64,000 nucleotides of DNA from Gemmatimonadota bacterium. Its GTDB lineage: Bacteria; Gemmatimonadota; Gemmatimonadetes; Gemmatimonadales; GWC2-71-9. Position numbers and translations under genes: made by a program. A model generated the notes under the pieces. The model made no database searches. It worked only from the letters and a program-made list of their open reading frames with translations, and had not been told where the DNA came from. The DNA lies in the NCBI GenBank assembly GCA_041477065.1, contig JBGOUQ010000001.1, forward strand, positions 77,258 to 141,257, given 5' to 3'. Shown one piece after another: positions 1 to 64,000 of the stretch (position 1 is its first letter; each line of letters begins with the position of its first letter).

Positions 1-60
1 ATGCCCACCACCTGCTCCGACCGCCCCGAGAACCGCGAGCGCTGCAAAGAGCCCTCCCAT
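1..60 (-). CDS. 5' end of an unidentified gene that runs off the window; hydrophobic N-terminus
   Basis: Minus-strand ATG at 58-60 with AAGGAGG (rc of 68-74) 7 nt upstream. Reads MGGLFAALAVLGAVGAGGGH to the window edge. Absent from the track because it is short. Confidence 0.5.
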   Translation of the reverse strand, partial: MGGLFAALAVLGAVGAGGGH

Positions 61-117
61 AGTGTTGCCTCCTTAAGTAATGACGAAACGAGATTCCGCC
101 TTACTCCCTCTCCCGAC

Positions 118-510
118 TTACGACCCTTGCACCTTGGCACTCTGCTGCGCGATGTAGTGCAGCAGCGCATCCACCTCCTTATCGTTCAAGTGCAAGTTGG
201 GCATCTTCGTATTATTGAACTGGGCAAGGAGGGCCTGGGCGGTGGAATCGCTCGTGAGCATCTGGTCGGGAGCCTTGAGCCAGTGCCGCAGCCAATCGAG
301 GCTGCGCCGCTGGAGGACACCCGCCAGGTCCGGACCAGCCAACTTACCCTTTCCGATCGAATGACAGCCGCTGCAACTGCGCTGGATGAAAAGGGATGAG
401 CCCTGCTTGGCGAGGGCCGGGTCCACCGTGAGTCCCTGCGCCCGGAGCGGCGCGGCAAGTGCCAACGCCATCCCCACCGACACTCCGAACGCCACACCGC
501 GTGCAGCCAT
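118..510 (-). CDS. Secreted monohaem c-type cytochrome (class I)
   Basis: Track ORF 118..603. Internal ATG at 510 is preceded by GGGAGGG. Signal-peptide-like MAARGVAFGVSVGMALALAAPLRAQG, a single CSGCH haem-binding motif, and a distal Met candidate in NNTKMPN. Confidence 0.8.
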   Translation of the reverse strand: MAARGVAFGVSVGMALALAAPLRAQGLTVDPALAKQGSSLFIQRSCSGCHSIGKGKLAGPDLAGVLQRRSLDWLRHWLKAPDQMLTSDSTAQALLAQFNNTKMPNLHLNDKEVDALLHYIAQQSAKVQGS

Positions 511-668
511 TGGTTCCCTCCCGTGGCACAGTGAACTGGGGTTGCTTGCGGAAGCGTCACCTTCCGGTACTTTTTTAATACGTTCCTTTGGCCGCAATGT
601 CAAATAGGACAGTCTTTTCCCTAGCCCCTCGCAGGGGGTGGAGGGACCCCCAGGAGGCCTGTTTCAGC

Positions 669-1493
669 ATGCCCAAGGCGTTTCAATTTGAGTTTCGGAG
701 GCAAGTCCGTCGCTCCAAACTCGGTCCGCTCACCTTGCTAACTGGTTTCGCGGTAGTCACTTGGGCTACTGCGCTCGGCGCTCAAGCGGGGAGTGGGGGG
801 GGGCGCCACTGGACCGTTGACCCCCGCACCAGCCTGGTGTGGTGGCAGATCGACCCCCACTACAACCACCTCTGGGCCACCACCTGCCCCAACGACCCCG
901 CCTGGCAACCGGGGGAGGGGCGGGACGCCGGTTGGCAGGTCAACTATCGGGCGCGTCCGGTCCTCCGGGACGTCGGAACCAGCGACGGCGCCGTGGTACC
1001 CCTGTTCCCCCGCATTGCCGTCCACCCGAACTGTCGCCAGGCGGTCCACGGAGAGGTGGTGGCGAACGGTGAGCGCTGGCAGGGGGCACAAGGGAAGGTC
1101 GTCGTCGCCGTCGACTCCTTCGAGACCGGGCTGCGGACACGCGATTCGTACGCGCGCAGTCACGTGCTGGACACCTCCCACTATCCCACTGTCGAGTTCA
1201 CCATCGACAGCCTGGTGAACGTGCAGCCTGGGGACACAATCCGGGCGATTGCGGCCGGCACGTTGACCTTACATGGTGTCCGGACGCCCCACCGGGTGCC
1301 GGTCGTCGCCTGGCGCGAGGCATCCGGGGGAGGGGGGGGGCTGCGCGTGCAGGGGCACTTCTCGTTCTCCGCCCCCGACCTCGTCGAGGTCTATGGTTTG
1401 TCCCCGGCGGCGCTGTTGATGGGAGTGCTGATGCACCGCTGGAAGGTGTTCTACCTGGGGTTGGACCTGGTGTTGCGGGAAGCCGGCAATTGA
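669..1493 (+). CDS. YceI-like periplasmic protein, paralogue 1 of 3
   Basis: Track ORF 588..1493; start moved to ATG 669 ahead of signal peptide ...TWATALGAQ. The C-terminal half carries the YceI-type signature VDSFETGLRTRDSYARSHVLDTSHYPTVEF...LTLHGV. About 60% identical by eye to the next two genes. Confidence 0.7.
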   Translation: MPKAFQFEFRRQVRRSKLGPLTLLTGFAVVTWATALGAQAGSGGGRHWTVDPRTSLVWWQIDPHYNHLWATTCPNDPAWQPGEGRDAGWQVNYRARPVLRDVGTSDGAVVPLFPRIAVHPNCRQAVHGEVVANGERWQGAQGKVVVAVDSFETGLRTRDSYARSHVLDTSHYPTVEFTIDSLVNVQPGDTIRAIAAGTLTLHGVRTPHRVPVVAWREASGGGGGLRVQGHFSFSAPDLVEVYGLSPAALLMGVLMHRWKVFYLGLDLVLREAGN

Positions 1494-1507
1494 GAGGAAT
1501 GCCACCA

Positions 1508-2260
1508 ATGACGAGACCTTTCTTCATATTGCTGTACGGCCTCGCCGTGTTGACGGGCGCAACCGCCCTGGGCGCCCAAAGCGCCCGCCAGTGGACGGTC
1601 GACCCCAAGACCAGTCTGGTGTGGTGGCAGATCGACCCCCACTACAGCCACCTCTGGTCGACCACTTGTCCGAAGGACCCCTCCTGGCAGCCGGGGGAAG
1701 GCCGAGACGCTGGATGGGATGTCGACTACAAGACCAGGCCCGTCATGCGGGACGCGGGACGAAGCGATCCCCGGGTGCCGTTGTTTCCGCGTGTGGCCGT
1801 GCATCCGGTCTGCCGCCAGGCCGTCCACGGGGGCGTCACCACGAACGGTGAGCGTTGGGAGGGAGCCCGGGGGACGATAAAGATCGAGGCCGACTCCTTC
1901 GAGACCGGCATGCGGCTGCGCGACGTCTACGCCCGCGACCATGTGCTCGAATCGGCGGACTTCCCGACCATCGACTTCACTCTCGACAGCCTGGTGAGCG
2001 CGCAAGCCGGCGACACGATCCGGGCTATCGCGGTGGGCACCTTCATTCTGCACGGCGTCCACACCCCACAGCGCGTACCGGTGGTCGCCTGGCGCGAGGC
2101 CGCAGGGCTTCGGGTCCAGGGGCGCTTCGCGATGGACGCGCAGGACCTCGTGCAGGTCTACCACATGTCCCGTTGGGCGCTCGGGCTGGGCGTGATCATG
2201 CACCGGTGGAAGGTGGTCTACCTGGGGCTGGACCTGGTGCTGCGGGAGGCCGGCAGCTGA
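1508..2260 (+). CDS. YceI-like periplasmic protein, paralogue 2 of 3
   Basis: Track ORF 1490..2260 (TTG). ATG 1508 lies 9 nt after GAGAGGA. Signal peptide MTRPFFILLYGLAVLTGATALGAQ. Signature DSFETGMRLRDVYARDHVLESADFPTIDF. Confidence 0.7.
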   Translation: MTRPFFILLYGLAVLTGATALGAQSARQWTVDPKTSLVWWQIDPHYSHLWSTTCPKDPSWQPGEGRDAGWDVDYKTRPVMRDAGRSDPRVPLFPRVAVHPVCRQAVHGGVTTNGERWEGARGTIKIEADSFETGMRLRDVYARDHVLESADFPTIDFTLDSLVSAQAGDTIRAIAVGTFILHGVHTPQRVPVVAWREAAGLRVQGRFAMDAQDLVQVYHMSRWALGLGVIMHRWKVVYLGLDLVLREAGS

Positions 2261-2375
2261 GCCCGGGCGTGGTGGTCCCAGGCTGAAACGGCCAGTGTAG
2301 CGGAAGGTGCGCGGCTCACTACCTTGTCCGTTTCGAACAGGTTTCCCGTGGGTCGCGTCAAGGAGGTTCCGGATC

Positions 2376-3164
2376 ATGCGCGCGATGAGAGGAAGAGACA
2401 CCCGTAGATTGCGGCGGCTCCTCACTTTCTTGGGGAGCGCCGCCATCCTGGTCCCTGCGGCCGCGCGGGCTCAGGCCAAAGGACATCATTGGGTCGTCGA
2501 CGCCAAGAACAGCCTCGTGTGGTGGCAGGTCGACCCCCACTACAGCCACCTCTGGTCCACCAGCTGTCCCGACGACCCAACCTGGCAGCCGGGGGAGGGA
2601 CGCGATCCAGGCTGGACGGTGGACTACAAGGCCCGGCCGATCATTCTCGCGTCGGGGATCAGCGACGCCCGCGTTCCGCTTTTCCCTCGTATCGCGGTTC
2701 ATCCGGTGTGCCGGCAAGTGGCCCACGGCGAGATTATGGCCATGGACGATCGTTGGACCAGCGCCCGGGGAACGGTCGTCATCTCGCCCGACTCCTTCGA
2801 GACCGGCAACCGGAAGCGGGACAGCTACGCCCGACGCGCCCTGCTCGAGACCGGCAAGTACCCGACGATCGAGTTCGCGATCGATAGCCTGGTGAGCGTA
2901 CAGCCGGGAGACACGATTCGGGCGATCGCCGTGGGCACGTTCACCCTACGCGGCGTCAAGACGCCGCAGCGCGTGCCGGTAATCGCGTGGAAGGATCCGG
3001 CGAGTGGGGGGCTGCGGGTGCAAGGGCGGTTCATGATGGCCGCGGGAGATCTCGTGCACGTGTACGGCATGAACGCGGTGGCGCTCGGCTTGGCGGTGGT
3101 AATGCACCGATGGAAGAGCTTCTACATGGGGTTGGACCTCGTCCTGCAGGAAGCGGGGAATTGA
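2376..3164 (+). CDS. YceI-like periplasmic protein, paralogue 3 of 3
   Basis: Track ORF 2307..3164. ATG 2376 is preceded by AGGAGG (2360-2365). Signal peptide ...AAILVPAAARAQA. Signature DSFETGNRKRDSYARRALLETGKYPTIEF. Confidence 0.7.
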   Translation: MRAMRGRDTRRLRRLLTFLGSAAILVPAAARAQAKGHHWVVDAKNSLVWWQVDPHYSHLWSTSCPDDPTWQPGEGRDPGWTVDYKARPIILASGISDARVPLFPRIAVHPVCRQVAHGEIMAMDDRWTSARGTVVISPDSFETGNRKRDSYARRALLETGKYPTIEFAIDSLVSVQPGDTIRAIAVGTFTLRGVKTPQRVPVIAWKDPASGGLRVQGRFMMAAGDLVHVYGMNAVALGLAVVMHRWKSFYMGLDLVLQEAGN

Positions 3165-3171
3165 GCCGCGC

Positions 3172-5304
3172 CTACCGGTCCGCCGAAAACGAGACACCGA
3201 GGTAGACAGTCCGCCCGGGCGCCGGCTCATAGTAGCGGCCCCGGGCGGCGTTTATGGTGACGGACCCCACGTACAACCTGTTGAAGGCATTGGTGATGCC
3301 GAGGAACGGACTCGCCCGCAGGCTTCCCCCGCCGACCGTCCCTTCCCAGCCCAGGCGCACGTTGGTCGCCCACCAGGGCGACGTCCGCGCGCTCAGCGTG
3401 TCGTCCACGAGGTAGCCCGAGGAATACGTCGTCTCCACCTCCGCCCAGCCGCCCCGGGCGAGCGCCGGAGTGAGGCGGAGCGCGGCATGCCCCCAGGACT
3501 GCGGTACGCCGGGCAGCGCGCGGCCGTCCAGCACGAAGGTGCGTGCGGTATCGGGGTTGAATCGGTAGCGCCCGTAACGAAAGTCCGAGTAGGTGTAGCC
3601 GCTGCTCACGGTCACACCGGGAAGCAGCGCCAGCTGCGCTCCCAATTCGACGCCCCGGTGCCGCGAGGTGCCCGCATTCCGGAAGAAGCGCCGCTGCGGG
3701 GAGCTGGGCACCTCGTAGGAGATCAGCTCGTCACGCACATCGGCCAGGAAGAGGGCGGCCGACCAGCTGAGGCGCTGGCCCCCGCCCCGCGCACCGATCT
3801 CGTAGTTCACGGCCTGCTGGGGCTGGAGCGCAGGATTGAATCCTCCCGCAGTATCGGGCCGATTGGTGAGCTCCGTGGTCGTCGGGGTCTCGAAGGACGT
3901 TCCCACGTTGGCGTACAGAGTGGCGACACCGCCTGGATTCACCGCGACGCCGAGCGAGCCGCTCAGGGCCGACATGAGTCGGCGGCCCGAGTCGTCCGGG
4001 TTGGTCGGCGTGACCAGGCGGTCGTCCACCCGGAAACTGACCCGGTCGTATCGCAACCCGGCCGTCACCGTGGTCCGGGCGGACAGGTCGATCGCCGTTT
4101 GCAGGAACGGCCCGACCTCGGTGACGTGCTCCAGCTGGTCGAGCTGCCGGGACGTGTCCGGCTGGGAGCCGGTGCGGTAGTCGAAGTTCACGCGATCGTC
4201 CCGCTGGCGCTGGAAATCCAGCCCGACTGTAACCCGCTGGGGCAGTGCTCCCAGATGGGCGGGATGCGACCCGGTGATGCGTGCCCCGTAGGCCACTCGG
4301 CTGAGGTCGATGTAGGCGAAGGTCTGGGGGTTCTTGAGATCGCGCGCGAGGCCGAACACCGTCACAGCCAGCTCGCCGCCACCCGCCAGCGTGCGCTGCA
4401 GCGTCATGCCGCCCTGCCCCTGAGTAACGTCCTTGCCGGCGGCACGTTGCAGATTGAGGGCGGCTGCCGAATCCCGGTTGGCATGCAGCTCGGCGAGGGT
4501 GAGCGCCCCGGGGTTATCGGCGCGCGGGTCGTCCCCGAGATCGGCGAGGGCCGTCAGGCTCCAGCGGCCAACCGGCACCCGCAGACGCGCGTTGAGGTTG
4601 CGCAGGTCGGCGGCGCTGTGATCGCGCTCGCCCTCATAGCCGAGCCGGGACACGGTGAGCTGTGCGTTGCCGCCGTCCTCGCCCAAGCGAAGCCGGGTGG
4701 TCGATAGCCACTTGGTCCAGTCGCGGCCAGTGTTTCGCCCGGAGCGGCCTGCAACGACGCGCACTTCCTCACCCATCCGCTCCGGCACTATGGGATCGCT
4801 CCAGATGCTGATGACCCCCCCTGAGGCGTTGCCGAACAGCGCCGAGGACGAGCCCCGCAGCACCTCGATGCGGTCAATGGCGCCAAGCTCGAGGTTGGTC
4901 AGCTGTCCCTGACCGTCCGGCAGCGTTTGGGGAATACCGTCGAGCAGGACCTTGATGCCGCGCACGGCGAACGCCGCCCGGCTGCCGAAGCCGCGGATGG
5001 AAAGGCGCTGATCGAGGGAGAAGTTGTACCGATTCGCTGCGTACACCCCCGGCACCGACGCCAGAGCCTCGTCGAGTCCCCAGGTCGGCCGGCCGCGGCT
5101 GATTTGCGCCCGCTCGATGAGCTGGACCGCGAGGGGGATCTTGGTGAGCGGGACTACAGCGCGGGTGACGGAGACGATGATCGGGGCGAGGGTGACCGGT
5201 GGTGTCGTATCGGGCTGCTGGGCGCGCAGCGCCACCGGCAGCCAGACGCTTCCCCCGCCGACCGCCAGAGCGCGGACGGCGCGCGCCGTCCACTGCGGAT
5301 TCAT
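3172..5304 (-). CDS. TonB-dependent outer-membrane receptor
   Basis: Track ORF 3172..5415. ATG 5304 overlaps the lepB stop (ATGA). Signal peptide ...WLPVALRAQ. Plug-domain motifs DRIEVLRGSSSALFGNASGGVISI, followed by a long beta-barrel-type sequence. Confidence 0.9.
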   Translation of the reverse strand: MNPQWTARAVRALAVGGGSVWLPVALRAQQPDTTPPVTLAPIIVSVTRAVVPLTKIPLAVQLIERAQISRGRPTWGLDEALASVPGVYAANRYNFSLDQRLSIRGFGSRAAFAVRGIKVLLDGIPQTLPDGQGQLTNLELGAIDRIEVLRGSSSALFGNASGGVISIWSDPIVPERMGEEVRVVAGRSGRNTGRDWTKWLSTTRLRLGEDGGNAQLTVSRLGYEGERDHSAADLRNLNARLRVPVGRWSLTALADLGDDPRADNPGALTLAELHANRDSAAALNLQRAAGKDVTQGQGGMTLQRTLAGGGELAVTVFGLARDLKNPQTFAYIDLSRVAYGARITGSHPAHLGALPQRVTVGLDFQRQRDDRVNFDYRTGSQPDTSRQLDQLEHVTEVGPFLQTAIDLSARTTVTAGLRYDRVSFRVDDRLVTPTNPDDSGRRLMSALSGSLGVAVNPGGVATLYANVGTSFETPTTTELTNRPDTAGGFNPALQPQQAVNYEIGARGGGQRLSWSAALFLADVRDELISYEVPSSPQRRFFRNAGTSRHRGVELGAQLALLPGVTVSSGYTYSDFRYGRYRFNPDTARTFVLDGRALPGVPQSWGHAALRLTPALARGGWAEVETTYSSGYLVDDTLSARTSPWWATNVRLGWEGTVGGGSLRASPFLGITNAFNRLYVGSVTINAARGRYYEPAPGRTVYLGVSFSADR

Positions 5305-6035
5305 GAGGGGTGGCGGAACAGACGGTGCCAACGGATGCGGAGGGGAGCGGTGGCGACGCTCAGGTAGATCAGGAGCGGCCGCCCTTCGATGTGGGACCGC
5401 GGCAGAAACCCCCAATAGCGGCTGTCGCGCGAGTCATCCCGGTTGTCGCCCATGACCCAGAAGCTGTCGCGCGGGATGACGATCGGGCCCCAGTTGTGCG
5501 TGTCGGGCCGATAGGCGGCCGGGTTTTTCCCGACGTAGTGCGGCAGCTGGTGGGCGCGCATTTCGCTCCGCACCAGGGGGTCATCGATGACGCCGCCGCC
5601 GCCGATGTACAGGGCGTACGGCTCCTCAAGCCGCCGCCCGTTGCGGGTGATTGTGTCGTGGACCATCTGCAGGGTGTCGCCCGGCTCACCCATCACGCGT
5701 TTGACGATGTCGAGGTTGGGCGTCGAGTCCTCGACCGACCGGAAGACCACGATGCCGTCCCGGTGCGGGTCCGCGTACCCCCCGATGTGGAGCAGCCGGA
5801 TTCCGGTGAAGGGGATCTGCAGCGCGCCCCCGTAGGCCGCCTTGTCCACGAAGAGGAAGTCGCCCACCAGCAGGGTGTTTTCCATGCTCCCGGAGGGGAT
5901 GCGGAACGCTTCGACGATGTAGGAGCGCAGCACGATCCAGACCACCAATGCGATCCCGATCGATTTCGCCCAACTGATGATCTCCCCGCGCACCGTCTTC
6001 GGCGACGGGGGGGGGGCCGTCGGCGCTGCCTTCAC
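5301..6035 (-). CDS. lepB: Signal peptidase I
   Basis: C-terminal 244 aa of track ORF 5301..6734. GTG 6035 overlaps the upstream stop (GTGA). TM helix, catalytic Ser box IPSGSMENTL, and box E GDNRDDSRDSRYWGFLP. Confidence 0.9.
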   Translation of the reverse strand: MKAAPTAPPPSPKTVRGEIISWAKSIGIALVVWIVLRSYIVEAFRIPSGSMENTLLVGDFLFVDKAAYGGALQIPFTGIRLLHIGGYADPHRDGIVVFRSVEDSTPNLDIVKRVMGEPGDTLQMVHDTITRNGRRLEEPYALYIGGGGVIDDPLVRSEMRAHQLPHYVGKNPAAYRPDTHNWGPIVIPRDSFWVMGDNRDDSRDSRYWGFLPRSHIEGRPLLIYLSVATAPLRIRWHRLFRHPS

Positions 6036-7048
6036 GGGCGATCCACCCAGTCCGCGATGAAGATATTCGTCTCGTGCGGCACCTTGCCGTGCCGGTTGGA
6101 CGCCCACACCAGCCGCCGGCCGTCGGGCGAGAACATGGGGAAGGCGTCGAACTCGGCGTCCGTCGTGACCTGCTCGAGGCCGCTGCCGTCGACGTTGATC
6201 AGGAACAGATCGAAGTTCCGGGACGTGGGGTTGCGCCAGTTGGAGGAGAAGATGATCCGCCGGCCGTCGGGCGTGAACGATGGGGCGAAGCTCGCCCCCG
6301 CGAGATGGGTGATCTGCCGCTGGCCGCTGCCGTCGGCGTTCATGATCCAGAGATCCATGTTGCTGGGCCGCACCAGGTGGTCCGCGAGCAGGGCGCGGTA
6401 CTCCGCGCTGTCGGCCGCGGTGGCCGGATGGTAGGCGCGATACACGATCTGCTTGCCGTCGGGAGAGAAGAACGGCCCACCGTCGTAGCCGAGGGTGTGC
6501 GTGAGGCGGCGCAGCCCGGTGCCGTCGGTGTGCATCGTGTAGATGTCGAGGTCGCCGTCGCGCAGCGACGTGAAGACGATGGTTTGGCCGTCGGGCGAGA
6601 GGGTGCCTTCGGCGTCGTAGCCGTGGTTGTCGGTGAGCCGGCGGCGGTGGGAGCCGTCGGCGTTCGCGACGTAGATGTCGTAATCGAACAAGCCCCACAC
6701 GTAGCCGCGGGAGTAGTCGGGGCGCGGCGGGCACGCGGAATCGGCGTGCTCGGTGCTGGCATAGAAGATTCGCGTGTCGCGCGCGAAGAAGTAGCCGCAG
6801 GTATTACGGCCCCGGCCGCTCGAGATGCGGTGCAGCCCCGACCCGTCGGCGTTCATGATGAATTCCTGATCGCAGCCGGTCGGGTCGTCGGGGGGTTGGC
6901 GCTGGAGAATCAGCTGCTTGCCGGAGGCGGAGAAATACGCCTCGGCGTTCTGCCCGCCGAAGGTGAGCTGCCGGAGGTTGCGCAGATGGGTTTCGCCGGA
7001 ATCCGGGGAGACCGCAGCCGTCTGAAGCACGAGGAGTAGTGGGAGCAT
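6032..7048 (-). CDS. TolB-like PD40/WD40 beta-propeller periplasmic protein
   Basis: Signal peptide MLPLLLVLQTAAV. Repeated PD40-type motifs (LSPDGQTIVF, FSPDGKQIVY, FTPDGRRIIF, FSPDGRRLVW). Confidence 0.8.
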   Translation of the reverse strand: MLPLLLVLQTAAVSPDSGETHLRNLRQLTFGGQNAEAYFSASGKQLILQRQPPDDPTGCDQEFIMNADGSGLHRISSGRGRNTCGYFFARDTRIFYASTEHADSACPPRPDYSRGYVWGLFDYDIYVANADGSHRRRLTDNHGYDAEGTLSPDGQTIVFTSLRDGDLDIYTMHTDGTGLRRLTHTLGYDGGPFFSPDGKQIVYRAYHPATAADSAEYRALLADHLVRPSNMDLWIMNADGSGQRQITHLAGASFAPSFTPDGRRIIFSSNWRNPTSRNFDLFLINVDGSGLEQVTTDAEFDAFPMFSPDGRRLVWASNRHGKVPHETNIFIADWVDRP

Positions 7049-7065
7049 AGGGACCTGAAACCTAA

Positions 7066-7143
7066 CGCGGAATGTGGAGTGCGGAATGCGGAGTCACCCC
7101 GCCCGAAGTTCATACCGCACTCCGCAGTCCACGTTCCGCATTA
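7066..7143. repeat. (GCGGAATG)n-type imperfect inverted repeat, locus A
   Basis: Left arm cgcggaatgtggagtgcggaatgcggagt (7066-7094), ~20 nt loop, right arm ccgcactccgcagtccacgttccgcatta (7115-7143). Lies in the divergent intergenic region. Confidence 0.75.
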
Positions 7144-7154
7144 GATTTGGCCTC

Positions 7155-7475
7155 ATGCCTGACCCCAATCCCCAGCGGAAGTCCCGCGTTCCGTTGATGG
7201 ACGCCCTCGGCAAGCTGATCATCGATGGGAAACAGTCCGCGGACTATCTGTGGCAGGTGCCCGACGACCAGGCGATGCGCGCCAAGATCCTCACCCTGCT
7301 CGACCAGATCGGCGCGGAGGGAGCCCGGCAGGGCCGCAAGGAGATGCCGAAGATCGCCGAGGAGCTGAAGACGGCGGCCAAGGCGAGCCCCAGCCCGCAG
7401 CAGGTGGACCTGCTGGTGAATGGTTTCGACCGGCTGCTGCAGCTCTGGGAGGCGGCCAAGTCGGGCCTCTTGTGA
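7155..7475 (+). CDS. Hypothetical small soluble protein
   Basis: Track ORF 7074..7475. Its 5' part is the repeat locus, so the start is moved to ATG 7155 ([10 protein letters not shown]...). No recognisable motif. Confidence 0.4.
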
Positions 7476-7488
7476 TCGGAGCCAGCGC

Positions 7489-9519
7489 ATGACGGACGTC
7501 GCGGCCGCGCCCGACGCGGCCCTGGACCAGTTGTGCGTCAACACCGTCCGCGCGCTCGCGATGGACGCCGTCCAACAGGCCGATTCCGGCCACCCGGGAA
7601 CGGCGATGGCGCTCGCCCCGCTCGCCTATGTGCTGTGGCAGCGCCACCTGCGGCACGCCCCAGCGAACCCCGATTGGCCGGACCGGGACCGCTTTGTGCT
7701 GTCGTGCGGCCATGCCTGCATGCTGCTTTACAGTGCCTTGTATCTCACCGGCTACGACCTCTCCCTGGAAGAGATCAAGCAGTTCCGCCAGTGGGGCAGC
7801 CGCACGCCGGGGCACTCCGAATACGGCCTCACCCCGGGCGTCGAGGCGACGACGGGGCCGCTGGGCCAGGGAACGGGCAACGCCGTCGGCATGGCGATCG
7901 CCGAGGCGCAGCTTGCCGCGCTGTTCAACCGCCCCGGGCACGCCGTCGTCGACCATTACACGTACTTCCTCGCCTCCGACGGCGATCTGATGGAGGGCGT
8001 CTCGCACGAGGCGTGCTCCCTGGCGGGGCACCTGAAGCTCGGCAAACTGATCGGCTTCTACGACGACAATCGCATCACGATCGACGGCTCGACCGACCTC
8101 GCCTTCAGCGACGATTCCGCGAAGCGCTTCGACGCCTACGGCTGGCACGTGCAGCGCGTCCCCGACGGCAACGATCTCGCCGCCATCGATGCGGCGATCC
8201 GCGCGGCCAAGCACGCCGCCGACCAGCCGTCGCTCATCGTCATGCGCACTCACATCGGCTACGGCAGTCCCAACCGGCAGGACAGCGCCAAGGCGCACGG
8301 TGAGCCGCTGGGGGTGGACGAGGTGAGGCGCACCAAGCAGAAACTGGGCTGGCCCAGCCTCGAGCCGTTCTACGTGCCGGAGGAGTCGCTGGCGCATTGG
8401 CGCCGGGCCGGTGACCGCGGAGCCCGGCTCGAAGCGGAATGGCGCGAGCGCTGGGCGGCGTACGCGAAGGCTCACCCCGATCTCGCCGCCGAGCTCGAAC
8501 GGCGACTGGCGGGCCGCCTGCCGGAGGGCTGGGATGCCGACCTCCCGGCGTTCACCCCCAAAGACGGCGCCATCGCGACGCGCGCGGCCTCGAGCAAGGC
8601 GCTCAACGCCATCGCGCCGAAGCTGCCCGAGTTGATCGGCGGCTCCGCCGACCTTACGGGGTCGAACCTCACCGACGTGAAGGGCGGCGGCGCCTTCGCC
8701 GCAGGCGCGCGCGCGGCGCGCAATTTCCATTTCGGCGTCCGCGAGCACGGGATGGGCGCGGTCCTGAACGGCCTGTGCTATCACAAGGGCTTCATCCCAT
8801 ACGGCGGAACGTTCCTGATCTTCTCCGACTACATGCGTCCGTCGATCCGGCTCGCGGCCTTGTCGCACCTGCACCCGATCTACGTGTTCACGCACGACAG
8901 CATCGGGCTCGGCGAGGACGGCCCGACGCACCAGCCGATCGAGCAGCTGGCGTCGCTGCGCGCCATCCCCAACATGACCGTGATCCGGCCGGCGGACGCG
9001 ACCGAGGTGGTGGAGGGGTGGCGCGCGGCGGTGCGGCACGCGCGGGGCCCCGTGGCGCTCGTGCTGACGCGGCAGAAGCTCGCGATCATCGACCGCGCCA
9101 AGTACGCCCCGGCCAACGGCCTGCGGCTCGGCGGCTACGTGCTCGCCGACGCCAAGGCGGGCAAGCCCCAGGTCGTGCTGATCGGCACGGGGTCGGAAGT
9201 GGAGCTGGTGCTCGGGGCGTACGAGCAACTCATGGCGGCAGGTGTGGCGGCGCGGGCGGTGAGCATGCCGTGCATGGAGTTTTTCGCCGGCCAGCCGCAG
9301 AGCTACCGTGACGCGGTGTTGCCGCCCGGAGTGCCGCGCGTGGCCGCCGAGGCTGGGGCTAGCCAATCATGGCATCGCTGGGTCGGCGAGCACGGGGTGA
9401 TCATCGGGCTCGACCGGTTCGGGGCCTCGGCGCCGTACCAGCGGATCTACAAGGAGCTTGGATTGACGGTGGAGCGGGTGGTGGAGGAGGCGAGGGGGCT
9501 ACTCGGTTCAATCGGCTAG
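7489..9519 (+). CDS. tkt: Transketolase
   Basis: Track ORF 7420..9519; ATG 7489 gives [40 protein letters not shown] motif [13 protein letters not shown]. Transketolase-like over the full length. Confidence 0.95.
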
Positions 9520-10559
9520 CCGCCCAGCACCTTTCGCGCCGCCTCTTTCCCCGATCGCACGCACGCCGACACGCCGGGGCCATCGTGGCCCGCGCCGCAC
9601 AGGGCGATCGGCGGGAACGCCGCCAGCCGCTCGCGCACCGCGGCCAGCCGCTCCGCGTGCCCGCGGGCGTAGACGGGAATCCCCCGGGGCCAGCGGAACA
9701 TCCGCGCCCACAGGGGCTCACCAGAAATCTCGAGGATGCTCGCGAGCCGCGCGTGGGCGAGCGTCCGCGCCTCGCCCTCTCCCCAGGCGAGGAACACCCG
9801 CAGCAGGACGTGTCCGTCGGGCGCGCGGCCCGCGAACTTGTGCGACGCGTAGGTGCAGGCCCGGACCACTTCGTTCGCCTCCGGTGCGGTCAGAAAGCCC
9901 GTGCCGTCGAGCGGCGCGCCGACTTGCTCAGCCCGGTAAGCAAGGGACACCGACAGGCTCGGCAGGTAGGTGACTTCCTGGAGCGGACGCGCGGCCTCGG
10001 CGTCCAGTCCGAGCAACAGCCGAGCGGCGGCGGCCGGCGGCAAGGCGATCACCAGACCCTCCGCCTCGACGCCACAGCCACTCAGCCGGTAGCCGCGCGC
10101 CGTCCGCTGGGCGGCGGTCACGCCGGTCCGGTGTAGCGTCCCCGGGGTCAGCGCCGCGGCCAACGCATCGATGATGTCCGCCATTCCCGTCCGGAAAGTC
10201 TGGAAGCCCGCCTGCAGATCGGCGGCCTTCACGCCGAAGCCCAAGAGCTTGGCGGCCTCACCCTCGGCGAGCGGCGCGAGGACCTTCCCGTTCCACAAGT
10301 GAGAGCCTTTCGCGTCCTGGCCGAGGATGCGGTCGGCGATACCGAGATCCGCCGCCAGCCCCGCGAGCTCGTGATCTGAGGCCAACCAGCTGTCCGGGCC
10401 TCCCTCGACGATCCACCGACCGCCATCCGGCCGCTCGGTGACGATCACCCCCCCCGGCCGCCGCTCCTGCTCGAGCACCACGACGTCGGCGCCCGAGCGC
10501 TGCAGCTCCCATGCGGCCGTCAGCCCGGCGATTCCGGCACCCACAACCGCGATCGTCAT
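9516..10559 (-). CDS. hemY: Protoporphyrinogen/coproporphyrinogen III oxidase (HemY/CgoX type), short form
   Basis: Track ORF 9516..10610; ATG 10559 overlaps the hemH stop (ATGA). FAD fold [19 protein letters not shown]...[12 protein letters not shown]. At 347 aa it is shorter than typical HemY. Confidence 0.75.
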
Positions 10560-11464
10560 CCCAGCCAGCCCCGCTCGGTGGCGGCCCGGCGGACCAGGTC
10601 GGCGAGGCACGCGATGAGAGCGGGATCGTCATTGAGGGACCGTGGCCGCTCGAGCCGCACGCCGAGCTCCCGGGCGAGCGCCTGGTAGGCGACGTCCACG
10701 TCGTGGAGGATTTCCACGTGGTCGCAGACGAAGCCGATCGGCGCGATGACGAAGTCGGTGTGGCCCTCGCCCGCCAGCCGCCGTAACACGTCACCCGCCT
10801 CGGGGCCGAGCCACGCTTCGCCCGAGGCGCTTGCGCTCTGGAACGCGAGCTCCCAGGCCGGCAGCCGCAGGCGCCCCGCCACCGCTGCTGCGCTGGCCCG
10901 CACCTGGTCGGGATAGGGATCTCCCTCGGCAAGGATGCGCTGCGGCAGGCTGTGCGCGGTAAAGAGGACCCGCACGCCGTTCGGGTCAGGAAAGCGCTGC
11001 AGTGTCTCGGCGAGGTGCTCCGCCGCCGCATCGAGGAACCGCGGATGATCTCCCCAGCTGCGCACGAGGGCGAGCTCGAGCCGGCCGCGCACGGCTTCGA
11101 GGACCTTCTTCTCATAGGCGCCGACCGACATGGTGGAGTAGTGCGGTGCCATGACGATGGCGACGAGGCGCCGATGGCGGTCGGCGACGATCCGTTCCAC
11201 CGTATCCGCGATGTAGGGGTGCCAGTGGCGCATCCCGGTGTACACGGGCACGCCGAGCTCGGCGGCCAGCGCGGCGCCCTGCGCTTGGGTGAGCGGCAGG
11301 ATCGGCGAGCTCCCGCCGATGAGCTCGTAGCGGTGGCGGATCTCCTCCACCAGCTCGCGGCTGGTGGGCCTTCCACTCCGCACGTCGAGGAGGTAGGGCT
11401 CGACGTCGGCGAGGTTGCCGGGGCCACCGTAGGCCATCAGCAGCACCGCGAGCGATTCAGCCAT
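10556..11464 (-). CDS. hemH: Ferrochelatase (probably coproporphyrin ferrochelatase)
   Basis: Track ORF 10556..11563; start at MAESLAVLLMAYGGPGNLADVEPYL. Motif LFTAHSLPQRIL. Overlaps the hemE 3' end by 8 nt. Confidence 0.9.
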   Translation of the reverse strand: MAESLAVLLMAYGGPGNLADVEPYLLDVRSGRPTSRELVEEIRHRYELIGGSSPILPLTQAQGAALAAELGVPVYTGMRHWHPYIADTVERIVADRHRRLVAIVMAPHYSTMSVGAYEKKVLEAVRGRLELALVRSWGDHPRFLDAAAEHLAETLQRFPDPNGVRVLFTAHSLPQRILAEGDPYPDQVRASAAAVAGRLRLPAWELAFQSASASGEAWLGPEAGDVLRRLAGEGHTDFVIAPIGFVCDHVEILHDVDVAYQALARELGVRLERPRSLNDDPALIACLADLVRRAATERGWLG

Positions 11465-12491
11465 CGTGCACCTGCTCCACGACGGCGCGCACGGCGTCCA
11501 CAGACGTCTCGGGCAGCACGCCGTGTCCCAAGTTGAAGATGAAGCCGGGGCGCCGTCCCGCACGCGTCAGCACATCTCGCACCTGCCGCTCGCGCTCGGC
11601 GGCGGGGGCGAGCAGCGCCGCGGGGTCGAGGTTCCCCTGCACCGCACGGTCCGGACCGAGGCGCTCGCGTGCCCGGTCGATGGGGATTCGCCAATCCACG
11701 CCGATGACGTCACCCCCCGCGGCCGCGAAGTCCTCGAGGAAGGCCCCGGTGCCCGTCCCGAAGTGAATGACGGGGACGCCGGCCTGCCCCGCGCGCGCGA
11801 GGGCCCGGCGGCTGTGCGGCTGCACGTAGCTGACGTAATCCTGGGGGGACAGGCAGCCGACCCAGCTGTCGAACAGCTGCAGCGCGCGCGCCCCGGCCGC
11901 CGCCTGCGCCGCCAGGTAGTCGCCGACGAACTGGGCCAGCCGGGAGAGCAGCGCGTGCCACGCCTCGGGCTCGGCGTACATGAAGCGCTTGGTGAGGGTG
12001 AACGTGCGCGTCGAGCCGCCTTCGATCGCGTAGCTCGCGAGGGTGAACGGCGCGCCGGCGAAGCCGATCAGCGGCACCTGCGCGGGCAGCGCGCGGGCCA
12101 CGAGTCGCACGGCCTCGAGCACGTAGGCGAGGCTCTCCACCGGGTCCGCGGCGGGCAGCCGCTCGACCGCTGCCGCGTCGCGAATCGGTCGGGCGATCTG
12201 GGGTCCCTCCCCCGCGGCGAAGGACAGTCCCAGGCCGAGCGGCTCGAAGGGCAGCAGGATGTCGGCGAAGAGAATGGCGGCGTCTACGCCGAGGCGCGTC
12301 ACCGGCTGCAGCGTCACCTCGGCCGCGAGCGCGGGATCGTGGCACAGCTCGAGAAGAGAATGCGTGGTCCGGAGCGCGCGGTATTCGGGCATGTAGCGGC
12401 CGGCCTGCCGCATGAACCAAACGGGCGTGACATCCACCGGCTCGCGCCGGCACGCCTGCAGGAAGCGGCCGGCGTCAGGAGCGGGGGGCAA
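11457..12491 (-). CDS. hemE: Uroporphyrinogen decarboxylase
   Basis: Signature PVWFMRQAGRYMPEYR near the N-terminus. Full-length UroD-like (344 aa). Confidence 0.95.
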   Translation of the reverse strand: MPPAPDAGRFLQACRREPVDVTPVWFMRQAGRYMPEYRALRTTHSLLELCHDPALAAEVTLQPVTRLGVDAAILFADILLPFEPLGLGLSFAAGEGPQIARPIRDAAAVERLPAADPVESLAYVLEAVRLVARALPAQVPLIGFAGAPFTLASYAIEGGSTRTFTLTKRFMYAEPEAWHALLSRLAQFVGDYLAAQAAAGARALQLFDSWVGCLSPQDYVSYVQPHSRRALARAGQAGVPVIHFGTGTGAFLEDFAAAGGDVIGVDWRIPIDRARERLGPDRAVQGNLDPAALLAPAAERERQVRDVLTRAGRRPGFIFNLGHGVLPETSVDAVRAVVEQVHDG

Positions 12492-13578
12492 CCGTCGGCT
12501 CGCGCGCCTCGACCGGAGGGGGAGCGATGAGGATCATGTCCCCTTCGACCTTCACGAGGAACGTCTGGACCGGCAGGCTGGGCGGGCCGGACAGCACCTG
12601 CCCCGTTTCGAGGGAAAACACGCCCTCGTGCCAGGGGCAGGTGACGGTGCACCGCGAGGCGTCCACCACGCCTTCCGAGAGACTGGCGCGGGCGTGGGAG
12701 CAGCGGTTGGCGATCGCGTAGATAGTGCCGCCGACGTTGAACAACGCCACGGCCTCCGCGGCGGCATACACCCGCTGGCTCGCGCCGGGCGGCAGGTCGG
12801 CGACGCCGCACACGGGCGTGAAGCCGTCCTCCCGAGCGGCGTGCCGAGCCACCGACCGCGTAGCACTCGCCCCACCCAGGGTGTCGAGCAGGTCCCACAG
12901 CGACATCTGCACGCAGGTCAAGGTGGGCGTGTCGCGCAGGGTGTACGAGGACGCCTCGCTCTCCCGCAGCTCCATCACGAGGTCGAGGAACTCGGCCGGA
13001 TTGTCCCCCTCGAACGCGACCACGAACTCCTGGTCGTCCAGGCCGTAGGAATAGGTCGTATTGAGCCGGATCGTCGGGTACTTGCGCCCCACGCTCACAT
13101 GCCCGTCCATCATGCGCTGGCGCTCGGCCTTGGGGAGCGAGTACCACGCGCGCGTCTTGATGAAGGGATAGACGAACAGGTACTTGGCGGCGCTGGGCCG
13201 GATCACGAGACGCTGCTCGTGCGCCGGATCGGCCGGGAACTCGTAGATCGAGCGCCGCGTCATCGCCAGGTAGCTGTACGGAATGGTCAGATAGGCGCCC
13301 AGGTCGGTGCGGTTGAGCGCCGTCTGCAGCTCCACCAGCGCATCCAGATCCTCGGCAACCTGCCACAGCAGGAAGTCGCAGTCCCCCCGGATGCCCACCA
13401 ACCCATAGGGCCGCAGCAACAGGCGCCCGCGGTAGCGCTCGATCGTTTCGCCGAATTCGGCTTTCGCCGCCGCCTGCCGCTCAGCTGGGAGCCGGCGCCA
13501 CGCGGGGTCCAGCTTGTAGAACGCGTAGCGGACGACTTGGCGACGCTCGGGGGGGGGCGTGGACGGAGGACGACTCAT
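12475..13578 (-). CDS. hemQ: Coproheme decarboxylase (HemQ/ChdC, chlorite-dismutase family) fused to a C-terminal Rieske-type [2Fe-2S] domain
   Basis: Track ORF 12475..13632; ATG 13578. Residues 1-~245 are Cld/HemQ-like (YAFYKLDPAWRRLP..., MMDGHVSVG). Residues ~253-352 carry CSH-x17-CPWH (NRCSHARASL...TVTCPWHEGVF). Confidence 0.8.
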   Translation of the reverse strand: MSRPPSTPPPERRQVVRYAFYKLDPAWRRLPAERQAAAKAEFGETIERYRGRLLLRPYGLVGIRGDCDFLLWQVAEDLDALVELQTALNRTDLGAYLTIPYSYLAMTRRSIYEFPADPAHEQRLVIRPSAAKYLFVYPFIKTRAWYSLPKAERQRMMDGHVSVGRKYPTIRLNTTYSYGLDDQEFVVAFEGDNPAEFLDLVMELRESEASSYTLRDTPTLTCVQMSLWDLLDTLGGASATRSVARHAAREDGFTPVCGVADLPPGASQRVYAAAEAVALFNVGGTIYAIANRCSHARASLSEGVVDASRCTVTCPWHEGVFSLETGQVLSGPPSLPVQTFLVKVEGDMILIAPPPVEAREPTVAPRS

Positions 13579-13582
13579 GGAC

Positions 13583-13700
13583 CGGAATCTAATGCGCAGT
13601 GCGGAATGGGGAATGCGGAATGGCGGCGGCAAGCACGAATCACATGGAAGGTTTCTGAGCCACCTCTCAATTCCGCATTCCGACTTCCGCGTTCCGCATT
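13583..13700. repeat. (GCGGAATG)n-type inverted repeat, locus B
   Basis: Left arm cggaatctaatgcgcagtgcggaatggggaatgcggaatg (13583-13622), ~46 nt spacer, right arm aattccgcattccgacttccgcgttccgcatt (13669-13700). Confidence 0.75.
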
Positions 13701-13870
13701 GCTTTCTCCTTCCGGTACATCCGCCACAGCCACACCGCGATCGTCGAGAATATCAGGACCGGCGTGAGGGCGATGAGCACGGCGCTCCAGAAGTACACCT
13801 TCGCTAAGTGGGCGTCGTCCCCGTGGAACACTAGGAGCAGCGCGGCGAGCGGCAGGGGGGCGAGCGTCAT
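13667..13870 (-). CDS. Small two-TM membrane protein (unknown; downstream of ctaB)
   Basis: Track ORF 13667..13984; ATG 13870 overlaps the upstream stop (ATGA). MTLAPLPLAALLLVF...VLIALTPVLIFSTIAVWLW. The last ~11 codons lie in repeat locus B. Confidence 0.4.
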   Translation of the reverse strand: MTLAPLPLAALLLVFHGDDAHLAKVYFWSAVLIALTPVLIFSTIAVWLWRMYRKEKAMRNAEVGMRN

Positions 13871-14055
13871 CGACCCAGAAAGCGCTTCAGGTTGCGCAGG
13901 TAATAGGCCAGCGCGAGGGTCAGCACCCCGAACGTGGCGGACAACGCCAGCGTGCCCGCGCCGCCATCCGCCCGCCAGCGCCATCCCGCCCAGAACGACA
14001 TCAGGGCGCAGAAGGCGATGGCCGTCGAGATCAGCAGCTTGTGGAAGGGGATCAC
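13867..14055 (-). CDS. Small two-TM membrane protein (unknown; downstream of ctaB)
   Basis: 62-aa ORF starting 4 nt after the ctaB stop, with two hydrophobic helices. Confidence 0.45.
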   Translation of the reverse strand: MIPFHKLLISTAIAFCALMSFWAGWRWRADGGAGTLALSATFGVLTLALAYYLRNLKRFLGR

Positions 14056-14059
14056 GGAG

Positions 14060-14989
14060 CTACGCCGACACCTTATCCAGCACCATCAGCGTGAACAGGG
14101 CCGGCAGATAGAGGATGGACACGAAGAAGACGCGCCAGGCGGCGCGCGGCGTCGCGGCCCGGAGCAGCGGCGTCCCGACCCCGGCGTAGACGATGCCGAG
14201 CGCCAGGGCGCCGAAGAAGTAGAGCGCTCCCGTCAGTCCCAGCAGCGAGGGTACCAGGCTGACCGGCAGCAGCGCCACGGCGTAGAGCAACATCATTCGC
14301 GCGGTGCGGGAGCCGTCCGCGTCCTCGACGCTCAGCATGGCGAGGCCGCCGCGGCGGTAATCCTCGCGGTAGATCCAGGCGAGGGCGAGGAAGTGCGGGA
14401 GCTGCCACAGGAACATGATCCAGAACAACGCGAGCACGACGACCCCTAGCTCCCCGCCCGCAGCGGTCCATCCGCCCACGATGGGGAGCGCGCCGGGCAC
14501 GGCGCCGATCAGCGTGTTGAGCGAGGTGCGGCGCTTGAGCGGCGTATAGAGGCCGACGTAGCTCACGAGCGTGAGTGCTGCGAGCCCCGCGGTGAGCAGG
14601 TTCACCAGCGCGGCGAGGTAGGCGACGCCGGCCAGCGATATCGCGCTCGCGAAAATTCCGGCGGCACGCGGCGTGAGCCGGCCCGAGGGGAGCGGCCGGC
14701 CGCGCGTGCGCAGCATCCGGGCGTCGACGTCGCGCTCGCCCAGCTGATTGAAGGCGTTGGTGCCGCCCGCCACGAGCGCGGTGCCGACGAGCGTGTGCAG
14801 CAGCAGCACGAGCCGCACGCCGTCCACCGAGCCGAGGTAGAACCCGGCAGCGGCGGTGAGCAGCACCAGCTGGGTGATGCGCGGCTTGGTCAACTCGAGA
14901 AAAGCTACCAGATGTGCTCCGTGATGACGGCCAGGATGAGGATCGCCGCCAGCGGCAGCGGGATGATGAACAGGATTCTCAGGTTCCAC
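14060..14989 (-). CDS. ctaB: Protohaem IX farnesyltransferase (haem O synthase)
   Basis: C-terminal part of track ORF 14060..15919. FLELTKPRITQLVL..., GTNAFNQLGERDVDARMLRTRGRPLPSG, WQLPHFLALAW. Start is uncertain: GTG 14989 is the nearest canonical start, and the only alternative is a CTG at 14911. Confidence 0.8.
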   Translation of the reverse strand: MEPENPVHHPAAAGGDPHPGRHHGAHLVAFLELTKPRITQLVLLTAAAGFYLGSVDGVRLVLLLHTLVGTALVAGGTNAFNQLGERDVDARMLRTRGRPLPSGRLTPRAAGIFASAISLAGVAYLAALVNLLTAGLAALTLVSYVGLYTPLKRRTSLNTLIGAVPGALPIVGGWTAAGGELGVVVLALFWIMFLWQLPHFLALAWIYREDYRRGGLAMLSVEDADGSRTARMMLLYAVALLPVSLVPSLLGLTGALYFFGALALGIVYAGVGTPLLRAATPRAAWRVFFVSILYLPALFTLMVLDKVSA

Positions 14990-15180
14990 TTCTCGAATTT
15001 CAAGTGCATGAAGTACATGGCGACGAGGAGCGCCTTCCAGATCGCCAGGAACATGAGCAGGACCAGCTTCAGGTTCCGGGAGATCGGCAGCTCGAAGGCG
15101 AGGCCGAGCTCCAGCGCCGTGAGGACGGCCAGGTAGACCCAGATGAGGATGTAGTTGGGATGCTTGTGGGCGGTGTCCAT
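14905..15180 (-). CDS. Cytochrome c oxidase subunit IV (prokaryotic COX4 type)
   Basis: 91 aa, three hydrophobic helices, N-terminal HKHPNYILIWVYLAVLTALE typical of bacterial subunit IV. Follows subunit III. Confidence 0.75.
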   Translation of the reverse strand: MDTAHKHPNYILIWVYLAVLTALELGLAFELPISRNLKLVLLMFLAIWKALLVAMYFMHLKFEKWNLRILFIIPLPLAAILILAVITEHIW

Positions 15181-15186
15181 GGGTCC

Positions 15187-15867
15187 TCAGATCAGGTAGA
15201 CGATCGTGAAGAGGATGATCCAGACCAGGTCCACGAAGTGCCAGTACAGCCCCACGACTTCGACGCCGGCGTGGTCGTCTTTCGTGTACTTCCCGGGCAG
15301 CACCCGGGTGATGTAGAGGTAGAGCATCGAGATCACGCCGCAGGTGACGTGAAACCCGTGGAAGCCCGTCATGGTGAAGAAGGTCGAGCCGTAGAGCCCC
15401 GCGATCGTCTGCCCGTAGACGATGGGATTGGCCGCCGCCAGCTCGGCCAGCTCGCTGCCGTCGCGGAATCCGCTGGGCAGGAAGCCGTGGCGGATCAGGT
15501 GCGTGTACTCGTAGACCTGCACGCCCACGAACGCCGCGCCGCCGAGGATGGTGAGGCCGAACCACATTCGCAGCCCCTTTTGATCGCCGTGGGAGATGGC
15601 GGCGTAGGCTTTCACCATCGAGACCGACGAGCAGATCAGCAGGAACGTATTGAAAGCGGTGACCGGAATGTTCAGCACCTTGCCGGGCAGCGCCCACTCT
15701 GCGGGCGCCCCGAAACGCAAGATTACGTACGACCCGATCAGCGCCGTGAAGAACATGATTTCCGACGCCAGGAATACCCACATCCCCAGCTTCTTGTTGT
15801 AGACGTCCACCCCGCGCTCGGCCGGGAACGGCGGGCGCATGGCGGAAACAACCGCGGCGTGCGTCAT
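15187..15867 (-). CDS. ctaE: Cytochrome c oxidase subunit III
   Basis: 226 aa polytopic protein with the subunit III-like C-terminus GLYWHFVDLVWIILFTIVYL. Confidence 0.9.
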   Translation of the reverse strand: MTHAAVVSAMRPPFPAERGVDVYNKKLGMWVFLASEIMFFTALIGSYVILRFGAPAEWALPGKVLNIPVTAFNTFLLICSSVSMVKAYAAISHGDQKGLRMWFGLTILGGAAFVGVQVYEYTHLIRHGFLPSGFRDGSELAELAAANPIVYGQTIAGLYGSTFFTMTGFHGFHVTCGVISMLYLYITRVLPGKYTKDDHAGVEVVGLYWHFVDLVWIILFTIVYLI

Positions 15868-15884
15868 GGTCGGTCCTTTCGGCG

Positions 15885-17651
15885 TCAGTCGCCCGCGGCC
15901 GGCGCCAGCACCGGCTCACGGTCGGTCGGGAGCTTGCGGGTCTGCGGCAGGTAGTCCTCCGCGACCTCGGGGGAGCTGAATTCGTAGGGCCCGCGGTATA
16001 CCGTCGGCGGCTTTTCCCAGTTGCCGTGCGGGGCGGGGTTGGGGAGCGTCCATTCCAATCCGTTGTCGTCCCAGGGATTGGCCGGGGCTTTCTTGCCGCG
16101 GAACAGGCTGCCCACGAAGTTCACGATGAAGATGATCTGCGTGGCGAACAACAGGAACGCGCTGATCGAAATGAACTGGTTCAGGGGCTGGTAGGGCTTT
16201 AGGAAGTCGTACTGCGTCGGGTCGTAGATCCGGCGCATCGCCCCCCCCATACCGAGGATGTGCATCGGGAAGAACGTGGCGTTATAGAACAGGAACGTGA
16301 GCCAGAAGTGGATCTTGCCCCAGCGCTCGCTCATCATCCGCCCGAACATCTTGGGATACCAATAGGTGAACGCGCCGAACAGCGCGAACAGGCTGCCGCC
16401 GAACAGCACGTAGTGGATGTGCGCGACGATGAAGTAGGTGTCGTGAATGAACATGTCGAGCGGCGTCGCGGCCATGTAGATGCCCGAGAGCCCGCCGATC
16501 ACGAACATCGAGACGAACCCCACCGCGTTCATCATGGGCACGTGGAAGCGCAGGTTGCCGCGCCACATCGTGCCCATCCAGTTGAACGTCTTGATCGCCG
16601 AGGGCACCGCGATCGCCAGCGTCGATACCATGAAAGTGGAGCCGAGCGTCGGGTTCATCCCGCTCACGAACATGTGGTGGCCCCACACGATCCAGCCGAG
16701 GAAGGCGATCGCGACGATCGCGAACACCATCGAGTGGTAGCCGAAGATCGGCTTGCGCGAGCCGTTGGAGATGATATCGGAGACCATCCCCATCGCGGGG
16801 AGGATGAGGATGTAGACCTCGGGGTGCCCGAAGAACCAGAACAAGTGCTGCCACAGCAGCGCCTGGCCGCCGGCGGCGGGATCGAAGAAGTGGGTGCCGA
16901 TGGTCTGGTCGAACAGCAGCATGATCCCCGCGCCCGACAGCACCGGCAGCGCGAGCAGGCCGAGGATAGCCGTGATGAACAGCGCCCAGACCGAGAGCGG
17001 CATCCGGAACCACGTCATCCCGGGCGCGCGGTTGTTGATGATGGTGGTGATGTAGTTCAGCGACCCGAGAATCGACGACAGGCCGAGCACCACGATTGAA
17101 AGGCACCACAGGATCTGGCCGGTGGAGACGCCCGAGTACTCCGCACTCGCCGACAGCGGGGCATACATCGTCCACCCGGCGCGCGAGGGGCCGTCCGGCA
17201 CGAAGAAACCGGCCAGCATGATCATGCCGGCCAAGAACGCCGCCCAGAACGACGCCATGTTGATGCGCGGGAAGGCCATGTCGTGGGCGCCGATCTTGAG
17301 CGGGATCAGGAAGTTGGCGTAGACCCCGACGAGCAGCGGCATGATGGCGAAGAACACCATGAACGTGCCGTGCATCGTCACCAGCTGGATGTAGTACTCG
17401 GGCAGGATCACCCCGCCCGGGGCCATCGTCTCGGGCAGGATCCCGCCGCCCGGCATCGGCCTGCCGGGAAAGCCCAGCTGCCAGCGGATCTGCATCGCGA
17501 GGATCCCACCCACCAGCAGGAAGAACAGGCTGACGAACAGGAACTGGATTCCGATGATCTTGTGATCGGTCGAGAAGATGTACTTGCGCCAGAAGCTCGT
17601 CGGCCCATGGCCGGCGTGCGGCATAGCATGCGGCGCGGCGGCGGTGGTCAT
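15885..17651 (-). CDS. ctaD: Cytochrome c oxidase subunit I (haem-copper oxidase, A-type)
   Basis: Track ORF 15885..17684; ATG 17651 overlaps the ctaC stop (ATGA). WFFGHPEVYILILPAMG, WGHHMFVSG, HDTYFIVAHIHYVLFGG. Confidence 0.95.
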   Translation of the reverse strand: MTTAAAPHAMPHAGHGPTSFWRKYIFSTDHKIIGIQFLFVSLFFLLVGGILAMQIRWQLGFPGRPMPGGGILPETMAPGGVILPEYYIQLVTMHGTFMVFFAIMPLLVGVYANFLIPLKIGAHDMAFPRINMASFWAAFLAGMIMLAGFFVPDGPSRAGWTMYAPLSASAEYSGVSTGQILWCLSIVVLGLSSILGSLNYITTIINNRAPGMTWFRMPLSVWALFITAILGLLALPVLSGAGIMLLFDQTIGTHFFDPAAGGQALLWQHLFWFFGHPEVYILILPAMGMVSDIISNGSRKPIFGYHSMVFAIVAIAFLGWIVWGHHMFVSGMNPTLGSTFMVSTLAIAVPSAIKTFNWMGTMWRGNLRFHVPMMNAVGFVSMFVIGGLSGIYMAATPLDMFIHDTYFIVAHIHYVLFGGSLFALFGAFTYWYPKMFGRMMSERWGKIHFWLTFLFYNATFFPMHILGMGGAMRRIYDPTQYDFLKPYQPLNQFISISAFLLFATQIIFIVNFVGSLFRGKKAPANPWDDNGLEWTLPNPAPHGNWEKPPTVYRGPYEFSSPEVAEDYLPQTRKLPTDREPVLAPAAGD

Positions 17652-18319
17652 GAGCCGGCTCCCTCCTGGGTGGCCTTCATCCACGCGTCAAAGTCCGCTT
17701 GCGTGTGCACGGTGACTCGCGCCCGCATCTTGTAGTGCCCCATCCCGCACAGCTGCGAGCAGCCGAGCTCGAAGTCACCCGTCACCGTCGCCTGGAACCA
17801 GGCTTTGATGTCCATGCCCGGCACCACGTCCTGGCGCACGCGCAGCTGCGGCACGAAGAAGGAGTGGATCACGTCTTCGGACGACAGGTGGACCTCGATC
17901 GGCCGCCCGACGGGGACGTGCAGCTGGTTGCGCACCGTGAAATCGTCGGCGGTGCCGAGCTTGCCGTCCGCCCCCGGGTAGGTGATCCGCCACTCGAACT
18001 GCTTCGCGTGAATCCCGATCGGGTACGCGTTCGGCGGCACGCTGTTGCGGCCTTTGATCTGCACCCAGTAGTGGTTGCTGAACAGCCCGAGCACCACCAC
18101 GGTCACCGCCGGGATCGTCGTCCAGATCACTTCGGCGCGGTTGTTCCCATGCGTGTAGTAGGCTTTCCGGCCAGGGCGCTGGCGATACCGGAAGATGAAC
18201 CAGATCAATCCGGCCTCGACCACGACGAAGGCGATCCCGGTGATGATCAGAATCGCGACGAACAACCCGTCGATAGGCTTGGCGAACGTCGACGCCTGTA
18301 GCGGCAGCCACCAGTGCAT
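17648..18319 (-). CDS. ctaC: Cytochrome c oxidase subunit II (CuA; no fused cytochrome c domain)
   Basis: C-terminal 223 aa of track ORF 17648..18889; ATG 18319. Two TM helices, then VIHSFFVPQLRVRQD and the CuA motif CSQLCGMGHYKM. Confidence 0.9.
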   Translation of the reverse strand: MHWWLPLQASTFAKPIDGLFVAILIITGIAFVVVEAGLIWFIFRYRQRPGRKAYYTHGNNRAEVIWTTIPAVTVVVLGLFSNHYWVQIKGRNSVPPNAYPIGIHAKQFEWRITYPGADGKLGTADDFTVRNQLHVPVGRPIEVHLSSEDVIHSFFVPQLRVRQDVVPGMDIKAWFQATVTGDFELGCSQLCGMGHYKMRARVTVHTQADFDAWMKATQEGAGS

Positions 18320-18330
18320 CGCGGTCTCCC

Positions 18331-19068
18331 TTAGTGGGCGGCGAAGGTGAAGTCCTGCGACTTCGAGCCGCCGGCGGTGACGGTCACCGTCGCGGTCTGC
18401 AAGCCGTACTTCTCGTGCCACGCCTCGATGGTGTACGTGCCGGGCGGCAGACCCTTGATGGTATAGCTGCCGTCCGCGCCGCTCACCGCGAAATAGGGGT
18501 GCGGCAGCACGCCCGCCCAGGCGTGCATCCAGCCGTGCACGTTGCACTCGAGCGGCACCATCACCTCGGGCGCGCTGAACGTCCGGTCGCTCGTCATCAC
18601 GCTCGGCTGGCTGATGTTGAAGGGCCGGTTCTTCACGCCCTTCGCCTTGATGTTGTGGAGAATGCCGTCGGAGTTCTTGATCTGCATGGTCTGGCCCACC
18701 TGGATGCCGAACACGTGCGGATGATATCGACAGCCGTCCTGATCGAGCACCACCGGCGTCGCCGGCGTGGGATAGGTGCCGCCCGCCGGCAGGCCCGCCT
18801 TCACGTAGACGAAGACGTTCGCGAGCGTGCCGTTGGGGTTCACCACGACCATTTCCTCGTGCGGCGTCGCGGTGTACTTGGCCTTGCACTTGGCTTCCTC
18901 GCTCATGTCGATGGCCGGCATGGCGGGCTTGGTCCCCGTGAACTTCACCTTCCCCGTGATCGTCGCGCCGCCCTGAGACACCTCGTCCGACCCACCCCGC
19001 CCCGCCATGCCCAGCGCCGCCGCGCCCGCCAGCATCGTCACCGCCACTAGTCCGAGCTTACGCATCAT
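18331..19068 (-). CDS. Secreted cupredoxin (type-1 copper) with C-terminal CarboxypepD_reg-like beta-sandwich
   Basis: Track ORF 18331..19116; ATGATG at 19068 follows GGAGG. Signal peptide. Candidate Cu ligands GILHNIK ... ECNVHGWMHAW (C-x2-H-x2-M). C-terminal GADGSYTIKGLPPGTYTIEAWH. Confidence 0.65.
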   Translation of the reverse strand: MMRKLGLVAVTMLAGAAALGMAGRGGSDEVSQGGATITGKVKFTGTKPAMPAIDMSEEAKCKAKYTATPHEEMVVVNPNGTLANVFVYVKAGLPAGGTYPTPATPVVLDQDGCRYHPHVFGIQVGQTMQIKNSDGILHNIKAKGVKNRPFNISQPSVMTSDRTFSAPEVMVPLECNVHGWMHAWAGVLPHPYFAVSGADGSYTIKGLPPGTYTIEAWHEKYGLQTATVTVTAGGSKSQDFTFAAH

Positions 19069-19084
19069 GCCTCCTGTGAGAAGC

Positions 19085-20698
19085 TCACATGCCTGCCGAT
19101 CGACGCCCTGACGCACTCCCCTTGGGTCGTTGGGCCCGCCACACGACCATCAGGCCGAGGCCCAACGTAAGCACCATCGCGACCACGGGTGAAACGTAGA
19201 CCCGGGCGGGAGTGGGTTGATCGAGGGCGAGGAAATACCACGTGCTGACGGCCATTCGCGAGCCGGACTCCCCGTTCGACCCGTCCTGCGCGAAGAACGC
19301 CACGGGGATCGCGCGGCCCGTGCGGAACACAAGCTGGTTCGCCGTATCGGTCGTCGCAAGAGCGCGCGAGAGCACCAGCCGCCACTCCCCCTGGTCATAC
19401 ACCGCCTGGGCCGCCGGAGCCGCAGCGGCGGGAAACGCATCGAAGCGCTCGAGCCCGCGCGCCAGCCCCGCCACCGCCCCGCGCGGGGAGCTGGTCCAGC
19501 GCCACTGGTAGACCGGTTGCGTCGCCGCCCCCATCAGGAAATAGGGCCGCTCCATCCCTTCCGGGATCGCAACCGGGAACTGCACGATCAGCTGGTCGGG
19601 CCACGGTTGCGGCGCCGGCTTCGCCGAGTCGTCGCTCACCATGGTGCTGAGCACGCGCCGCTGGAACGGGAGCCACGTGGTGTCGGGGCTTTGCGACCGG
19701 TCGTCCCAGCTGAGTCGCAGCGCGATCACCGACCCGTTGTGGACCGCCTGCACCCACACGCCGCTCACCGCGGGCGCGAACCAACGCGGCTTGCGGATCA
19801 CCTGGCCTACGAGCGGGAACCAGTAACGCGCGACGCCGTGCCAGGCCGAATCGTCCGGGGCGAGCGGCAGCGCGCCCGCCATCTGCGGGGCGTGGATCAC
19901 GTCCCGCACTTCGGGCGCCGCCTCCGGCGACAGGCTGCGGACGTATTGCGCCACGCGCCACAGCTGCTCCTCGGTGAGCCACTTCTGGTCGATGAGGTCG
20001 CTGAACGACGGCATCGGGCTACCGTCGAGCCCGGTCCGCAGGCGGTGGTAGATGTCCTCCGCCGTGGCGCCGCCGCGGAAGCGCCAGCTCTGGTGCAGGT
20101 CGGCCGCGAAGATCGGGAAGTCGGCGTCGTCCTTGAGCGTCGGCGCCGACGGGCCGTTGCCGCGGCCCTGCATGCCGTGGCACTTCCGGCACCCGATGGA
20201 ATCGTAGAACTGGCGGCCGACTTTCAGCGCGTCCACCCCGGTCCCGCCCCCGGGGGCGGAGCCGAAGGTAAGCGGCGTCGCGTGCTGGCTGGTATCGGTG
20301 AAGAAGGCTGAGAACGTCTTCAGATACGCGATCACATCCCGCCGCCCGCCGTCGGAGAGTCGCGTCTTCCACGCCGGCATCGCGGTCCCGGGCAGTCCCT
20401 CGTCGATGGCGCGCATCAAGTCGGCGTCCGTCGGCAGCTGCCCGCTCGCGGTCGAGCGGATCTTGTAGACGGCGCCTGTGAAGTTGCGCGGCTGCGGCAG
20501 CATGGTCACCGCCCCCGGCCCGTCTCCTGCCCCGGCGTCGCCGTGACAGCCGGCGCACCATTTCACGTAGACGGCCTTGCCGCGAGTGGTGTCCTGGGCG
20601 GAGAGTTGGAAGGTTGGAAGGAGGGAAAGCAGCGCCCCCACTGCCAGGCCTAACCCCCTGCCAACTGTCCAACGTTCCGCCCTTGCTCCCGGCTTCAC
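19085..20698 (-). CDS. Dihaem cytochrome c fused to an ethylbenzene-dehydrogenase-type (EB_dh) haem-b domain, with a C-terminal TM anchor
   Basis: C-terminal 537 aa of track ORF 19085..21406; GTG 20698 overlaps the upstream stop (GTGA). Haem motifs WCAGCHGD and GCRKCHGM. EB_dh-like VQAVHNGSVIALRLSWDD, LIVQFPVAIPEGMERPYFLMG...VYQWRW, GEWRLVLSRAL. Terminal helix VVAMVLTLGLGLMVVW. Confidence 0.8.
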   Translation of the reverse strand: MKPGARAERWTVGRGLGLAVGALLSLLPTFQLSAQDTTRGKAVYVKWCAGCHGDAGAGDGPGAVTMLPQPRNFTGAVYKIRSTASGQLPTDADLMRAIDEGLPGTAMPAWKTRLSDGGRRDVIAYLKTFSAFFTDTSQHATPLTFGSAPGGGTGVDALKVGRQFYDSIGCRKCHGMQGRGNGPSAPTLKDDADFPIFAADLHQSWRFRGGATAEDIYHRLRTGLDGSPMPSFSDLIDQKWLTEEQLWRVAQYVRSLSPEAAPEVRDVIHAPQMAGALPLAPDDSAWHGVARYWFPLVGQVIRKPRWFAPAVSGVWVQAVHNGSVIALRLSWDDRSQSPDTTWLPFQRRVLSTMVSDDSAKPAPQPWPDQLIVQFPVAIPEGMERPYFLMGAATQPVYQWRWTSSPRGAVAGLARGLERFDAFPAAAAPAAQAVYDQGEWRLVLSRALATTDTANQLVFRTGRAIPVAFFAQDGSNGESGSRMAVSTWYFLALDQPTPARVYVSPVVAMVLTLGLGLMVVWRAQRPKGSASGRRSAGM

Positions 20699-21507
20699 TT
20701 CGCCCCCCCTTCCGCTTTCTCCCACGTGCGCGGTTTCCACCCGGTCTGATCGTACAGGAACGTGATCACCGACCAGATCTCCCGCTCGGTGAGGAAGTCT
20801 TCCCACTGCGGCATCGCCGAATTCCACGGCGTGCCCTCGCGCGGCAGGCCGGGCCCGCCCTTGGCGATGCGCCAGAAGACGAAGCTCTCGGTCAGCTGCG
20901 CGATCGTGCCGTTGTCCTGGAAATTGGCGGGTAGCGGGTTGAATCCCGCCGCGAAGTGCCCCAGGCCGTCGAGGTGGTCGCCGTGACAGGGGAGGCAGTT
21001 CTGGTAATAGACGCGCTTGCCCTCCGCGACGTAGGCGGGCAGCGAATCGGCGTGGGCGCGCAGCGGGTTTTCGAGCCCCGTGAGGGTGATCGTCTTGCCG
21101 CGAAAGGTGATTTCCGTCGGCGGCGCCGGATGGATCGAGCGCAGGTTGGGGGGCGCCTGGACGGTGGCCTTCACCTGGCCGTAGGTGACGAACCCGACCA
21201 GCGCGGGGAGCACCACCAGGCCCGCGAGGCGGACCGGTTTCAGGCGCGGCTGCACCAGCGCGGCGGTGATCGGCTCCTTGAAGCGGGTCCAGCGCTCCTC
21301 GCTGTCGCTCACGTAGATCAGCACGCCGACCAGCACCGTGGCCATGTACTGCAGCACGACGCTCGCCGGGACGATCGCGCTCCCAGGAAGCGCGGGGATA
21401 CCCCACTCGATCACCACGAAGGCGAGGACGAGGATCGCGACCGCCTGCCAGAACGGATGGCTGCTGAAGCGACGGACGCCGGTGGTCGAGGACGTGGTCG
21501 CCATCAT
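20695..21507 (-). CDS. Membrane-anchored monohaem cytochrome c
   Basis: Two N-terminal hydrophobic helices, then NCLPCHGD and ...SAMPQWEDFLTEREIWSVITFLY. ATGA overlap with the upstream gene. Confidence 0.8.
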   Translation of the reverse strand: MMATTSSTTGVRRFSSHPFWQAVAILVLAFVVIEWGIPALPGSAIVPASVVLQYMATVLVGVLIYVSDSEERWTRFKEPITAALVQPRLKPVRLAGLVVLPALVGFVTYGQVKATVQAPPNLRSIHPAPPTEITFRGKTITLTGLENPLRAHADSLPAYVAEGKRVYYQNCLPCHGDHLDGLGHFAAGFNPLPANFQDNGTIAQLTESFVFWRIAKGGPGLPREGTPWNSAMPQWEDFLTEREIWSVITFLYDQTGWKPRTWEKAEGGAK

Positions 21508-22295
21508 TTGTGGCTCGCCAGGAACTGGGCGAGTGCTTCGAGCTGGGCGGCGTTCATCATCGTGCCGAAGGTCTTGGGCATGATCCCCGCCATCCGCTCG
21601 TAGCCCTTGGCGATCGACGAGGCCGGGTCGAGGATTTTGTGGCGGATCGACTCCGCGCTGCGGCGCGCGCCGACGTGCGTCAGGTCGGGCGCGATCTGGC
21701 CGCCGGCGCTGCCCAGCTTGTGACAGCCGAGGCAGCCGCCGGCGTTGAGGATCGCCATCGGGTCGGTGCTCCCGTCCGCGAACGCCGGGCTCGACCCTGG
21801 GCTCGCGCCCGGGGCTGGGGAGGCTTGCGCCGGAATGTCGGCGCCGGTGACGTCCACCGTGCCGCCCTGGGATTCCAAAAATGCGATGATCGCCCAGATC
21901 TGGGCGGGTGAGAGCTGCTTGGTCATCACGGGCATGATCGGCTGGTAGCCCGAGACGACGTAGGCGGTCGGATTGTCGAGCGACTCGAACAGGTACTGCT
22001 TACAGGTCTTGCCGGACTCGCGCTTGCCGCAGCGCGCGCCGATCGACCCGCTGCCCTTCTCGTCGGTGAGCAGGTTGGGCGCCCGGGTACCGAGCCCGTG
22101 GCAAGCGACGCAGCCACCGCCCCCGTTGAACAACTTCTCGCCGGCGGCGACCAGCTGTTCGGGCGTCACGTTCGCGCCCAGCGACAGCGCCTGGGGCACC
22201 TCCGACTGCACCTGGGGGATCTTGTTGGCGATGAGGGTATAGAGCGCCAGCGTGCCCAGCACCACGCCCACGATCTTGAGGTTAGTGACCCACAT
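21504..22295 (-). CDS. Membrane-anchored dihaem cytochrome c
   Basis: Track ORF 21504..22358; ATG 22295 (MWVTNLKIVGVVLGTLALYTLIA). Haem motifs GGGCVACHG and GGCLGCHK. Overlaps the 3' end of the CydA-like gene by 14 nt. Confidence 0.8.
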   Translation of the reverse strand: MWVTNLKIVGVVLGTLALYTLIANKIPQVQSEVPQALSLGANVTPEQLVAAGEKLFNGGGGCVACHGLGTRAPNLLTDEKGSGSIGARCGKRESGKTCKQYLFESLDNPTAYVVSGYQPIMPVMTKQLSPAQIWAIIAFLESQGGTVDVTGADIPAQASPAPGASPGSSPAFADGSTDPMAILNAGGCLGCHKLGSAGGQIAPDLTHVGARRSAESIRHKILDPASSIAKGYERMAGIMPKTFGTMMNAAQLEALAQFLASHK

Positions 22296-23994
22296 GCGGC
22301 GCCTCCCCTCCCCCCTTACCTGTGGGCACGTACGTCGATTTCTCGGCGAGCCCGCCAAGCCAGAACACGAAGGCGACGAGCGAGAGGAAGATCAGCACGC
22401 ACAGGCTGATCATGCGGGACGCGTAGCCCAGGGCGGGCGTCGCCGCGTACGGGCTGGTGTCCTGGACCACCTGCCACACGTGCCAGTGCTGGCGGATGCC
22501 GCTGCGGGCGAAGCCCATCAACCCCATCAGCCACGTGAACGTGACGGCGAGCACGAATAGGGCGTACTGCGAGCGCGCCGGCATCTTGCCCCACTGAATG
22601 GTGCCCAGCGATTGCGCCCCGCGCGCCATCAGGATGTCGATGATCGTGACGAACAGGATGCAGGCGAGCACCGCGCCGACCTGGTAGACGCTGAACCCGA
22701 TGCGGACGATCGCCTCCACGAAGTAGCCGCGAATCCCGAAGAACAGCACCACCGCGGCGGCCAACACGAACATCGCGGCCTGCACCAGCGTGCCCGTCCG
22801 TGCCCAGGGGACGACGGGCCGCTTGTTGGCGCGGCGGTACATGAGGAAGGAGAGGAACGTCGTCAGGATCATCAGGTTCACGGCGGTGTTCTTGGCGCTC
22901 ATGACGCCGAGGGCGCCCAGCAGCGGGTGGTGCGAGCCGCCCATCGCGCCGAGCTCTTTGGAGTCGGCGATCATCGTGTGCGGCGTGCCCCAGACCAGCG
23001 CGCCCAGCACCAGCACGATCAGCAAGTACTTGGTGTAGGGCCGGAACCGCTCGGCTCCGGGGATGCGGCCCATGCCGATCCACAGATAGTAGTTGCCGGC
23101 GAGAAACAGCACGGCGATCAGGAACGCCTGAATCACCCACAGCCAGCTCATGAAGCCGCCCATCATCGTGATGCCCATGGACTGGTCGTACTGGTAGATC
23201 TCGCGGCCCAGCCAGTAGCCGGCGAACGGCAGCACGATGAGCGCCGAGATCGCGATGAAGTTCCCGACGTAGCCCATCCAGTCGTAGTGGGCGCGCTCCT
23301 CGTCCGTCTTCGCCGCGAGGAAGCGGTAGCTCGCATACGCGCCCACGATCGCGCCGCCGAAGACGACGTTGGCGATGAGCCGGTGGATGTTGATCGGCAT
23401 CCACGTCGCGTTGGCGATCGCGTGCCACAACTTGATGGAGGCTGGGTCGGTGGTGGGCGTGATGTCGCGCGGCGGGGACATCATATACGTGAGCCACGCG
23501 TTCGCGATGAGCATCACGATCGTGCCCCACACGTTGAGCAGGATGCCGAGGGTCCAGTGGCCCCACTTGGCCCGGCCCGTCTTCCAGCGGTCCCACCCGT
23601 AGTAATAGAGGTACAGGGTGAAGGACTCGACGAAGAACAGGCCGGCGTAGAGCCACATCGACGGCCCGAACACCGCCGTGAGGTAGGCCCAGAAGCGCGG
23701 GTACAGGGTGGACAGGAAGAAGGTCAGCACCGCCCCCCAGATCGCCGTCGCGCTGTAGGCGACGAGGAGCAGCCGCGTGAACTCCTTGCTCAGCCGGTCG
23801 TATTTCTGGTCCTTCCCGAAGATGCCGATCGCCTCGGTGACCACCGCGAACATCGGCACGCCGAGCACGAACGCCGCGAACATCAGGTGGACCTCGGCCG
23901 CGATCCAGACCGCCGCGCGCGCCCCGATGACGGGGAATTCGCCGTAGGCGCGGGAGGTGTCCGCCGCCGCTTGGAGCAGGAAGAGAGGCGTCAT
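22282..23994 (-). CDS. CydA-like (cytochrome bd subunit I family) polytopic membrane protein; no CydB partner, no long Q-loop
   Basis: 570 aa with ~13-14 hydrophobic segments. The N-terminal third aligns by eye with E. coli CydA: EVHLMFAAFVLG (His19-equivalent), FFVESFTLYLYYYGWDR (Glu99-equivalent), MLIANAWLTYMMSP, and PINIHRLIANV (His186-equivalent). Confidence 0.8.
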   Translation of the reverse strand: MTPLFLLQAAADTSRAYGEFPVIGARAAVWIAAEVHLMFAAFVLGVPMFAVVTEAIGIFGKDQKYDRLSKEFTRLLLVAYSATAIWGAVLTFFLSTLYPRFWAYLTAVFGPSMWLYAGLFFVESFTLYLYYYGWDRWKTGRAKWGHWTLGILLNVWGTIVMLIANAWLTYMMSPPRDITPTTDPASIKLWHAIANATWMPINIHRLIANVVFGGAIVGAYASYRFLAAKTDEERAHYDWMGYVGNFIAISALIVLPFAGYWLGREIYQYDQSMGITMMGGFMSWLWVIQAFLIAVLFLAGNYYLWIGMGRIPGAERFRPYTKYLLIVLVLGALVWGTPHTMIADSKELGAMGGSHHPLLGALGVMSAKNTAVNLMILTTFLSFLMYRRANKRPVVPWARTGTLVQAAMFVLAAAVVLFFGIRGYFVEAIVRIGFSVYQVGAVLACILFVTIIDILMARGAQSLGTIQWGKMPARSQYALFVLAVTFTWLMGLMGFARSGIRQHWHVWQVVQDTSPYAATPALGYASRMISLCVLIFLSLVAFVFWLGGLAEKSTYVPTGKGGGEAPHVGH

Positions 23995-24004
23995 CCGTTC
24001 TCCG

Positions 24005-25282
24005 TCATCCGTTGTCCGTCACGAAAAACGGCTTGCGCTTGGAAAAATCGATCGGCATGGCCGCGCGGACCTCGGCCAGCAGCTCCGGCGTGATCTCCCG
24101 TCGCCCCTGCCGCCGGGCCCACTCCTCCACCCGCCCCATCACCACGCCGCGCACGAACGAGGGGATCCCCGCGACCCGCGCCCGCGCCGCCTCCGTCCAC
24201 ACCAGCGCCGGCGTGAACTCCGCCCCGTACGTGACCGGCCGCAGCCGCTCGATGAGGGGCCGATCGCCGGTCGGCTCGTAAACGCACGATGGATCGGCGG
24301 CGAGCACGTCCCCCTCGATGGCGAGCGCCCGGGCGCGGCACCCGCCGCACAGCGCGCGGTACTCGCAGCGGCCGCACTTGCCTCCCAAGGTCCCTTCCCG
24401 CAGTCGCCGCAGGAGCGGCGAGGCGCGCCACACCTCGGCGAACGAGCGCTCGACCAGGTCCCCCGCCACCTCGGGCATGTAGGGACAGGGGGTCAGCTTG
24501 CCGTCCGGCGTGATGCGACAGTACTGGGTGCCGCACGGGCAGCGTGTTTCGTAGTTCAGGATCGGCGACTCGGGGTCGAGCTGGTGCACGTGCCGCATGA
24601 AGTGCGGCGCGCACTTGGCGCGGACCAGCATCCGGCCGCGGTAGTCCCGCTGCCAGCGGGCGAGGTCGGCGAGGACCGCCTCGTAGTCGGCCGGCGCGAG
24701 ATCCGACAGCGCGGCGCCGCGCCCGGTCGCCACCAGGAAATAGCAGTTGAAGGCGACCGCCCCTTGCTCAGCCGCCCACGCGGCGAGCTGCTCGAGCTCG
24801 GCGCGGTTGCCTTTGGTCGCCGTCGTCTGGACGATGAAGTCAAGCCGCGCGGCGGAGAGCCGCGCCAGGGCCGCCGTCGTCTCGGCGAGCGAGCCTTTGC
24901 CGTGCCGGAAGTTGTCGTGGTAGCTGGGCCGCAGCGAGTCGACGCTCACCGCCACGCCGCGCACGCCGGCGTCCTTCAGGGCGGCGATGCGGTCGGCGCT
25001 CAACATCGTCCCGTTGGTTCCCACCACCACCGTCGCGCCCCGCTCCGCGCCGTGCGCCGCGAGCCGGCACAGGTCCTCGCGCAGCAGCGGCTCGCCGCCC
25101 GACAGGATGATCAGCGGGGCGGGGCTGACCTCCAGGATCTCGTCGAGGATGCGGAGGCACTGGGCAGTGTCCAGCTCACCGGTCGCCGTCTCGTTGGGCC
25201 CGGCGGAGATGTAGCAGTGGGCGCACTCGAGATTGCAGCGCCGCGTGAGGTTCCAGGCTACGACGTGCGGGACGAAGTCCAC
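24005..25282 (-). CDS. Radical SAM / SPASM-domain enzyme (NirJ/AhbD-like) with a C-terminal PCP_red-like domain
   Basis: C-terminal 425 aa of track ORF 24005..25759; GTG 25282 lies 2 nt after the upstream stop. CNLECAHCY radical-SAM cluster motif, SPASM-type GKCGRCEYRALCGGCRARA, and C-terminal VWTEAARARVAGIPSFVRGVV. Confidence 0.85.
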   Translation of the reverse strand: MDFVPHVVAWNLTRRCNLECAHCYISAGPNETATGELDTAQCLRILDEILEVSPAPLIILSGGEPLLREDLCRLAAHGAERGATVVVGTNGTMLSADRIAALKDAGVRGVAVSVDSLRPSYHDNFRHGKGSLAETTAALARLSAARLDFIVQTTATKGNRAELEQLAAWAAEQGAVAFNCYFLVATGRGAALSDLAPADYEAVLADLARWQRDYRGRMLVRAKCAPHFMRHVHQLDPESPILNYETRCPCGTQYCRITPDGKLTPCPYMPEVAGDLVERSFAEVWRASPLLRRLREGTLGGKCGRCEYRALCGGCRARALAIEGDVLAADPSCVYEPTGDRPLIERLRPVTYGAEFTPALVWTEAARARVAGIPSFVRGVVMGRVEEWARRQGRREITPELLAEVRAAMPIDFSKRKPFFVTDNG

Positions 25283-25284
25283 GG

Positions 25285-27273
25285 TCAGCCGCCCGCCTGC
25301 TCCTGGAGGAGCCGCTCCACCGCCGCCTTCGCCTCCTCCGGCTTCACCCCGGCGAAGTCCACGGGGCACTTGTCCATTTTCTCCTCGATGTCCCGGATCG
25401 GGCAGCGGGTGATGCCCTGCGCCTTCGCCTCCTCGATGAACGCGCGCATCTCGGGCGACAGCGCGTCTTTCCCCTCCGCCTCGGCACGGATCTGCTTGGC
25501 CCGCAGCTCGGTGAACATCACCATCATCGTCTCGACATCGAATTCGTCGGCCTCGATCATCGCCTGTTTGTTTTCGTCCATCACCCGCGTGGTGACGCGC
25601 CAGATCGCGTGGTTGCGGGCGAAGCGCTCCACCGTGTTCCGCGCCAGCGGCCGCGCGATCAGCGGGACGAGCTGCAGCCGCTGCCACCCCTCCTCGGTCC
25701 ACACGATCGGGTCGGTCGCGACCCGCGGGCGCTTGGACACCACCCCCGTCACGGGACACTTCACCTCGACTTCCGGGGACAGGGACTCGGGATCGGCGTC
25801 ATGCCCCTGCACCTTCGTCGCCTTCATCTGCTCCTGAGCCTTCACCTCGGCGAGTACGATCTCCTCGGCGCTCCCGATCCCCATGATCAGCTGCATGTGA
25901 GTGGGCAGCAGCTTCTGGATCGCCTCGTCGAGCCACCTGTTGGTGATCGTCAATCCAGGCTCCCCGCTGTGCTCCAGAGCGTATTCCTCGACCGCGCGCC
26001 GAGCGATCCCCTGCGCGAACGGCGGCACGCGCAGGATCCGAACTTCGGCCTCCGGCGCCCACGGCAGCCCCGCCTGGCCGTCCTCTTCGATCCACGGAAT
26101 GTCTTCGGGCCGGATCCCCACCGTGCCGGCGAGCAGCAGGTTGCACGGCGCGAGCCGAATCAGGTTCTCGGCCTGGGAGCCCAGGTCCGTGCCTTCGATG
26201 CGGTGCGCGCCGTGGCGCGCCACGACGAGCAGCGACGGCTTGATCTCCTCGGCCCACTGCATGATCACCTGGAACGGCTTGCCGATTAGGATCTGCGTCG
26301 TGAGCGGGACGTCGGGATACTCCCGCGCCATCACCTCAGCGCGCTTCAGGTTCGCCTGGCACAGCTTGAGCAACCCCTTGTCGATGATGTTGTTATGCAG
26401 CTCCTCCTGCTCCTCGAACTTGAACACCTTCGAGGCCTGGTAGGAGAGCACGTCCTTGATGTTGTGGAAGACGACGTGGTGATACTCAACGTCGAACGCG
26501 CTGCAGGCGAAGACCGAGCCGCCGAAGGCGTGAGCCAGCTCGAGCGCGGCCTTCATCGCTTTGTAGCCGTAGGACGACCCGTCCACGCAGACCTGGAAGC
26601 GCCCACCTTCCAGGGGCCGATCGTCGCGGACGATGAGCACGTCCTTCTCGATGCCGCGCAGGGCGCGGGCCACCACTCCACCGAGCTGCGAGTAGGGCTG
26701 TCGGCCCAAGCCGTGAGCCCCGATTGCGACGAGATCGTACTGGCGACCGGAGCTGCCCACGAGCCGGGCGGCGCTGTCTTCTTCCTCCGCCACGAGACGG
26801 CCGTTCTCCCCGACCTGCACGTCCCCGCGCACCTTGTCGCCGCCGTCGTAGCCGGCGGCCCGGTTGGGGTCGAAGCCGATCAGTCCGGGGAGGCGGCCGG
26901 CGCCGCGGTTCACTTCGTTGACGATCTCTTCGTAATTGATGCCCTCGAGGAGCTGCCGGGTCAGCGCCACGCCGGCCGCTTCGCATTTCTTGCCGAGCTG
27001 GTCGAGGAAGCTGTCGGCGATCAGCTGCAGCCCCTTCTCGATCAACTTGTCGTGGATCTTGCGCTGGCGTTTGATCTCGTCGGGGGTCTGGAACTGCGCG
27101 GGGAGGCCGGTCTCGAGTTGGCGGAAGCGGACATCGTGGAGTCGGGCGGCGTAGACATGGTTGCCGGTGATGCGCCCGCCGGAGCGACGACACAACTCGA
27201 TGGCCCGTCCGACGGCCCAATCCGAGTGCTGCGAGTTGTCGACAGGTACGAAAACCTCGCGATACACCGGCAC
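25285..27273 (-). CDS. Tandem universal-stress-protein (USP) domains followed by two PCP_red-like domains and an acidic/Cys-containing tail
   Basis: GTG start after GGGAGG. USP motifs VFVPVDNSQHS...LVAIGAHGLG...VLIVR and FQVCVDGSSYG...LLVVARHGAHR...NLLLAG. Then LPWAPEAEVRILRVPPFAQGIARR and IVWTEEGWQRLQLVPLIARPLARN. Confidence 0.75.
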   Translation of the reverse strand: MPVYREVFVPVDNSQHSDWAVGRAIELCRRSGGRITGNHVYAARLHDVRFRQLETGLPAQFQTPDEIKRQRKIHDKLIEKGLQLIADSFLDQLGKKCEAAGVALTRQLLEGINYEEIVNEVNRGAGRLPGLIGFDPNRAAGYDGGDKVRGDVQVGENGRLVAEEEDSAARLVGSSGRQYDLVAIGAHGLGRQPYSQLGGVVARALRGIEKDVLIVRDDRPLEGGRFQVCVDGSSYGYKAMKAALELAHAFGGSVFACSAFDVEYHHVVFHNIKDVLSYQASKVFKFEEQEELHNNIIDKGLLKLCQANLKRAEVMAREYPDVPLTTQILIGKPFQVIMQWAEEIKPSLLVVARHGAHRIEGTDLGSQAENLIRLAPCNLLLAGTVGIRPEDIPWIEEDGQAGLPWAPEAEVRILRVPPFAQGIARRAVEEYALEHSGEPGLTITNRWLDEAIQKLLPTHMQLIMGIGSAEEIVLAEVKAQEQMKATKVQGHDADPESLSPEVEVKCPVTGVVSKRPRVATDPIVWTEEGWQRLQLVPLIARPLARNTVERFARNHAIWRVTTRVMDENKQAMIEADEFDVETMMVMFTELRAKQIRAEAEGKDALSPEMRAFIEEAKAQGITRCPIRDIEEKMDKCPVDFAGVKPEEAKAAVERLLQEQAGG

Positions 27274-27432
27274 CTCCCTCAGGCGGGGGTGGACCGGGCA
27301 TACACGACTCAGTCGCCGGGCCCGGGGTCTGCCGCCGGGTTCGGAGCTATCGGCAACGAGTCATGGATGTATGTCCGACCGTCACGGCGGGCGATGCCCG
27401 CCAAGGTATTTGCCGTACGGTGATGCCGGGCG

Positions 27433-27461
27433 AGTATGACGTGCTGGAATCTGGCTGTCAA
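27433..27461 (-). promoter_or_regulatory. Candidate sigma70-type promoter for the USP / radical SAM / CydA-like transcription unit
   Basis: The minus strand reads TTGACA (27461-27456), a 17 nt spacer, then CATACT (27438-27433). It sits in the only intergenic gap over 40 nt (27274-27457) in the 13.7-29.0 kb gene array. The -35 hexamer overlaps the ferredoxin stop codon. Confidence 0.3.
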
Positions 27462-27718
27462 GTAAGAAGGGGAGAGGGCGGCACGAGCTGCGTGCCCTGC
27501 GCATCCCACACCGTAATCGCGTCCACCGGGCAGGCGTCGCACGCCCGGAGCAGGCGCTCTCGCTCGACCGTATTCGGATCGACGAATACCGCGAGCCCGT
27601 CCGCGTCCAACTTGAAGCCTTCCGGCGCCTCAGTCACACAGTCACCGAACCCGACGCACAGCTCGCGGTCGATGCGGACCTTCAGGCCGTAGACGATCCG
27701 CTCGTCGGCGTCGCTCAC
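27458..27718 (-). CDS. Small single-cluster ferredoxin ([3Fe-4S]/[4Fe-4S] type)
   Basis: C-terminal 86 aa of track ORF 27458..28138; GTG 27718 overlaps the upstream stop (GTGA). RIDRELCVGFGDCVTEAP ... LLRACDACPVDAI. Confidence 0.75.
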   Translation of the reverse strand: MSDADERIVYGLKVRIDRELCVGFGDCVTEAPEGFKLDADGLAVFVDPNTVERERLLRACDACPVDAITVWDAQGTQLVPPSPLLT

Positions 27719-28158
27719 ATCCCCTCCAACCCCAACTCCACGCGCGCCGTGTCCATTACCGCGGTCGTGATCTCCCCGATCCCGCGCTCTTTCGCATAGT
27801 CCGTGTAGATCTTTTTCACCATCCCGCGCACGAACGCGGGCACGCGCCCCAGCCGCTCCTGTGCCTCCGCCGACCAGACAGGAGCGCCGGCGGCTGGCCG
27901 TTCGCCGTCCGTGAAGGCATCCGCGCGACCCGTCGCCACCATCCCCCGCACCGTTTCGAGCGGCTGCGCCGGCACGGTGCGGCCCCCGATCACCACGCCG
28001 AGCGAGGCGACGAGCTGCGTCTCCATCGGGTTCGTCAGCATCGCCACGACACGACCGCAGGCGGGACAGCTGAACGCGGCGGCCAGCGTGCCGTCGCCGG
28101 GCAGCTGCCGCTCCTCGAAAACCATCTGCTTGTCGCACCCGACGCAGAGGAACTTCAT
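27715..28158 (-). CDS. Zn-ribbon (CxxC...CxxC) protein with a C-terminal PCP_red-like domain
   Basis: Track ORF 27715..28278; ATG 28158. MKFLCVGCDKQ...FSCPACGRV, then VWSAEAQERLGRVPAFVRGMVKKIYTDYAKERG. Confidence 0.65.
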   Translation of the reverse strand: MKFLCVGCDKQMVFEERQLPGDGTLAAAFSCPACGRVVAMLTNPMETQLVASLGVVIGGRTVPAQPLETVRGMVATGRADAFTDGERPAAGAPVWSAEAQERLGRVPAFVRGMVKKIYTDYAKERGIGEITTAVMDTARVELGLEGM

Positions 28159-28159
28159 A

Positions 28160-28190
28160 GTGCGGAGCGCGGAATGCGGAATGCGGAATG
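28160..28190. repeat. (GCGGAATG)n repeat, locus C (single arm)
   Basis: gtgcggagcgcggaatgcggaatgcggaatg fills almost the whole 34-nt gap between the Mrp-like stop (28193) and the Zn-ribbon gene start (28158). Confidence 0.75.
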
Positions 28191-28192
28191 GC

Positions 28193-28987
28193 TCATGTCG
28201 GGCTTCCGAGACGTCGGGCGAGGTCGTCCCACGCCCCGGCGTCGGGATGGAACGGCAGCCGGGCGAGCACGGCGACACCGAACTCCTCCGCCAGCTCGAC
28301 TCCCGCGTTCCCGGAGAAGTCCCCGCCCGTCATGTTTTCCACGACGCCGAGCAGGCTCGCGCCGCGCTCGACGGCCGCGCGCATCGCCCGCCGCACCGCG
28401 TCGCGCGACTCCGGCGTCGGGATGGTCACGGTCAACACCTGGGGTGGCGCGGGCAGTAGATCGCATAGCTCGAGCAAGCGCTGCATCCCGGGCGGCAGAT
28501 CGAGCAGCAGCATATCCAGCGCGCCCCACGCCACGTCGCCGAGGAACTCCCGCAGGGCAGCCGCTTCGAGCGTCCCACGCCACACAAAGCTCTCGGCCTG
28601 CGGGCCGCGGAAGGCGAGCGGCGCGCCGTCCTCGAGCAGCAGGTCCATGGACATGCACGTCACCCCATCGAGCCCGATGGCAGGCTCCACCCCGTCCGAG
28701 TGCGTGGTGCGTGGCGCGTAGGGAACCTCGAGCAGCCGCGGGATGGTCGGACCGTTCAAATCCGCGTCGAGGACACCCACGCGCCGTCCGGCGCGGGCCA
28801 GGGCGCGCGCAAGCTGCGCCGTGACGAAGCTCTTGCCGACACCGCCCTTGCCGCTCATCACGGCGATGAGACGCCCGACGCCGGCGAGGCGGTCGGCCAC
28901 GCGGCGCCGCTGGGCCCCGATCTGCTCCGGCAGCCCGGAGCGGTCCGCCCCGGCGAGGTCGTGATAAGTGCGCACGTTGAGTGGCAT
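28193..28987 (-). CDS. Mrp/NBP35 (ApbC)-family P-loop ATPase, lacking the usual CxxC cluster-bridging motif
   Basis: Track ORF 28193..29074; ATG 28987. Deviant Walker A VMSGKGGVGKS, then VLDADLNGPTIP and GVVENMTGGDFSGNAGVELAEEFG, where Mrp proteins normally carry CxxC. Confidence 0.8.
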   Translation of the reverse strand: MPLNVRTYHDLAGADRSGLPEQIGAQRRRVADRLAGVGRLIAVMSGKGGVGKSFVTAQLARALARAGRRVGVLDADLNGPTIPRLLEVPYAPRTTHSDGVEPAIGLDGVTCMSMDLLLEDGAPLAFRGPQAESFVWRGTLEAAALREFLGDVAWGALDMLLLDLPPGMQRLLELCDLLPAPPQVLTVTIPTPESRDAVRRAMRAAVERGASLLGVVENMTGGDFSGNAGVELAEEFGVAVLARLPFHPDAGAWDDLARRLGSPT

Positions 28988-28995
28988 TCCGGGAC

Positions 28996-29001
28996 TATAA
29001 T
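28996..29001 (+). promoter_or_regulatory. Possible -10 element for greA
   Basis: Perfect TATAAT 23 nt upstream of the greA ATG, inside the 37-nt divergent gap. No well-spaced -35 (TTGAGT is only 13 nt away). Confidence 0.2.
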
Positions 29002-29024
29002 GCCTAGCTTCCCGGCTCGCCGCT

Positions 29025-29519
29025 ATGATCGACGAACTGAAGCAGAAGCTCCAGGCCGAAGTCGAGCGCCTCAATCACGAGATCAACTTCGTCCTGCCGA
29101 AGGAGATCGAAAAGGCGCGCGCCCACGGCGACCTGCGCGAGAATTCCGAATTCAAGGCCGCTCTCGAGCGCCAGCAGTTCGTCACGTCGCGCCTCTCGCA
29201 CCTCCGGCTGCGGCTTTCCAAACTGAGCAGCGTGCGTGAATCCGACATCCCGCGCGACCGCGTCGGCTTCGGCTCGCGTGTGACGGTCCGGGATCTCGAC
29301 ACCAAGCAGACCGAGGTCTACGCGCTGACCCTGGGAGAGTTCATCGAAGGCGACGACGACCTGGTCGAGATGCCGGTCTCGATGGCCTCGCCGCTCGGCA
29401 AGTCCCTGCTCGGCGGCACGGTGGGGCAGTCGCTGACGATCGCTCTGCCGATGGGGAAGCGGCGCTTCAAGATCGTGGACCTGGTGACGGTCCACGACAT
29501 CGTCGCGGGGAAGGACTGA
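29025..29519 (+). CDS. greA: Transcription elongation factor GreA
   Basis: 164 aa. N-terminal coiled coil with ...AHGDLRENSEFKAALERQ. C-terminal GreA/B domain (GFGSRVTVRDLDT...). Confidence 0.9.
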   Translation: MIDELKQKLQAEVERLNHEINFVLPKEIEKARAHGDLRENSEFKAALERQQFVTSRLSHLRLRLSKLSSVRESDIPRDRVGFGSRVTVRDLDTKQTEVYALTLGEFIEGDDDLVEMPVSMASPLGKSLLGGTVGQSLTIALPMGKRRFKIVDLVTVHDIVAGKD

Positions 29520-29522
29520 GCG

Positions 29523-30116
29523 CTACAGGGTGAGGTGGAAGACCATCGGACCCGTCGGCGCGCTCGCGCCCTGCCGGGCCTCGATGCTCATCGCGGCGCC
29601 CAGCACGCGGCTCGAGTCGCCCGGCATGTCGAGGGCGAGCACCATCGGCGTATCGGTGTTCATCGGCATCACCGCCGCGCTCCTCATTCCCTTATCCGTG
29701 ATAAACCACAGCTGGTAGGACTGGTCGGGCTCGTTGGGCGCGAGCCCCTCACACCGCACCAGCCACCGGTGCTTGGTCCGATCGGCGAAAATCGTGATTG
29801 CTCCCACCCGCCCGTTGGTGGACACGGGGATCTGGATCACCCGTGACGTGGTCCCCACGACGTACGACAGGCTGTCCCGCGCCGCTTGGACTTCGGCCCA
29901 TAGCCGGTCCCGCTCGCCGCGAAGAGTGGTGAGTGCCCGGTAGCCCCAGACCGCACCCGCGATCAGCACCATCACCGCGGCCACGGCGAGCCCTGCTCCT
30001 CCCCTCCATCGCACCCCCCTCACTCGCTGCCGCTCCAGCGCGCGCCCCAGCACCCGCGCCCTGAGCTCCGGGCGCGGCGCCTGCGGACGGGCCGACATCC
30101 CCAGCCAGTCGCTCAT
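29523..30116 (-). CDS. Anti-sigma factor, RskA-like (single TM, periplasmic anti-sigma-K domain)
   Basis: Track ORF 29523..30524; ATG 30116 overlaps the sigma-factor stop (ATGA). TM helix GLAVAAVMVLIAGAVWGY. C-terminal YQLWFITDKG...MVLALDMP. Confidence 0.7.
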   Translation of the reverse strand: MSDWLGMSARPQAPRPELRARVLGRALERQRVRGVRWRGGAGLAVAAVMVLIAGAVWGYRALTTLRGERDRLWAEVQAARDSLSYVVGTTSRVIQIPVSTNGRVGAITIFADRTKHRWLVRCEGLAPNEPDQSYQLWFITDKGMRSAAVMPMNTDTPMVLALDMPGDSSRVLGAAMSIEARQGASAPTGPMVFHLTL

Positions 30117-30712
30117 GCCATCCAGTCCCTCACCTGACGCAAGCTCTCCTCCAGTTTCCCCTGCGCGATGCGCAGACGCGTCTTCACCGTCCCCAGCGGC
30201 TGGCCGGTCCGCCGGGCGATCTCCGAGTGTGTGAGCCCCTCGAAGTACGCGAGCCCCACTACCCGGCGTTGCTCCTCCGGCAGCGCGGCCAGCGCCGCGT
30301 GTATCGCCTGGTGCACCGGCCAGCCCGGTACCGACGCCTCCGCCGGGTCGGGAGCAGGGATGTGATCCCCCGTCTCGGCCGACCGGGCCCGCTCCCACCG
30401 CTCCGCCTTGCGCCACCACCGGCGGCGGCGCCGCAGGGCGTCGAGAGCCCGGTTGCGAGCGATCGACAGTACCCACGGCACCAGCGCCCCCCGCTTCGCG
30501 TCGTGCTGGTCGATGTGGTCCCAAACCTGCACGAACACGTCGCTCAGGACATCTTCGGCCTCCCCCTCGTCTTGCAGGATCCGCAGGGCGAGGCCCAGCA
30601 CCCAGGGAGCGAGTTGGTCGTACAGCTCCGCCAGCGCCCGCTCCTCGCGGGATTTCAGGCGCCGCAACAGCGCCAATTCGTGCTCTTGACTAAGACGTTC
30701 TGGCCGGGTCAC
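30113..30712 (-). CDS. ECF-type RNA polymerase sigma factor
   Basis: Region 2 (DVLSDVFVQVWDHI...) and region 4 HTH (LTHSEIARRTGQPLGTVKTRLRIAQ). Confidence 0.9.
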   Translation of the reverse strand: MTRPERLSQEHELALLRRLKSREERALAELYDQLAPWVLGLALRILQDEGEAEDVLSDVFVQVWDHIDQHDAKRGALVPWVLSIARNRALDALRRRRRWWRKAERWERARSAETGDHIPAPDPAEASVPGWPVHQAIHAALAALPEEQRRVVGLAYFEGLTHSEIARRTGQPLGTVKTRLRIAQGKLEESLRQVRDWMA

Positions 30713-30776
30713 TTAGATTCCAAGGTATCCACCGACTGGAGGGCCTACCAGGCCGTCCGTTCACTAGTCTTGCGAG

Positions 30777-31442
30777 GTGTCTCGAGTTATGGCTCTTGTT
30801 TCCCGCATGCCGTTCGGCGTGCTGCTCGCGCTTCCGATCGCCCTGACCGCCCAACAGAGCGCCGATCCAAACAACGCGGTGGCCGGCGGGGGTTCCCTCC
30901 CGGCCGGGTGGCACGCGCACACCGAACGGAACGCCCCGCTGGCGAGCGTGAAGTTCGTCGCGATGGGAAACGGACAGCACGTGACGCTCGGTCCCGCCGC
31001 GATCTTCTGGCGCGACGCCGACACCGTCTCGGGGCAGTATCACACCGTCGCGACGTTCACGCAGACCAAGGCGCCCCGGCACCCTGAGGGTTATGGCCTG
31101 CTGTTCGGCGGCCGTGACCTCGCGGGGGCAGGCCAGCGCTACACCTACTTCCTGGTGCGCGGCGACGGGACATTCCTCATCAAGCGTCGCAACGGCGATT
31201 CGCTCGCTTTCATCACGCCCGACTGGACGCCGAATGCGGCGGTCGTGAAGGCGGACAGCGCCGGCGCCGCCACCAACGAGCTAGGCGTGGCGGTGAAAGG
31301 GGACAGCGTCCGGTTCCTGGTCAACGGCAAGGACGTGTACGTCACGAAGGCCGGCAACGTGGACGTCGCGGGTTTGGTGGGCTATCGGGTGAACCACAAT
31401 CTCGACGTGCACGTCAAGACCGTGGAGATCCACCGATTCTAA
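30777..31442 (+). CDS. Secreted protein, LamG/DUF1080-like jelly-roll (tentative)
   Basis: Signal peptide ...LALPIALTAQQ. Beta-rich; the pattern ...GYGLLFGG...YFLVRGDGTFLIKRR...VRFLVNGKDVY resembles the concanavalin-like fold. Confidence 0.45.
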   Translation: MSRVMALVSRMPFGVLLALPIALTAQQSADPNNAVAGGGSLPAGWHAHTERNAPLASVKFVAMGNGQHVTLGPAAIFWRDADTVSGQYHTVATFTQTKAPRHPEGYGLLFGGRDLAGAGQRYTYFLVRGDGTFLIKRRNGDSLAFITPDWTPNAAVVKADSAGAATNELGVAVKGDSVRFLVNGKDVYVTKAGNVDVAGLVGYRVNHNLDVHVKTVEIHRF

Positions 31443-31450
31443 CGCGACCG

Positions 31451-32266
31451 GTGGGATACGAAGAAGAGGACGACAAGTTCTCGTTCGCGCCGTTCACCCG
31501 GCACCCGTTCTTCGCGCAGGTGAACCGGTGGATCGTGGAGCGCGTGATCTGTCCGGGGCGCCAGGTGATCGTGGATCTCGGGTGCGGCCCAGGCGCCGTC
31601 ACGAAGCTGATCCTCGAGCGCCTCGGTGACGCGCGCGACGTCCGGGTGATCGGCATCGACCCGTCGGCCTCGGCCATCGAACGGGCGCGGACAGCGATCA
31701 AGTCGCGAATCGCCGAGTTCGTGCAGGGCACCGCTGAGAGTCTCTCGCGCATCGTCCCGCGGGCGGACGCCGTGGTGTTCCTCAACGCCATCCATCTGGT
31801 GCCCAACAAGGCCCAGGTGATCGGCGAGGTGCGCAAGATCCTCCCGAGCGGGGGCGTCTTCGCGTTCAACTCGACCTTCTTCAACGGCGCCTATGTGGAG
31901 GGGACGGCGAAATTCTGGCGCCGCTGGATCGTGCGGGCGGTGCAGGCAGTGCGGGAGCGCGGCCTCGACGTGCATCATACGGAGAAAGCCACCGCGCGGG
32001 ACTTCCTCACCCCCGAAGAGTACTCGGCCCTGTGCGTGGCGGCGGGGTTCCGCCCGCCGGCGATCGAGCTCGTCAAGGTCGACTTCACCTTCGAGAGCAT
32101 GCGCGACATCGGCCGCTTCTCCCTCTTCATCGAAGGCGCGCTGCCCGGCGTCCCGCTCGAGGAAGGCGCGCAGGCGCTCGAGCTCGGCCTCACGCGGACC
32201 ATGGACGAGCTTGGCGTCTCTACGGTACCGCGCTTCTGGATGGAAGCGGTCGCGACGGCGGCCTGA
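31451..32266 (+). CDS. Class I SAM-dependent methyltransferase
   Basis: Motif I VIVDLGCGPGAVT; motif post-I/II DAVVFLNAIH. Confidence 0.8.
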   Translation: MGYEEEDDKFSFAPFTRHPFFAQVNRWIVERVICPGRQVIVDLGCGPGAVTKLILERLGDARDVRVIGIDPSASAIERARTAIKSRIAEFVQGTAESLSRIVPRADAVVFLNAIHLVPNKAQVIGEVRKILPSGGVFAFNSTFFNGAYVEGTAKFWRRWIVRAVQAVRERGLDVHHTEKATARDFLTPEEYSALCVAAGFRPPAIELVKVDFTFESMRDIGRFSLFIEGALPGVPLEEGAQALELGLTRTMDELGVSTVPRFWMEAVATAA

Positions 32267-33482
32267 GCGACAGCGCCAGCGCGATCACCAGCAGCGCCCC
32301 CACCAAGATCACGTTGCCGGCTTCGAGCGCGTTGTTGACGCGCTCGCCCACCCAGAGCGGCGCGGAGAGCGACAGGCACGCGAAGCTCCCCCACCACAGC
32401 GCCCAGCGCCACCGGCCGGCCGGCTGCTCCGACGAGCGGCGACGCAACCGATCCCAGCAGAACACATACGCGGCCACGAGGGTGACGTAGTGAGCCTTCC
32501 ACGCGAGCGGATCCACGACGATCAACGCACCCAGACAGATCGCCAGCTCGGCGGCCGTGCGCGGATCGCGCAGGTCGGGGGGATCGTGCCGGAACGCCCA
32601 GGCGAGCCCCGCGGCACCGAGCCCCGCGATCGCGTAGAACAGCGTGCGGCCGGCGCCCGGCAGTAGCCGCTTCAGCGCCGCGAGCAGCGACTGGTTGTAG
32701 TAGTGAGCGGTCGCCGCTCCCGCGATCTGCGCGTCCGACACCTCGCGCCATCGCTGCCAGAAGTGGACCGTCGCCTCCGGCCCGAACACCAGGGCGGGCA
32801 ACGCGAGATTGAGCAGCACGAGGAACGCGAGGGTCCACGCCGTCTCGCGCCACGCGCGCTTGTAGATCAGGTACACCACGAACGCCACCGGCACCGCTTT
32901 GATGCTCGCCGCCAGCGCCAGCGCGAGCCCGCCGGCCGCCGGCCGCGCCGCGCGGAACCAATGGAACGCCAGCAGCACCAGGAACAGCACCTGCAGGTTG
33001 ATCTGGGTGTGCTGCACATGCTCCTGAAACAGGCGCGCCATCATGACGAACGGCACCAGCACCGCGGTCGAAACGAACGCCAGGCGATCCTGCGAGCGAG
33101 GCCAGAAGGTCAGGGTGTCGCCACTCTCGAGATAAAGGCGGGCGCACAGTTTCAGGCAGCCCCAGATGGCGAGGACCCCACCGATTTGCCACAGGAGCTG
33201 CGCGCCGAGCAGGGAGACCCGGGCGAGCAGGGCGAGGCCGGCGCCGATGAAGAAGAAGAAGGGAGGCCAGGTATTGATGATCGCGAGGCCCCCGCCGTAG
33301 GGGGAATGGTGCTGTAGCACCGCCTCCCCCACCTGCACGTATCCGATGAATACGACGCTGTCCACCCGCCCCAGCGACCGCAACACCTCCGCACCCGCCC
33401 ACAGCAGCACCGCCGCGTAGATCGCGACAATCGCGGCGCGGGGCAGGCGCGTGTCGCGCGGGACGACGAGCGCCGTCTTCAC
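32220..33482 (-). CDS. Polytopic membrane glycosyltransferase-like protein (GT87/DUF2029-like)
   Basis: 420 aa with about 10 or more hydrophobic helices. Chosen over the R/A/G-rich track ORF 31975..33648 in another frame. Confidence 0.6.
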   Translation of the reverse strand: MKTALVVPRDTRLPRAAIVAIYAAVLLWAGAEVLRSLGRVDSVVFIGYVQVGEAVLQHHSPYGGGLAIINTWPPFFFFIGAGLALLARVSLLGAQLLWQIGGVLAIWGCLKLCARLYLESGDTLTFWPRSQDRLAFVSTAVLVPFVMMARLFQEHVQHTQINLQVLFLVLLAFHWFRAARPAAGGLALALAASIKAVPVAFVVYLIYKRAWRETAWTLAFLVLLNLALPALVFGPEATVHFWQRWREVSDAQIAGAATAHYYNQSLLAALKRLLPGAGRTLFYAIAGLGAAGLAWAFRHDPPDLRDPRTAAELAICLGALIVVDPLAWKAHYVTLVAAYVFCWDRLRRRSSEQPAGRWRWALWWGSFACLSLSAPLWVGERVNNALEAGNVILVGALLVIALALSLRPPSRPLPSRSAVP

Positions 33483-34762
33483 GCGGGCGCCGGCTCCAAC
33501 ACGAACCGCAGCCGGGCGTGGGCGGCGCGCAGCGCGCCCTCGACCGCCTCGGGTGTATCGCCCCTGGCGAAGATGAAGCCGGGGTAGCGCGACCCCTCGG
33601 GCAGCGGCACCAGCACCTCGCCCGGGTGCGCGGTGATGGCGACGTCATCCACCAGGGGCACCGCCCGCGCTTCGGCCACCCCGCGCACCTCCCGCAACCT
33701 GCCGGCGCCCGGGATCGGGATCATCATGACGCCAGCGGCCCGGCGCTCGCGCTCGAGGGCGGGCAACGGCATGCCGAGGGCGTGACGCAGGATCAGCTCC
33801 TCCAGCGAGACGTCATTCCCGAAGCGCAGCGCGGCGCTGCATCGTCCTCCGATCGGGCGCGCCGCCAGCTCGATCAGACACGGGCCGCGGTCGTTCCACC
33901 GCAGCTCGGCGTGCACCGGACCCTCGGCGAGGGTCAAGGCTCGGGCGGCGTCCTGCGCGCAGCGGGCCAGCGCTTCTTGCGCCGAGGCCGGCAGGCGCGA
34001 TGGCGTCACGTAGATCGTCTCCTCGAAAAACGGGCCGTCGAGCGGGTCGGGCTTGTCGAACAGCGCGAGGACGCGCAGGGTGCCGCCGATCAGCAGTCCC
34101 TCGAGCGCGACTTCGGGCCCCCGCACGAATTCCTCGATCAGGAACTGCCGCGCCCAATCGCCGCAGACTGCCGGATCGGATTGCTCGATGCTTCGCAACC
34201 GCAAGTGCATCGTGAGAAACTCGGCGGGGGTGTCGGCCCGCATGACGCCGCGACTCGCCGAGAGCCGCAGCGGCTTGATCACGCACGGATAGACGACCCG
34301 CTCGGCGAGCTGCTGGATTGGTGCGTCCAGCGCATGGAGGGAGAAGCGCGGCACCGGCACACCAGCGGCCGCGAGCGCCAGGCGTTGCCGGTGCTTGTCG
34401 CGGGCGGCGAGCGCCGCCGCGGGAGGATTGCCCCTTAGGCGCAGCGCCCCGGCGATCCCCGCCGCGACGACCACCGTGTCGTCGTCCACGCCGACCACCG
34501 CGTCAATCGGGTGCTCGCTGGCAAAGCGCTGGGCCTGATCCGCGGCCCGCTCGGGAGCGGCGAAGTCGAGGGTCAGCAGGTTGGCCGGTTGCGCGGGCTC
34601 GAAGGTGCTGGGCTGCTCGGAGGCGACCGTCAGCTCCACGCCGAGGCGGCGCGCTGCCTCGACAAAGGCGGTGGTCCGGTACGTAGTGGTCGGGAGGAGA
34701 AGCAGGACCCGGGACAGATTACTTCTTCGACGCCGCGAAGTAGGGGTCGGCGCCGGCCGCAT
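33479..34762 (-). CDS. ATP-grasp domain protein
   Basis: ATP-grasp-like YPCVIKPLRLSASRGVMRAD, FLIEEFVRGPEVALEGLL, ...VHAELRWND. The start overlaps the nfu 3' end by 44 nt, so the true start may be later. Confidence 0.7.
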   Translation of the reverse strand: MRPAPTPTSRRRRSNLSRVLLLLPTTTYRTTAFVEAARRLGVELTVASEQPSTFEPAQPANLLTLDFAAPERAADQAQRFASEHPIDAVVGVDDDTVVVAAGIAGALRLRGNPPAAALAARDKHRQRLALAAAGVPVPRFSLHALDAPIQQLAERVVYPCVIKPLRLSASRGVMRADTPAEFLTMHLRLRSIEQSDPAVCGDWARQFLIEEFVRGPEVALEGLLIGGTLRVLALFDKPDPLDGPFFEETIYVTPSRLPASAQEALARCAQDAARALTLAEGPVHAELRWNDRGPCLIELAARPIGGRCSAALRFGNDVSLEELILRHALGMPLPALERERRAAGVMMIPIPGAGRLREVRGVAEARAVPLVDDVAITAHPGEVLVPLPEGSRYPGFIFARGDTPEAVEGALRAAHARLRFVLEPAPA

Positions 34763-35348
34763 GGTCGGTGATATCGACGATCCCCTTGACCGCGGGGATC
34801 GACTGGTTGAGCATCGCCTCGATGCCTTGCCGCAGCGTGACGTCGGCCATGCCGCAGCCCTGGCACCCGCCGCCCAACCGCAGCATCACGACACCGTCTT
34901 GGACGTCGATTAGGTCGACGCGTCCGCCGTGTCGCGCCACCATCGGATTGACCTGGGCGTCGAACAGGCGCGCCACCTGGTCGTAGAGCGCGTCATCGTC
35001 CAGGGGACCCATCGGGGTGGCCTGTGGTTCCGCCTTCGGGGCGATCGGGGGCTGCGCGCCCGCCAGAGCGAGCCGGATCGCGCCGCCGACCGTCTTGCCG
35101 ATCGCCGACCACGGGGTGGGACTGTCTTTCACGACGGTGACGAGGTTCCCCGAGACGACGACTTCAGTGATGCCGGCGCCCGGAATCGCGAAGAGGTGCT
35201 CGGCGAGCGGGCTGCCTTTCGCCTCCTCGGGCGAGGTGAACCGCCGCAGACCGGCCGAGTGCACCGGCACCCCAACGACGAACTTGCAGCGCTGCGCGTC
35301 GATCGGCTCCGCGGTGATGGAGATGGGGGGGGGGGGGGGGCGGTCCAT
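34719..35348 (-). CDS. nfuA: Nfu/NifU-type Fe-S cluster scaffold/carrier (Nfu_N + NifU C-terminal domain)
   Basis: C-terminal VARHGGRVDLIDVQDGVVMLRLGGGCQGCGMADVTLRQGIE (CxxC). N-terminal Nfu_N-like SPLAEHLFAIPGAGITEVVVSGNLVTVVK. The start lies 10 nt after the metH stop. Confidence 0.85.
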   Translation of the reverse strand: MDRPPPPPISITAEPIDAQRCKFVVGVPVHSAGLRRFTSPEEAKGSPLAEHLFAIPGAGITEVVVSGNLVTVVKDSPTPWSAIGKTVGGAIRLALAGAQPPIAPKAEPQATPMGPLDDDALYDQVARLFDAQVNPMVARHGGRVDLIDVQDGVVMLRLGGGCQGCGMADVTLRQGIEAMLNQSIPAVKGIVDITDHAAGADPYFAASKK

Positions 35349-35357
35349 GCCGGGAAC

Positions 35358-39062
<3,705 letters not shown>

Positions 39063-39072
39063 CGTTCCCCTA

Positions 39073-39120
39073 AATGAAAAGCCCCGTCGCCAACACGGAC
39101 GCCGGGGTCCGGCGTTTTAG
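39073..39120 (-). terminator. Hairpin(s) plus U-tract immediately upstream of the metH RBS (terminator of the upstream gene, or an attenuator)
   Basis: Minus strand: CGCCGG-acc-CCGGCG (39115-39101) overlaps an alternative CCCCG...CGGGG stem (39108-39083) followed by CUUUUCAUUU. The metH ATG is ~10 nt further on. Confidence 0.3.
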
Positions 39121-39206
39121 CGAGTTGTTTAACGTGGCTGCAATAGCCGCAAATCACCACGGATTCGATTGTGTGCTGCCGATCGAAAGCTAACGCCGCG
39201 TGGGCC

Positions 39207-39605
39207 TCACTGGTAGCGCTCGATCAACCGTGCGGCGCCGCCTCGGGCGACGCGGATCAGCCCGCCGCCCCCCCGCACCGTGGGGTCGACCGGCAGCAGG
39301 GTCACCAGGGCCCCACCGGTGTCACGCTCGAACTTGAAGACCTGCAGCGGGATGCTCCCCCACCCGTGCGCGGAGTCGTCGGCCTGGAGGGCGCGGACCG
39401 CCGCCGTCACCGCGGCGATGCTGTCGGAATCTGGGCCGCGTGCGCCCCGGACGCCGATCCCGGTGGGGGTGGCGCCGACCCCCGCCGGCGGCGATCCGCG
39501 CGGCAGCTGCCGTCGCATCTGCCGGGCACGCCGGCCCAGCGTCAGCGTCGCCAGCATCGCGATCACGATGATGATCGCGACTGTGCGCCCCAGCTGTCGA
39601 TGCAC
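39207..39605 (-). CDS. Hypothetical membrane-anchored protein
   Basis: 132-aa ORF with N-terminal TM helix VAIIIVIAMLATLTLG. No recognisable motif. Confidence 0.4.
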   Translation of the reverse strand: MHRQLGRTVAIIIVIAMLATLTLGRRARQMRRQLPRGSPPAGVGATPTGIGVRGARGPDSDSIAAVTAAVRALQADDSAHGWGSIPLQVFKFERDTGGALVTLLPVDPTVRGGGGLIRVARGGAARLIERYQ

Positions 39606-39641
39606 GCCTCAATATAGCGCGTGTAAGCTGAGGTTAGGCAC

Positions 39642-40454
39642 TTAGGGCTTCTTGATCAGGATGAAATCCACGCCAGCCACGTGCTCGGCGCTGCCGACCG
39701 TGACCGCCTTCGTGACCGTCGTGTACCCCACCGCGCTGTCGGCCACGGTGTAGGCGCCGGGCGGCATGAACCACAAGGTGTAGGCCCCGGTGATCGTGTC
39801 GGCGAGCGCGCTCGTCACCGTGTCCGTGCCTTGGATCGCGAATACGTGGCCGTGCGCGGCTGGCGGCGAGGAGGTACCGGCGATCGAGCCGGCGAGGTCC
39901 ATCACGCTGCCGTGCAGGACGGGCTTGAAGAGCACGCCGTCGGGATGCGGGTGGTTGCCGAGAAAGACGAAGTTGCGGGAGATGTCGAAGTCGACTACGA
40001 GATCGGTCCGGCCCGGCGCGACGTCGACAGGACCGCCGAAGTTCACCTTCAACCCCGATTGACCGGCGCTCGGCGTCCGCATGGTCTTGGAGGTCGAGCC
40101 GTCCGCAAAGGTCATCCCGTCGGCGAGCGTCACGCGAGCGGAGTCCACCACCAATCGCAGCTGCTCGTAGTCGGCTGCCGGAATCAGGGAGCTGCCGAGC
40201 AGGGCCGTGACGCCGTTCTGGAGGGCCACGAAATCGTAGCGGGCCATTGTGTCTGCCACCGTGACGTGCCCCGAGTCGCCACCCACGAGATACGCCTTGG
40301 ACACCCAGATCGTGGCGCCGGCGATCCCCGCCATCGGAGCGTCCGTGAGACGAACAGTTACTTGGCTCAGCTGAGGACCGATGCCGGACCCCCGCTCACA
40401 ATTCGCGAGGACCGCGGCGCAAACGAGACCGGCGAGTGCGGGCACGCGCTTCAT
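39642..40454 (-). CDS. Lipoprotein, DUF4382-like N-terminal domain plus CarboxypepD_reg-like C-terminus
   Basis: Track ORF 39642..40607; ATG 40454. Lipobox LVCAAVLANC. VTVRLTDAP...DYEQLRLVV is typical of DUF4382. C-terminal TGAYTLWFMPPGAYTV. Confidence 0.55.
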   Translation of the reverse strand: MKRVPALAGLVCAAVLANCERGSGIGPQLSQVTVRLTDAPMAGIAGATIWVSKAYLVGGDSGHVTVADTMARYDFVALQNGVTALLGSSLIPAADYEQLRLVVDSARVTLADGMTFADGSTSKTMRTPSAGQSGLKVNFGGPVDVAPGRTDLVVDFDISRNFVFLGNHPHPDGVLFKPVLHGSVMDLAGSIAGTSSPPAAHGHVFAIQGTDTVTSALADTITGAYTLWFMPPGAYTVADSAVGYTTVTKAVTVGSAEHVAGVDFILIKKP

Positions 40455-40455
40455 A

Positions 40456-40493
40456 GGTTCGAGGCTCCGTCGTCGGTTCGAGGCTCCGTCGTC
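40456..40493. repeat. Perfect 19-bp tandem duplication
   Basis: ggttcgaggctccgtcgtc occurs twice (40456-40474, 40475-40493), directly upstream of the lipoprotein start codon. This duplicates the GGAGCC SD-like element on the minus strand. Confidence 0.9.
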
Positions 40494-40545
40494 GATACCC
40501 GACACTAAAGAGCCAGAAGCCCCGGGGAGGTAACGCCGAAATGCC

Positions 40546-41208
40546 TCAGGGACGATGCGGGTTGCCGGAGCCCTTGCCCGTCTTGGGGCCGCCGGGAGGA
40601 GAGCCACGCGCCGCGGTGGCTCGCGCCAGACCGGCGGCTGCTTGTGCAGGGGTCTGACCCCGCGCCATTTGCGCTTGCACGCTTCCCGGCAGGCGCTGGA
40701 GGTCCGCCGTCGCGCCGCCCGAGCGAACCGTCTCGCGGATCAGTTTCAAGGTGGCGGATGGCGGCACCCCCATGGCGGCGAGCGTCCCCGCCACGCGGAG
40801 CGTCGCCGCCGGCGTGTACGGGGGAACGCTCACCTTCACCAAGTCTCGGATCTCGGACCCGCTCAGCCCCGCCGCGACAGCGAAGGCGCCGGCCTCGATG
40901 GTCTCGGCGTCGGGCGCGCCGATTCCTCCCCCTCGGATCGCCCCGTCGGCGACGTCGAGCTGGGTGAGGACCAGGCGGACGGCCACCAGCACCCGTTCCG
41001 GGGCCACGCCTTTGGCGGCACCCTCGATGGCCTTGTCGACAAGGGGACCGGCGGGCAGTCCGCGAGCAACGGCCGAGTCGGTGAGCCCGCGGACCGCCGC
41101 GGCAACCGCCGGTGGCACTCGACCGTCCAGCCGAGCGGTGACGGCCTGCTGTGCAGTCAGACGGACCGGAAGGGCCGCGAGCAGCACGAGCGGCACGAAA
41201 CACCTCAC
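40546..41208 (-). CDS. Secreted hypothetical protein (Ala/Gly-rich)
   Basis: Signal peptide MRCFVPLVLLAALPVRLTAQQ. ATGA overlap with the upstream anti-sigma-like gene. Confidence 0.5.
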   Translation of the reverse strand: MRCFVPLVLLAALPVRLTAQQAVTARLDGRVPPAVAAAVRGLTDSAVARGLPAGPLVDKAIEGAAKGVAPERVLVAVRLVLTQLDVADGAIRGGGIGAPDAETIEAGAFAVAAGLSGSEIRDLVKVSVPPYTPAATLRVAGTLAAMGVPPSATLKLIRETVRSGGATADLQRLPGSVQAQMARGQTPAQAAAGLARATAARGSPPGGPKTGKGSGNPHRP

Positions 41209-41843
41209 AGTGCGCGCCCGCCCCCGCCGACCGCAATCAGGCTGTTGCGGCGGCCGAACCCGTCGTCCACGGCGGGCGCGGCGGGATCAGGGACCCAGCG
41301 CCGCCCGTCCACCACGAAAGCGTACTGGTACTGACCGCGCGGCAGGACGAGGGTGACGGTCCACACGCCCTCCTTCCCGGCGCGCACGAGCGGTGCGGCC
41401 GACTGGTCCCACTGATTGAAGGTGCCGGCGATGGCGACGCGCGTCGCCGCCGGCGCATAGAAGACGAAGCGTACCAGGGCACTCTCCGGCGCGACCACCG
41501 CTGTGGATCCCCCGCGCCTCGGCGCCGGTGAGCGGTTTAGCAGCACCACCAACGCGGCGGCGGCGGCGAGTGCCGGGCCCACGACCCATGGCCGGACACG
41601 GAATCGCAGCTCGCGCGGCTCGAAGATCCAACGCCACAGCCGCGCAGATGGCGAGCGCCCTCCGGCCCGCACGGCCGTCATGACCCGGGCATCGAGAGCA
41701 GCTGGGAGCGAGACGGGCGTCCTGTCCGCGACCGCGAGCAGCCGCAGCGCCTCCGCGCCTTCGGCCTGCAGCTCCGGCGGCAGCTCGGCGAGCCTGCTTT
41801 CGCCGTCGAGCAACCGCTTCACCAGAGGATGATACCTCGTCAT
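41205..41843 (-). CDS. Anti-sigma-like single-pass membrane protein with a periplasmic CBM48/AMPK-glycogen-binding-type domain
   Basis: Track ORF 41205..41891; ATG 41843 lies 4 nt after the sigma stop. TM helix WVVGPALAAAAALVVLL. C-terminal VRFVFYAPAATRVAIAGTFNQWD...GVWTVTLVLPRGQYQYAFVVDGRRWVPDP. Confidence 0.6.
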   Translation of the reverse strand: MTRYHPLVKRLLDGESRLAELPPELQAEGAEALRLLAVADRTPVSLPAALDARVMTAVRAGGRSPSARLWRWIFEPRELRFRVRPWVVGPALAAAAALVVLLNRSPAPRRGGSTAVVAPESALVRFVFYAPAATRVAIAGTFNQWDQSAAPLVRAGKEGVWTVTLVLPRGQYQYAFVVDGRRWVPDPAAPAVDDGFGRRNSLIAVGGGGRAL

Positions 41844-41847
41844 CGGC

Positions 41848-42513
41848 TCAGATCCTGTCCCTGAGGTGTACCCGGAGCCGGTCATACGCACGGTGCATCC
41901 GCATCTTGAGTGAAGGCACCGAGCCGCCGATCCGACAGGCGATCTCTTCGTACGACAAGCCCTCCACGTGCTTCAGTACGAATACCTCGCGCTGCTCCGG
42001 CGTCAGCGTCAGCAGCGCTCTCTGCAACGCTTGCCGCTGCTCCTTGGCTTCCACGAGGACGTCGGGCCGGTCCGACGTGGCAATCGCCCGGGCTTCCACG
42101 TCCACCAAGTCGTTTCCCGCGAATCGCTTTCCCCGTCGCCGCTCGGCAAAGCAGCGGTTCCGCAGGATGAGGAAGAACCATCCCGCGAAGTTGTCCGGTT
42201 CGCGGCATCGCGCCAACTCGTCGTACGCGCGGATGAAGGCGTCCTGCACCGCATCCTCTGCCGCGTCCACTGAGCCGAGCATGCGCGCTGCGTAGCGCGC
42301 GTAGCGGTCACGATAGCGACGCACCAGCTCGGCATAGCGTTCGACGTCGCCGGCCAACACGGCCCGCACGACCGCCCCATCAGTCGCCTCGTCCTGTAGA
42401 CCCAATCCGGAGCCTCGTGAATGTGCTTCGATGCTAGGGGACCGCCGGGGCTCCGGCAACCGCCTATGCATAAAGAGCATGCGCCTGAGCGGAGGTAACG
42501 AGCCCCGTCGCAC
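41848..42513 (-). CDS. ECF-type RNA polymerase sigma factor
   Basis: Region 2 (AEDAVQDAFIRAYDEL...) and region 4 (LSYEEIACRIGGSVPSLKMRMHRA). The start is uncertain (42513 or an internal Met near 42471). Confidence 0.85.
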   Translation of the reverse strand: MRRGSLPPLRRMLFMHRRLPEPRRSPSIEAHSRGSGLGLQDEATDGAVVRAVLAGDVERYAELVRRYRDRYARYAARMLGSVDAAEDAVQDAFIRAYDELARCREPDNFAGWFFLILRNRCFAERRRGKRFAGNDLVDVEARAIATSDRPDVLVEAKEQRQALQRALLTLTPEQREVFVLKHVEGLSYEEIACRIGGSVPSLKMRMHRAYDRLRVHLRDRI

Positions 42514-42553
42514 TGCGTTACCCCGAGGCCCGGCTGGGCGTCTTCATGACCGG

Positions 42554-42916
42554 ATGACCACGGACCATACCCCCGACCTGCCAACGCCGGATCAGGATCT
42601 GATGCGGCGCATCGCCTGCGGCGAGGCACAGGCGCTTCTGGAACTGCGCGCCCGGCACGATGGCACTCTGTACGAGATCGCCTACGCCGTGCTGGAGGAC
42701 CCCACGGACGCGACTCACGTCGTATCCGAGGCGTTCCTCCAGGCAGTCCGGGGAGCCATGCAATTCAACCCGGATTGCGGCTGTGTGCCGGTCTGGCTCA
42801 CCGGGATGGTCCTGCGTCGCGCCTGCGACGTGCTGCTGACCCGCACCCGGCAGAATGCCGCTTGGCGGGTCTCAGGCGTTGGGGACGGGCCCGGAACCCA
42901 ATCAACGAGGAGTTGA
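42554..42916 (+). CDS. Sigma-70 region-2-only protein (truncated ECF-like)
   Basis: Track ORF 42431..42916; start at MTTDHTP. ...LYEIAYAVLEDPTDATHVVSEAFLQAVRG resembles ECF region 2. No region 4 HTH follows. Confidence 0.4.
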   Translation: MTTDHTPDLPTPDQDLMRRIACGEAQALLELRARHDGTLYEIAYAVLEDPTDATHVVSEAFLQAVRGAMQFNPDCGCVPVWLTGMVLRRACDVLLTRTRQNAAWRVSGVGDGPGTQSTRS

Positions 42917-42920
42917 GGCC

Positions 42921-43274
42921 ATGTTTCGCTTCGTTGCGACGATGCTCACGTCACTCGCAGTGCCGGCGCTGCTCGCCGCGCAAACGCCCCAGGTCCCGAA
43001 CGCCCACCCATCCGACACCGCGAAGGCGAAGGTCGCCGCGGCGCAGGAGCACCGCGCCACACACATGCGCGGTAGCGTCATGGGCCCGGACAACCGTCCG
43101 ATCACCCCGGCGACTCCAGCGGTGCCAGCCACACGCGCCACGCCCGCGACCCCGGCGTCGGGCGGCAACCCAGCGACCCCTGCTGTTCCGGCCAAGCCCG
43201 CAACGCCCGCAGTCCCCGCGGCACCCGGCGGCAAACCGTCGAATCCCGGGCGATCGGGGAGTCATCGCCCGTAG
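42921..43274 (+). CDS. Secreted Pro/Ala/Thr-repeat protein
   Basis: Track ORF 42855..43274; ATG 42921. Signal peptide ...LAVPALLAAQ. Repeated ATPA(V)PA units. Confidence 0.5.
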   Translation: MFRFVATMLTSLAVPALLAAQTPQVPNAHPSDTAKAKVAAAQEHRATHMRGSVMGPDNRPITPATPAVPATRATPATPASGGNPATPAVPAKPATPAVPAAPGGKPSNPGRSGSHRP

Positions 43275-43296
43275 GACCGCATAGCTTTCCGGCAAG

Positions 43297-44352
43297 ATGC
43301 GATGGCTCCTCCTGCCGGTACTGCTGCAAGCCCAGGCCTCCATCGGTTTCGGAGTCGGCACCGTACGCTACGCCGGGGGGTCGAGTCTCTCGGTCGCGTC
43401 ACTGTCGCCCGGGCTGCAGTACGTCGCCCCGACTCTGGTGTTGCGCGCTGGAGCCGCGGTGGCTGCTCTCCCGCACGGCGACCGGTTCGCCCAGGGGCGC
43501 GCCGATCTCTGGGCCGCGACGCCACCACTGGCTGGTGGATGGCGCCTTGGAGCGGAAGGCAGTTGGAGCGCTACCACGCACAGTGCTGATGGAAAGACCA
43601 CCGCGCTGCACGGTGTGGCGGAAGTGCTGTGGGTGCGGCCGGGGTGGGGTGTCGGCGTCGGGGCTGGTCCGTCGGCGGGCTGGATCTCCGGGACGACATC
43701 GGTCACGGCGCTGCGCACGCGGGCGCGCGCGTGGTGGCGCACCGGTGGGGCGGGCTGGACCGCGAGCCTCGAGCCGACACGCTTCGTAGGCGCCTGGTTC
43801 ACCGATGTCAGCGCGAGCGTCACCGTTGAGGCGAGTCGCGTCAGCGCCACCGCCTGGGGCGCCGTGCGGACCAGCGCGGTCTACGGCTCGAGCGGCGCCG
43901 CCAGTGCGTTCGTTCAGGTGTTCCTGACTCCGTCCGGCGCGCTCGAGCTCGGTGGGGGCAGCTATCTGCGGGATCCGTACCAGGGCTTCCCGCGCGCGGG
44001 CTTTCTGACGGTCGGACTGCGACTGTTACGGCCGCCGCGTGCACCTCCCGCACGACCGACGACAGAACCTTCGTGGCCCCCGCTCATCCCGACCACACAC
44101 GGCGACACGGTCACGATACGGTTCCAGATGCCGCACGCCGACTCCGTTGCCATCGCGGGCGACTGGAACGGCTGGGCCCCGGTGCCGCTTCGGGCGCTCG
44201 CAGGCGAGGTGTGGGAGGCGCGGCTGCGACTCGCGCCTGGCACCTATCATTTCAATCTCCTGGTCGACGGCAAGGAATGGGTCGTGCCGCGTGGCGTGGC
44301 CACGGTGCCGGACGGTCTCGGCGGGATCGTCGGGGTGTTGATCGTCAATTAG
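43297..44352 (+). CDS. Secreted beta-rich protein with a C-terminal CBM48/AMPK-glycogen-binding-type domain
   Basis: Signal-like MRWLLLPVLLQAQA. Gly/Ala/Trp-rich beta-strand-like N-terminal region. C-terminal VTIRFQMPHADSVAIAGDWNGWAPVPL...GTYHFNLLVDGKEWVVP. Confidence 0.55.
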   Translation: MRWLLLPVLLQAQASIGFGVGTVRYAGGSSLSVASLSPGLQYVAPTLVLRAGAAVAALPHGDRFAQGRADLWAATPPLAGGWRLGAEGSWSATTHSADGKTTALHGVAEVLWVRPGWGVGVGAGPSAGWISGTTSVTALRTRARAWWRTGGAGWTASLEPTRFVGAWFTDVSASVTVEASRVSATAWGAVRTSAVYGSSGAASAFVQVFLTPSGALELGGGSYLRDPYQGFPRAGFLTVGLRLLRPPRAPPARPTTEPSWPPLIPTTHGDTVTIRFQMPHADSVAIAGDWNGWAPVPLRALAGEVWEARLRLAPGTYHFNLLVDGKEWVVPRGVATVPDGLGGIVGVLIVN

Positions 44353-45709
44353 CCTGCAGCGCGGCCGCGACTCGCCTGCGTTCGGTGACCCAGTACGCGA
44401 GCGGGCCGAGCAGCGCGAGCCCCACGGCCACGACCAGGCCGGGCAGCCCGATCTCGCGGCTTTGCGCTTCGAGGGCGACGCCGCCGGCGAGCAGCAGGAT
44501 GGGCAGGGCGGCGAGCACCGCCAGCCCCCCCACGCCGAGCGGGACGCGGAACGGGCCGCGCAGGGCGGGCTCGCGGCGCCGCAGCTGGAGCAGCGCGGCG
44601 AACTCCATGGCGAGCGCCGCCGTGTACAGCAACACGTCGCCGGCGAGCAGTCCGCCGAACGGGATCAAGGCAAAGCCCGAGTACGCGACCGCCGAGACCA
44701 GCACCGCGTTCCGCGGCGTGCCGCGCGCGTCGGTGCGAGTGAGCCACGCCGGGAGGAGCCCGTCGCGGGCGAGCACGAGGGGGATGCGCGAGTAGGCGAG
44801 CAGCAGCGCGTTAAACAGGGCGAACGCGCTCACCATCCCCGCCACCGCGAGCCACAGCGCGAGCCATGGACCGGCGACCGTGCGCGCGATCTCGGGCCAG
44901 GCGCCGTCGTGCCAGGCGGTCCAGTCGGTGAGGGCCAGGGCGGGAACGATCGCGAGCAGGTACACAGCGGTCACGAGCGGGAGCGTGCGGGCGAGCGCCC
45001 GCGGGTACGTCGTGCCCGCCTGCTCGATCTCTCCGCCGATGGTGGACGCGTTGTCCCAGCCGCTGTAGTTCCAGATGCTCTGCGAGATCCCGATCCCCAG
45101 CGCGCCCAGGAACGATGTACCCGCCACGTGGAACGGCGTGAGCGGCAGCGGCGCGAGGGGACCACTCGCCAGCAGCCAGCGTCCGAGCGCGACACTCGCG
45201 AGCACCGCGAAGGGCGCGAGCACCGCCGCGATGAACCATCCCGACGCCGCGCCCACCACGCGGGTGCCACGCAGGTTGAGCCAGGTAGCCCCCCAAATCA
45301 CCGCGAGCGCGAGCCCCCAGGCTTCCCAGCGCCCCAGCCCCGGCGCGAACCAGCGCACGTACTGGATGAAGAGCACCGGGTAGATGGCCATGTCGATGGC
45401 GGAATACGTCCAGGAGAGCCAGCCGTTCAGGAATCCGGCGAACCGGCCGAAGGCGCGCTTCACCCACTGGTAGTAGCCGCCCTCGGCGGGCAACATCGAC
45501 GCCAGCTCGCCGATCAGGAGGGTTTCGGGTACGCTGTAGACGAGCGGCGTGGCCACCAGGAGCAGCAGCGCGACGCCCGGACCCACCAACCCCACCAATC
45601 CTTCGAGGCCGAACGGGCCGCCGGACACGGTGAAGAACATCACCGCGACCAGCGGCCCGAGCCGGAGCTTCCCCCCCCTCCCCCCCCCCGGAGTGGCGCG
45701 CCGGCTCAC
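44345..45709 (-). CDS. APC-superfamily amino acid/polyamine permease
   Basis: C-terminal 454 aa of track ORF 44345..46483; GTG 45709 overlaps the upstream stop (GTGA). ...FFTVSGGPFGLEG..., ELASMLPAEGGYYQWVKRAFG. About 12 TM helices. Confidence 0.85.
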   Translation of the reverse strand: MSRRATPGGGRGGKLRLGPLVAVMFFTVSGGPFGLEGLVGLVGPGVALLLLVATPLVYSVPETLLIGELASMLPAEGGYYQWVKRAFGRFAGFLNGWLSWTYSAIDMAIYPVLFIQYVRWFAPGLGRWEAWGLALAVIWGATWLNLRGTRVVGAASGWFIAAVLAPFAVLASVALGRWLLASGPLAPLPLTPFHVAGTSFLGALGIGISQSIWNYSGWDNASTIGGEIEQAGTTYPRALARTLPLVTAVYLLAIVPALALTDWTAWHDGAWPEIARTVAGPWLALWLAVAGMVSAFALFNALLLAYSRIPLVLARDGLLPAWLTRTDARGTPRNAVLVSAVAYSGFALIPFGGLLAGDVLLYTAALAMEFAALLQLRRREPALRGPFRVPLGVGGLAVLAALPILLLAGGVALEAQSREIGLPGLVVAVGLALLGPLAYWVTERRRVAAALQAN

Positions 45710-46260
45710 GCCCACGAGATGCGGTAGCGGCACACCTGACCGCCACGGGCGCGGCACTCCTCCTCGGCGATCTTGACGTTGCTCGCCCCGCACAGCTCCA
45801 ACGCCTTCCGGTGCCACCCCACCACCGTGAGGCAATCGGGGGCGGAGAACGTCTCGGCGTCGAAGGTGGTGAGGACCGCTTCTCTTTCCCCGGTCTTCTG
45901 GTATTCGCGGCGACCCTGCTCGTAGTAGAGCCGGTAGACCTGCGGCGCCTTGGCCAGGAAGCCGTGTGGATCGCCGGGCGTGAGGAACGACTTGTGGACG
46001 GTGCCGAGGTTCCTTTCGGCCGACGCGGCGCCGAGCCGCTCGAAGAACTGCGGCTTCCCCTCGCCCAACACGCGGAACATGGCGTCGTCGAGCCGCTTGC
46101 CGAGGTCGAAGGGGAACCACTGCACCGCGATGACGGTGTGCAACGCCTTCTGGTCCTCCGGGGACAGGACGGCGAGCACCTTGGCGATGGCGTCCTTCCC
46201 GAAATGCTCCTCGATGAACCCGAGGCGCGACTTGAGCACGCTGCCTTTGACTTGTTGCAT
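45706..46260 (-). CDS. Putative ligand-binding protein (HNOB/V4R-like or DUF2378-type; tentative)
   Basis: 184 aa. N-terminal VKGSVLKSRLGFIEEHFG. C-terminal EECRARGGQVCRYRISW resembles V4R-type endings. Confidence 0.4.
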   Translation of the reverse strand: MQQVKGSVLKSRLGFIEEHFGKDAIAKVLAVLSPEDQKALHTVIAVQWFPFDLGKRLDDAMFRVLGEGKPQFFERLGAASAERNLGTVHKSFLTPGDPHGFLAKAPQVYRLYYEQGRREYQKTGEREAVLTTFDAETFSAPDCLTVVGWHRKALELCGASNVKIAEEECRARGGQVCRYRISWA

Positions 46261-46263
46261 GCC

Positions 46264-47031
46264 TTAGTGCTCCGCGTGATCGTGCCCGGCGCTCCAGATC
46301 ACCGCCGGGTCGTCGCTCGCGAACGCCTGCACGTGCACCATCCAGCCGAAGATCCGCGGCAGGAACCGCCCGCCCACCGCGGCGCAGGCGGCTGCGTCGG
46401 CAATCGGCGACTTGGGGCCGAACACCGGTTTGCCGTCCCGGGTCTCGCGCCACCGTGCCGTCGCTCCGCGCGGAGGTATGCACCAGTTCACGTGCTCATG
46501 CCAGTGCGCGATGGACAACGGGATGCGGGCATCGAGATCGTCTTCCGTGGCCCGGGCCCGGTCTGCGTACATCGCACCGACCAGCTCGTAGCTGTCGCCG
46601 TTCTTCTTATAGAGCAACGAGGTAGGCCTCGCCGGGTCGAAGCGGAATCCTTCCTCGAAGGCGTAGAGGTAGTTGGTGAAGTGATAGATGGGCTGGGGCA
46701 CGCCGGGGAGGAACTGACGGAACCCGTCGGCCAGGGCCACGTAGACGTCGCGGTACTTGGCCAGCGCAGCGCGCATCTGGGCGACGACGGCGACGGCGCG
46801 GGCGGAGTCCGCCGTGGTGCCCCGTCGAGTGCCGGTCATGCGGAGGTGCGGATCGGCGGCCATCGCTCCCATCCGGCTCATCACCTCGTGGGCCGCCGCC
46901 ATCGCGTCGTGATCGCTCGAGTCCATGCCGGCCATGCTGTCGGCGGTGGCCGGCTGCTGGGCACGACACGCCGTCGCGATCAGGCCGAGGACGAGCACGC
47001 CGGCCAACGACCGCAGGGAGGTCGCGTTCAT
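46264..47031 (-). CDS. Secreted hypothetical protein (His/Met-rich N-terminus)
   Basis: Signal/lipobox-like ...LGLIATACRAQ, then MAGMDSSDHDAMAAAHEVMSRMGAM and IAHWHEHVNWC. Confidence 0.5.
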   Translation of the reverse strand: MNATSLRSLAGVLVLGLIATACRAQQPATADSMAGMDSSDHDAMAAAHEVMSRMGAMAADPHLRMTGTRRGTTADSARAVAVVAQMRAALAKYRDVYVALADGFRQFLPGVPQPIYHFTNYLYAFEEGFRFDPARPTSLLYKKNGDSYELVGAMYADRARATEDDLDARIPLSIAHWHEHVNWCIPPRGATARWRETRDGKPVFGPKSPIADAAACAAVGGRFLPRIFGWMVHVQAFASDDPAVIWSAGHDHAEH

Positions 47032-47086
47032 GACTCAAGTATACGTTAGACAGGTCGCCGCGCCGCCAGCTGGCGCGGGCCGCCGA

Positions 47087-47734
47087 CTAGCGCCGAGCCG
47101 CCGGTTTCTTTCCCGCCACCGTTTGCAGGTACATCAGAATCTCGGTGGAGGCGTCGCCCTTGGGAGGCCGCACCAGCATGCGCTCCATGTTGCGCTCCAT
47201 CCGGGCGTACACGGTCGGCCAGTCCTCCGGTGAGTGCACCCGCGGGTCCGGGAGCGCGTGGCACTGACTGCACACCACGGCGAACTGGTCCCGCCCGCGA
47301 CCGACCGGCAGCACCGCGCCGCTGACTTTCAGGGCGTTTGCCGTGAGGTACTCGAGCATGACGAACCGATCGGCGGTGGTCGGCACCTTCACGCCGAGCG
47401 CGGGCGGCAGCCACTCCATTCGCAGCCACATGCGCCGAGCCACGCTGGGCCAGTCGGTGAGACTGTGCGTCGTGGGGGCCGGCAGGGCGTGGCACTGGGC
47501 GCAGTACTGGACGAGGAGCTGAGCCCCCCGGGAGGAAGGATCGGGCAGATCACCCGGGGCGACGCCCGGCGGAGGCAGCGCGACCTTGGCGGCAGCGAGG
47601 AGCAGCTGGTCGCTCTGGCTCAGCGATGCCGCGGGAGCGGCGGAGTCCGCGGACTTCCCCGGCGCCCCGCCACCCTGACAGCCGGTGAGCGCAAGCGCCA
47701 GCGCGGCGGCGCGAACGAACGGCTCCTGACGCAT
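47087..47734 (-). CDS. Dihaem c-type cytochrome lipoprotein (internally duplicated)
   Basis: Lipobox LALTGC. Two related modules: YCAQCHALPAPTTHSLTDWPSVARRM and VCSQCHALPDPRVHSPEDWPTVYARM. Confidence 0.75.
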   Translation of the reverse strand: MRQEPFVRAAALALALTGCQGGGAPGKSADSAAPAASLSQSDQLLLAAAKVALPPPGVAPGDLPDPSSRGAQLLVQYCAQCHALPAPTTHSLTDWPSVARRMWLRMEWLPPALGVKVPTTADRFVMLEYLTANALKVSGAVLPVGRGRDQFAVVCSQCHALPDPRVHSPEDWPTVYARMERNMERMLVRPPKGDASTEILMYLQTVAGKKPAARR

Positions 47735-47763
47735 GATCCTCCTCCTGAGTGGAATCTCGAGGT

Positions 47764-48486
47764 TCAGTGGGCAATCTGCAGCTGGTCGTCGAGCGCACGC
47801 ACGCCCGGCACCGACCGCGCCGCGTGCTCGGCAGCCGCCCGGTCGGCCAGGCTACGCACACGCCCCCGCAGCACGATCCGGTCGCCGTCGACGGCCACCG
47901 TGAGATTCCGCGGGTGCACGCCCGCGTGCTCCACCGCCGCCACGACACGCCTCGGCAGATCGGTGGTCGGCGGCCCCTCTCCCCCGACACGCAGGGTGAT
48001 CCGGTTCACGAGGGCGCGAACGCCCGCGAGGACCGCCACGGCCTCCTCGGCGACCAGTCGCTGATCGTCCCGATCGACCTCACCTTCTAGCGTAACCCGT
48101 CCGCTGTCAACCGCGACAAATAACCGGCCGGCCGGCACGATTGCGTTCATCTCCAGCGCCCGCCGCGCCTCCTGGGCCACCTCCGCATCCGTCCGGGTCA
48201 TGGTCTCCGGGAGGTAGACACAGAGATCGCTCCGCATGGCCTTCACTCCCGGAACGCGGGACACTGCGCGCTCTGCCGCGATACGCTCGAGGTAGGAGTG
48301 CACGACGCCGCGGATGGTCACGACTTCCCCCCCGTCGCCGACCTCCACGGTCAGGTCGGCTCCCTCGAGCAGCGGTTCCCACCTGATCTCGTCCCACACG
48401 CGTCGCTGCAGCGCCGCTTCTGCCGTCCGGTCCTCGCCCCGCGAGAGCCACACCTCGATGCCGCTGCCTCCTCCAAGGTCGTCCAT
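47764..48486 (-). CDS. BON-domain protein (three BON repeats, OsmY-like)
   Basis: Track ORF 47764..48678; ATG 48486 follows GGAGGA. Three repeats of the pattern ...V.V..G.VTL.G.V.....R..AE.AV..V.GV..V. Confidence 0.8.
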   Translation of the reverse strand: MDDLGGGSGIEVWLSRGEDRTAEAALQRRVWDEIRWEPLLEGADLTVEVGDGGEVVTIRGVVHSYLERIAAERAVSRVPGVKAMRSDLCVYLPETMTRTDAEVAQEARRALEMNAIVPAGRLFVAVDSGRVTLEGEVDRDDQRLVAEEAVAVLAGVRALVNRITLRVGGEGPPTTDLPRRVVAAVEHAGVHPRNLTVAVDGDRIVLRGRVRSLADRAAAEHAARSVPGVRALDDQLQIAH

Positions 48487-48705
48487 ACGCTCCTCCTGGG
48501 AGCTATGCCCCCATCCTAATAGCCGGGGGGCCGGATGAAGGCAGCGTGAACGCAAAGGGAAGCCCTCTTCGTGAAGACACTCTGAAGATCTCGGGTCAGA
48601 TCGGCCGGGGCGTCGCACGTCGAAACGCGAGGCGCCGGACCGGGAAAGGAAAGCGCGTGTAGAATTCCCGCAGGTCACGATCCCCTCTCTTCCGCGGAGC
48701 CGTCG

Positions 48706-49332
48706 GTGCCCTCGATGCTCTGGCTCATCGCCGCCGCTGGCGCGTTGCAGCAGCCGCTCACGGCTCAGGCGCTGGACTCAAGGATTCCTTCGCAAACCGT
48801 TCAAGCGGGGCCACGGTTCGCCGCCGCGTTTCCCATCTTCGAGCCAGTGCTCGCCATCGCGGACACGGTGCACCGCCGGCGCGCGATCGAGTACAGCGAC
48901 TTCTACGGGACGCGGCTCGCCATCCACCGCTACGCCAGCTATGCGACGCTGCCGCTGTTCGTCGCGGAGTACGCGGTCGGGCAGTCGCTGTTCAACCGCC
49001 CCGCCGACAGCACCTCGCAGTCGCTGCGCTCGGCGCACCGCGTCGTCGCCGCCGCGATCGGCGGGCTATTCGGCCTCAACACCGTCACCGGGGCGTGGAA
49101 CCTGTGGGACAGCCGCAAGGACCCGGCGGGCCGGACGCGGCGCTACATCCACGCCGCGCTGATGTTCGCCTCTGACGCGGGATTCGTCGCCACCGGCACG
49201 ATCACGCCGCACCACCGGCGGCTCCAGGTCACACAGGATCCCAGCCGACAGTCGCTGCACCGAACGCTCGCGATTTCATCGATGGCGACAGCGCTCGCCG
49301 GGTATCTCATGATGCTGGTCTGGAAAGACTGA
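48706..49332 (+). CDS. Hypothetical membrane protein
   Basis: GTG start. Signal-like N-terminus and 3-4 hydrophobic helices. No recognised motif. Confidence 0.45.
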   Translation: MPSMLWLIAAAGALQQPLTAQALDSRIPSQTVQAGPRFAAAFPIFEPVLAIADTVHRRRAIEYSDFYGTRLAIHRYASYATLPLFVAEYAVGQSLFNRPADSTSQSLRSAHRVVAAAIGGLFGLNTVTGAWNLWDSRKDPAGRTRRYIHAALMFASDAGFVATGTITPHHRRLQVTQDPSRQSLHRTLAISSMATALAGYLMMLVWKD

Positions 49333-49334
49333 CC

Positions 49335-49847
49335 ATGCTCGCCGTGGCCGCAGGGTCCCATCTCGTCTCCAGCTGGGCCAAGCTCTACAGCGACCAGAAG
49401 GCGGTGAGCGCGGCGGTCACCTACCTGCATTTCGTCGGCATCCTGATGGGCGGAGGCTTCGCCGTCGTCGCCGACCGGACGGCATTGCGGCTTTCCCCCG
49501 ATCGCGACGCCGACTGGCTAGCCGAGCTGACGCGGCTTGCAACGGTGCATCGCTGGGTGATCGCGGGGCTCGCCGTGAGCGCCGCGAGCGGAGTGCTGAT
49601 GATGCTGGCGGACCTGCACACCTACACGACGTCGGTGGTCTTCTGGACCAAAATGGGGCTCATCGTGGTGTTGATAGGCAACGGCTGGATGAAGCTGCGC
49701 GCCGAGGCCGAGGTGCGGGGGGCGACGGGGGGGGGGAGCGGAGCGAGCGGCGGCGGGTGGCGGCGGCTGCGCCGCACGGCCGTCACGAGTCTCGTTCTGT
49801 GGCTGGTCATTCTCCTGGCCGGCACGATCCTCAACGCCAGCGCCTGA
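49335..49847 (+). CDS. Hypothetical four-TM membrane protein
   Basis: Starts 2 nt after the previous stop. Helices VTYLHFVGILMGGGFAVV, WVIAGLAVSAASGVLMML, MGLIVVLIGNGW, LVLWLVILLAGTIL. Confidence 0.5.
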   Translation: MLAVAAGSHLVSSWAKLYSDQKAVSAAVTYLHFVGILMGGGFAVVADRTALRLSPDRDADWLAELTRLATVHRWVIAGLAVSAASGVLMMLADLHTYTTSVVFWTKMGLIVVLIGNGWMKLRAEAEVRGATGGGSGASGGGWRRLRRTAVTSLVLWLVILLAGTILNASA

Positions 49848-49849
49848 GC

Positions 49850-50314
49850 GTGGAGGACCCCTGCCGCGATTGTCCGCTCGTCCCCCGCCGCGATTTTCTG
49901 CGGGAGGTGGCACTCGTGCTCGCCGCGGCTGGCCTCCCCGTGCGCTTCGCACGCGCGCTCGTCCGTGTGGGGGAGGATCACGTCTACCCGATTCCCGCCA
50001 CCGACGGCGCGACGATCGACAAGGAGAACCAAGTCATCCTGGTCCGCTTCGAACAGAAGGCGTACGCCTTCGCGCTCTCGTGTCCGCACCAGAACACGGC
50101 GCTACGGTGGCATCCTGAGGATATCCAGTTCCAGTGCCCCAAGCACCACTCGCGCTACCGACCGGACGGCGTGTTCATTTCGGGCCGGGCAACGCGCAGC
50201 ATGAATCGCTACGCCCTGCGGCGCGACGGAGAGACTCTCGTAGTGGACATCGACATCCTCTACCGGCAGGACAAGAACGGCGGCGAGTGGGAGGCCGCAG
50301 TGGTAGCGTTGTAG
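49850..50314 (+). CDS. Rieske [2Fe-2S] protein with a Tat-like leader
   Basis: Track ORF 49757..50314; GTG 49850 lies 2 nt after the previous stop. PRRDFLREVALVLAAAG. Cluster motif CPHQ-x16-CPKHHS. Confidence 0.75.
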   Translation: MEDPCRDCPLVPRRDFLREVALVLAAAGLPVRFARALVRVGEDHVYPIPATDGATIDKENQVILVRFEQKAYAFALSCPHQNTALRWHPEDIQFQCPKHHSRYRPDGVFISGRATRSMNRYALRRDGETLVVDIDILYRQDKNGGEWEAAVVAL

Positions 50315-50318
50315 CCCG

Positions 50319-51953
50319 TCAGGCGGCTGCCTCGCTCTCCTCCGCGGTCAGCTCCGCCAGTGCTTGTAGGAACGCCTCGAACACCTGCGCCGACCACCAC
50401 GTCCGGCAACGCGTGATCTCCGCGATCGCGGCTTCGGGCGTCATCGCCGGCCGGTAGGCGCGGGTCGTCGTGAGCGCGTCGTACACGTCCACGATGCCGA
50501 CGATCTGGGCCGCCAGCGGAATCTCCTCGCCCCGCAGCCGGTCGGGATACCCGGTGCCGTCGTGCTTTTCGTGGTGCCAGCGGATGATCGGCTTCAGGTC
50601 CCAGGGGAACTCGACGCTGGCGAGCAGCTCGATGCCCCAGATCGGGTGCGTCTGCACGATCTCGAACTCTTCGCGCGTGAGCGGGCCGGGTTTGTTCAGG
50701 ATCTCGTGCGGCACGCGCACCTTGCCGAGGTCGTGCAGGTAGGCGCCGAGCCGGATGGTGGTCTGCGTGTGCTCGTCCAGGCCGAGGAGGCGCGCGACGG
50801 CAACGGCGTGATGCGCGACGCGCTCGCAGTGGCCGTAGGTGTAGCTGTCGCTCGACTCGATCGACTGACCCCATTCCCTCACCACCGCCAGGTAAGTGGT
50901 CTCGAGCTCGGCGACTTTGCCGCCGACGTGGACCAGGTCCTTGCGGGCATCGAGGCGCCGGAACAGGCGGTGCGCCGCGTTCAGGAGGGTGAGCGCCTCC
51001 TGATTCCGGCCCATCGCCTGGTACAGCAGGGCCAGCTCGCGCGAGGCTTCGGCCTCGCTCAAGACGGCACCCGCCCCCGCGGCGATGTCGATCGCCGAGC
51101 GGAGGCGCGACTCCGCGAGCGCAGCGCGACCCGTCTCGCGATACACGATGCCGATCGCGCGGTAGGCCTCCGCCTTCAGCGCCTTGGCACCGAGCTGGTC
51201 GAAGATGGAGAGCGCCGACTCAGCGTTCCGCTGCGCTTCGTCGTAGCGCTGCCGGGCGATGTGCACCTCCGCGTGGTTCACCAAGCAGAGGCCCTGCAGG
51301 TAGACGTCCCCCGAGCGCTGGGCGATGTCGTAGCTCTCGCGGTAGTGGCCGTCCGCCTCGTCGTACAGGCCCTGATCCGCGCTCACCATGCCGAGGTTGT
51401 GGTAGGCGATGGCGCAGCCGTGCTCCTCGGTCGAGCCTAGATACGCCTCGAGCGAGCCCTGGTAGCGGGTACGCGCTTCGTCCAGGTCGCCCTGGATGTT
51501 GGCGAGGATGCCGAGGTTCTGCTCGGCGCGGGCCCGCAGCTCACGGGCCTCACCGCCCGCCTCGAGCGCCCGGAGAAAGCTGCGGCGCGCGTCATCGAGC
51601 GAGCCGGTCTGCAGGTCGATCACGCCGAGGGTGTTCAGCGCTTCTGCGGCCAGCAGCGTGTTGCCGGTCTCGAGCGCCACGGCGTGACTGCGCGCGCACA
51701 GCTCGCGCGCGGCATCGGACTCGTTGCGCTTTTGGTGCACCACGGCCAGGCGCCGCAGCGCCTCGGCCAGGACCGTCCGCTCCCCCGTCCGCTCCGCGCC
51801 GGCGATGGCGGCCGCATAACACTCCATCGCCTCGGGGATACATCCCGCTCGCTCGCGCTCGCGTGCGTCATGCAACAAATCCGCGGCGGGGCGCACCGCA
51901 CCGGACGGACTCGGCATGCGAGGGCGAAGGGACGGGGGGAGGGCGGACGTCAC
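50319..51953 (-). CDS. TPR-repeat protein with a C-terminal HD-GYP domain (probable c-di-GMP phosphodiesterase/regulator)
   Basis: N-terminal ~330 aa of TPR-like repeats. C-terminal HCERVAHHAV...YLHDLGKVRVP...WHHEKHDGTGYPDRL. Confidence 0.85.
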   Translation of the reverse strand: MTSALPPSLRPRMPSPSGAVRPAADLLHDARERERAGCIPEAMECYAAAIAGAERTGERTVLAEALRRLAVVHQKRNESDAARELCARSHAVALETGNTLLAAEALNTLGVIDLQTGSLDDARRSFLRALEAGGEARELRARAEQNLGILANIQGDLDEARTRYQGSLEAYLGSTEEHGCAIAYHNLGMVSADQGLYDEADGHYRESYDIAQRSGDVYLQGLCLVNHAEVHIARQRYDEAQRNAESALSIFDQLGAKALKAEAYRAIGIVYRETGRAALAESRLRSAIDIAAGAGAVLSEAEASRELALLYQAMGRNQEALTLLNAAHRLFRRLDARKDLVHVGGKVAELETTYLAVVREWGQSIESSDSYTYGHCERVAHHAVAVARLLGLDEHTQTTIRLGAYLHDLGKVRVPHEILNKPGPLTREEFEIVQTHPIWGIELLASVEFPWDLKPIIRWHHEKHDGTGYPDRLRGEEIPLAAQIVGIVDVYDALTTTRAYRPAMTPEAAIAEITRCRTWWSAQVFEAFLQALAELTAEESEAAA

Positions 51954-51957
51954 AATG

Positions 51958-52488
51958 CTACCAGGCCACGGCGTACTCGGAGAAATGCTTCAGCCGCCCC
52001 GTGACCTGCTTCGTCCACACGATGTCGATGGACAGCAGATACTCGAGAATGTTCCGGCTGTCGTCGGTGTACGCGATCCGCTTCGGCAGCAGTAGGCCGA
52101 GCAGGTTGCAGTTCGCGTAGCTCATGGTGAGGTACGCGTTGTTGCGGAACTGCAGCCCTTCGGGCTTGAAGCGGACGGCGTTCACCGTATCCGCGGACAG
52201 CACGGCGGTGATCGTCGTCGCGCTGGTGAGCGAGCCCGGCGGGACCCAAAGCGTGTGCGGGCCGACGGTGAGCGAGCCGCCCAGGGGCCCGATCGTCTTG
52301 GTCGTCGAGTCGTAGGGCAGCGCCGAGCACTTGAGCAGGCCCAGGTGCTTGACGAGGTCCCCGATGAGGGATGCGTCGGGGGTGGGTGCGACGGGAGCGA
52401 CACCCGTGGGCGTGCGATCCCCGCAGGCGAGCGTCAACGCCAGGGCGCACACGACCAGCAGGGGGAGCGCGAAACGAGTCCCCTTCAT
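51958..52488 (-). CDS. Hypothetical lipoprotein
   Basis: Lipobox LALTLACG. Beta-rich 176 aa. Starts 4 nt... the HD-GYP gene start (51953) lies 4 nt after this gene's stop. Confidence 0.5.
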   Translation of the reverse strand: MKGTRFALPLLVVCALALTLACGDRTPTGVAPVAPTPDASLIGDLVKHLGLLKCSALPYDSTTKTIGPLGGSLTVGPHTLWVPPGSLTSATTITAVLSADTVNAVRFKPEGLQFRNNAYLTMSYANCNLLGLLLPKRIAYTDDSRNILEYLLSIDIVWTKQVTGRLKHFSEYAVAW

Positions 52489-52709
52489 AAGCTCTTGTCT
52501 CCATCTAGGGCGCAGCGTTGGACCGGTGGCGGTGCGGAAACAGGCAGCCGTCCGCCGGAGAGGATGCTACGCAGGGTTTGTACCGGGAGGCCGTGTGACC
52601 GGCGTTACACCGAACTGGGGGACGGTGACACACGCCAGCTTGGAGCGTCGGTCCGCCAATGATCGGCAGGTGTTGCAGGGCAGCGACGGTGGACGGAATG
52701 TTCTAGCCG

Positions 52710-54098
52710 ATGCTTTTCAACAGCCTGCCGTTTCTCTACGGCTTTCTACCCGTCACGTACCTCGTGTTCTGGCGGCTGCGGGGCCGGCGGGAACGCCACG
52801 TGTGGCTCACGCTCACCGGCTACGCCTTCTACGCGTTCTGGGATTACCGGTTCTGCGCGCTCATGGCATTCTCGACCGTGGTGAGCTACCTCGCCGGCCT
52901 CGGGCTGCGGGCCTGGGACGATCCGCGCCGCCGGCGCTGGTGCCTCGTGCTCCCCATCACGGTGGACCTGGCCCTCCTCGGCTTCTTCAAGTACTTCGGC
53001 TTCGCGGTCGGCACCGCCAACCGGCTCGGCAGCGCCCTCGGCATCCCGCTCGACCTCGTGGCCCCGGCGATCGTGCTCCCCGTTGGGATCTCGTTCTACA
53101 CCTTCCATACCATCACCTACATCGTCGACTCCTATCGCCGCACCATCACCCCGACGCGCGACTTGTTCGAGTTCACCTGCTACGTCTCGCTCTTCTCCCA
53201 GCTCGTGGCCGGCCCCATCGTCCGCTTCCGGCAGATCGAGCAGGATCTGGATACGATCGACCGGCACGACCGGCGTCGCGGCTGGGCGCTGGGGTGGTCG
53301 TTCTTCGCGATCGGGATGATCAAGAAGGTGTTGATCGCCGACACCATCGCCGCCGTCATCAATCCCGCGCTCGCCCACCCGGGCGACCTCTCCACTGTGA
53401 GCGCGTGGCTCGCGATGCTCGGCTACGCCTATCAGATCTATTTCGATTTTTCGGGCTACAGCGATATGGCGGTGGGGCTCGGGCACCTCTTCGGCCTGCG
53501 GATTCCGCAGAACTTCGATTCCCCCTATCGAGCCCTGGACCCGAGCGACTTCTGGCGCCGCTGGCACATCTCGCTCTCCACGTGTTTGCGGGACTACCTC
53601 TACATCCCCCTGGGCGGCAGCCGCGGCTCGGGACTCGCGACGGCGCGAAACCTGATGATCACGATGCTCCTGGGCGGTCTGTGGCACGGCGCGAGCTGGA
53701 CGTTCGTGGCGTGGGGCGCCTATCACGGCCTGCTGCTGCTCGGCTACCGCCAAGTCCGGCCGTGGTGGGACGCTCTCCCCGCCGCCGTCCGCCGCGGCGC
53801 GATGTTCCTGCTCGTCGTGGTGGGGTGGGTGTTCTTCCGGTCACCGGACTTCACGACGGCGGCGATGCTGCTTCACACGATGTTCGCGTGGCATGCTGGA
53901 TCGCTGCTCGTCGGAGGAGCGTCGCTCGCGGCGCTGCTCGCCGTGGCGGGCGCCGTGGCGCACGGCGGCCGCAACACGTTCGCGCTGCGGCATGAGTGGC
54001 GGCCCGCCGCGGCTCTCGCGATCACCGCGCTGTTCGCGCTCTCGCTCGGCGCGCTCTACTCGGGCGCGGCGTCCCCCTTCCTCTATTTCCAGTTCTGA
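52710..54098 (+). CDS. MBOAT-family membrane O-acyltransferase (AlgI/DltB-like)
   Basis: 462 aa polytopic protein. Conserved His motif RRWHISLSTCLRDYLYIPLGGSRG. Confidence 0.9.
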   Translation: MLFNSLPFLYGFLPVTYLVFWRLRGRRERHVWLTLTGYAFYAFWDYRFCALMAFSTVVSYLAGLGLRAWDDPRRRRWCLVLPITVDLALLGFFKYFGFAVGTANRLGSALGIPLDLVAPAIVLPVGISFYTFHTITYIVDSYRRTITPTRDLFEFTCYVSLFSQLVAGPIVRFRQIEQDLDTIDRHDRRRGWALGWSFFAIGMIKKVLIADTIAAVINPALAHPGDLSTVSAWLAMLGYAYQIYFDFSGYSDMAVGLGHLFGLRIPQNFDSPYRALDPSDFWRRWHISLSTCLRDYLYIPLGGSRGSGLATARNLMITMLLGGLWHGASWTFVAWGAYHGLLLLGYRQVRPWWDALPAAVRRGAMFLLVVVGWVFFRSPDFTTAAMLLHTMFAWHAGSLLVGGASLAALLAVAGAVAHGGRNTFALRHEWRPAAALAITALFALSLGALYSGAASPFLYFQF

Positions 54099-54100
54099 GG

Positions 54101-55309
54101 ATGCCTACCCCTGCCCCCCGCGCCTCGCTCGGCACGCTGATCCCCGCGACGATCGCCCTCGCCTTCCTGGCCGACGCCGCGTTGCGCCCCCTGCCCCGCG
54201 CGGCCGTCAGCTTTCGCGCCTGGGAGGCGGCACGCACTCCGGGCGGCGATGGCCCGTTCTTGCCGAGCTTCACTTATCGGAATGCGCGCGCGTACGGGGA
54301 TCTGGCGGGACTGGGCAATCTCCCGGAGGCCCGGGAGATTCACCCGGAGCTGTTCGTCACCGACTCGTTCGGGTACCCGAATCCACCCGGCACGTTGGAC
54401 CGCGGGCCCGCCGACATCCTGCTCTACGGCAGCTCCTTTTCGGTCGGTGCCGAGGTGCCGGTGTCGGCGGCGCTGCCCGCGCAGCTCGCGCGGCGGACGG
54501 GGAACGTGGTCTACAACGCCGCGAGCGGAGACTACCGGCTCCCCGAGCTGCTCAGCGTCGCGCGGCGCGCGCTGAAAGCAGGTGGAACGGTCATGTTCGA
54601 GTATCCCGAGAATCGCGATCCACCGGGGATGCTCGCCGTCATCGCGCCGCGCGGAGTGGCGGCGTGTCGCCAGAGCCTCAGGCGGGTCGATCTTGCGGCG
54701 CTTTGTTCCCGCTGGTTTCCCCTGCGCCGGCACCTTGAATTCTCTCCGCTCGCGGTCCTGGCGCAGCGCGGGCGCAAACGGCTCGAGAACGGCCGGATCT
54801 TCCCCAATCCGTACGCGACGCGCGTGGTATCACGACGACTCTCGTTGGAGGAGGGCATCGCCGCCGACATGCTGTTTCTGGCCGACGACACCATACGCGT
54901 GCATCGGCCGCCGTCACTCGAGGGGGCGGCGCGCTATTTCCATTGGGTGCGCGGGAAGGTGGAAGGCGCGGGTTACCGGTTGGTGGTTCTGCTCGTCCCC
55001 GACAAGTACACCGTGTACCGTCGCTTGCTCGTCCCGCCCGATTCCACACCATTGCCGGGCGACCGTTACCTCCCCGATCTTGCGACCCGTCTGCACGCCG
55101 ACGGCATCCCGGTCGCCGACCTCAGCGCCACCTTCCGCGAAGCAGCGACGCGTGGCCTGGGTTCAGGCACGACCATCTATTTCCGGGATGACACGCACTG
55201 GAACGCCCGCGGGATCGCGCTAGCGGCGGACGCGCTGACGGCCGCGCTCCGTGCACACGAACACCATCGCCGGCTTGCCGAGGCCGCCCCTCGGTCCGTG
55301 GCGCGGTGA
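54101..55309 (+). CDS. AlgJ/AlgX-like (DHHW/SGNH-type) O-acetylation partner protein
   Basis: Track ORF 53996..55309; ATG 54101 lies 2 nt after the MBOAT stop. N-terminal anchor ...ATIALAFLADAAL. C-terminal YFRDDTHWNARG motif. Confidence 0.6.
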   Translation: MPTPAPRASLGTLIPATIALAFLADAALRPLPRAAVSFRAWEAARTPGGDGPFLPSFTYRNARAYGDLAGLGNLPEAREIHPELFVTDSFGYPNPPGTLDRGPADILLYGSSFSVGAEVPVSAALPAQLARRTGNVVYNAASGDYRLPELLSVARRALKAGGTVMFEYPENRDPPGMLAVIAPRGVAACRQSLRRVDLAALCSRWFPLRRHLEFSPLAVLAQRGRKRLENGRIFPNPYATRVVSRRLSLEEGIAADMLFLADDTIRVHRPPSLEGAARYFHWVRGKVEGAGYRLVVLLVPDKYTVYRRLLVPPDSTPLPGDRYLPDLATRLHADGIPVADLSATFREAATRGLGSGTTIYFRDDTHWNARGIALAADALTAALRAHEHHRRLAEAAPRSVAR

Positions 55310-55444
55310 CGTCCAGCACACCAGCACCCGGTGCTTCCTGGCCACGGTCAGTCTGATGCAGATCGTCTTGCCTCTGCGTCGCGGCTTGATGGCACGGCAG
55401 CGCTTGCCGGCTTCCTGGAAGTGGCGCTTGATAGAGTCGGCGAG

Positions 55445-55522
55445 TGAGACCCCAGGGATGCTTCGGATCTCGAGCGGCACCTCTTCGACGTACACTCCCG
55501 GTGCGAGATATTCCGGCATCAA
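55445..55522 (-). pseudogene. Stranded N-terminal fragment of a contractile-tail sheath gene
   Basis: GAGGAGG SD then (M)MPEYLAPGVYVEEVPLEIRSIPGVS, the canonical sheath N-terminus (xYxxPGVY[IV]EE...I.GV). Similarity is lost after ~26 codons, and the ORF runs into the 3' end of the AlgJ-like gene. Confidence 0.4.
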
Positions 55523-55537
55523 GCCTCCTCGGCCCGC

Positions 55538-56107
55538 TTACCTGTGGGTCTGGCGCTTCGCAGCGCCGGCCTGGAACAAGGCCAGATATCGTCCATAGCC
55601 TTCGGCTTCCAGGCGGTCGACCGGAACGAACCGCAGCGACGCCGAGTTGATACAGTACCGCAGCCCGGTGGGGGCGGGGCCGTCGTCGAACAGGTGTCCC
55701 AGGTGGGAATCGGCGTGCGCGGACCGGACCTCGGTCCGCTCCATGAGCAGACTGCGGTCGGTCTTGGCCCTGATGTTCTCCGCCTCGAGCGGCTTGGTGA
55801 AGCTCGGCCAGCCGGTGCCGGACTCGAACTTATCGAGCGAGCTGAACAGGGGCTCGCCGGACACGACGTCGATGTAGATCCCGGCCTGATGGTTGTCCCA
55901 GAACTCGTTGCTGAAGGGGCGCTCGGTCACCTCGTGCTGGGTCACCTGGTACTGGAGCGGAGTCAGCGCGCGACGCAGCTCCGCGTCGCTCGGCTTCTGG
56001 AAGACCACAGGGTCCCATCCTTTCTTCGCGATCTGAGCGGCGGCGGGCGGGGCGAGGGTGCAGACGCCGAGCAGCAGCGACGCGATCAGGGCCGGGGATC
56101 GAAGCAT
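55538..56107 (-). CDS. msrB: Peptide-methionine (R)-S-oxide reductase MsrB, exported form
   Basis: Track ORF 55538..56161; start taken at [42 protein letters not shown] and [11 protein letters not shown] motifs. Confidence 0.9.
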
Positions 56108-56264
56108 GGTTGGCCTCATCAGTGGAGAATGGCCACGGGCAGAATCAAGCTGCCGATACACGCACTCTCAGTCACATACTAACCCGTCTCCCGCCGTCCC
56201 TGTAGGTCCCGCAGCACAACCCAGGGTCCTTGCGCTTCGGGCCTGAAGCCTTGAACATGTCCTT

Positions 56265-57974
56265 GTGCAACACATCCATCTTGGCGCGATCGACTACGCG
56301 ATCCTGATCGTCTATTTCGCGTTCGTGGTCGGCATCGGCTGGGTCCTGCGGCGATTCGTCAAGAGCAGCGACGACTTCTTCCTCTCGGGACGCTCCATTC
56401 CGGCGTGGATCGCCGGGCTCGCGTTCATCTCGGCGAACCTCGGCGCGCAGGAAGTGATCGGGATGGGCGCCTCGGGCGCCAAGTACGGCATGATGACGAG
56501 CCACTTTTACTGGCTCGGGGCGATCCCCGCTATGGTGTTCGTCGGGATCTTCATGATGCCGTTCTACTACGGCTCGCGCGCGCGCTCCGTGCCGGAGTAT
56601 CTCAAGCTCCGATTCGACGAGAAGACCCGGGGCTTCAACGCGGTCACTTTCGCGGTGATGACCGTGTTCTCCTCGGGCATTTCCATGTACGCCCTCGCCA
56701 AGCTGCTCGAGCTCCTGCTCGGGTGGAGCTTTCACGCGAGCGTGGTCCTGTCGGCCGTCATCGTCCTGGTCTACATCTTCATGGGTGGACTGACCTCCGC
56801 GATCTACAATGAAGTGCTGCAGTTCTTTCTCATCGTCATGGGCTTCCTCCCGTTGGTGCTCCTCGGTCTCAAGGACGTGGGCGGCTGGGCCGGGCTGACG
56901 GCGAAGCTGCAGACCGTCGCGACGAACGCCGGGTTCGCCCCGGGCGCCTGGTCCGCCTCGTGGCGCCACCTCGACTCGCCGAGCGCCAACCCCATGGGCG
57001 TCGAGTGGTTCGGCATGGTGATGGGATTGGGGTTCGTCCTGTCGTTCGGCTATTGGTGTACGGACTTTCTGGTCGTCCAGCGGGCCATGGCCGCCGACTC
57101 GATGGCCGGCGCACGCCGCACCCCCCTCCTGGCCGCCTTTCCGAAAATGCTGTTTCCCGCCCTCGTGATTCTGCCGGGGATGATCGCCATCGCGCTGCAC
57201 GTCACTCGCGGAGGACTGCTCCCGATCGGCAGCGATGGAACGCCGAACTACAATCTCGCGGTACCCGTGATGCTCGCGCATTACCTGCCGTCAGGCCTCC
57301 TCGGCCTCGGTCTCACCGCGCTCATGGCGTCGTTCATGTCCGGCATGGCCGGGAACGTCACGGCGTTCAACACGGTGTGGACCTACGACATTTATCAGTC
57401 GTACATCCGGCCGGGGCAGTCGGACGGGCACTATCTGCGGATGGGTCATGCGGCCACTGTGTTCGGGATCCTCCTCAGCGTGGCCGCGGCGTACGCCACG
57501 ACGCGGTTCAACAACATCATGGACATGCTCCAGCTCGTCTTCGCGTTCGTCAACGCGCCGTTGTTCGCGACGTTCCTGCTGGGGATGTTCTGGCGTCGAA
57601 CCACGGGCCACGGGGCGTTTTTCGGCCTGCTGATCGGTACGGCAGCGGCGGCGATCCACCACGGGCTCGTGCTGCCGCACGGCGCGGTGCCCGGCCTGAA
57701 GGGCGCGTTTCTGGGCACGGTGCTGCACACCTACCCGAGCGAGATGGCGCAGAACTTCTGGACCGCCATCTTCGCGTGGACCGCCTGCTTCGTGGCGACG
57801 ATCGCGATCTCGCTCTTCACGAGGGGCACCAAGTCGGACGACGACCTTCGAGGGCTGGTGTACGCCTTGACGCCTCGCCTGACGGACCGCGAGATGCCGT
57901 GGTACAAGCGGCCCGCCACCCTCGGCGTGGTCGTGCTGGGGCTGACGCTCGTCCTCAACGTGATCTTCTGGTGA
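56265..57974 (+). CDS. Sodium:solute symporter (SSS family, SGLT-like)
   Basis: 569 aa with ~13-14 TM helices. N-terminal ...DDFFLSGRSIPAWIAGLAFISANLGAQEVIGMGASG. Confidence 0.9.
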   Translation: MQHIHLGAIDYAILIVYFAFVVGIGWVLRRFVKSSDDFFLSGRSIPAWIAGLAFISANLGAQEVIGMGASGAKYGMMTSHFYWLGAIPAMVFVGIFMMPFYYGSRARSVPEYLKLRFDEKTRGFNAVTFAVMTVFSSGISMYALAKLLELLLGWSFHASVVLSAVIVLVYIFMGGLTSAIYNEVLQFFLIVMGFLPLVLLGLKDVGGWAGLTAKLQTVATNAGFAPGAWSASWRHLDSPSANPMGVEWFGMVMGLGFVLSFGYWCTDFLVVQRAMAADSMAGARRTPLLAAFPKMLFPALVILPGMIAIALHVTRGGLLPIGSDGTPNYNLAVPVMLAHYLPSGLLGLGLTALMASFMSGMAGNVTAFNTVWTYDIYQSYIRPGQSDGHYLRMGHAATVFGILLSVAAAYATTRFNNIMDMLQLVFAFVNAPLFATFLLGMFWRRTTGHGAFFGLLIGTAAAAIHHGLVLPHGAVPGLKGAFLGTVLHTYPSEMAQNFWTAIFAWTACFVATIAISLFTRGTKSDDDLRGLVYALTPRLTDREMPWYKRPATLGVVVLGLTLVLNVIFW

Positions 57975-57981
57975 TCGCTCG

Positions 57982-58194
57982 ATGAAACTGGACCTGCGAC
58001 TGCCGATCGGCCTGATGTTCACACTCTTCGGCGCGATACTGACCTCGTACGGGCTCGTGTCGGACGCGGCGATCTATGACCGGTCGCTCGGGATCAACGT
58101 GAATCTGTGGTGGGGACTGGTGGTGCTGGCGTTCGGGCTCGTGATGCTCGCGTTCGCGATCTGGGCGGGGGGAAAGCGGCCCGGCAGGACGTGA
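57982..58194 (+). CDS. Small two-TM membrane protein adjacent to the SSS transporter
   Basis: 70 aa, two hydrophobic helices. Starts 7 nt after the transporter stop. Confidence 0.5.
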   Translation: MKLDLRLPIGLMFTLFGAILTSYGLVSDAAIYDRSLGINVNLWWGLVVLAFGLVMLAFAIWAGGKRPGRT

Positions 58195-58226
58195 GGCTGC
58201 GCCGTTGTGAAGCGGGGGAGGGAGCG

Positions 58227-58616
58227 ATGCGTCGCGGATCGTGGTTCCTGGTCGCCGGGTTTCTCTGGACGGGCTTCGCCTGCGCGCACGGCCGCGGCGC
58301 GGCCGCGGACCCCGGCACGGCTCGGCCCGCCGACGTCCTCGTAAACGTCACCAACAACTACGCGACCTCCATGGAGGTCCACGCCATCGCCTCCGGGATC
58401 AACTACCGGATGGGGACGGTGAGTCCGGGGATCCCCCGCCAGTTCGTGCTCCAACGCGCCATACTTGGCAGCGGTGGGATGGTCGAGTTCCTCGCTCAAG
58501 CCAGTGGTTACGGGCCGCGGGCCCGGTCCGAGCAACTCCAGCTCGTGCCGGGGGACATTGTGGACTTCGTGATCGCGACCAATCTGGAGGGCAGCACAGC
58601 CACGGTGCGAAAATAG
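58227..58616 (+). CDS. Hypothetical exported protein/lipoprotein
   Basis: Track ORF 58107..58616; ATG 58227 follows GGGAGGGAG. MRRGSWFLVAGFLWTGFACAHG. Confidence 0.45.
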   Translation: MRRGSWFLVAGFLWTGFACAHGRGAAADPGTARPADVLVNVTNNYATSMEVHAIASGINYRMGTVSPGIPRQFVLQRAILGSGGMVEFLAQASGYGPRARSEQLQLVPGDIVDFVIATNLEGSTATVRK

Positions 58617-58644
58617 CCGCCCACCCACCAAGGCACGGCGTACC

Positions 58645-59934
58645 ATGAGCGAGCGCAGGAAGGTCGCGATCGTCGTCGCCGGCGGGCCGGCACCCGGGAT
58701 CAACGCGGTGATCGGCGCAGCCACGATCCGCTGCGTCCTGGAAGGGGTGGACGTCCTGGGGATCCAGGATGGTTTCGAGTGGATCATGCGCGGCGACATC
58801 GATCATGTTCTCCCCCTCGACATCGCAACGGTGAGCCGCATCCACTCCCGCGGCGGGTCGATCATCGGCATTGCGCGCGCCAACCCCACCGCCGATCCCC
58901 GGCTTCTCGAGAACACGATCCTCTCCCTGCTGCGCCTCGATGTGACGCACTTGATCACCATCGGCGGTGACGATACCGCGTACACGGCGATGCGCCTCGA
59001 CGAGCAGTCGGCGGGCCGCGTCCATGTCGTGCACGTGCCGAAGACGATCGACAACGACATCGCCTTGCCGCCGGAGATCGACACGTTCGGGTTCCAGACA
59101 GCCCGCCATCACGGCGCGGAGATCGTCAAGAACCTGATGGCGGACGCCCACACCACGTCGCGCTGGTACTTCGTCATCACCATGGGACGGAAGACAGGGC
59201 ACCTCGCCCTGGGGATCGGGAAGGCGGCCGGAGCTACGCTCACGCTCATCCCTGAGGAGTTCGGGATCCGCAGGATCCCGTTCAAAGCGATTACCGACAC
59301 CCTGGTGGGGGCCATCATCAAGCGGCTGGCCCTGGGGAGGCTGCACGGCGTGGCGGTCATCGCGGAGGGCGTGGTCGAAGGGATCGATCCGCGGGATCTG
59401 GCGGGGATCGAGGGGGTCGAGCGCGATGCGCACGGCAACCTCCGCATCGCCGAGGTCGCCATCGGGGGGATTCTGAAGCAGGCGGTGCAGGAGCGGCTGC
59501 GGCAGTTCGGGATCAAGACGACCATCGTCGCCAAGGACATCGGCTACGAGCTGCGGTGCGCCGACCCGATCCCGTACGACATGGAGTACGCCCGGGACCT
59601 GGGGTACTGTGCCGCGAAGTACCTGCTGTCCGGGGGCCGCGCCGTGATGGTCTCGATGCAGGGTGGCGAGTTCGTGCCCATCCCCTTCCGGGAGCTGCTC
59701 GACGCGGAGACGGGCCGGACGCGCATCCGCTACGTGAACATCCACTCGACGCGCTACGCCATCGCGCGCCGCTACATGATCCGGCTGCGCCGCGATGACT
59801 TCGAGAACCCGCACGAGATCGCGCGCTTCGCGGCCGCCGCCCATCTCTCGCTGGAGGAGTTCCGGGACCAGTTCGAGTCCCTGGTGCAGGACGAGCCGCC
59901 GCCGCTCGACATCACGGTACCGCCGCCGCAGTGA
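58645..59934 (+). CDS. pfk: 6-phosphofructokinase (GGDD-type, possibly PPi-dependent)
   Basis: VAGGPAPGINAVI, TIGGDDTAYTA, PKTIDNDI, MGRKTGHLAL. Confidence 0.9.
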   Translation: MSERRKVAIVVAGGPAPGINAVIGAATIRCVLEGVDVLGIQDGFEWIMRGDIDHVLPLDIATVSRIHSRGGSIIGIARANPTADPRLLENTILSLLRLDVTHLITIGGDDTAYTAMRLDEQSAGRVHVVHVPKTIDNDIALPPEIDTFGFQTARHHGAEIVKNLMADAHTTSRWYFVITMGRKTGHLALGIGKAAGATLTLIPEEFGIRRIPFKAITDTLVGAIIKRLALGRLHGVAVIAEGVVEGIDPRDLAGIEGVERDAHGNLRIAEVAIGGILKQAVQERLRQFGIKTTIVAKDIGYELRCADPIPYDMEYARDLGYCAAKYLLSGGRAVMVSMQGGEFVPIPFRELLDAETGRTRIRYVNIHSTRYAIARRYMIRLRRDDFENPHEIARFAAAAHLSLEEFRDQFESLVQDEPPPLDITVPPPQ

Positions 59935-60971
59935 ACCCTGGCGCCGGTGGCCGGGCGGACGTCACGCGGGCTGCGTTCGGCACAACCCCCAGCGGGAACC
60001 CGGTGGAGGCCTTCACCCTGACCAACAGCCACGGCCTCGAAGTGCGGGCCGCAACGTACGGCGGCATCATCGTGTCACTCTCCGTCCCTGATCGGGACGG
60101 ACGCGCAGCCGATGTCGTCCTCGGGCACGACTCGCTCGAGGAGTACCTCAGCGACACCTCGTACTTCGGTGCGATCGTCGGACGCTTCGCCAACCGGATC
60201 GCCAATGCCCGGTTCACCGTGGACGGGAGGACGTACCGGTTGGCTCCCAACGACGGGCCCAACCACCTGCACGGCGGTCGCACCGGATTCGACCGGGTCG
60301 TGTGGCGCGCCGCTCCGTTTCGCACCGACCGGACGGCCGGTGTCGCGCTGAGCTACACCAGCCCCGACGGGGAAGAAGGCTACCCGGGCAACCTGGACAC
60401 ACGGGTCACGTATACGCTGACGGACCGGAACGAGCTGGTGGTGGACTACCTGGCCACGACCGACCGAGCCTCGCCGGTGAACCTCACGCAGCACAGCTAC
60501 TTCAACCTCGCGGGCGCCGGTGACGTCCTCGGCCACCTGCTGCAGATCAACGCCGACCTGATGACGCCCGTGGACGAGAACCTCATTCCGACGGGCAGGG
60601 TCGCGCCGGTTGCCGGGACACCCTTCGACTTCCGCTCGCTCACCGGCATCGGCGCCCGGATCGCGACCGACGACGAGCAGCTCCGCCGCGGCCGTGGCTA
60701 CGACCACAACTTCGTGCTGAACCGGGGAGAATCCGGACTGGTCCACGCGGCGCAGGTCGTCGAGCCCACGTCGGGGCGCACGCTCGATGTCCACACGACC
60801 GAACCGGGCCTGCAGTTCTACTCGGGCAATCACCTCCACCACGCGGGGCTGTGCCTCGAGAGCCAGCACTATCCCGACTCCCCGAACCAGCCTGGCTTCC
60901 CCTCCACCCTGCTCCGGCCGGGCGTGGAGTACCGCTCGCGGACGGTCTTTGCCTTCGGCGTGACCGGCTAA
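59931..60971 (+). CDS. galM: Aldose 1-epimerase (galactose mutarotase)
   Basis: GTG overlaps the pfk stop (GTGA). ...GPNHLHGG..., LTQHSYFNL, full-length mutarotase-like. Confidence 0.9.
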   Translation: MNPGAGGRADVTRAAFGTTPSGNPVEAFTLTNSHGLEVRAATYGGIIVSLSVPDRDGRAADVVLGHDSLEEYLSDTSYFGAIVGRFANRIANARFTVDGRTYRLAPNDGPNHLHGGRTGFDRVVWRAAPFRTDRTAGVALSYTSPDGEEGYPGNLDTRVTYTLTDRNELVVDYLATTDRASPVNLTQHSYFNLAGAGDVLGHLLQINADLMTPVDENLIPTGRVAPVAGTPFDFRSLTGIGARIATDDEQLRRGRGYDHNFVLNRGESGLVHAAQVVEPTSGRTLDVHTTEPGLQFYSGNHLHHAGLCLESQHYPDSPNQPGFPSTLLRPGVEYRSRTVFAFGVTG

Positions 60972-60982
60972 TGTAAGGACGT

Positions 60983-62206
60983 ATGCACCCGACTCTCGCC
61001 CTCGCCGTCCTGCTCGCCGCCGCGCCCTGCGCCGCAATGAGGCAGGCCGCCACCGATCCGGCCCCCGCATGCTGCACAGCGACGATCCGGGTGACAGTGC
61101 CGGAAGCCACGGGCACCGTCTATCTCGCCGGCAGCCTTCCTGAGCTGGGACCGTGGCGACCCGACGGCCGCGCCATGGTGGGCGCGGGGCGCGAGCGCAC
61201 GGCGCGGGTCACGGCCCCGCGCGGCACGACACTCGAATACAAGTTCACGCTGGGCACCTGGGATCGTGAGGCGCTCAGCCCGGCCGGCGCGGTCCCGCCG
61301 AACAACCGGCTCCTCATCGATCGCGACGTCGAGGCCATTCACGAGATCACCGGCTTCAAGCGGGACCCGAGGGAGTACATGGCCGACTGGGCGGGCTCGG
61401 GAGTCGTTGGCCGCCTCGTCTACTGGACGGATGTCACGTCAGCGTTCCTGGGCCCCTCGCGCCACGTCGAGATCTGGCTGCCCCCCGGCTACGACAGCAC
61501 TCGATCCACGCGCTATCCCGTGCTCTACATGCATGACGGGCAGAACCTGTTCGACCCGCGCATCGCGAGTACGGGTGTCGACTGGGGCGTCGATGAAGCG
61601 GTGATGCGGCTCGTCCGGCGCGGCGCGATCCCGCCCGTGATCGTGGTGGGCGTCTGGAGTACGGCCGAGCGGGGGCCGGAGTACTCGCCCTGGCACCGCG
61701 CTCCCGCCTACGCCCGTTTTCTCATCGAGGAGCTGATGCCGAGGGTCAACAGGGAATTCCGCACGCTGACCGGCCCGGAGAACACGGTCGTTATGGGCTC
61801 GTCCATGGGTGGGCTGCTGTCATTCTATCTCGTGACGCACCACCCGGACGTCTTCGGCGCGTGCGGCTGCGTGTCCACGCATTTCCCGCTCTCAGAGGCG
61901 GTGGTCGCGCGGAGCTTCCAAGGCCTCGCCCGCGTGGAAAACCCGGACACGACGCCTTACATCATCCGCGACATCGCAGCGGGTCTGCGGGTCCCCAAAG
62001 GAGCGCGATACTGGTTCGATTACGGCTCGCTGGGGCTCGACTCCGCCTACGGACCCACCCACGAGGTGGTGCGCGCATGGCTGCTGCGGCAGGGCCTCGT
62101 CGAAGGCCGGGACTTCGTGGTTCGTCGCTACGAGGGACTCACGCATAACGAAGCGTCGTGGCGCGCACGGCTCACCGACCCGCTGACCTTTCTGTTCGCT
62201 CGCTGA
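60983..62206 (+). CDS. CBM20-like starch-binding domain fused to an esterase (enterochelin-esterase/esterase D fold)
   Basis: Signal peptide. VTVPEATGTVYLAGSLPELGPWRPDG...LEYKFTLGTW (CBM20-like). YPVLYMHDGQNLFDP and nucleophile elbow MGSSMGG. Confidence 0.75.
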   Translation: MHPTLALAVLLAAAPCAAMRQAATDPAPACCTATIRVTVPEATGTVYLAGSLPELGPWRPDGRAMVGAGRERTARVTAPRGTTLEYKFTLGTWDREALSPAGAVPPNNRLLIDRDVEAIHEITGFKRDPREYMADWAGSGVVGRLVYWTDVTSAFLGPSRHVEIWLPPGYDSTRSTRYPVLYMHDGQNLFDPRIASTGVDWGVDEAVMRLVRRGAIPPVIVVGVWSTAERGPEYSPWHRAPAYARFLIEELMPRVNREFRTLTGPENTVVMGSSMGGLLSFYLVTHHPDVFGACGCVSTHFPLSEAVVARSFQGLARVENPDTTPYIIRDIAAGLRVPKGARYWFDYGSLGLDSAYGPTHEVVRAWLLRQGLVEGRDFVVRRYEGLTHNEASWRARLTDPLTFLFAR

Positions 62207-63887
62207 GGAGCACGAGGCCGTATGCGGTGGTGAGGGAGACGCTGCCGCTCCCTACTCTGCCCCTGACCCCCGAGTAACCGTCCACCACCTCGGTGCCGTC
62301 CGGGAACACGCCGAAGACGGGAATCGTCTTGGCGCCCGCTCCCTGATCCAACGCGATCAGCACGCGATCCTGCAGCCCGTTCGCGTCGAGGATGCGGCTG
62401 AAGATGTACGGCTGCGCCTGGAGCCGTCGGTGCACCCCTGCTCCCACGGCCGGGTGAGCCCGGCGGAACTGGCCTAGCTTGCGCCAGTGCCGCAGAATCT
62501 CGGCGGTGCGCCCCTCCCCTCCCCTGCGCTCCAGATCAGTCCAGTTCATGAACGAGCGAAGGTTGGCGTCGCCGGCTGCGCCCGCGACCCTGAGGGGCCG
62601 GGCCAGCTCGTCCCCGTAATAGATCTGCGCGCCGCCAGGGGCCAGGAGGAGGCGGGTTCCGGCGCCGAAGGGATCGGTTCGGTTCAGATCGTACGGCGAT
62701 CCGTCATCGTGGGAGCTGACGTAGTTGAGGATCGCGACCCCGCGCAGTGCGCCTTCATGGAGCGCCGCGGAGTATCGCGTGAACAGGTCGTCCATCGGCC
62801 CGGCGGCGTCTCTCTTGAAGCCGAAGTTGATCAGGCCGTCGTACCCGTGGGCGAAGAAGTCCACCGTCCGGTCCCCGAAGTTGTACGCCCGCCCCTGGCT
62901 CGGCTCGTAGCCGTAGACCTCGCCCATCATGTAGAAGGGAAGGCTGTCCAGGACCTGGGCCGGATGGGCCCGCTTCCAGTCCGCAAACGCGCGCTCGGCT
63001 TCCCGTTTCAGCTCGGCGCTGACCGTCTCTCCGAAGTGCTTGGCGGTGTCGATCCGGTAGCCGTCGAACCCGAATTCGCGTACCCAGTCGGTGAGCCACT
63101 TGATGAGGTAGTAGCGAGGCGCCCTCGGGTAACCGGTGCGCGCGAAGAAGGCGTCGAGCCCGGCCCGCTCCCGATCCAGGCGGCCCTCCCGCCTCCACTG
63201 CTCGATCAGCGCCGCTGGAAGATCCACGGGATCGTCCCGATCGGTCCGGACGTCGGGGAGGGTGGCCACCAGCGTGCAGTCCACGGTGGTGGTGTAGTCC
63301 CGGTAGGTGCAGTTGGGGCCGGTGCGGACCCAATCGTCGGGCCACGGGGGATCCCGTGGCGTCACGGGCCCCGTGTGGTTGATGACGGCGTCCATGAGGA
63401 CACGGATGCCGCGTCGGTGCGCAGCGTCGACCAGCGCGCGCAGGTCGTCCTTGGTGCCCAGCGCCGGGTCCACCGCGGTCCAGTCCCGCGTCCAATAGCC
63501 GTGGTAGCCGTAGGTTCTCCCCGTCCCTTCGTCCACGCTCCCGTGGATCTGCTCCACGAAGGGGGTCAGCCAGATGGCGACTACTCCCAGACTGTCGAAG
63601 TACCCCTCCTCCACTTTCCGGAGCACGCCCGCGAGATCCCCGCCCTCGAAGCTGCGCAGCAGCGCCCCATCGTGCTCGCGGCCCAGGGCGCGGTCGTTGC
63701 GGGGATCGCCGTTCTGGAAGCGATCGGTGAGGAGGAAGTAGATGGTGGCGGAGTTCCAGAACGCCGCCGGGTCCGCCGCTCCGGCCGCCGCGACGGTCCG
63801 GCTTCGGGCGGCGGACGCCGGCGCCCGATAGACCCGGCCGGCAACGACGAGCGCGGCGATGCCGATGACCGCCCCGACGCGGCTCAT
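62172..63887 (-). CDS. GH13 alpha-amylase family glycosidase, secreted
   Basis: Signal peptide. GH13 regions VLMDAVINHTG, GFDGYRIDTAKH, YMMGEVYG, NYVSSHD. The 3' end overlaps the convergent esterase gene by 35 nt. Confidence 0.9.
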   Translation of the reverse strand: MSRVGAVIGIAALVVAGRVYRAPASAARSRTVAAAGAADPAAFWNSATIYFLLTDRFQNGDPRNDRALGREHDGALLRSFEGGDLAGVLRKVEEGYFDSLGVVAIWLTPFVEQIHGSVDEGTGRTYGYHGYWTRDWTAVDPALGTKDDLRALVDAAHRRGIRVLMDAVINHTGPVTPRDPPWPDDWVRTGPNCTYRDYTTTVDCTLVATLPDVRTDRDDPVDLPAALIEQWRREGRLDRERAGLDAFFARTGYPRAPRYYLIKWLTDWVREFGFDGYRIDTAKHFGETVSAELKREAERAFADWKRAHPAQVLDSLPFYMMGEVYGYEPSQGRAYNFGDRTVDFFAHGYDGLINFGFKRDAAGPMDDLFTRYSAALHEGALRGVAILNYVSSHDDGSPYDLNRTDPFGAGTRLLLAPGGAQIYYGDELARPLRVAGAAGDANLRSFMNWTDLERRGGEGRTAEILRHWRKLGQFRRAHPAVGAGVHRRLQAQPYIFSRILDANGLQDRVLIALDQGAGAKTIPVFGVFPDGTEVVDGYSGVRGRVGSGSVSLTTAYGLVLLSERTERSAGR

Positions 63888-64000
63888 GCGCGCGCCGTCG
63901 CCGTCACGTCGTGCTGGTCCTGCACGCGGAGCATCAACGCCGCCGCGAGCACGAGCGATGCGCCACCGATCAGGAGGGCATAGATGGCTTCCCCGCCGAA
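63884..64000 (-). CDS. 3' end of an unidentified membrane protein (runs off window), translationally coupled to the amylase gene
   Basis: The open minus-strand frame from the window edge reads ...FGGEAIYALLIGGASLVLAAALMLRVQDQHDVTATARA*. Its TGA overlaps the amylase ATG (ATGA). Confidence 0.4.
   Translation of the reverse strand, partial: FGGEAIYALLIGGASLVLAAALMLRVQDQHDVTATARA

What the first reader, a model, noticed from the sequence alone, without database searches (positions are those of the whole stretch)
18331..22295. Five c-haems, an EB_dh-type haem-b domain and a cupredoxin inserted between the bd-like gene and the aa3 oxidase genes
Four genes follow the CydA-like gene on the same strand:
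- a membrane-anchored dihaem cytochrome c (21504-22295);
- a membrane-anchored monohaem cytochrome c (20695-21507);
- a dihaem cytochrome c fused to an ethylbenzene-dehydrogenase gamma-subunit-type domain with a C-terminal anchor (19085-20698);
- a type-1 copper protein (18331-19068).

ctaC/D/E/IV and ctaB follow. Junctions are a 14-nt overlap, ATGA, GTGA, then gaps of 16 and 11 nt.

The CtaC here has no fused cytochrome c domain, so the oxidase needs an external donor. No bc1 or alternative complex III genes lie in the window.

Inference: this is a dedicated membrane-attached electron wire. The CydA-like module may donate to or receive electrons from the same cytochrome c/cupredoxin pool as the aa3 oxidase. 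That could amount to a non-canonical replacement for complex III, or a branched terminal segment.
Basis: partly seen in the sequence, partly recalled or inferred. Interest (0 to 1): 0.65.

Follow-up and report, generated by a model that had tools for sequence, protein, structure and literature searches.

The report
Bd-like cytochrome module beside aa3 oxidase
The four genes, together with the CydA-like gene, are a known but biochemically uncharacterised "bd-like" respiratory module (five haem c, an EB_dh domain, a blue-copper protein) that the phylum Gemmatimonadota keeps next to a conventional aa3 oxidase in one tightly packed gene string; whether it is a second oxygen reductase or a stand-in for complex III remains open.

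Summary
Coordinates, the five CxxCH motifs, the EB_dh domain, the type-1 copper fold and ligands, the gene junctions and the CtaC without a cytochrome c domain were all verified.

The word "inserted" is wrong. CydA-like + dihaem c + monohaem c + dihaem-c/EB_dh + cupredoxin is one conserved module, the OR-N2 "bd-like" type:
- It matches the OR-N2 signature residues published by Murali et al. 2021.
- The same module occurs without any cta genes in the fetched flanks in Myxococcota and Fibrobacterota.
- In other lineages the dihaem cytochrome is fused to the CydA-like protein.
- The same gene set, and the "alternative complex III" idea, were published for Nitrospira, Nitrospina and anammox bacteria (Lücker 2013).

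What I did not find in the searchable literature is the context. In 75 Gemmatimonadota loci the order rSAM–cydA-like–c2–c1–c2/EB_dh–cupredoxin–ctaCDEF is practically invariant, and it also occurs in one Chloroflexi MAG.

The mechanism is unresolved. I favour a cytochrome c/cupredoxin-fed bd-like O2 reductase sharing its periplasmic electron pool with aa3 (about 0.4). The rival is a menaquinol:cytochrome c/cupredoxin oxidoreductase feeding aa3 (about 0.3). It would answer the reported scarcity of bc1 and ACIII in this phylum.

The parts
22282..23994 (-). CydA-like membrane subunit, OR-N2 type (570 aa, 13 predicted long helices, no CydB gene beside it)
   Evidence: Pfam PF01654 matches residues 25-271 only. 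PDB CydA alignments give H36 = E. coli H19, Y116 = E99, E123 = E107 and H204 = H186. By spacing from the published OR-N2 table, H146 = H126, S498 = E445 and W504 = W441. These residues are invariant or nearly so in 81 sequences. The AF2 model has pLDDT 88 and its best PDB matches are CydA chains.
21504..22295 (-). Dihaem cytochrome c with an N-terminal TM anchor (c2A), Kustd1711-like
   Evidence: Two CxxCH motifs (C62, C188) with M121 invariant (71/71) and M239 in 69/71. PDB 7zs0_A (Kustd1711) matches at E 3e-19; its haems are about +350 mV (PMC11791136). The gene overlaps cydA-like by 14 nt. A homologous domain is fused to CydA-like in P0242, P0245 and P0253.
20695..21507 (-). Monohaem cytochrome c with three N-terminal TM helices (c1)
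   Evidence: One CxxCH (C171); M232 and H126 are invariant. Pfam Cytochrome_CBB3 / Cytochrom_C. ATGA overlap with c2A.
19085..20698 (-). Apparent signal peptide + dihaem cytochrome c + EB_dh (DMSO-reductase type II gamma-like) domain + C-terminal TM (c2EB; the 'alt-NxrC'-type architecture)
   Evidence: Pfam EB_dh and two cytochrome c domains. NCBIfam TIGR03477 at 92 bits, below its cutoff. PDB 6h5l_B dihaem cytochrome at E 7e-48 and EbdC 2ivf_C at E 2e-8. TM at 502-520. GTGA overlap with c1. The signal peptide is my reading of the N-terminal sequence.
18331..19068 (-). Type-1 copper cupredoxin domain that appears to be inserted in a CarboxypepD_reg beta-sandwich, with an N-terminal signal or anchor
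   Evidence: AF2 model. Foldseek matches amicyanin, plastocyanin and pseudoazurin. H138, C175, H178 and M181 are invariant, as are C61 and C113. Pfam CarboxypepD_reg covers residues 194-241. The domain-insertion reading is inferred from that partial Pfam match.
14060..18319 (-). aa3-type haem-copper oxidase genes: ctaC (17648-18319), ctaD (15885-17651), ctaE (15187-15867), ctaIV (14905-15180) and haem O synthase ctaB (14060-14893)
   Evidence: Pfam COX2, COX1, COX3, COX4_pro and UbiA. NCBIfam CoxB is above its cutoff. Start codons checked.
24005..27273 (-). Co-conserved upstream genes: USP-USP-PCP_red protein (25285-27273) and an AhbD/NirJ2-like radical SAM/SPASM-PCP_red protein (24005-25282)
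   Evidence: Pfam and NCBIfam. Present in 56/56 and 72/73 Gemmatimonadota loci. Also found beside the bd-like module in L085, where no cta genes are nearby. The gaps are 2 and 10 nt.

Best explanation
Layer 1 (my confidence about 0.85). Genes 18331-23994 encode one membrane complex of the OR-N2 / 'TO_1' bd-like type.
- A 13-helix CydA-like subunit keeps the haem b558 ligands and the His of the high-spin haem site. It lacks the Q-loop, the counterparts of E. coli E99 and E445, and a CydB partner.
- A periplasmic arm carries five His/Met c-haems on three membrane-tethered proteins, an EB_dh domain and a type-1 copper protein.
- In Gemmatimonadota this module sits in a fixed, tightly packed gene string with an aa3 oxidase, haem O synthase and haem-synthesis or maturation genes.

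Layer 2 (mechanism, inferred; about 0.4, which is the confidence given for the whole statement). The bd-like complex is a second O2 reductase that does not use quinol.
- Electrons from the periplasmic cytochrome c pool enter through the c-haems, the EB_dh domain and the T1 Cu.
- They reach haem b558 at the periplasmic face, beside the conserved loop 336-364 (TPH...E...HH).
- They then reach the His36-ligated haem, where O2 is reduced with protons delivered through the retained E123/H146 channel.
- The same tethered carriers, at about +350 mV in the solved homologue, can also reduce CuA of the neighbouring aa3 oxidase, whose CtaC has no cytochrome c domain.
- The gene string would thus encode a branched terminal segment with two oxidases sharing one donor wire.

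Shown: gene content, motifs, folds, synteny, fusions.
Inferred: cofactor occupancy, direction of electron flow, O2 chemistry, co-transcription.
For: Module identity:
- OR-N2 signature residues are met.
- Murali et al. describe OR-N2 operons as 'multiple cytochromes c and an ebdC homologue'.
- Mundinger 2019, Lücker 2013 and Yu 2022 describe the same gene set in Nitrospira, Nitrospina, Kuenenia and Manganitrophus. It is highly expressed there.
- c2A is homologous to Kustd1711 of the Kuenenia nxr cluster.

Unity of the module:
- It is found with no cta genes in the fetched flanks in L082, L085 and L092.
- c2A-like domains are fused to CydA-like in P0242, P0245 and P0253.
- The genes overlap.

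Link to aa3: the order is invariant in 75 Gemmatimonadota loci and occurs in Chloroflexi L084.

O2-reductase reading:
- The H19, H186, M393, E107 and H126 equivalents are conserved.
- Other OR-N subfamilies sit downstream of ACIII or pet genes, in the position usually taken by an oxidase. Some Nitrospirales carry no other oxidase (PMC12342949).
- Current literature treats OR-N as a putative cytochrome c-oxidising O2 reductase (PMC10839748).
- A tetrapyrrole-type radical SAM gene travels with the module.
Against: - The counterparts of E. coli E99 and E445, which hold the haem d/b595 pair, are Tyr and Ser here.
- According to the literature read, the homologous module is conserved in strictly anaerobic anammox bacteria.
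- Two terminal oxidases in one phylum-wide conserved gene string would be unusual.
- If both oxidases need cytochrome c, a quinol:cytochrome c oxidoreductase is still required. bc1 and ACIII are reported in only 23% and <10% of Gemmatimonadota genomes.
- No biochemical or structural data exist for any OR-N enzyme.
Confidence: 0.4

Rival explanations
1. Complex III substitute. The CydA-like subunit oxidises menaquinol at a newly evolved periplasmic site next to haem b558, in loop 336-364 with its conserved His and Glu. Electrons pass through the c-haems, the EB_dh domain and the T1 Cu to CuA of the aa3 oxidase encoded downstream. In nitrite oxidisers and anammox bacteria the same module would run in reverse.
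For: - The gene position resembles act-cox and qcr-cta arrangements: the module lies directly upstream of ctaCDEF in 56/56 loci.
- CtaC lacks a cytochrome c domain.
- No bc1 or ACIII gene was found in the window. No ActB-like or >=4-haem ORF occurs in any of 92 locus flanks.
- Zheng 2022 reports petB in 23%, ACIII in <10% and caa3-type oxidase in 74% of 326 Gemmatimonadota genomes. The authors suggest novel complex III modules may exist.
- The module's conservation in anaerobic anammox bacteria, as reported in the literature, argues against an obligatory O2 function.
Against: - The Q-loop and all known quinol-binding residues are absent. I found no recognisable quinone site.
- Related OR-N clusters bring their own quinone-reactive modules: petAB, ACIII, or a cytochrome b in L090. 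This implies the CydA-like protein itself does not react with quinol.
- The module is self-contained, with no haem-copper oxidase in the fetched flanks, in L082, L085 and L092.
- The KEGG-based ACIII census on MAGs is unreliable.
- Whole genomes could not be searched here.
Confidence: 0.3
2. Periplasmic-donor entry module. The EB_dh domain acts, like NxrC or EbdC, as the docking and haem subunit for a soluble periplasmic dehydrogenase encoded elsewhere. The cytochromes and the cupredoxin relay those electrons to aa3. The CydA-like protein serves only as a haem-b membrane anchor.
For: - EB_dh homology to the gamma subunits of type II DMSO-reductase enzymes.
- In nitrite oxidisers the homologue is called an alternative NxrC and has been proposed as the NXR anchor.
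Against: - No molybdoenzyme gene was found in the window or noticed in the locus annotations I read.
- The EbdC-type haem ligand positions are not conserved.
- The proton-channel and haem-site residues of the CydA-like protein are strictly conserved, which a passive anchor would not require.
Confidence: 0.1
3. One reading: the four genes are an aa3-specific electron wire inserted between two otherwise independent enzymes.
For: The cupredoxin gene lies 11 nt upstream of ctaC, and CtaC lacks its own cytochrome c domain.
Against: - The four genes co-occur with the CydA-like gene, in the same order, where no cta genes are in the fetched flanks (L082 twice, L085, L092).
- There are fusions with CydA-like.
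- The published OR-N2 and nxr-cluster gene sets contain the same components.
Confidence: 0.05

Closest known systems
OR-N2 subfamily of the cytochrome bd superfamily (Murali, Gennis & Hemp 2021), equivalent to the 'bd-like oxidase' TO_1-type clusters of Nitrospirota and Ca. Manganitrophus
   Same: - A long CydA-like protein without a Q-loop.
- The residue signature H, Y, E, Y, Y, H, H, S, W at the tabulated positions.
- An operon with several cytochromes c and an EbdC-like subunit.
- No second cydA-like gene is needed.
- The family has been recorded in Gemmatimonadota.
   Different: - This protein lacks the N-terminal extension (an extra TM or signal) of the Nitrospira reference. It has 13 predicted helices rather than 14.
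- It sits in one gene string with an A-type haem-copper oxidase and in a non-nitrifying lineage.
nxr-associated gene set of Kuenenia, Nitrospira and Nitrospina: bd-like protein + mono- and dihaem cytochrome c + alternative NxrC + cupredoxin-like proteins (Lücker 2010/2013; Mundinger 2019)
   Same: - The same five component types.
- c2A is a sequence homologue of Kustd1711 (E 3e-19).
- The alt-NxrC architecture matches: two haem c motifs + EB_dh + TM.
   Different: - No NXR, TorD-like chaperone or zinc-finger protein was found here; the neighbour is aa3 instead.
- The organism is presumably a heterotroph, so 'reverse electron transport from nitrite' does not apply.
Canonical cytochrome bd quinol oxidase (CydAB[X])
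   Same: - The fold of the CydA core (Foldseek TM about 0.45-0.57).
- The haem b558 His and Met ligands, the H19 equivalent, and E107/H126 of the proton channel.
   Different: - No CydB gene beside it, no Q-loop, and E99 and E445 replaced.
- By my reading of the model, two extra helix pairs.
- Dedicated c-type cytochromes and a copper protein.
ACIII-caa3 and bcc-aa3 gene clusters or supercomplexes; the Acidithiobacillus rus operon and Sulfolobus SoxM (the last two from my own knowledge)
   Same: - A multihaem or cupredoxin electron-transfer set is encoded directly upstream of, or within, an aa3-type oxidase operon.
- A membrane-tethered blue-copper protein acts as donor to CuA.
   Different: - No Rieske protein, cytochrome b, or NrfD-like or FeS subunits.
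- The membrane subunit belongs to the bd superfamily.
- A complex III-like function is only a hypothesis here.

Membership tests
Cytochrome bd superfamily, OR-N2 subfamily | CydA four-helix core with the His ligand of the active-site haem (E. coli H19) | tested here: met
   H36 aligns to H21 of G. thermodenitrificans CydA. It is His in 79/81 sequences; the other two have gaps.
Cytochrome bd superfamily, OR-N2 subfamily | Haem b558 ligands (H186 and M393 equivalents) | tested here: met
   H204 aligns to the His of PDB 9r2g_A and is invariant. M365 in 'GVMSAKN' has the M/N spacing of OR-N2 M430/N434 and is nearly invariant. The Met was assigned by motif spacing, not by a structural alignment.
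Cytochrome bd superfamily, OR-N2 subfamily | OR-N2 pattern at the proton-channel and haem-site positions: Y(E99), E(E107), Y/Y(F114/F116), H(H126), S/A(E445), W(W441) | tested here: met
   Y116, E123, Y130, Y132, H146, S498 and W504 have the same spacing as in the reference table. They are invariant in 81 sequences, except S498 at 78/81. OR-N1 differs at the E107 equivalent (G), so OR-N2 fits better.
Cytochrome bd superfamily, OR-N2 subfamily | No Q-loop or quinol-binding site; extra TM helices in its place; about 14 TM helices | tested here: met
   CydA profile and PDB alignments stop at about residue 270. The model shows helices 283-310 and 318-335 where the Q-loop would begin, and 13 long helices in all. 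The 14th helix of other members is an N-terminal extension that is absent here. K252 and E257 equivalents were not individually mapped.
Cytochrome bd superfamily, OR-N2 subfamily | Operon with several cytochromes c and an EbdC homologue | tested here: met
Cytochrome bd superfamily, OR-N2 subfamily | O2 reductase activity with cytochrome c as donor | not testable with these tools
   This has not been demonstrated for any OR-N enzyme. No OR-N structure appeared among the PDB matches.
Type-1 (blue) copper cupredoxin | Cupredoxin beta-sandwich fold | tested here: met
   The model has pLDDT 84. Amicyanin, plastocyanin and pseudoazurin match at TM about 0.66-0.74 normalised to the target.
Type-1 (blue) copper cupredoxin | Ligand set His ... 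Cys-x2-His-x2-Met | tested here: met
   H138, C175, H178 and M181 are invariant in 60 sequences. In the Fibrobacterota relative the Met position is Glu. Copper binding itself is not testable here.
EB_dh / type II DMSO-reductase gamma subunit (haem b) | EB_dh domain homology | tested here: met
   Pfam scores 47.8 bits against a cutoff of 33.3. EbdC 2ivf_C matches at E 2e-8. NCBIfam TIGR03477 scores 92 bits, below its cutoff of 170.
EB_dh / type II DMSO-reductase gamma subunit (haem b) | Met/Lys axial ligands of haem b (EbdC M108 and K201; ligand identity from my own knowledge) | tested here: not met
   M108 aligns to M389, but K201 aligns to M482. Across 65 homologues position 389 is Met in 36 and Gly in 18, and position 482 is Gly in 34 and Met in 15. 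Haem b may be bound differently or not at all.
Class I c-type cytochromes | CxxCH plus a distal Met | tested here: met
   Five CxxCH motifs are invariant. M121, M232, M107 and M229 are invariant and M239 is Met in 69/71. The solved homologues are Kustd1711 and the dihaem cytochrome chain B of PDB 6h5l.
Complex III analogues (bc1/b6f; ACIII) | Rieske + cytochrome b, or ActB (FeS) + ActC (NrfD-like) + pentahaem ActA | tested here: not met
   None of these domains occurs in the cluster or in the window ORFs scanned. No FeS-rich or >=4-haem ORF occurs in 92 loci. The module is not a member of these families; functional analogy remains a hypothesis.
A-family haem-copper oxidase (aa3) | Subunits I-IV with a CuA-bearing subunit II | tested here: met
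   Pfam COX1, COX2, COX3 and COX4_pro. NCBIfam CoxB scores 159.5 against a cutoff of 147.7. CtaD scores 643.8, just under its cutoff of 670.75.

The most novel reading that the evidence does not exclude
The OR-N2 bd-like module is the 'missing' quinol:cytochrome c/cupredoxin oxidoreductase of Gemmatimonadota. This would be a third, evolutionarily independent kind of complex III, built on a cytochrome bd scaffold. It would be hard-wired to an aa3 oxidase, possibly as a supercomplex. The same machine would run backwards in nitrite oxidisers and anammox bacteria.
Probability: 0.3. Interest if true: 0.85.

Novelty: new member of a known kind. Interest (0 to 1): 0.5.

Why it matters
The bd-like (OR-N) proteins have been called enigmatic since the first Nitrospira genome. 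They are among the most highly expressed genes of nitrite- and manganese-oxidising bacteria, yet no activity, cofactor content or structure is known.

This window shows the same module in an abundant soil heterotroph lineage, with more than 8000 close homologues in the protein database. There it sits beside a conventional aa3 oxidase in one tightly packed gene string rather than beside nitrite oxidoreductase. That context has three consequences:
- It separates the module's function from nitrite oxidation.
- It gives a concrete candidate for the quinol-to-cytochrome c step that genome surveys fail to find in most Gemmatimonadota.
- It offers a simpler physiological setting in which to test whether the module is an oxidase or a complex III substitute.

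If the module is only a second oxidase, the finding is an ordinary, though strikingly conserved, respiratory gene cluster.

Tried and rejected
- A 19-sequence alignment of distant CydA-like proteins (A2) was too divergent for the genome scan. The 11-sequence A3 worked. Absence of cultured species from the list therefore means nothing.
- Contexts of distant relatives: the Manganitrophaceae/Nitrospira P0391 sits alone beside a NuoF-like gene, and P0281 has no respiratory neighbours. Both were uninformative.
- I tried to use the EbdC Met/Lys ligands as proof of haem b. The positions are not conserved.
- Promoter and terminator scan: one promoter-like site upstream of the USP gene, at 27461-27433 on the minus strand. 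The terminator-like hits fall inside coding sequence. This is not evidence for or against a single transcript.
- A crude search for ACIII in the flanks of 92 loci (FeS motifs, >=4 CxxCH) found nothing, but the flanks are only 10 kb at most.
- Model coordinates are not exposed. Haem-site geometry and the position of the extra conserved His residues could only be inferred from secondary structure and the canonical CydA topology.
- No paper in the searchable library contains both 'Gemmatimonad*' and 'bd-like'.
- Rejected: an aa3-specific inserted wire, and membership of bc1 or ACIII.

Full report
**Source and layout**

The window has about 68% GC. Its proteins are 84-95% identical to proteins of soil Gemmatimonadales MAGs. 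One MAG contig (GCA_041493565.1) carries an identical cupredoxin and the same gene order.

On the minus strand a tightly packed string runs from 27273 to 14060:
- USP-USP-PCP_red protein
- AhbD/NirJ2-like radical SAM/SPASM-PCP_red protein
- CydA-like protein
- dihaem cytochrome c (c2A)
- monohaem cytochrome c (c1)
- dihaem cytochrome c + EB_dh (c2EB)
- cupredoxin
- ctaC, ctaD, ctaE, ctaIV, ctaB

Upstream lie a ferredoxin, a small PCP_red protein and an Mrp/NUBPL ATPase. Downstream lie two small membrane ORFs, a HemQ-Rieske fusion and genes I read as hemE, hemH and hemY (hemY was Pfam-checked; hemE and hemH were identified by eye).

**Check of the observation**

- CxxCH counts are 2, 1 and 2.
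- EB_dh scores above Pfam's gathering threshold.
- The junctions are a 14-nt overlap, ATGA, GTGA, then 16 nt and 11 nt. In addition, ctaC/ctaD overlap by ATGA, and only 10 and 2 nt separate the two upstream genes.
- Pfam does not see the cupredoxin. An AlphaFold model (pLDDT 84) matches amicyanin, plastocyanin and pseudoazurin.
- H138, C175, H178 and M181 are invariant in 60 homologues.
- From the partial Pfam match and my reading of the N-terminal strand, the copper domain appears to be inserted into a CarboxypepD_reg beta-sandwich.
- CtaC is 223 aa and has no haem motif. Its CuA motif was read by eye from the translation.

Three details need correcting:
- c1 has three N-terminal TM helices.
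- c2EB appears to have a cleavable signal peptide and only a C-terminal anchor.
- The EbdC haem-b ligand positions align to M389 and M482. They vary across the family (Met or Gly). A haem b in the EB_dh domain is therefore plausible but not shown.

No bc1, ACIII or molybdoenzyme gene was found among the window ORFs that I translated or scanned.

**What it is**

The CydA-like protein belongs to the OR-N2 subfamily defined by Murali, Gennis and Hemp.
- Alignments to solved CydA chains and the published residue table give H36 (= E. coli H19), Y116 (E99), E123 (E107), Y130/Y132, H146 (H126), H204 (H186), M365 (M393), S498 (E445) and W504 (W441), with the right spacing.
- These residues are invariant or nearly so in 81 sequences.
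- The model (pLDDT 88) has 13 long helices. Reading it against the canonical CydA topology (my own knowledge), I take these as the nine canonical helices plus two inserted pairs. One pair occupies the place of the Q-loop.
- The best PDB matches are CydA chains only.

The same paper states that OR-N2 operons typically contain several cytochromes c and an EbdC homologue, with an unknown donor that is probably cytochrome c.

Earlier genome papers describe the same set in Kuenenia, Nitrospira and Nitrospina: a bd-like protein with 14 TM helices, a mono- and a dihaem cytochrome c, an alternative NxrC with two haem motifs and a TM helix, and cupredoxin-like proteins.
- It ranks among the 40 most transcribed genes of N. 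moscoviensis.
- As TO_1 it is at the 98th expression percentile in Ca. Manganitrophus.

Direct sequence links to solved proteins:
- c2A is homologous to Kustd1711, the dihaem cytochrome of the Kuenenia nxr cluster, whose two haems titrate at about +350 mV.
- The dihaem part of c2EB matches chain B of PDB 6h5l, an anammox dihaem cytochrome (E 7e-48). I believe this is Kustc0457, the partner of an HAO-like enzyme, but that identification is from my own knowledge.

**The four genes belong to the CydA-like gene, not to aa3**

A scan of one genome per species returned 80 loci. I located homologues of the window's proteins in them by tblastn.
- In 75 Gemmatimonadota loci (Gemmatimonadales, Longimicrobiales, Palauibacter) the order is the same wherever the contig reaches far enough.
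- The counts are: c2A 65/65, c1 63/63, c2EB 59/59, cupredoxin 55/56, ctaC 56/56, ctaD 53/53, ctaE 52/52, radical SAM 72/73 and USP 56/56.
- A Chloroflexi MAG (L084) has cydA-like-c2A-c1-c2EB-cupredoxin-ctaCDE.
- A Myxococcota contig (L082) has two divergent copies of the five-gene module and no cta gene in the 10-kb flanks.
- A Nannocystaceae contig (L085) has the five genes followed by the radical SAM and USP genes.
- A Fibrobacterota contig (L092) has a 35%-identical CydA-like gene with cytochromes, a c2EB homologue and a 31%-identical cupredoxin-like protein. No haem-copper oxidase lies in the 8-kb flanks.
- In three representatives of other lineages a c2A-like cytochrome domain is fused to the C-terminus of the CydA-like protein.

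The five genes are therefore one unit, with the cupredoxin as its usual last gene. The aa3 genes are an optional neighbour that Gemmatimonadota have fixed.

**How it may work**

What can be said with confidence:
- All redox domains other than the CydA-like subunit are periplasmic and membrane-tethered.
- All c-haems have His/Met ligation.
- The one solved homologue is at +350 mV.
- A T1 Cu centre is a high-potential carrier.
- The only haem sites retained in the membrane subunit are b558 (His/Met) and one His-ligated site, together with E123 and H146 of the proton channel.
- By my reading of the topology, a conserved periplasmic loop (336-364, TPH...E...HH) precedes the b558 Met ligand. A second conserved motif (RQHWHVW, 501-507) follows the position of E445. 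Neither has a canonical counterpart.

Reading A, which I prefer at about 0.4: the complex is a cytochrome c/cupredoxin-fed O2 reductase, and the gene string encodes a branched terminal segment with aa3.
- This agrees with the current view of OR-N enzymes.
- Other OR-N subfamilies sit downstream of ACIII or pet genes, in the place where oxidases usually sit.
- Some Nitrospirales have no other oxidase.
- Related clusters bring a separate cytochrome b for quinone chemistry (L090 here, and TO_2).

Reading B, at about 0.3: the complex oxidises menaquinol and feeds aa3, acting as a complex III substitute.
- It is favoured by operon logic.
- CtaC lacks its own cytochrome c domain.
- The literature reports the module as conserved in strictly anaerobic anammox bacteria.
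- A survey of 326 Gemmatimonadota genomes found petB in 23%, ACIII in <10% and caa3-type oxidase in 74%. Its authors suspected novel complex III modules.
- Against it stand the lack of any recognisable quinol site and the unreliability of that census.

A donor-docking role of the EB_dh domain (about 0.1) and an aa3-specific inserted wire (about 0.05) are less likely.

**Novelty**

The module and the 'alternative complex III' idea are published (Lücker 2013; Murali 2021). OR-N is already tabulated for Gemmatimonadota.

I did not find the phylum-wide juxtaposition with aa3 described. I also did not find its co-conservation with an AhbD/NirJ-like radical SAM enzyme and PCP_red/USP proteins described. 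No paper in the searchable library contains both 'Gemmatimonad*' and 'bd-like', though that library covers open-access literature only.

I file the finding as a new member of a known, functionally unresolved kind. The interest is moderate. A specialist would recognise the module at once. The new context does make the old question, oxidase or quinone-linked module, more directly testable.

Noticed in passing
window 24005-29074 (-); also L085 and L082:15534-16445: A set of Mrp/NUBPL ATPase, small PCP_red protein, ferredoxin, USP-USP-PCP_red protein and an AhbD/NirJ2-like radical SAM/SPASM enzyme with a C-terminal PCP_red domain lies upstream of the bd-like module. It is conserved there in nearly all Gemmatimonadota loci. 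Parts of it also sit next to the module in Myxococcota contigs that have no cta genes nearby. It may be an O2-independent haem synthesis, modification or insertion system dedicated to the complex.
   Followed up: partly
window 12475-13632 (-) and 9516-12533 (-): A chlorite-dismutase-type HemQ is fused to a Rieske [2Fe-2S] domain. It is followed by genes I read as hemE, hemH and hemY (coproporphyrin-dependent haem pathway), directly downstream of the oxidase genes. HemQ homologues occur at the same place in many related loci.
   Followed up: partly
window 13867-14055 (-): A 62-aa ORF that looks like a two-helix membrane protein follows ctaB. It has no Pfam match but has homologues in 39 related loci, including the Chloroflexi locus L084. 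It may be an unannotated small subunit or assembly factor of the oxidase cluster.
   Followed up: partly
window 22282-23994 (-), residues 336-364 and 500-507: The CydA-like protein carries extra conserved histidines in loops that have no counterpart in canonical CydA and that I read as periplasmic. H356 and H505 are invariant; H339, H355 and H503 are mostly conserved. They could form the copper site once proposed for Nitrospira bd-like proteins, a docking site, or a quinol site.
   Followed up: partly
L090 (UOGE01000106.1, hydrothermal-vent bin labelled NITROSPINAE02), 6851-18424: The cluster holds a bd-like/cytochrome c fusion, two MrpD-like antiporter subunits, a cytochrome c/EB_dh protein, a dihaem cytochrome c and a cytochrome b. 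This is the 'TO_2' architecture that Yu et al. reported as unique to Ca. Manganitrophaceae.
   Followed up: no
window 47087-50314: A dihaem cytochrome c (47087-47851, -) and a BON-domain protein lie next to three plus-strand genes: a membrane protein without a Pfam match (48586-49332), a weak DUF2214 membrane protein (49308-49847) and a small Rieske protein whose N-terminus looks like a TAT signal (49871-50314). There is no cytochrome b, so this is not bc1. The function is unknown.
   Followed up: partly
window 579-3164 (+): Three tandem paralogous YceI-domain proteins (about 250-300 aa) share a conserved WWQ(I/V)DPHY.HLW.T.CP motif. They lie next to a TonB-dependent receptor gene.
   Followed up: no
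L028, L029, L063 (upstream of the Mrp gene): Some Gemmatimonadota loci carry a second, divergent haem-copper oxidase gene set (36-45% identity to ctaC/D/E) immediately upstream of the conserved cluster.
   Followed up: no

Follow-up and report, generated by a model that had tools for sequence, protein, structure and literature searches.

A conserved gene module with an AhbD-like, PCP_red-bearing radical SAM enzyme next to an OR-N2 bd-like oxidase in a Gemmatimonadota bacterium

Described systems closest to the module

The radical SAM enzyme AhbD converts propionates to vinyls, yielding haem b (PMC10114771), and reviews expect the coproporphyrin-dependent route to use an AhbD-like enzyme under anaerobic conditions (PMC10114771, PMC13564367). 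The AhbD proteins of Methanosarcina barkeri and Desulfovibrio vulgaris have the radical SAM plus SPASM layout and both cysteine motifs in common with the enzyme described here, which differs from them by an extra C-terminal PCP_red domain, by its PCP_red-bearing partner proteins and ATPase, and by the company of hemE, hemH, hemY-like, and hemQ-like genes without an AhbC-like partner. The coproheme decarboxylase ChdC/HemQ performs the same overall reaction that we propose for the module enzyme, but the two are of unrelated fold and the ChdC/HemQ mechanism is oxidant dependent. HemW, a radical SAM protein linked to the supply of haem to respiratory complexes of the membrane (PMC10114771), might be a functional analogue; however, it is a CgdH/HemN-family protein lacking PCP_red, whereas the module enzyme belongs to the AhbD/SPASM family.

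The PCP_red domain (PF08369) is known as the C-terminal domain of BchB/ChlB (2KRU, 2YNM, 2XDQ) and as the stand-alone protein Asr4154 (2L09). In contrast to its place in the BchB/ChlB subunit of DPOR, in the module it sits on a radical SAM enzyme, a tandem-USP protein, and a Zn-ribbon protein. In BchB, PCP_red is said to cover the bound tetrapyrrole; two DPOR papers make no mention of such a lid. The Mrp/NBP35/ApbC Fe-S carriers, including MrpORP, share a P-loop with a deviant Walker A with the module ATPase, which represents a subfamily without CxxC or any conserved cysteine and scores below the curated cut-offs. Finally, the CydA-like gene of the window (the whole 64-kb stretch of DNA analyzed) and its cytochrome c and EbdC-like neighbors fit the supplement's description of OR-N2 (Murali, Gennis and Hemp 2021), whereas the accessory module lies outside the definition given there; radical SAM, USP, and Mrp genes are not mentioned in that paper's text or in eight of its supplementary files. 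No description of the five-gene set was found in the literature, in agreement with the first-pass annotation, which could not match the architecture to a described system.

Composition of the five-gene module

Five adjacent minus-strand genes occupy positions 24005-28987, upstream of the CydA-like gene. Their translations are as previously described, and the four motif peptides reported earlier were found verbatim. Three junctions had been described as overlapping or at most 2 nt, of which only two are so, namely, the Zn-ribbon/ferredoxin junction (4-nt overlap) and the USP/radical SAM junction (2-nt gap); the other gaps measure 34 nt (ATPase/Zn ribbon), 184 nt (ferredoxin/USP), and 10 nt (radical SAM/CydA-like). 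The ferredoxin-USP gap holds a putative sigma-70-like promoter (27433-27461, minus strand; TTGACA-17-CATACT), recognized by a consensus match only, at 10 of 12 positions.

The radical SAM enzyme (24005-25282) matches the Pfam models Radical_SAM (85 bits), SPASM (35 bits), and, at about 24068-24205, PCP_red (42 bits). Its best NCBIfam models are NirJ2 (287 bits), which we take to be the older name of bacterial AhbD, and AhbD (281 bits), both far ahead of NirJ (176 bits) and AhbC (156 bits). Six orthologues from six other lineages gave the same ranking, with 298 to 350 bits. For both AhbD models, the enzyme scores below the curated equivalog cut-off of 500. As seen in its sequence, a CX3CX2C motif at residues 16 to 23 is accompanied by the AhbD auxiliary-cluster motif CX2CX5CX2CX17C at residues 303 to 333, and the cysteines of both motifs are invariant or nearly so across 24 diverse homologues. 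The NirJ/AhbD-like assignment made earlier is thereby confirmed. Moreover, the enzyme is about 40% identical to archaeal AhbD-like proteins over residues 3 to 340, and some orthologues are labelled "AdoMet-dependent heme synthase" by JGI. In a neighbor-joining tree, it falls in a separate clade holding all PCP_red-bearing sequences. Judged by sequence, the enzyme is AhbD-like and belongs to a separate clade, defined by the PCP_red fusion. Given this separate placement, its substrate or product may differ from that of AhbD; we know of no assayed member of the clade.

PCP_red was found by Pfam four times in three module proteins, each time above the cut-off of 32.5 bits, and a six-frame HMM scan of the 64-kb window recovered exactly these four domains, all in the module, and no further ones. 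Sequence matches to 2xdq_B and 2l09_A occurred among them, and the C-terminal part of a predicted model of the Zn-ribbon protein fits the solved BchB PCP_red domain 2KRU with an rmsd of 1.4 Å and 43% identity. The PCP_red call of the first-pass annotation is upheld, and its statement that the module is not DPOR agrees with the lack of a nitrogenase-like BchN/BchB/BchL core anywhere in the window. Identity is 0.44 to 0.58 within one domain position across phyla versus 0.31 between positions of the same locus, which marks the module domains as position-specific orthologues. Among relatives, the radical SAM enzyme carries one to four copies and the USP protein two to five.

The tandem-USP protein (25285-27273) matches Usp (99.6 bits, two stretches) and PCP_red (59.1 bits, two stretches, about 25921-26067 and 25573-25707), and relatives with 88 to 91% identity were found in more than 100 soil Gemmatimonadota clusters. 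The Zn-ribbon protein (27715-28158) has a CxxC...CxxC arrangement formed by cysteines 5, 8, 31, and 34, an N terminus (MKFLCxxC...CPxC...AMLTNPxETQ) conserved in 24 homologues, and a C-terminal PCP_red domain (about 27745-27879; 53.4 bits). The C-terminal part of its AF2 model matched 2KRU, 2L09, and 2YNM_D; two of the AF2 models among the USP, Zn-ribbon, and ATPase proteins were of low confidence. The small single-cluster ferredoxin (27458-27718; Fer4_13, 46.5 bits; Fer4_15, 44.1 bits; cysteines 21, 27, 60, and 63) is encoded, among the related loci surveyed, only in those of Gemmatimonadota. The P-loop ATPase (28193-28987) had been called Mrp-like, which holds insofar as it matches NUBPL/ParA (PF10609, 166.7 bits) and conserves the Walker A GKGGVGKS, but the CxxC of the Fe-S carrier Mrp proteins is absent: Cys111 and Cys175 are its only cysteines, and 27 homologues encoded in module loci have no conserved cysteine. 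Its best NCBIfam model, MrpORP, gave 158 bits, below the cut-off of 450. In related loci, the Zn-ribbon-PCP_red gene nearly always lies next downstream of the ATPase gene.

Neighboring genes and related loci

The module is part of a single minus-strand string of 21 genes spanning 19.5 kb, which continues through an OR-N2 block, an A-type cytochrome c oxidase, ctaB, and haem-biosynthesis genes. The CydA-like membrane protein (22282-23994) belongs to the OR-N2 type of the cytochrome bd superfamily by Pfam, alignment, and neighbors; it matches Cyt_bd_oxida_I (PF01654, 81.7 bits) over residues 25 to 271 only, aligns with CydA of 9r2g and 5doq, and shows thirteen hydrophobic segments, Y116/E123, and conserved H36 and H204. 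Next to it are two cytochrome c genes (21504-22295 and 20695-21507; Cytochrom_C, Cytochrome_CBB3) and a gene for a cytochrome c plus EbdC-like haem b protein (19085-20641; EB_dh; TIGR03477, 92.6 bits), and in 25 loci these genes are conserved alongside the CydA-like gene. A secreted cupredoxin-like protein with a CarboxypepD_reg domain (18331-19068; PF13620) follows, whose motifs C..PH, NSD..LHN, and CxVHxWM are conserved in 20 homologues. The A-type oxidase (14905-18319) comprises COX2, COX1 (498 bits), COX3, and COX4 (COX4_pro), and the haem o synthase CtaB (14060-14893) reached 265 bits with TIGR01473 (cut-off 210). Two small ORFs lie within 13667-14055. Further along, we found a fusion of a HemQ/ChdC-like protein of the chlorite dismutase family with a Rieske domain (12475-13578; PF06778, 195 bits; Rieske, 65 bits), which differs from ChdC/HemQ by that Rieske domain and, at 126 bits, does not reach the HemQ_actino cut-off of 235. 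The string also holds hemE (11457-12413; TIGR01464, 387 bits, cut-off 303) and hemH (10556-11464; TIGR00109, 223 bits, cut-off 125), as well as a short hemY-like gene (9516-10559; TIGR00562, 128 bits, cut-off 98).

We surveyed 68 loci encoding the radical SAM-PCP_red enzyme from at least nine phylum-level groups, 36 of which had full flanks (at least 8 kb on both sides). The USP-PCP_red gene co-occurred in 42/68 loci (27/36 with full flanks), the Mrp gene in 32/68 (25/36), and the Zn-ribbon-PCP_red gene in 32/68 (24/36). The five-gene grouping is not due to chance, as the same proteins recur in dozens of loci of many phyla. Every locus with an OR-N2 block (25/25) has the module directly beside that block in the same orientation, in varying gene orders across at least nine phylum-level groups. 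The earlier link to CydA-like genes stands in this respect but is not exclusive, as a CydA-like gene lies within 10 kb in only 15 of the 36 full-flank loci. In the others, the module either neighbors cytochrome c oxidase or hemY-like genes or stands on its own. Where no OR-N2 block is present, its surroundings include cytochrome c oxidase genes and genes for oxidase assembly (CtaB, Sco, DUF420, CopD-like), and in Nitrospina and anammox-type genomes the enzyme is alone, in unrelated or housekeeping surroundings. A gene of the protoporphyrinogen oxidase (hemY) family is near the enzyme in eight loci of other lineages, about 200 nt or less downstream in seven and, in one, flanked by the cytochrome block and the USP gene; two of these eight genes were scored, at 223 to 237 bits (cut-off 98). 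Poribacteria and Vicinamibacteria have HemQ-like genes in their module loci. In the surveyed loci, none of the PCP-type enzymes had an AhbC-like second radical SAM gene close by, whereas three of the archaeal AhbD-like loci do contain another radical SAM gene near the enzyme, shown to be AhbC-like in one of them.

Possible role in haem handling

The proposal that the module handles a tetrapyrrole is supported by hemE, hemH, the hemY-like gene, the HemQ-like-Rieske fusion, and ctaB in the string, and by the eight hemY-adjacent loci elsewhere. The domains, the family to which the enzyme belongs, its motifs, and the conserved gene proximity are established by the data, whereas the substrate, the product, and the partner roles are inferred. 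With a probability of roughly one half, the enzyme is a variant of an oxygen-independent coproheme decarboxylase (haem b synthase), served by tetrapyrrole hand-off partners and coupled to oxidase biogenesis.

A modified non-b haem, chlorin-type or other, made by the module as a special OR-N2 cofactor is a doubtful alternative, despite the contiguity in all 25 loci with the OR-N2 block, the cofactors of OR-N enzymes being uncharacterised, and the distinct clade with sub-equivalog scores. Alpha- and gammaproteobacteria make haem b by the protoporphyrin route. They also carry the enzyme together with a hemY-like gene, so an enzyme that makes ordinary haem b would be superfluous in these bacteria. 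However, most full-flank loci have no CydA-like gene nearby, the enzyme occurs alone in Nitrospina and anammox-type genomes, the string encodes a complete haem b route, and the AhbD core and motifs indicate propionate-to-vinyl chemistry rather than ring hydroxylation or reduction (PMC10114771). The bd-specific chlorin (haem d) role suggested earlier is not supported; the analysis covered the uncharacterised OR-N2 branch, to which the CydA-like gene belongs, rather than canonical quinol-oxidising bd operons, and therefore does not inform haem d synthesis.

Slightly less probable is a HemW-like chaperone or insertion machine that binds finished haem and delivers it, driven by the ATPase, with little or no chemistry. 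HemW provides the precedent of a radical SAM haem chaperone (PMC10114771), the variable PCP_red copy numbers resemble a binding or carrier module, and the module lies amid oxidase assembly genes. Nevertheless, every AhbD catalytic cysteine motif is kept nearly invariant, and the hemY-like and HemQ-like neighbors favor biosynthesis over delivery. HemW is akin to CgdH (HemN) and lacks its fourth cysteine. It is improbable that the enzyme is an ordinary housekeeping AhbD with the other four genes as unrelated neighbors; its solitary occurrence in Nitrospina, Brocadia-type, and other loci and the automated haem synthase names would fit, but the partners co-occur across phyla despite rearrangements, and three of the proteins share an otherwise rare domain with position-specific conservation. 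Least credible is a SPASM maturase acting on an oxidase subunit or a small peptide (e.g., from the small ORFs within 13667-14055), since, although peptide modification is frequent among SPASM enzymes and weaker matches to PqqE and to mycofactocin and sactipeptide maturases were obtained, the scores of tetrapyrrole-family models are about double those of the peptide-maturase models, the domain fused to the enzyme is that of a tetrapyrrole enzyme, and no conserved RiPP recognition element or precursor gene lies beside the enzyme in the surveyed loci.

The AhbD-type enzyme forms the core of the module. As a coproheme decarboxylase variant, it would be the anaerobic counterpart of the HemQ/ChdC-like enzyme in the same string, with a PCP_red domain that possibly covers the substrate as a lid or helps it to dock. 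The USP and Zn-ribbon proteins may act in trans, either by docking on the enzyme or by binding the tetrapyrrole themselves, and could pass coproheme or haem between the biosynthetic enzymes and apo-oxidases, or gate the reaction by nucleotide state. The ferredoxin would supply the enzyme's clusters with electrons or withdraw electrons from them, and the CxxC-less ATPase, together with the Zn-ribbon protein, might use ATP to drive assembly or hand-off rather than work as a classical Fe-S scaffold. Likely clients of the module are the OR-N2 bd-like oxidase and the A-type cytochrome c oxidase, to whose operons it is genomically coupled.

The module and its radical SAM enzyme

The five minus-strand ORFs of the module translate cleanly, and the four PCP_red peptides quoted in the first-pass annotation were all present; its domain calls were likewise all confirmed by Pfam. 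The radical SAM enzyme (24005-25282) carries Radical_SAM, SPASM, and PCP_red domains, the USP protein (25285-27273) carries two Usp stretches and two PCP_red domains, and the Zn-ribbon protein (27715-28158) has a CxxC...CxxC ribbon followed by PCP_red. The ferredoxin (27458-27718) is of the single-cluster Fer4_13 type, and the ATPase (28193-28987) is a NUBPL/ParA-type P-loop protein.

The CX3CX2C motif for the SAM-binding [4Fe-4S] cluster is present in the enzyme (C16, C20, and C23, in CNLECAHC) and is nearly invariant in an alignment with 24 homologues of 33 to 59% identity. The C-terminal auxiliary-cluster motif of AhbD, CX2CX5CX2CX17C (PMC10114771), is matched exactly at residues 303 to 333, where C333 shows no variation, and C303, C306, C312, and C315 almost none, in the same alignment. 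Among curated models, the enzyme scored highest with NirJ2 (287 bits) and AhbD (281 bits), and lower with NirJ (176 bits), AhbC (156 bits), and peptide maturases (142 bits or less). We take NirJ2 to be the older name of bacterial AhbD. Both top scores lie under the 500-bit equivalog cut-offs of TIGR04545 and TIGR04055. The models ranked alike, at 298 to 350 bits, for six orthologues (Poribacteria, Nitrospina, Brocadia, an alphaproteobacterium, Rhodothermales, and Nitrospirae). Scores under 500 bits (362 to 387) are also seen for archaeal AhbD-like proteins, including one (locus L081) that adjoins an AhbC-like gene.

An exhaustive search of 50%-identity representatives gave 907 relatives at E<=1e-30, and one to four PCP_red domains were found on 43 of the best 150 of these (~29%). 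Neighbor-joining on the catalytic core placed every one of the 95 PCP_red-bearing sequences in a single clade of 103 leaves, apart from 85 plain AhbD-like sequences. Some orthologues have already been labeled "AdoMet-dependent heme synthase" by the JGI pipeline. A locus survey that took a single genome from each GTDB species gave 80 loci, of which 68 have a PCP_red-bearing (PCP-type) enzyme; no AhbC-like second radical SAM gene was found near the enzyme at any of these 68, and in its place coproporphyrin-route genes were found near PCP-type enzymes.

AhbD has been found in organisms with the coproporphyrin-dependent route in which other Ahb enzymes are absent, and an AhbD-like enzyme "might be responsible" for the coproheme step under anoxia (PMC10114771, PMC13564367). 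Judged by sequence, the simplest account of our enzyme is a coproheme decarboxylase of the AhbD type, that is, an oxygen-independent haem b synthase that would work in a coproporphyrin-type haem route. A changed product is possible, because the clade is distinct, the scores fall under the equivalog thresholds, and the enzyme occurs in proteobacteria, which would already make haem b via the protoporphyrin route. A NirJ-type function in haem d1 synthesis was rejected on the lower NirJ score and the lack of an AhbC/NirJ-like radical SAM gene nearby. DPOR (dark protochlorophyllide reductase) and COR were rejected for want of a nitrogenase-like core, which the first-pass annotation had also noted as missing: no module protein has an Oxidored_nitro Pfam match, and DPOR models align to the module proteins with only the models' last 50 to 60 positions, far under the cut-offs.

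PCP_red domains and partner proteins

A profile search, which had been proposed as a check on the PCP_red assignments, recovered the domain (PF08369; the C-terminal domain of BchB in DPOR) in all three proteins at 42.0, 53.4, and 59.1 bits against a gathering cut-off of 32.5 bits, the last score being that of the two USP-protein domains together. With the domain HMM run over all six frames, those four copies were the only ones in the window. The fold was compared for the Zn-ribbon copy alone of the four: residues ~95 to 140 of its predicted model (pLDDT 72 to 87) fit 2KRU, the solved BchB PCP_red domain, with a TM score (target) of 0.75, an rmsd of 1.4 A, and 43% identity. This part alone is usable in that AF2 model, which has a mean pLDDT of 59 and an unreliable N-terminal ribbon and linker. 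The AF2 model of the USP protein has a mean pLDDT of 54 and was built on a shallow alignment of sequences 87 to 91% identical.

Across phyla, PCP_red domains at one position share an identity of 0.44 to 0.58, and domains at different positions of one locus share 0.31. By this comparison, the domains are position-specific orthologues, and the copies thus diverged long ago and were maintained individually from then on. The copy number is highly variable: the USP protein can carry as many as five, the enzyme as many as three (L053 and L057 in Gammaproteobacteria, L037, and L032 and L084 in Planctomycetota; L-numbers denote loci with relatives of the enzyme). Where the copy number is high, several proteobacterial loci lack the Mrp-like and Zn-ribbon genes.

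The USP protein is unusually conserved, with 88 to 91% identity across soil Gemmatimonadota and an identical copy in GCA_041499235.1, in line with the window being part of a Gemmatimonadota metagenome-assembled genome, and both of its USP domains contain conserved helical insertions. In the Zn-ribbon protein, the N terminus is strongly conserved and the linker, modeled with low confidence, is variable, and at module loci its gene nearly always lies directly after the Mrp-like gene. The partner families are large: for the Zn-ribbon protein, over 4,000 clusters (90% identity) gave a match at E<=1e-5. The Mrp-like ATPase matches PF10609 at 166.7 bits (cut-off, 27.1) and has a deviant Walker A motif, GKGGVGKS. 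The window's protein contains Cys111 and Cys175 only, and among 27 homologues of the subfamily no cysteine is conserved and the Walker A motif is kept. Fe-S carrier Mrp proteins are defined by a cluster-bridging CxxC, whereas the module subfamily is without it, and the classical Mrp Fe-S scaffold was rejected for this ATPase on that ground.

The junctions of the module measure -4, 2, 10, 34, and 184 nt. The 184-nt gap holds a sigma-70-like match, TTGACA-17-CATACT, at 27433-27461 on the minus strand, which overlaps the ferredoxin stop codon and lies ~160 nt upstream of the USP start. Since this putative promoter stands ahead of the USP gene, the module may form two transcription units, one for the ATPase, Zn-ribbon protein, and ferredoxin and one from the USP and radical SAM genes onward. 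A riboswitch in the gap was rejected, as an Rfam scan of positions 12000-32000 gave no match and the gap length varies among relatives.

The gene string, its recurrence, and the OR-N2 neighbor

The module is the head of a string of 21 same-strand genes, running from 28987 down to 9516, with a largest gap of 184 nt and with 17 of its 20 junctions at 34 nt or less. After the module come the CydA-like gene (22282-23994), a pair of cytochrome c genes, and a gene in which cytochrome c is joined to an EbdC-like haem b domain; then a secreted cupredoxin-like protein, COX2, COX1, COX3, and COX4, ctaB, and two small ORFs; and finally a HemQ-like-Rieske fusion followed by the hemE, hemH, and short hemY-like genes. 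The hemE, hemH, and hemY-family products scored 387, 223, and 128 bits (cut-offs, 303, 125, and 98), the hemH and hemY models being silent on coproporphyrin as the substrate, and the HemQ-like part of the fusion scored 126 bits against a cut-off of 235.

Several genes of the string have features of their own. The fusion (12475-13578, minus strand) joins a chlorite-dismutase-family (HemQ/ChdC-like) domain to a C-terminal Rieske [2Fe-2S] domain; we know of no described HemQ-Rieske fusion, and similar genes occur at the module loci L043 and L070 of Vicinamibacteria. The hemY-family gene (9516-10559, minus strand) encodes only 347 aa, and its match to the protoporphyrinogen oxidase profile is split in two, with profile positions ~95 to 215 missing. 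The two small ORFs between ctaB and the HemQ-like gene (13667-14055, minus strand; 62 and 67 aa) overlap, are called as genes in related contigs, and matched no family in Pfam and NCBIfam. The cupredoxin-like CarboxypepD_reg protein (18331-19068, minus strand) has a signal-peptide-like N terminus and conserved motifs (C..PH, NSD..LHN, and CxVHxWM) that show likeness to a type-1 copper (cupredoxin) site. Its homologues occur in 20 loci, and it recurs beside the module even without a nearby oxidase. It was rejected as a haem-module member on account of a conserved CxxHxxM pattern, which resembles that of a blue-copper electron carrier.

Homologue searches list near-identical Gemmatimonadota sequences first and thus offer little diversity. 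In the locus survey, the window's proteins were mapped onto the loci by tblastn and HMMs and, separately, all genes called, by a crude procedure, were clustered free of labels. The commonest neighbors of the enzyme were USP-PCP_red, cytochrome c/EbdC, CydA-like, Mrp-like, Zn-ribbon-PCP_red, cupredoxin-like, COX3, and COX1 genes. Of the 36 loci flanked by 8 kb or more on each side, USP-PCP_red was found in 27, the Mrp-like ATPase in 25, Zn-ribbon-PCP_red in 24, COX3 in 17, the CydA-like gene in 15, and the ferredoxin in 5, all of them Gemmatimonadota.

The co-occurrence with CydA-like genes that the first-pass annotation had proposed to survey was seen in part. In all 25 loci having a CydA-like gene, counted on loci found via the enzyme, the nearest module gene lay on the same strand, at a distance of at most 400 nt in 19, at most 900 nt in 5 more, and 2.5 kb in one (L022), where two extra cytochrome genes intervene; yet only 15 of the 36 full-flank loci have such a gene. 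The 25 loci belong to Gemmatimonadota, Vicinamibacteria, Thermoanaerobaculia, Rhodothermales, Bacteroidota, Myxococcota, Deltaproteobacteria, Binatia, Rhodospirillaceae, Nitrospirae, and an anammox genus. The gene order is variable, with the enzyme before the CydA-like gene in Gemmatimonadota and after the cytochrome block elsewhere. One Binatia locus (L059, a MAG contig of 21248 nt) is a near-perfect mirror image about position 11340, running from the CydA-like to the radical SAM genes and then through the same genes inverted; this is probably an assembly artefact, and the locus counts once.

The module is also found without a CydA-like gene within 10 kb. It lies amid CtaB, COX3, COX4, Sco, CopD-like, DUF420, and HemQ-like genes in Poribacteria, and beside cytochrome c oxidase genes in a Rokubacteria genome. 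In alpha- and gammaproteobacteria, the USP-PCP_red and enzyme genes adjoin a hemY-family gene, and the alphaproteobacterial loci also hold an arsenite-oxidase-like molybdoenzyme, a cytochrome c peroxidase, a HEAT-repeat protein, and a cupredoxin-like protein. Nitrospina and anammox-type planctomycetes have the enzyme alone, with up to three PCP_red copies in the latter. Two lineage-spanning, Pfam-less families also recur beside the module: a ~245-aa protein whose gene follows that of the enzyme immediately in Rhodothermales, Bacteroidota, and Nitrospirae (L054, L065, L066, and L073) and a ~130-aa protein common to Poribacteria and Rhodothermales (L019 to L029, L054, and L065).

The CydA-like protein matches CydA in its first part only (PF01654 over residues 25 to 271). 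When aligned to CydA, its H36 and H204 are the equivalents of His19 and His186 and are conserved in 25 homologues, and a motif alignment, rather than the Murali HMM, places Y116 and E123, seven residues apart, at the E99/E107 positions. The OR-N2 reference has Y183/E190 there (supplement of Murali et al.). A crude Kyte-Doolittle scan gave ~13 hydrophobic segments versus ~14 transmembrane helices for OR-N2, and the operon contains several cytochromes c and an EbdC-like subunit, as in OR-N2. Overall, the sequence features of this gene and its neighbors fit the OR-N2 subfamily of the cytochrome bd superfamily (Murali, Gennis and Hemp); the text and supplements of that work do not mention radical SAM, USP, or Mrp genes. 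Many further histidines of the protein are strictly conserved, among them H146, H236, H356, H503, and H505, with H339 and H355 conserved in part. It also has long motifs without variation, for instance AHYDWMGY, NYYLW, and RQHWHV.

Proposed role of the module

That the module handles a tetrapyrrole, as the first-pass annotation had inferred, is strengthened by the AhbD-like enzyme and by the haem genes in the same string. The proposal that a bd-like oxidase receives a chlorin-type haem fared less well: the module is not confined to the surroundings of CydA-like genes, AhbD-family chemistry would be expected to form vinyl groups, and the CydA-like gene belongs to the OR-N2 branch and not to the canonical quinol-oxidizing bd enzymes, which gives no ground for tying the module to haem d.

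As a coproheme decarboxylase, the enzyme would have its aerobic counterpart in the HemQ-like protein, encoded in the same string with hemE, hemY-like, and hemH genes. Chemistry of this kind needs an electron donor and an acceptor for the leftover electron (PMC10114771), and the ferredoxin could serve as both. The PCP_red domains would most plausibly be tetrapyrrole lids or docking arms. In DPOR crystal structures, the BchB PCP_red domain is reported to contact the bound tetrapyrrole as a lid; the DPOR papers that we consulted are silent on what this C-terminal domain does. Roles for the USP protein and the ATPase are ones that we infer. Because the module is tightly coupled to OR-N2 and cytochrome c oxidase operons, the arrangement suggests that it supplies or hands haem to these complexes.

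A more elaborate joint proposal strikes us as rather unlikely. It would have PCP_red as a portable tetrapyrrole carrier or lid, and the AhbD-like enzyme, USP-PCP_red, Zn-ribbon-PCP_red, and the CxxC-less Mrp-like ATPase as an ATP- or nucleotide-gated machine; this machine would make a specialized haem, beyond plain haem b, from a coproporphyrin-stage intermediate and load it into OR-N2 bd-like oxidases and the cytochrome c oxidases that partner them.

Our literature search found no description of the PCP_red-AhbD fusion or of its partner set, and in the papers searched PF08369 turned up only in one trait-mapping study, in two versions. To our knowledge, no AhbD-like enzyme has been characterized outside the siroheme route. 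Reviews hold an AhbD-like enzyme to be "probably" responsible for the final, oxygen-independent step of the coproporphyrin-dependent route, and the PCP-type clade is a concrete, widespread candidate for this expected step. The module also gives PCP_red a first functional context outside chlorophyll synthesis, on three scaffolds and with position-specific conservation. It says nothing on how canonical bd oxidases get haem d. Through its physical coupling, it does offer a handle on the OR-N2 bd-like oxidases, which have been proposed to act as terminal oxidases in Nitrospirota, Nitrospinota, and other groups.
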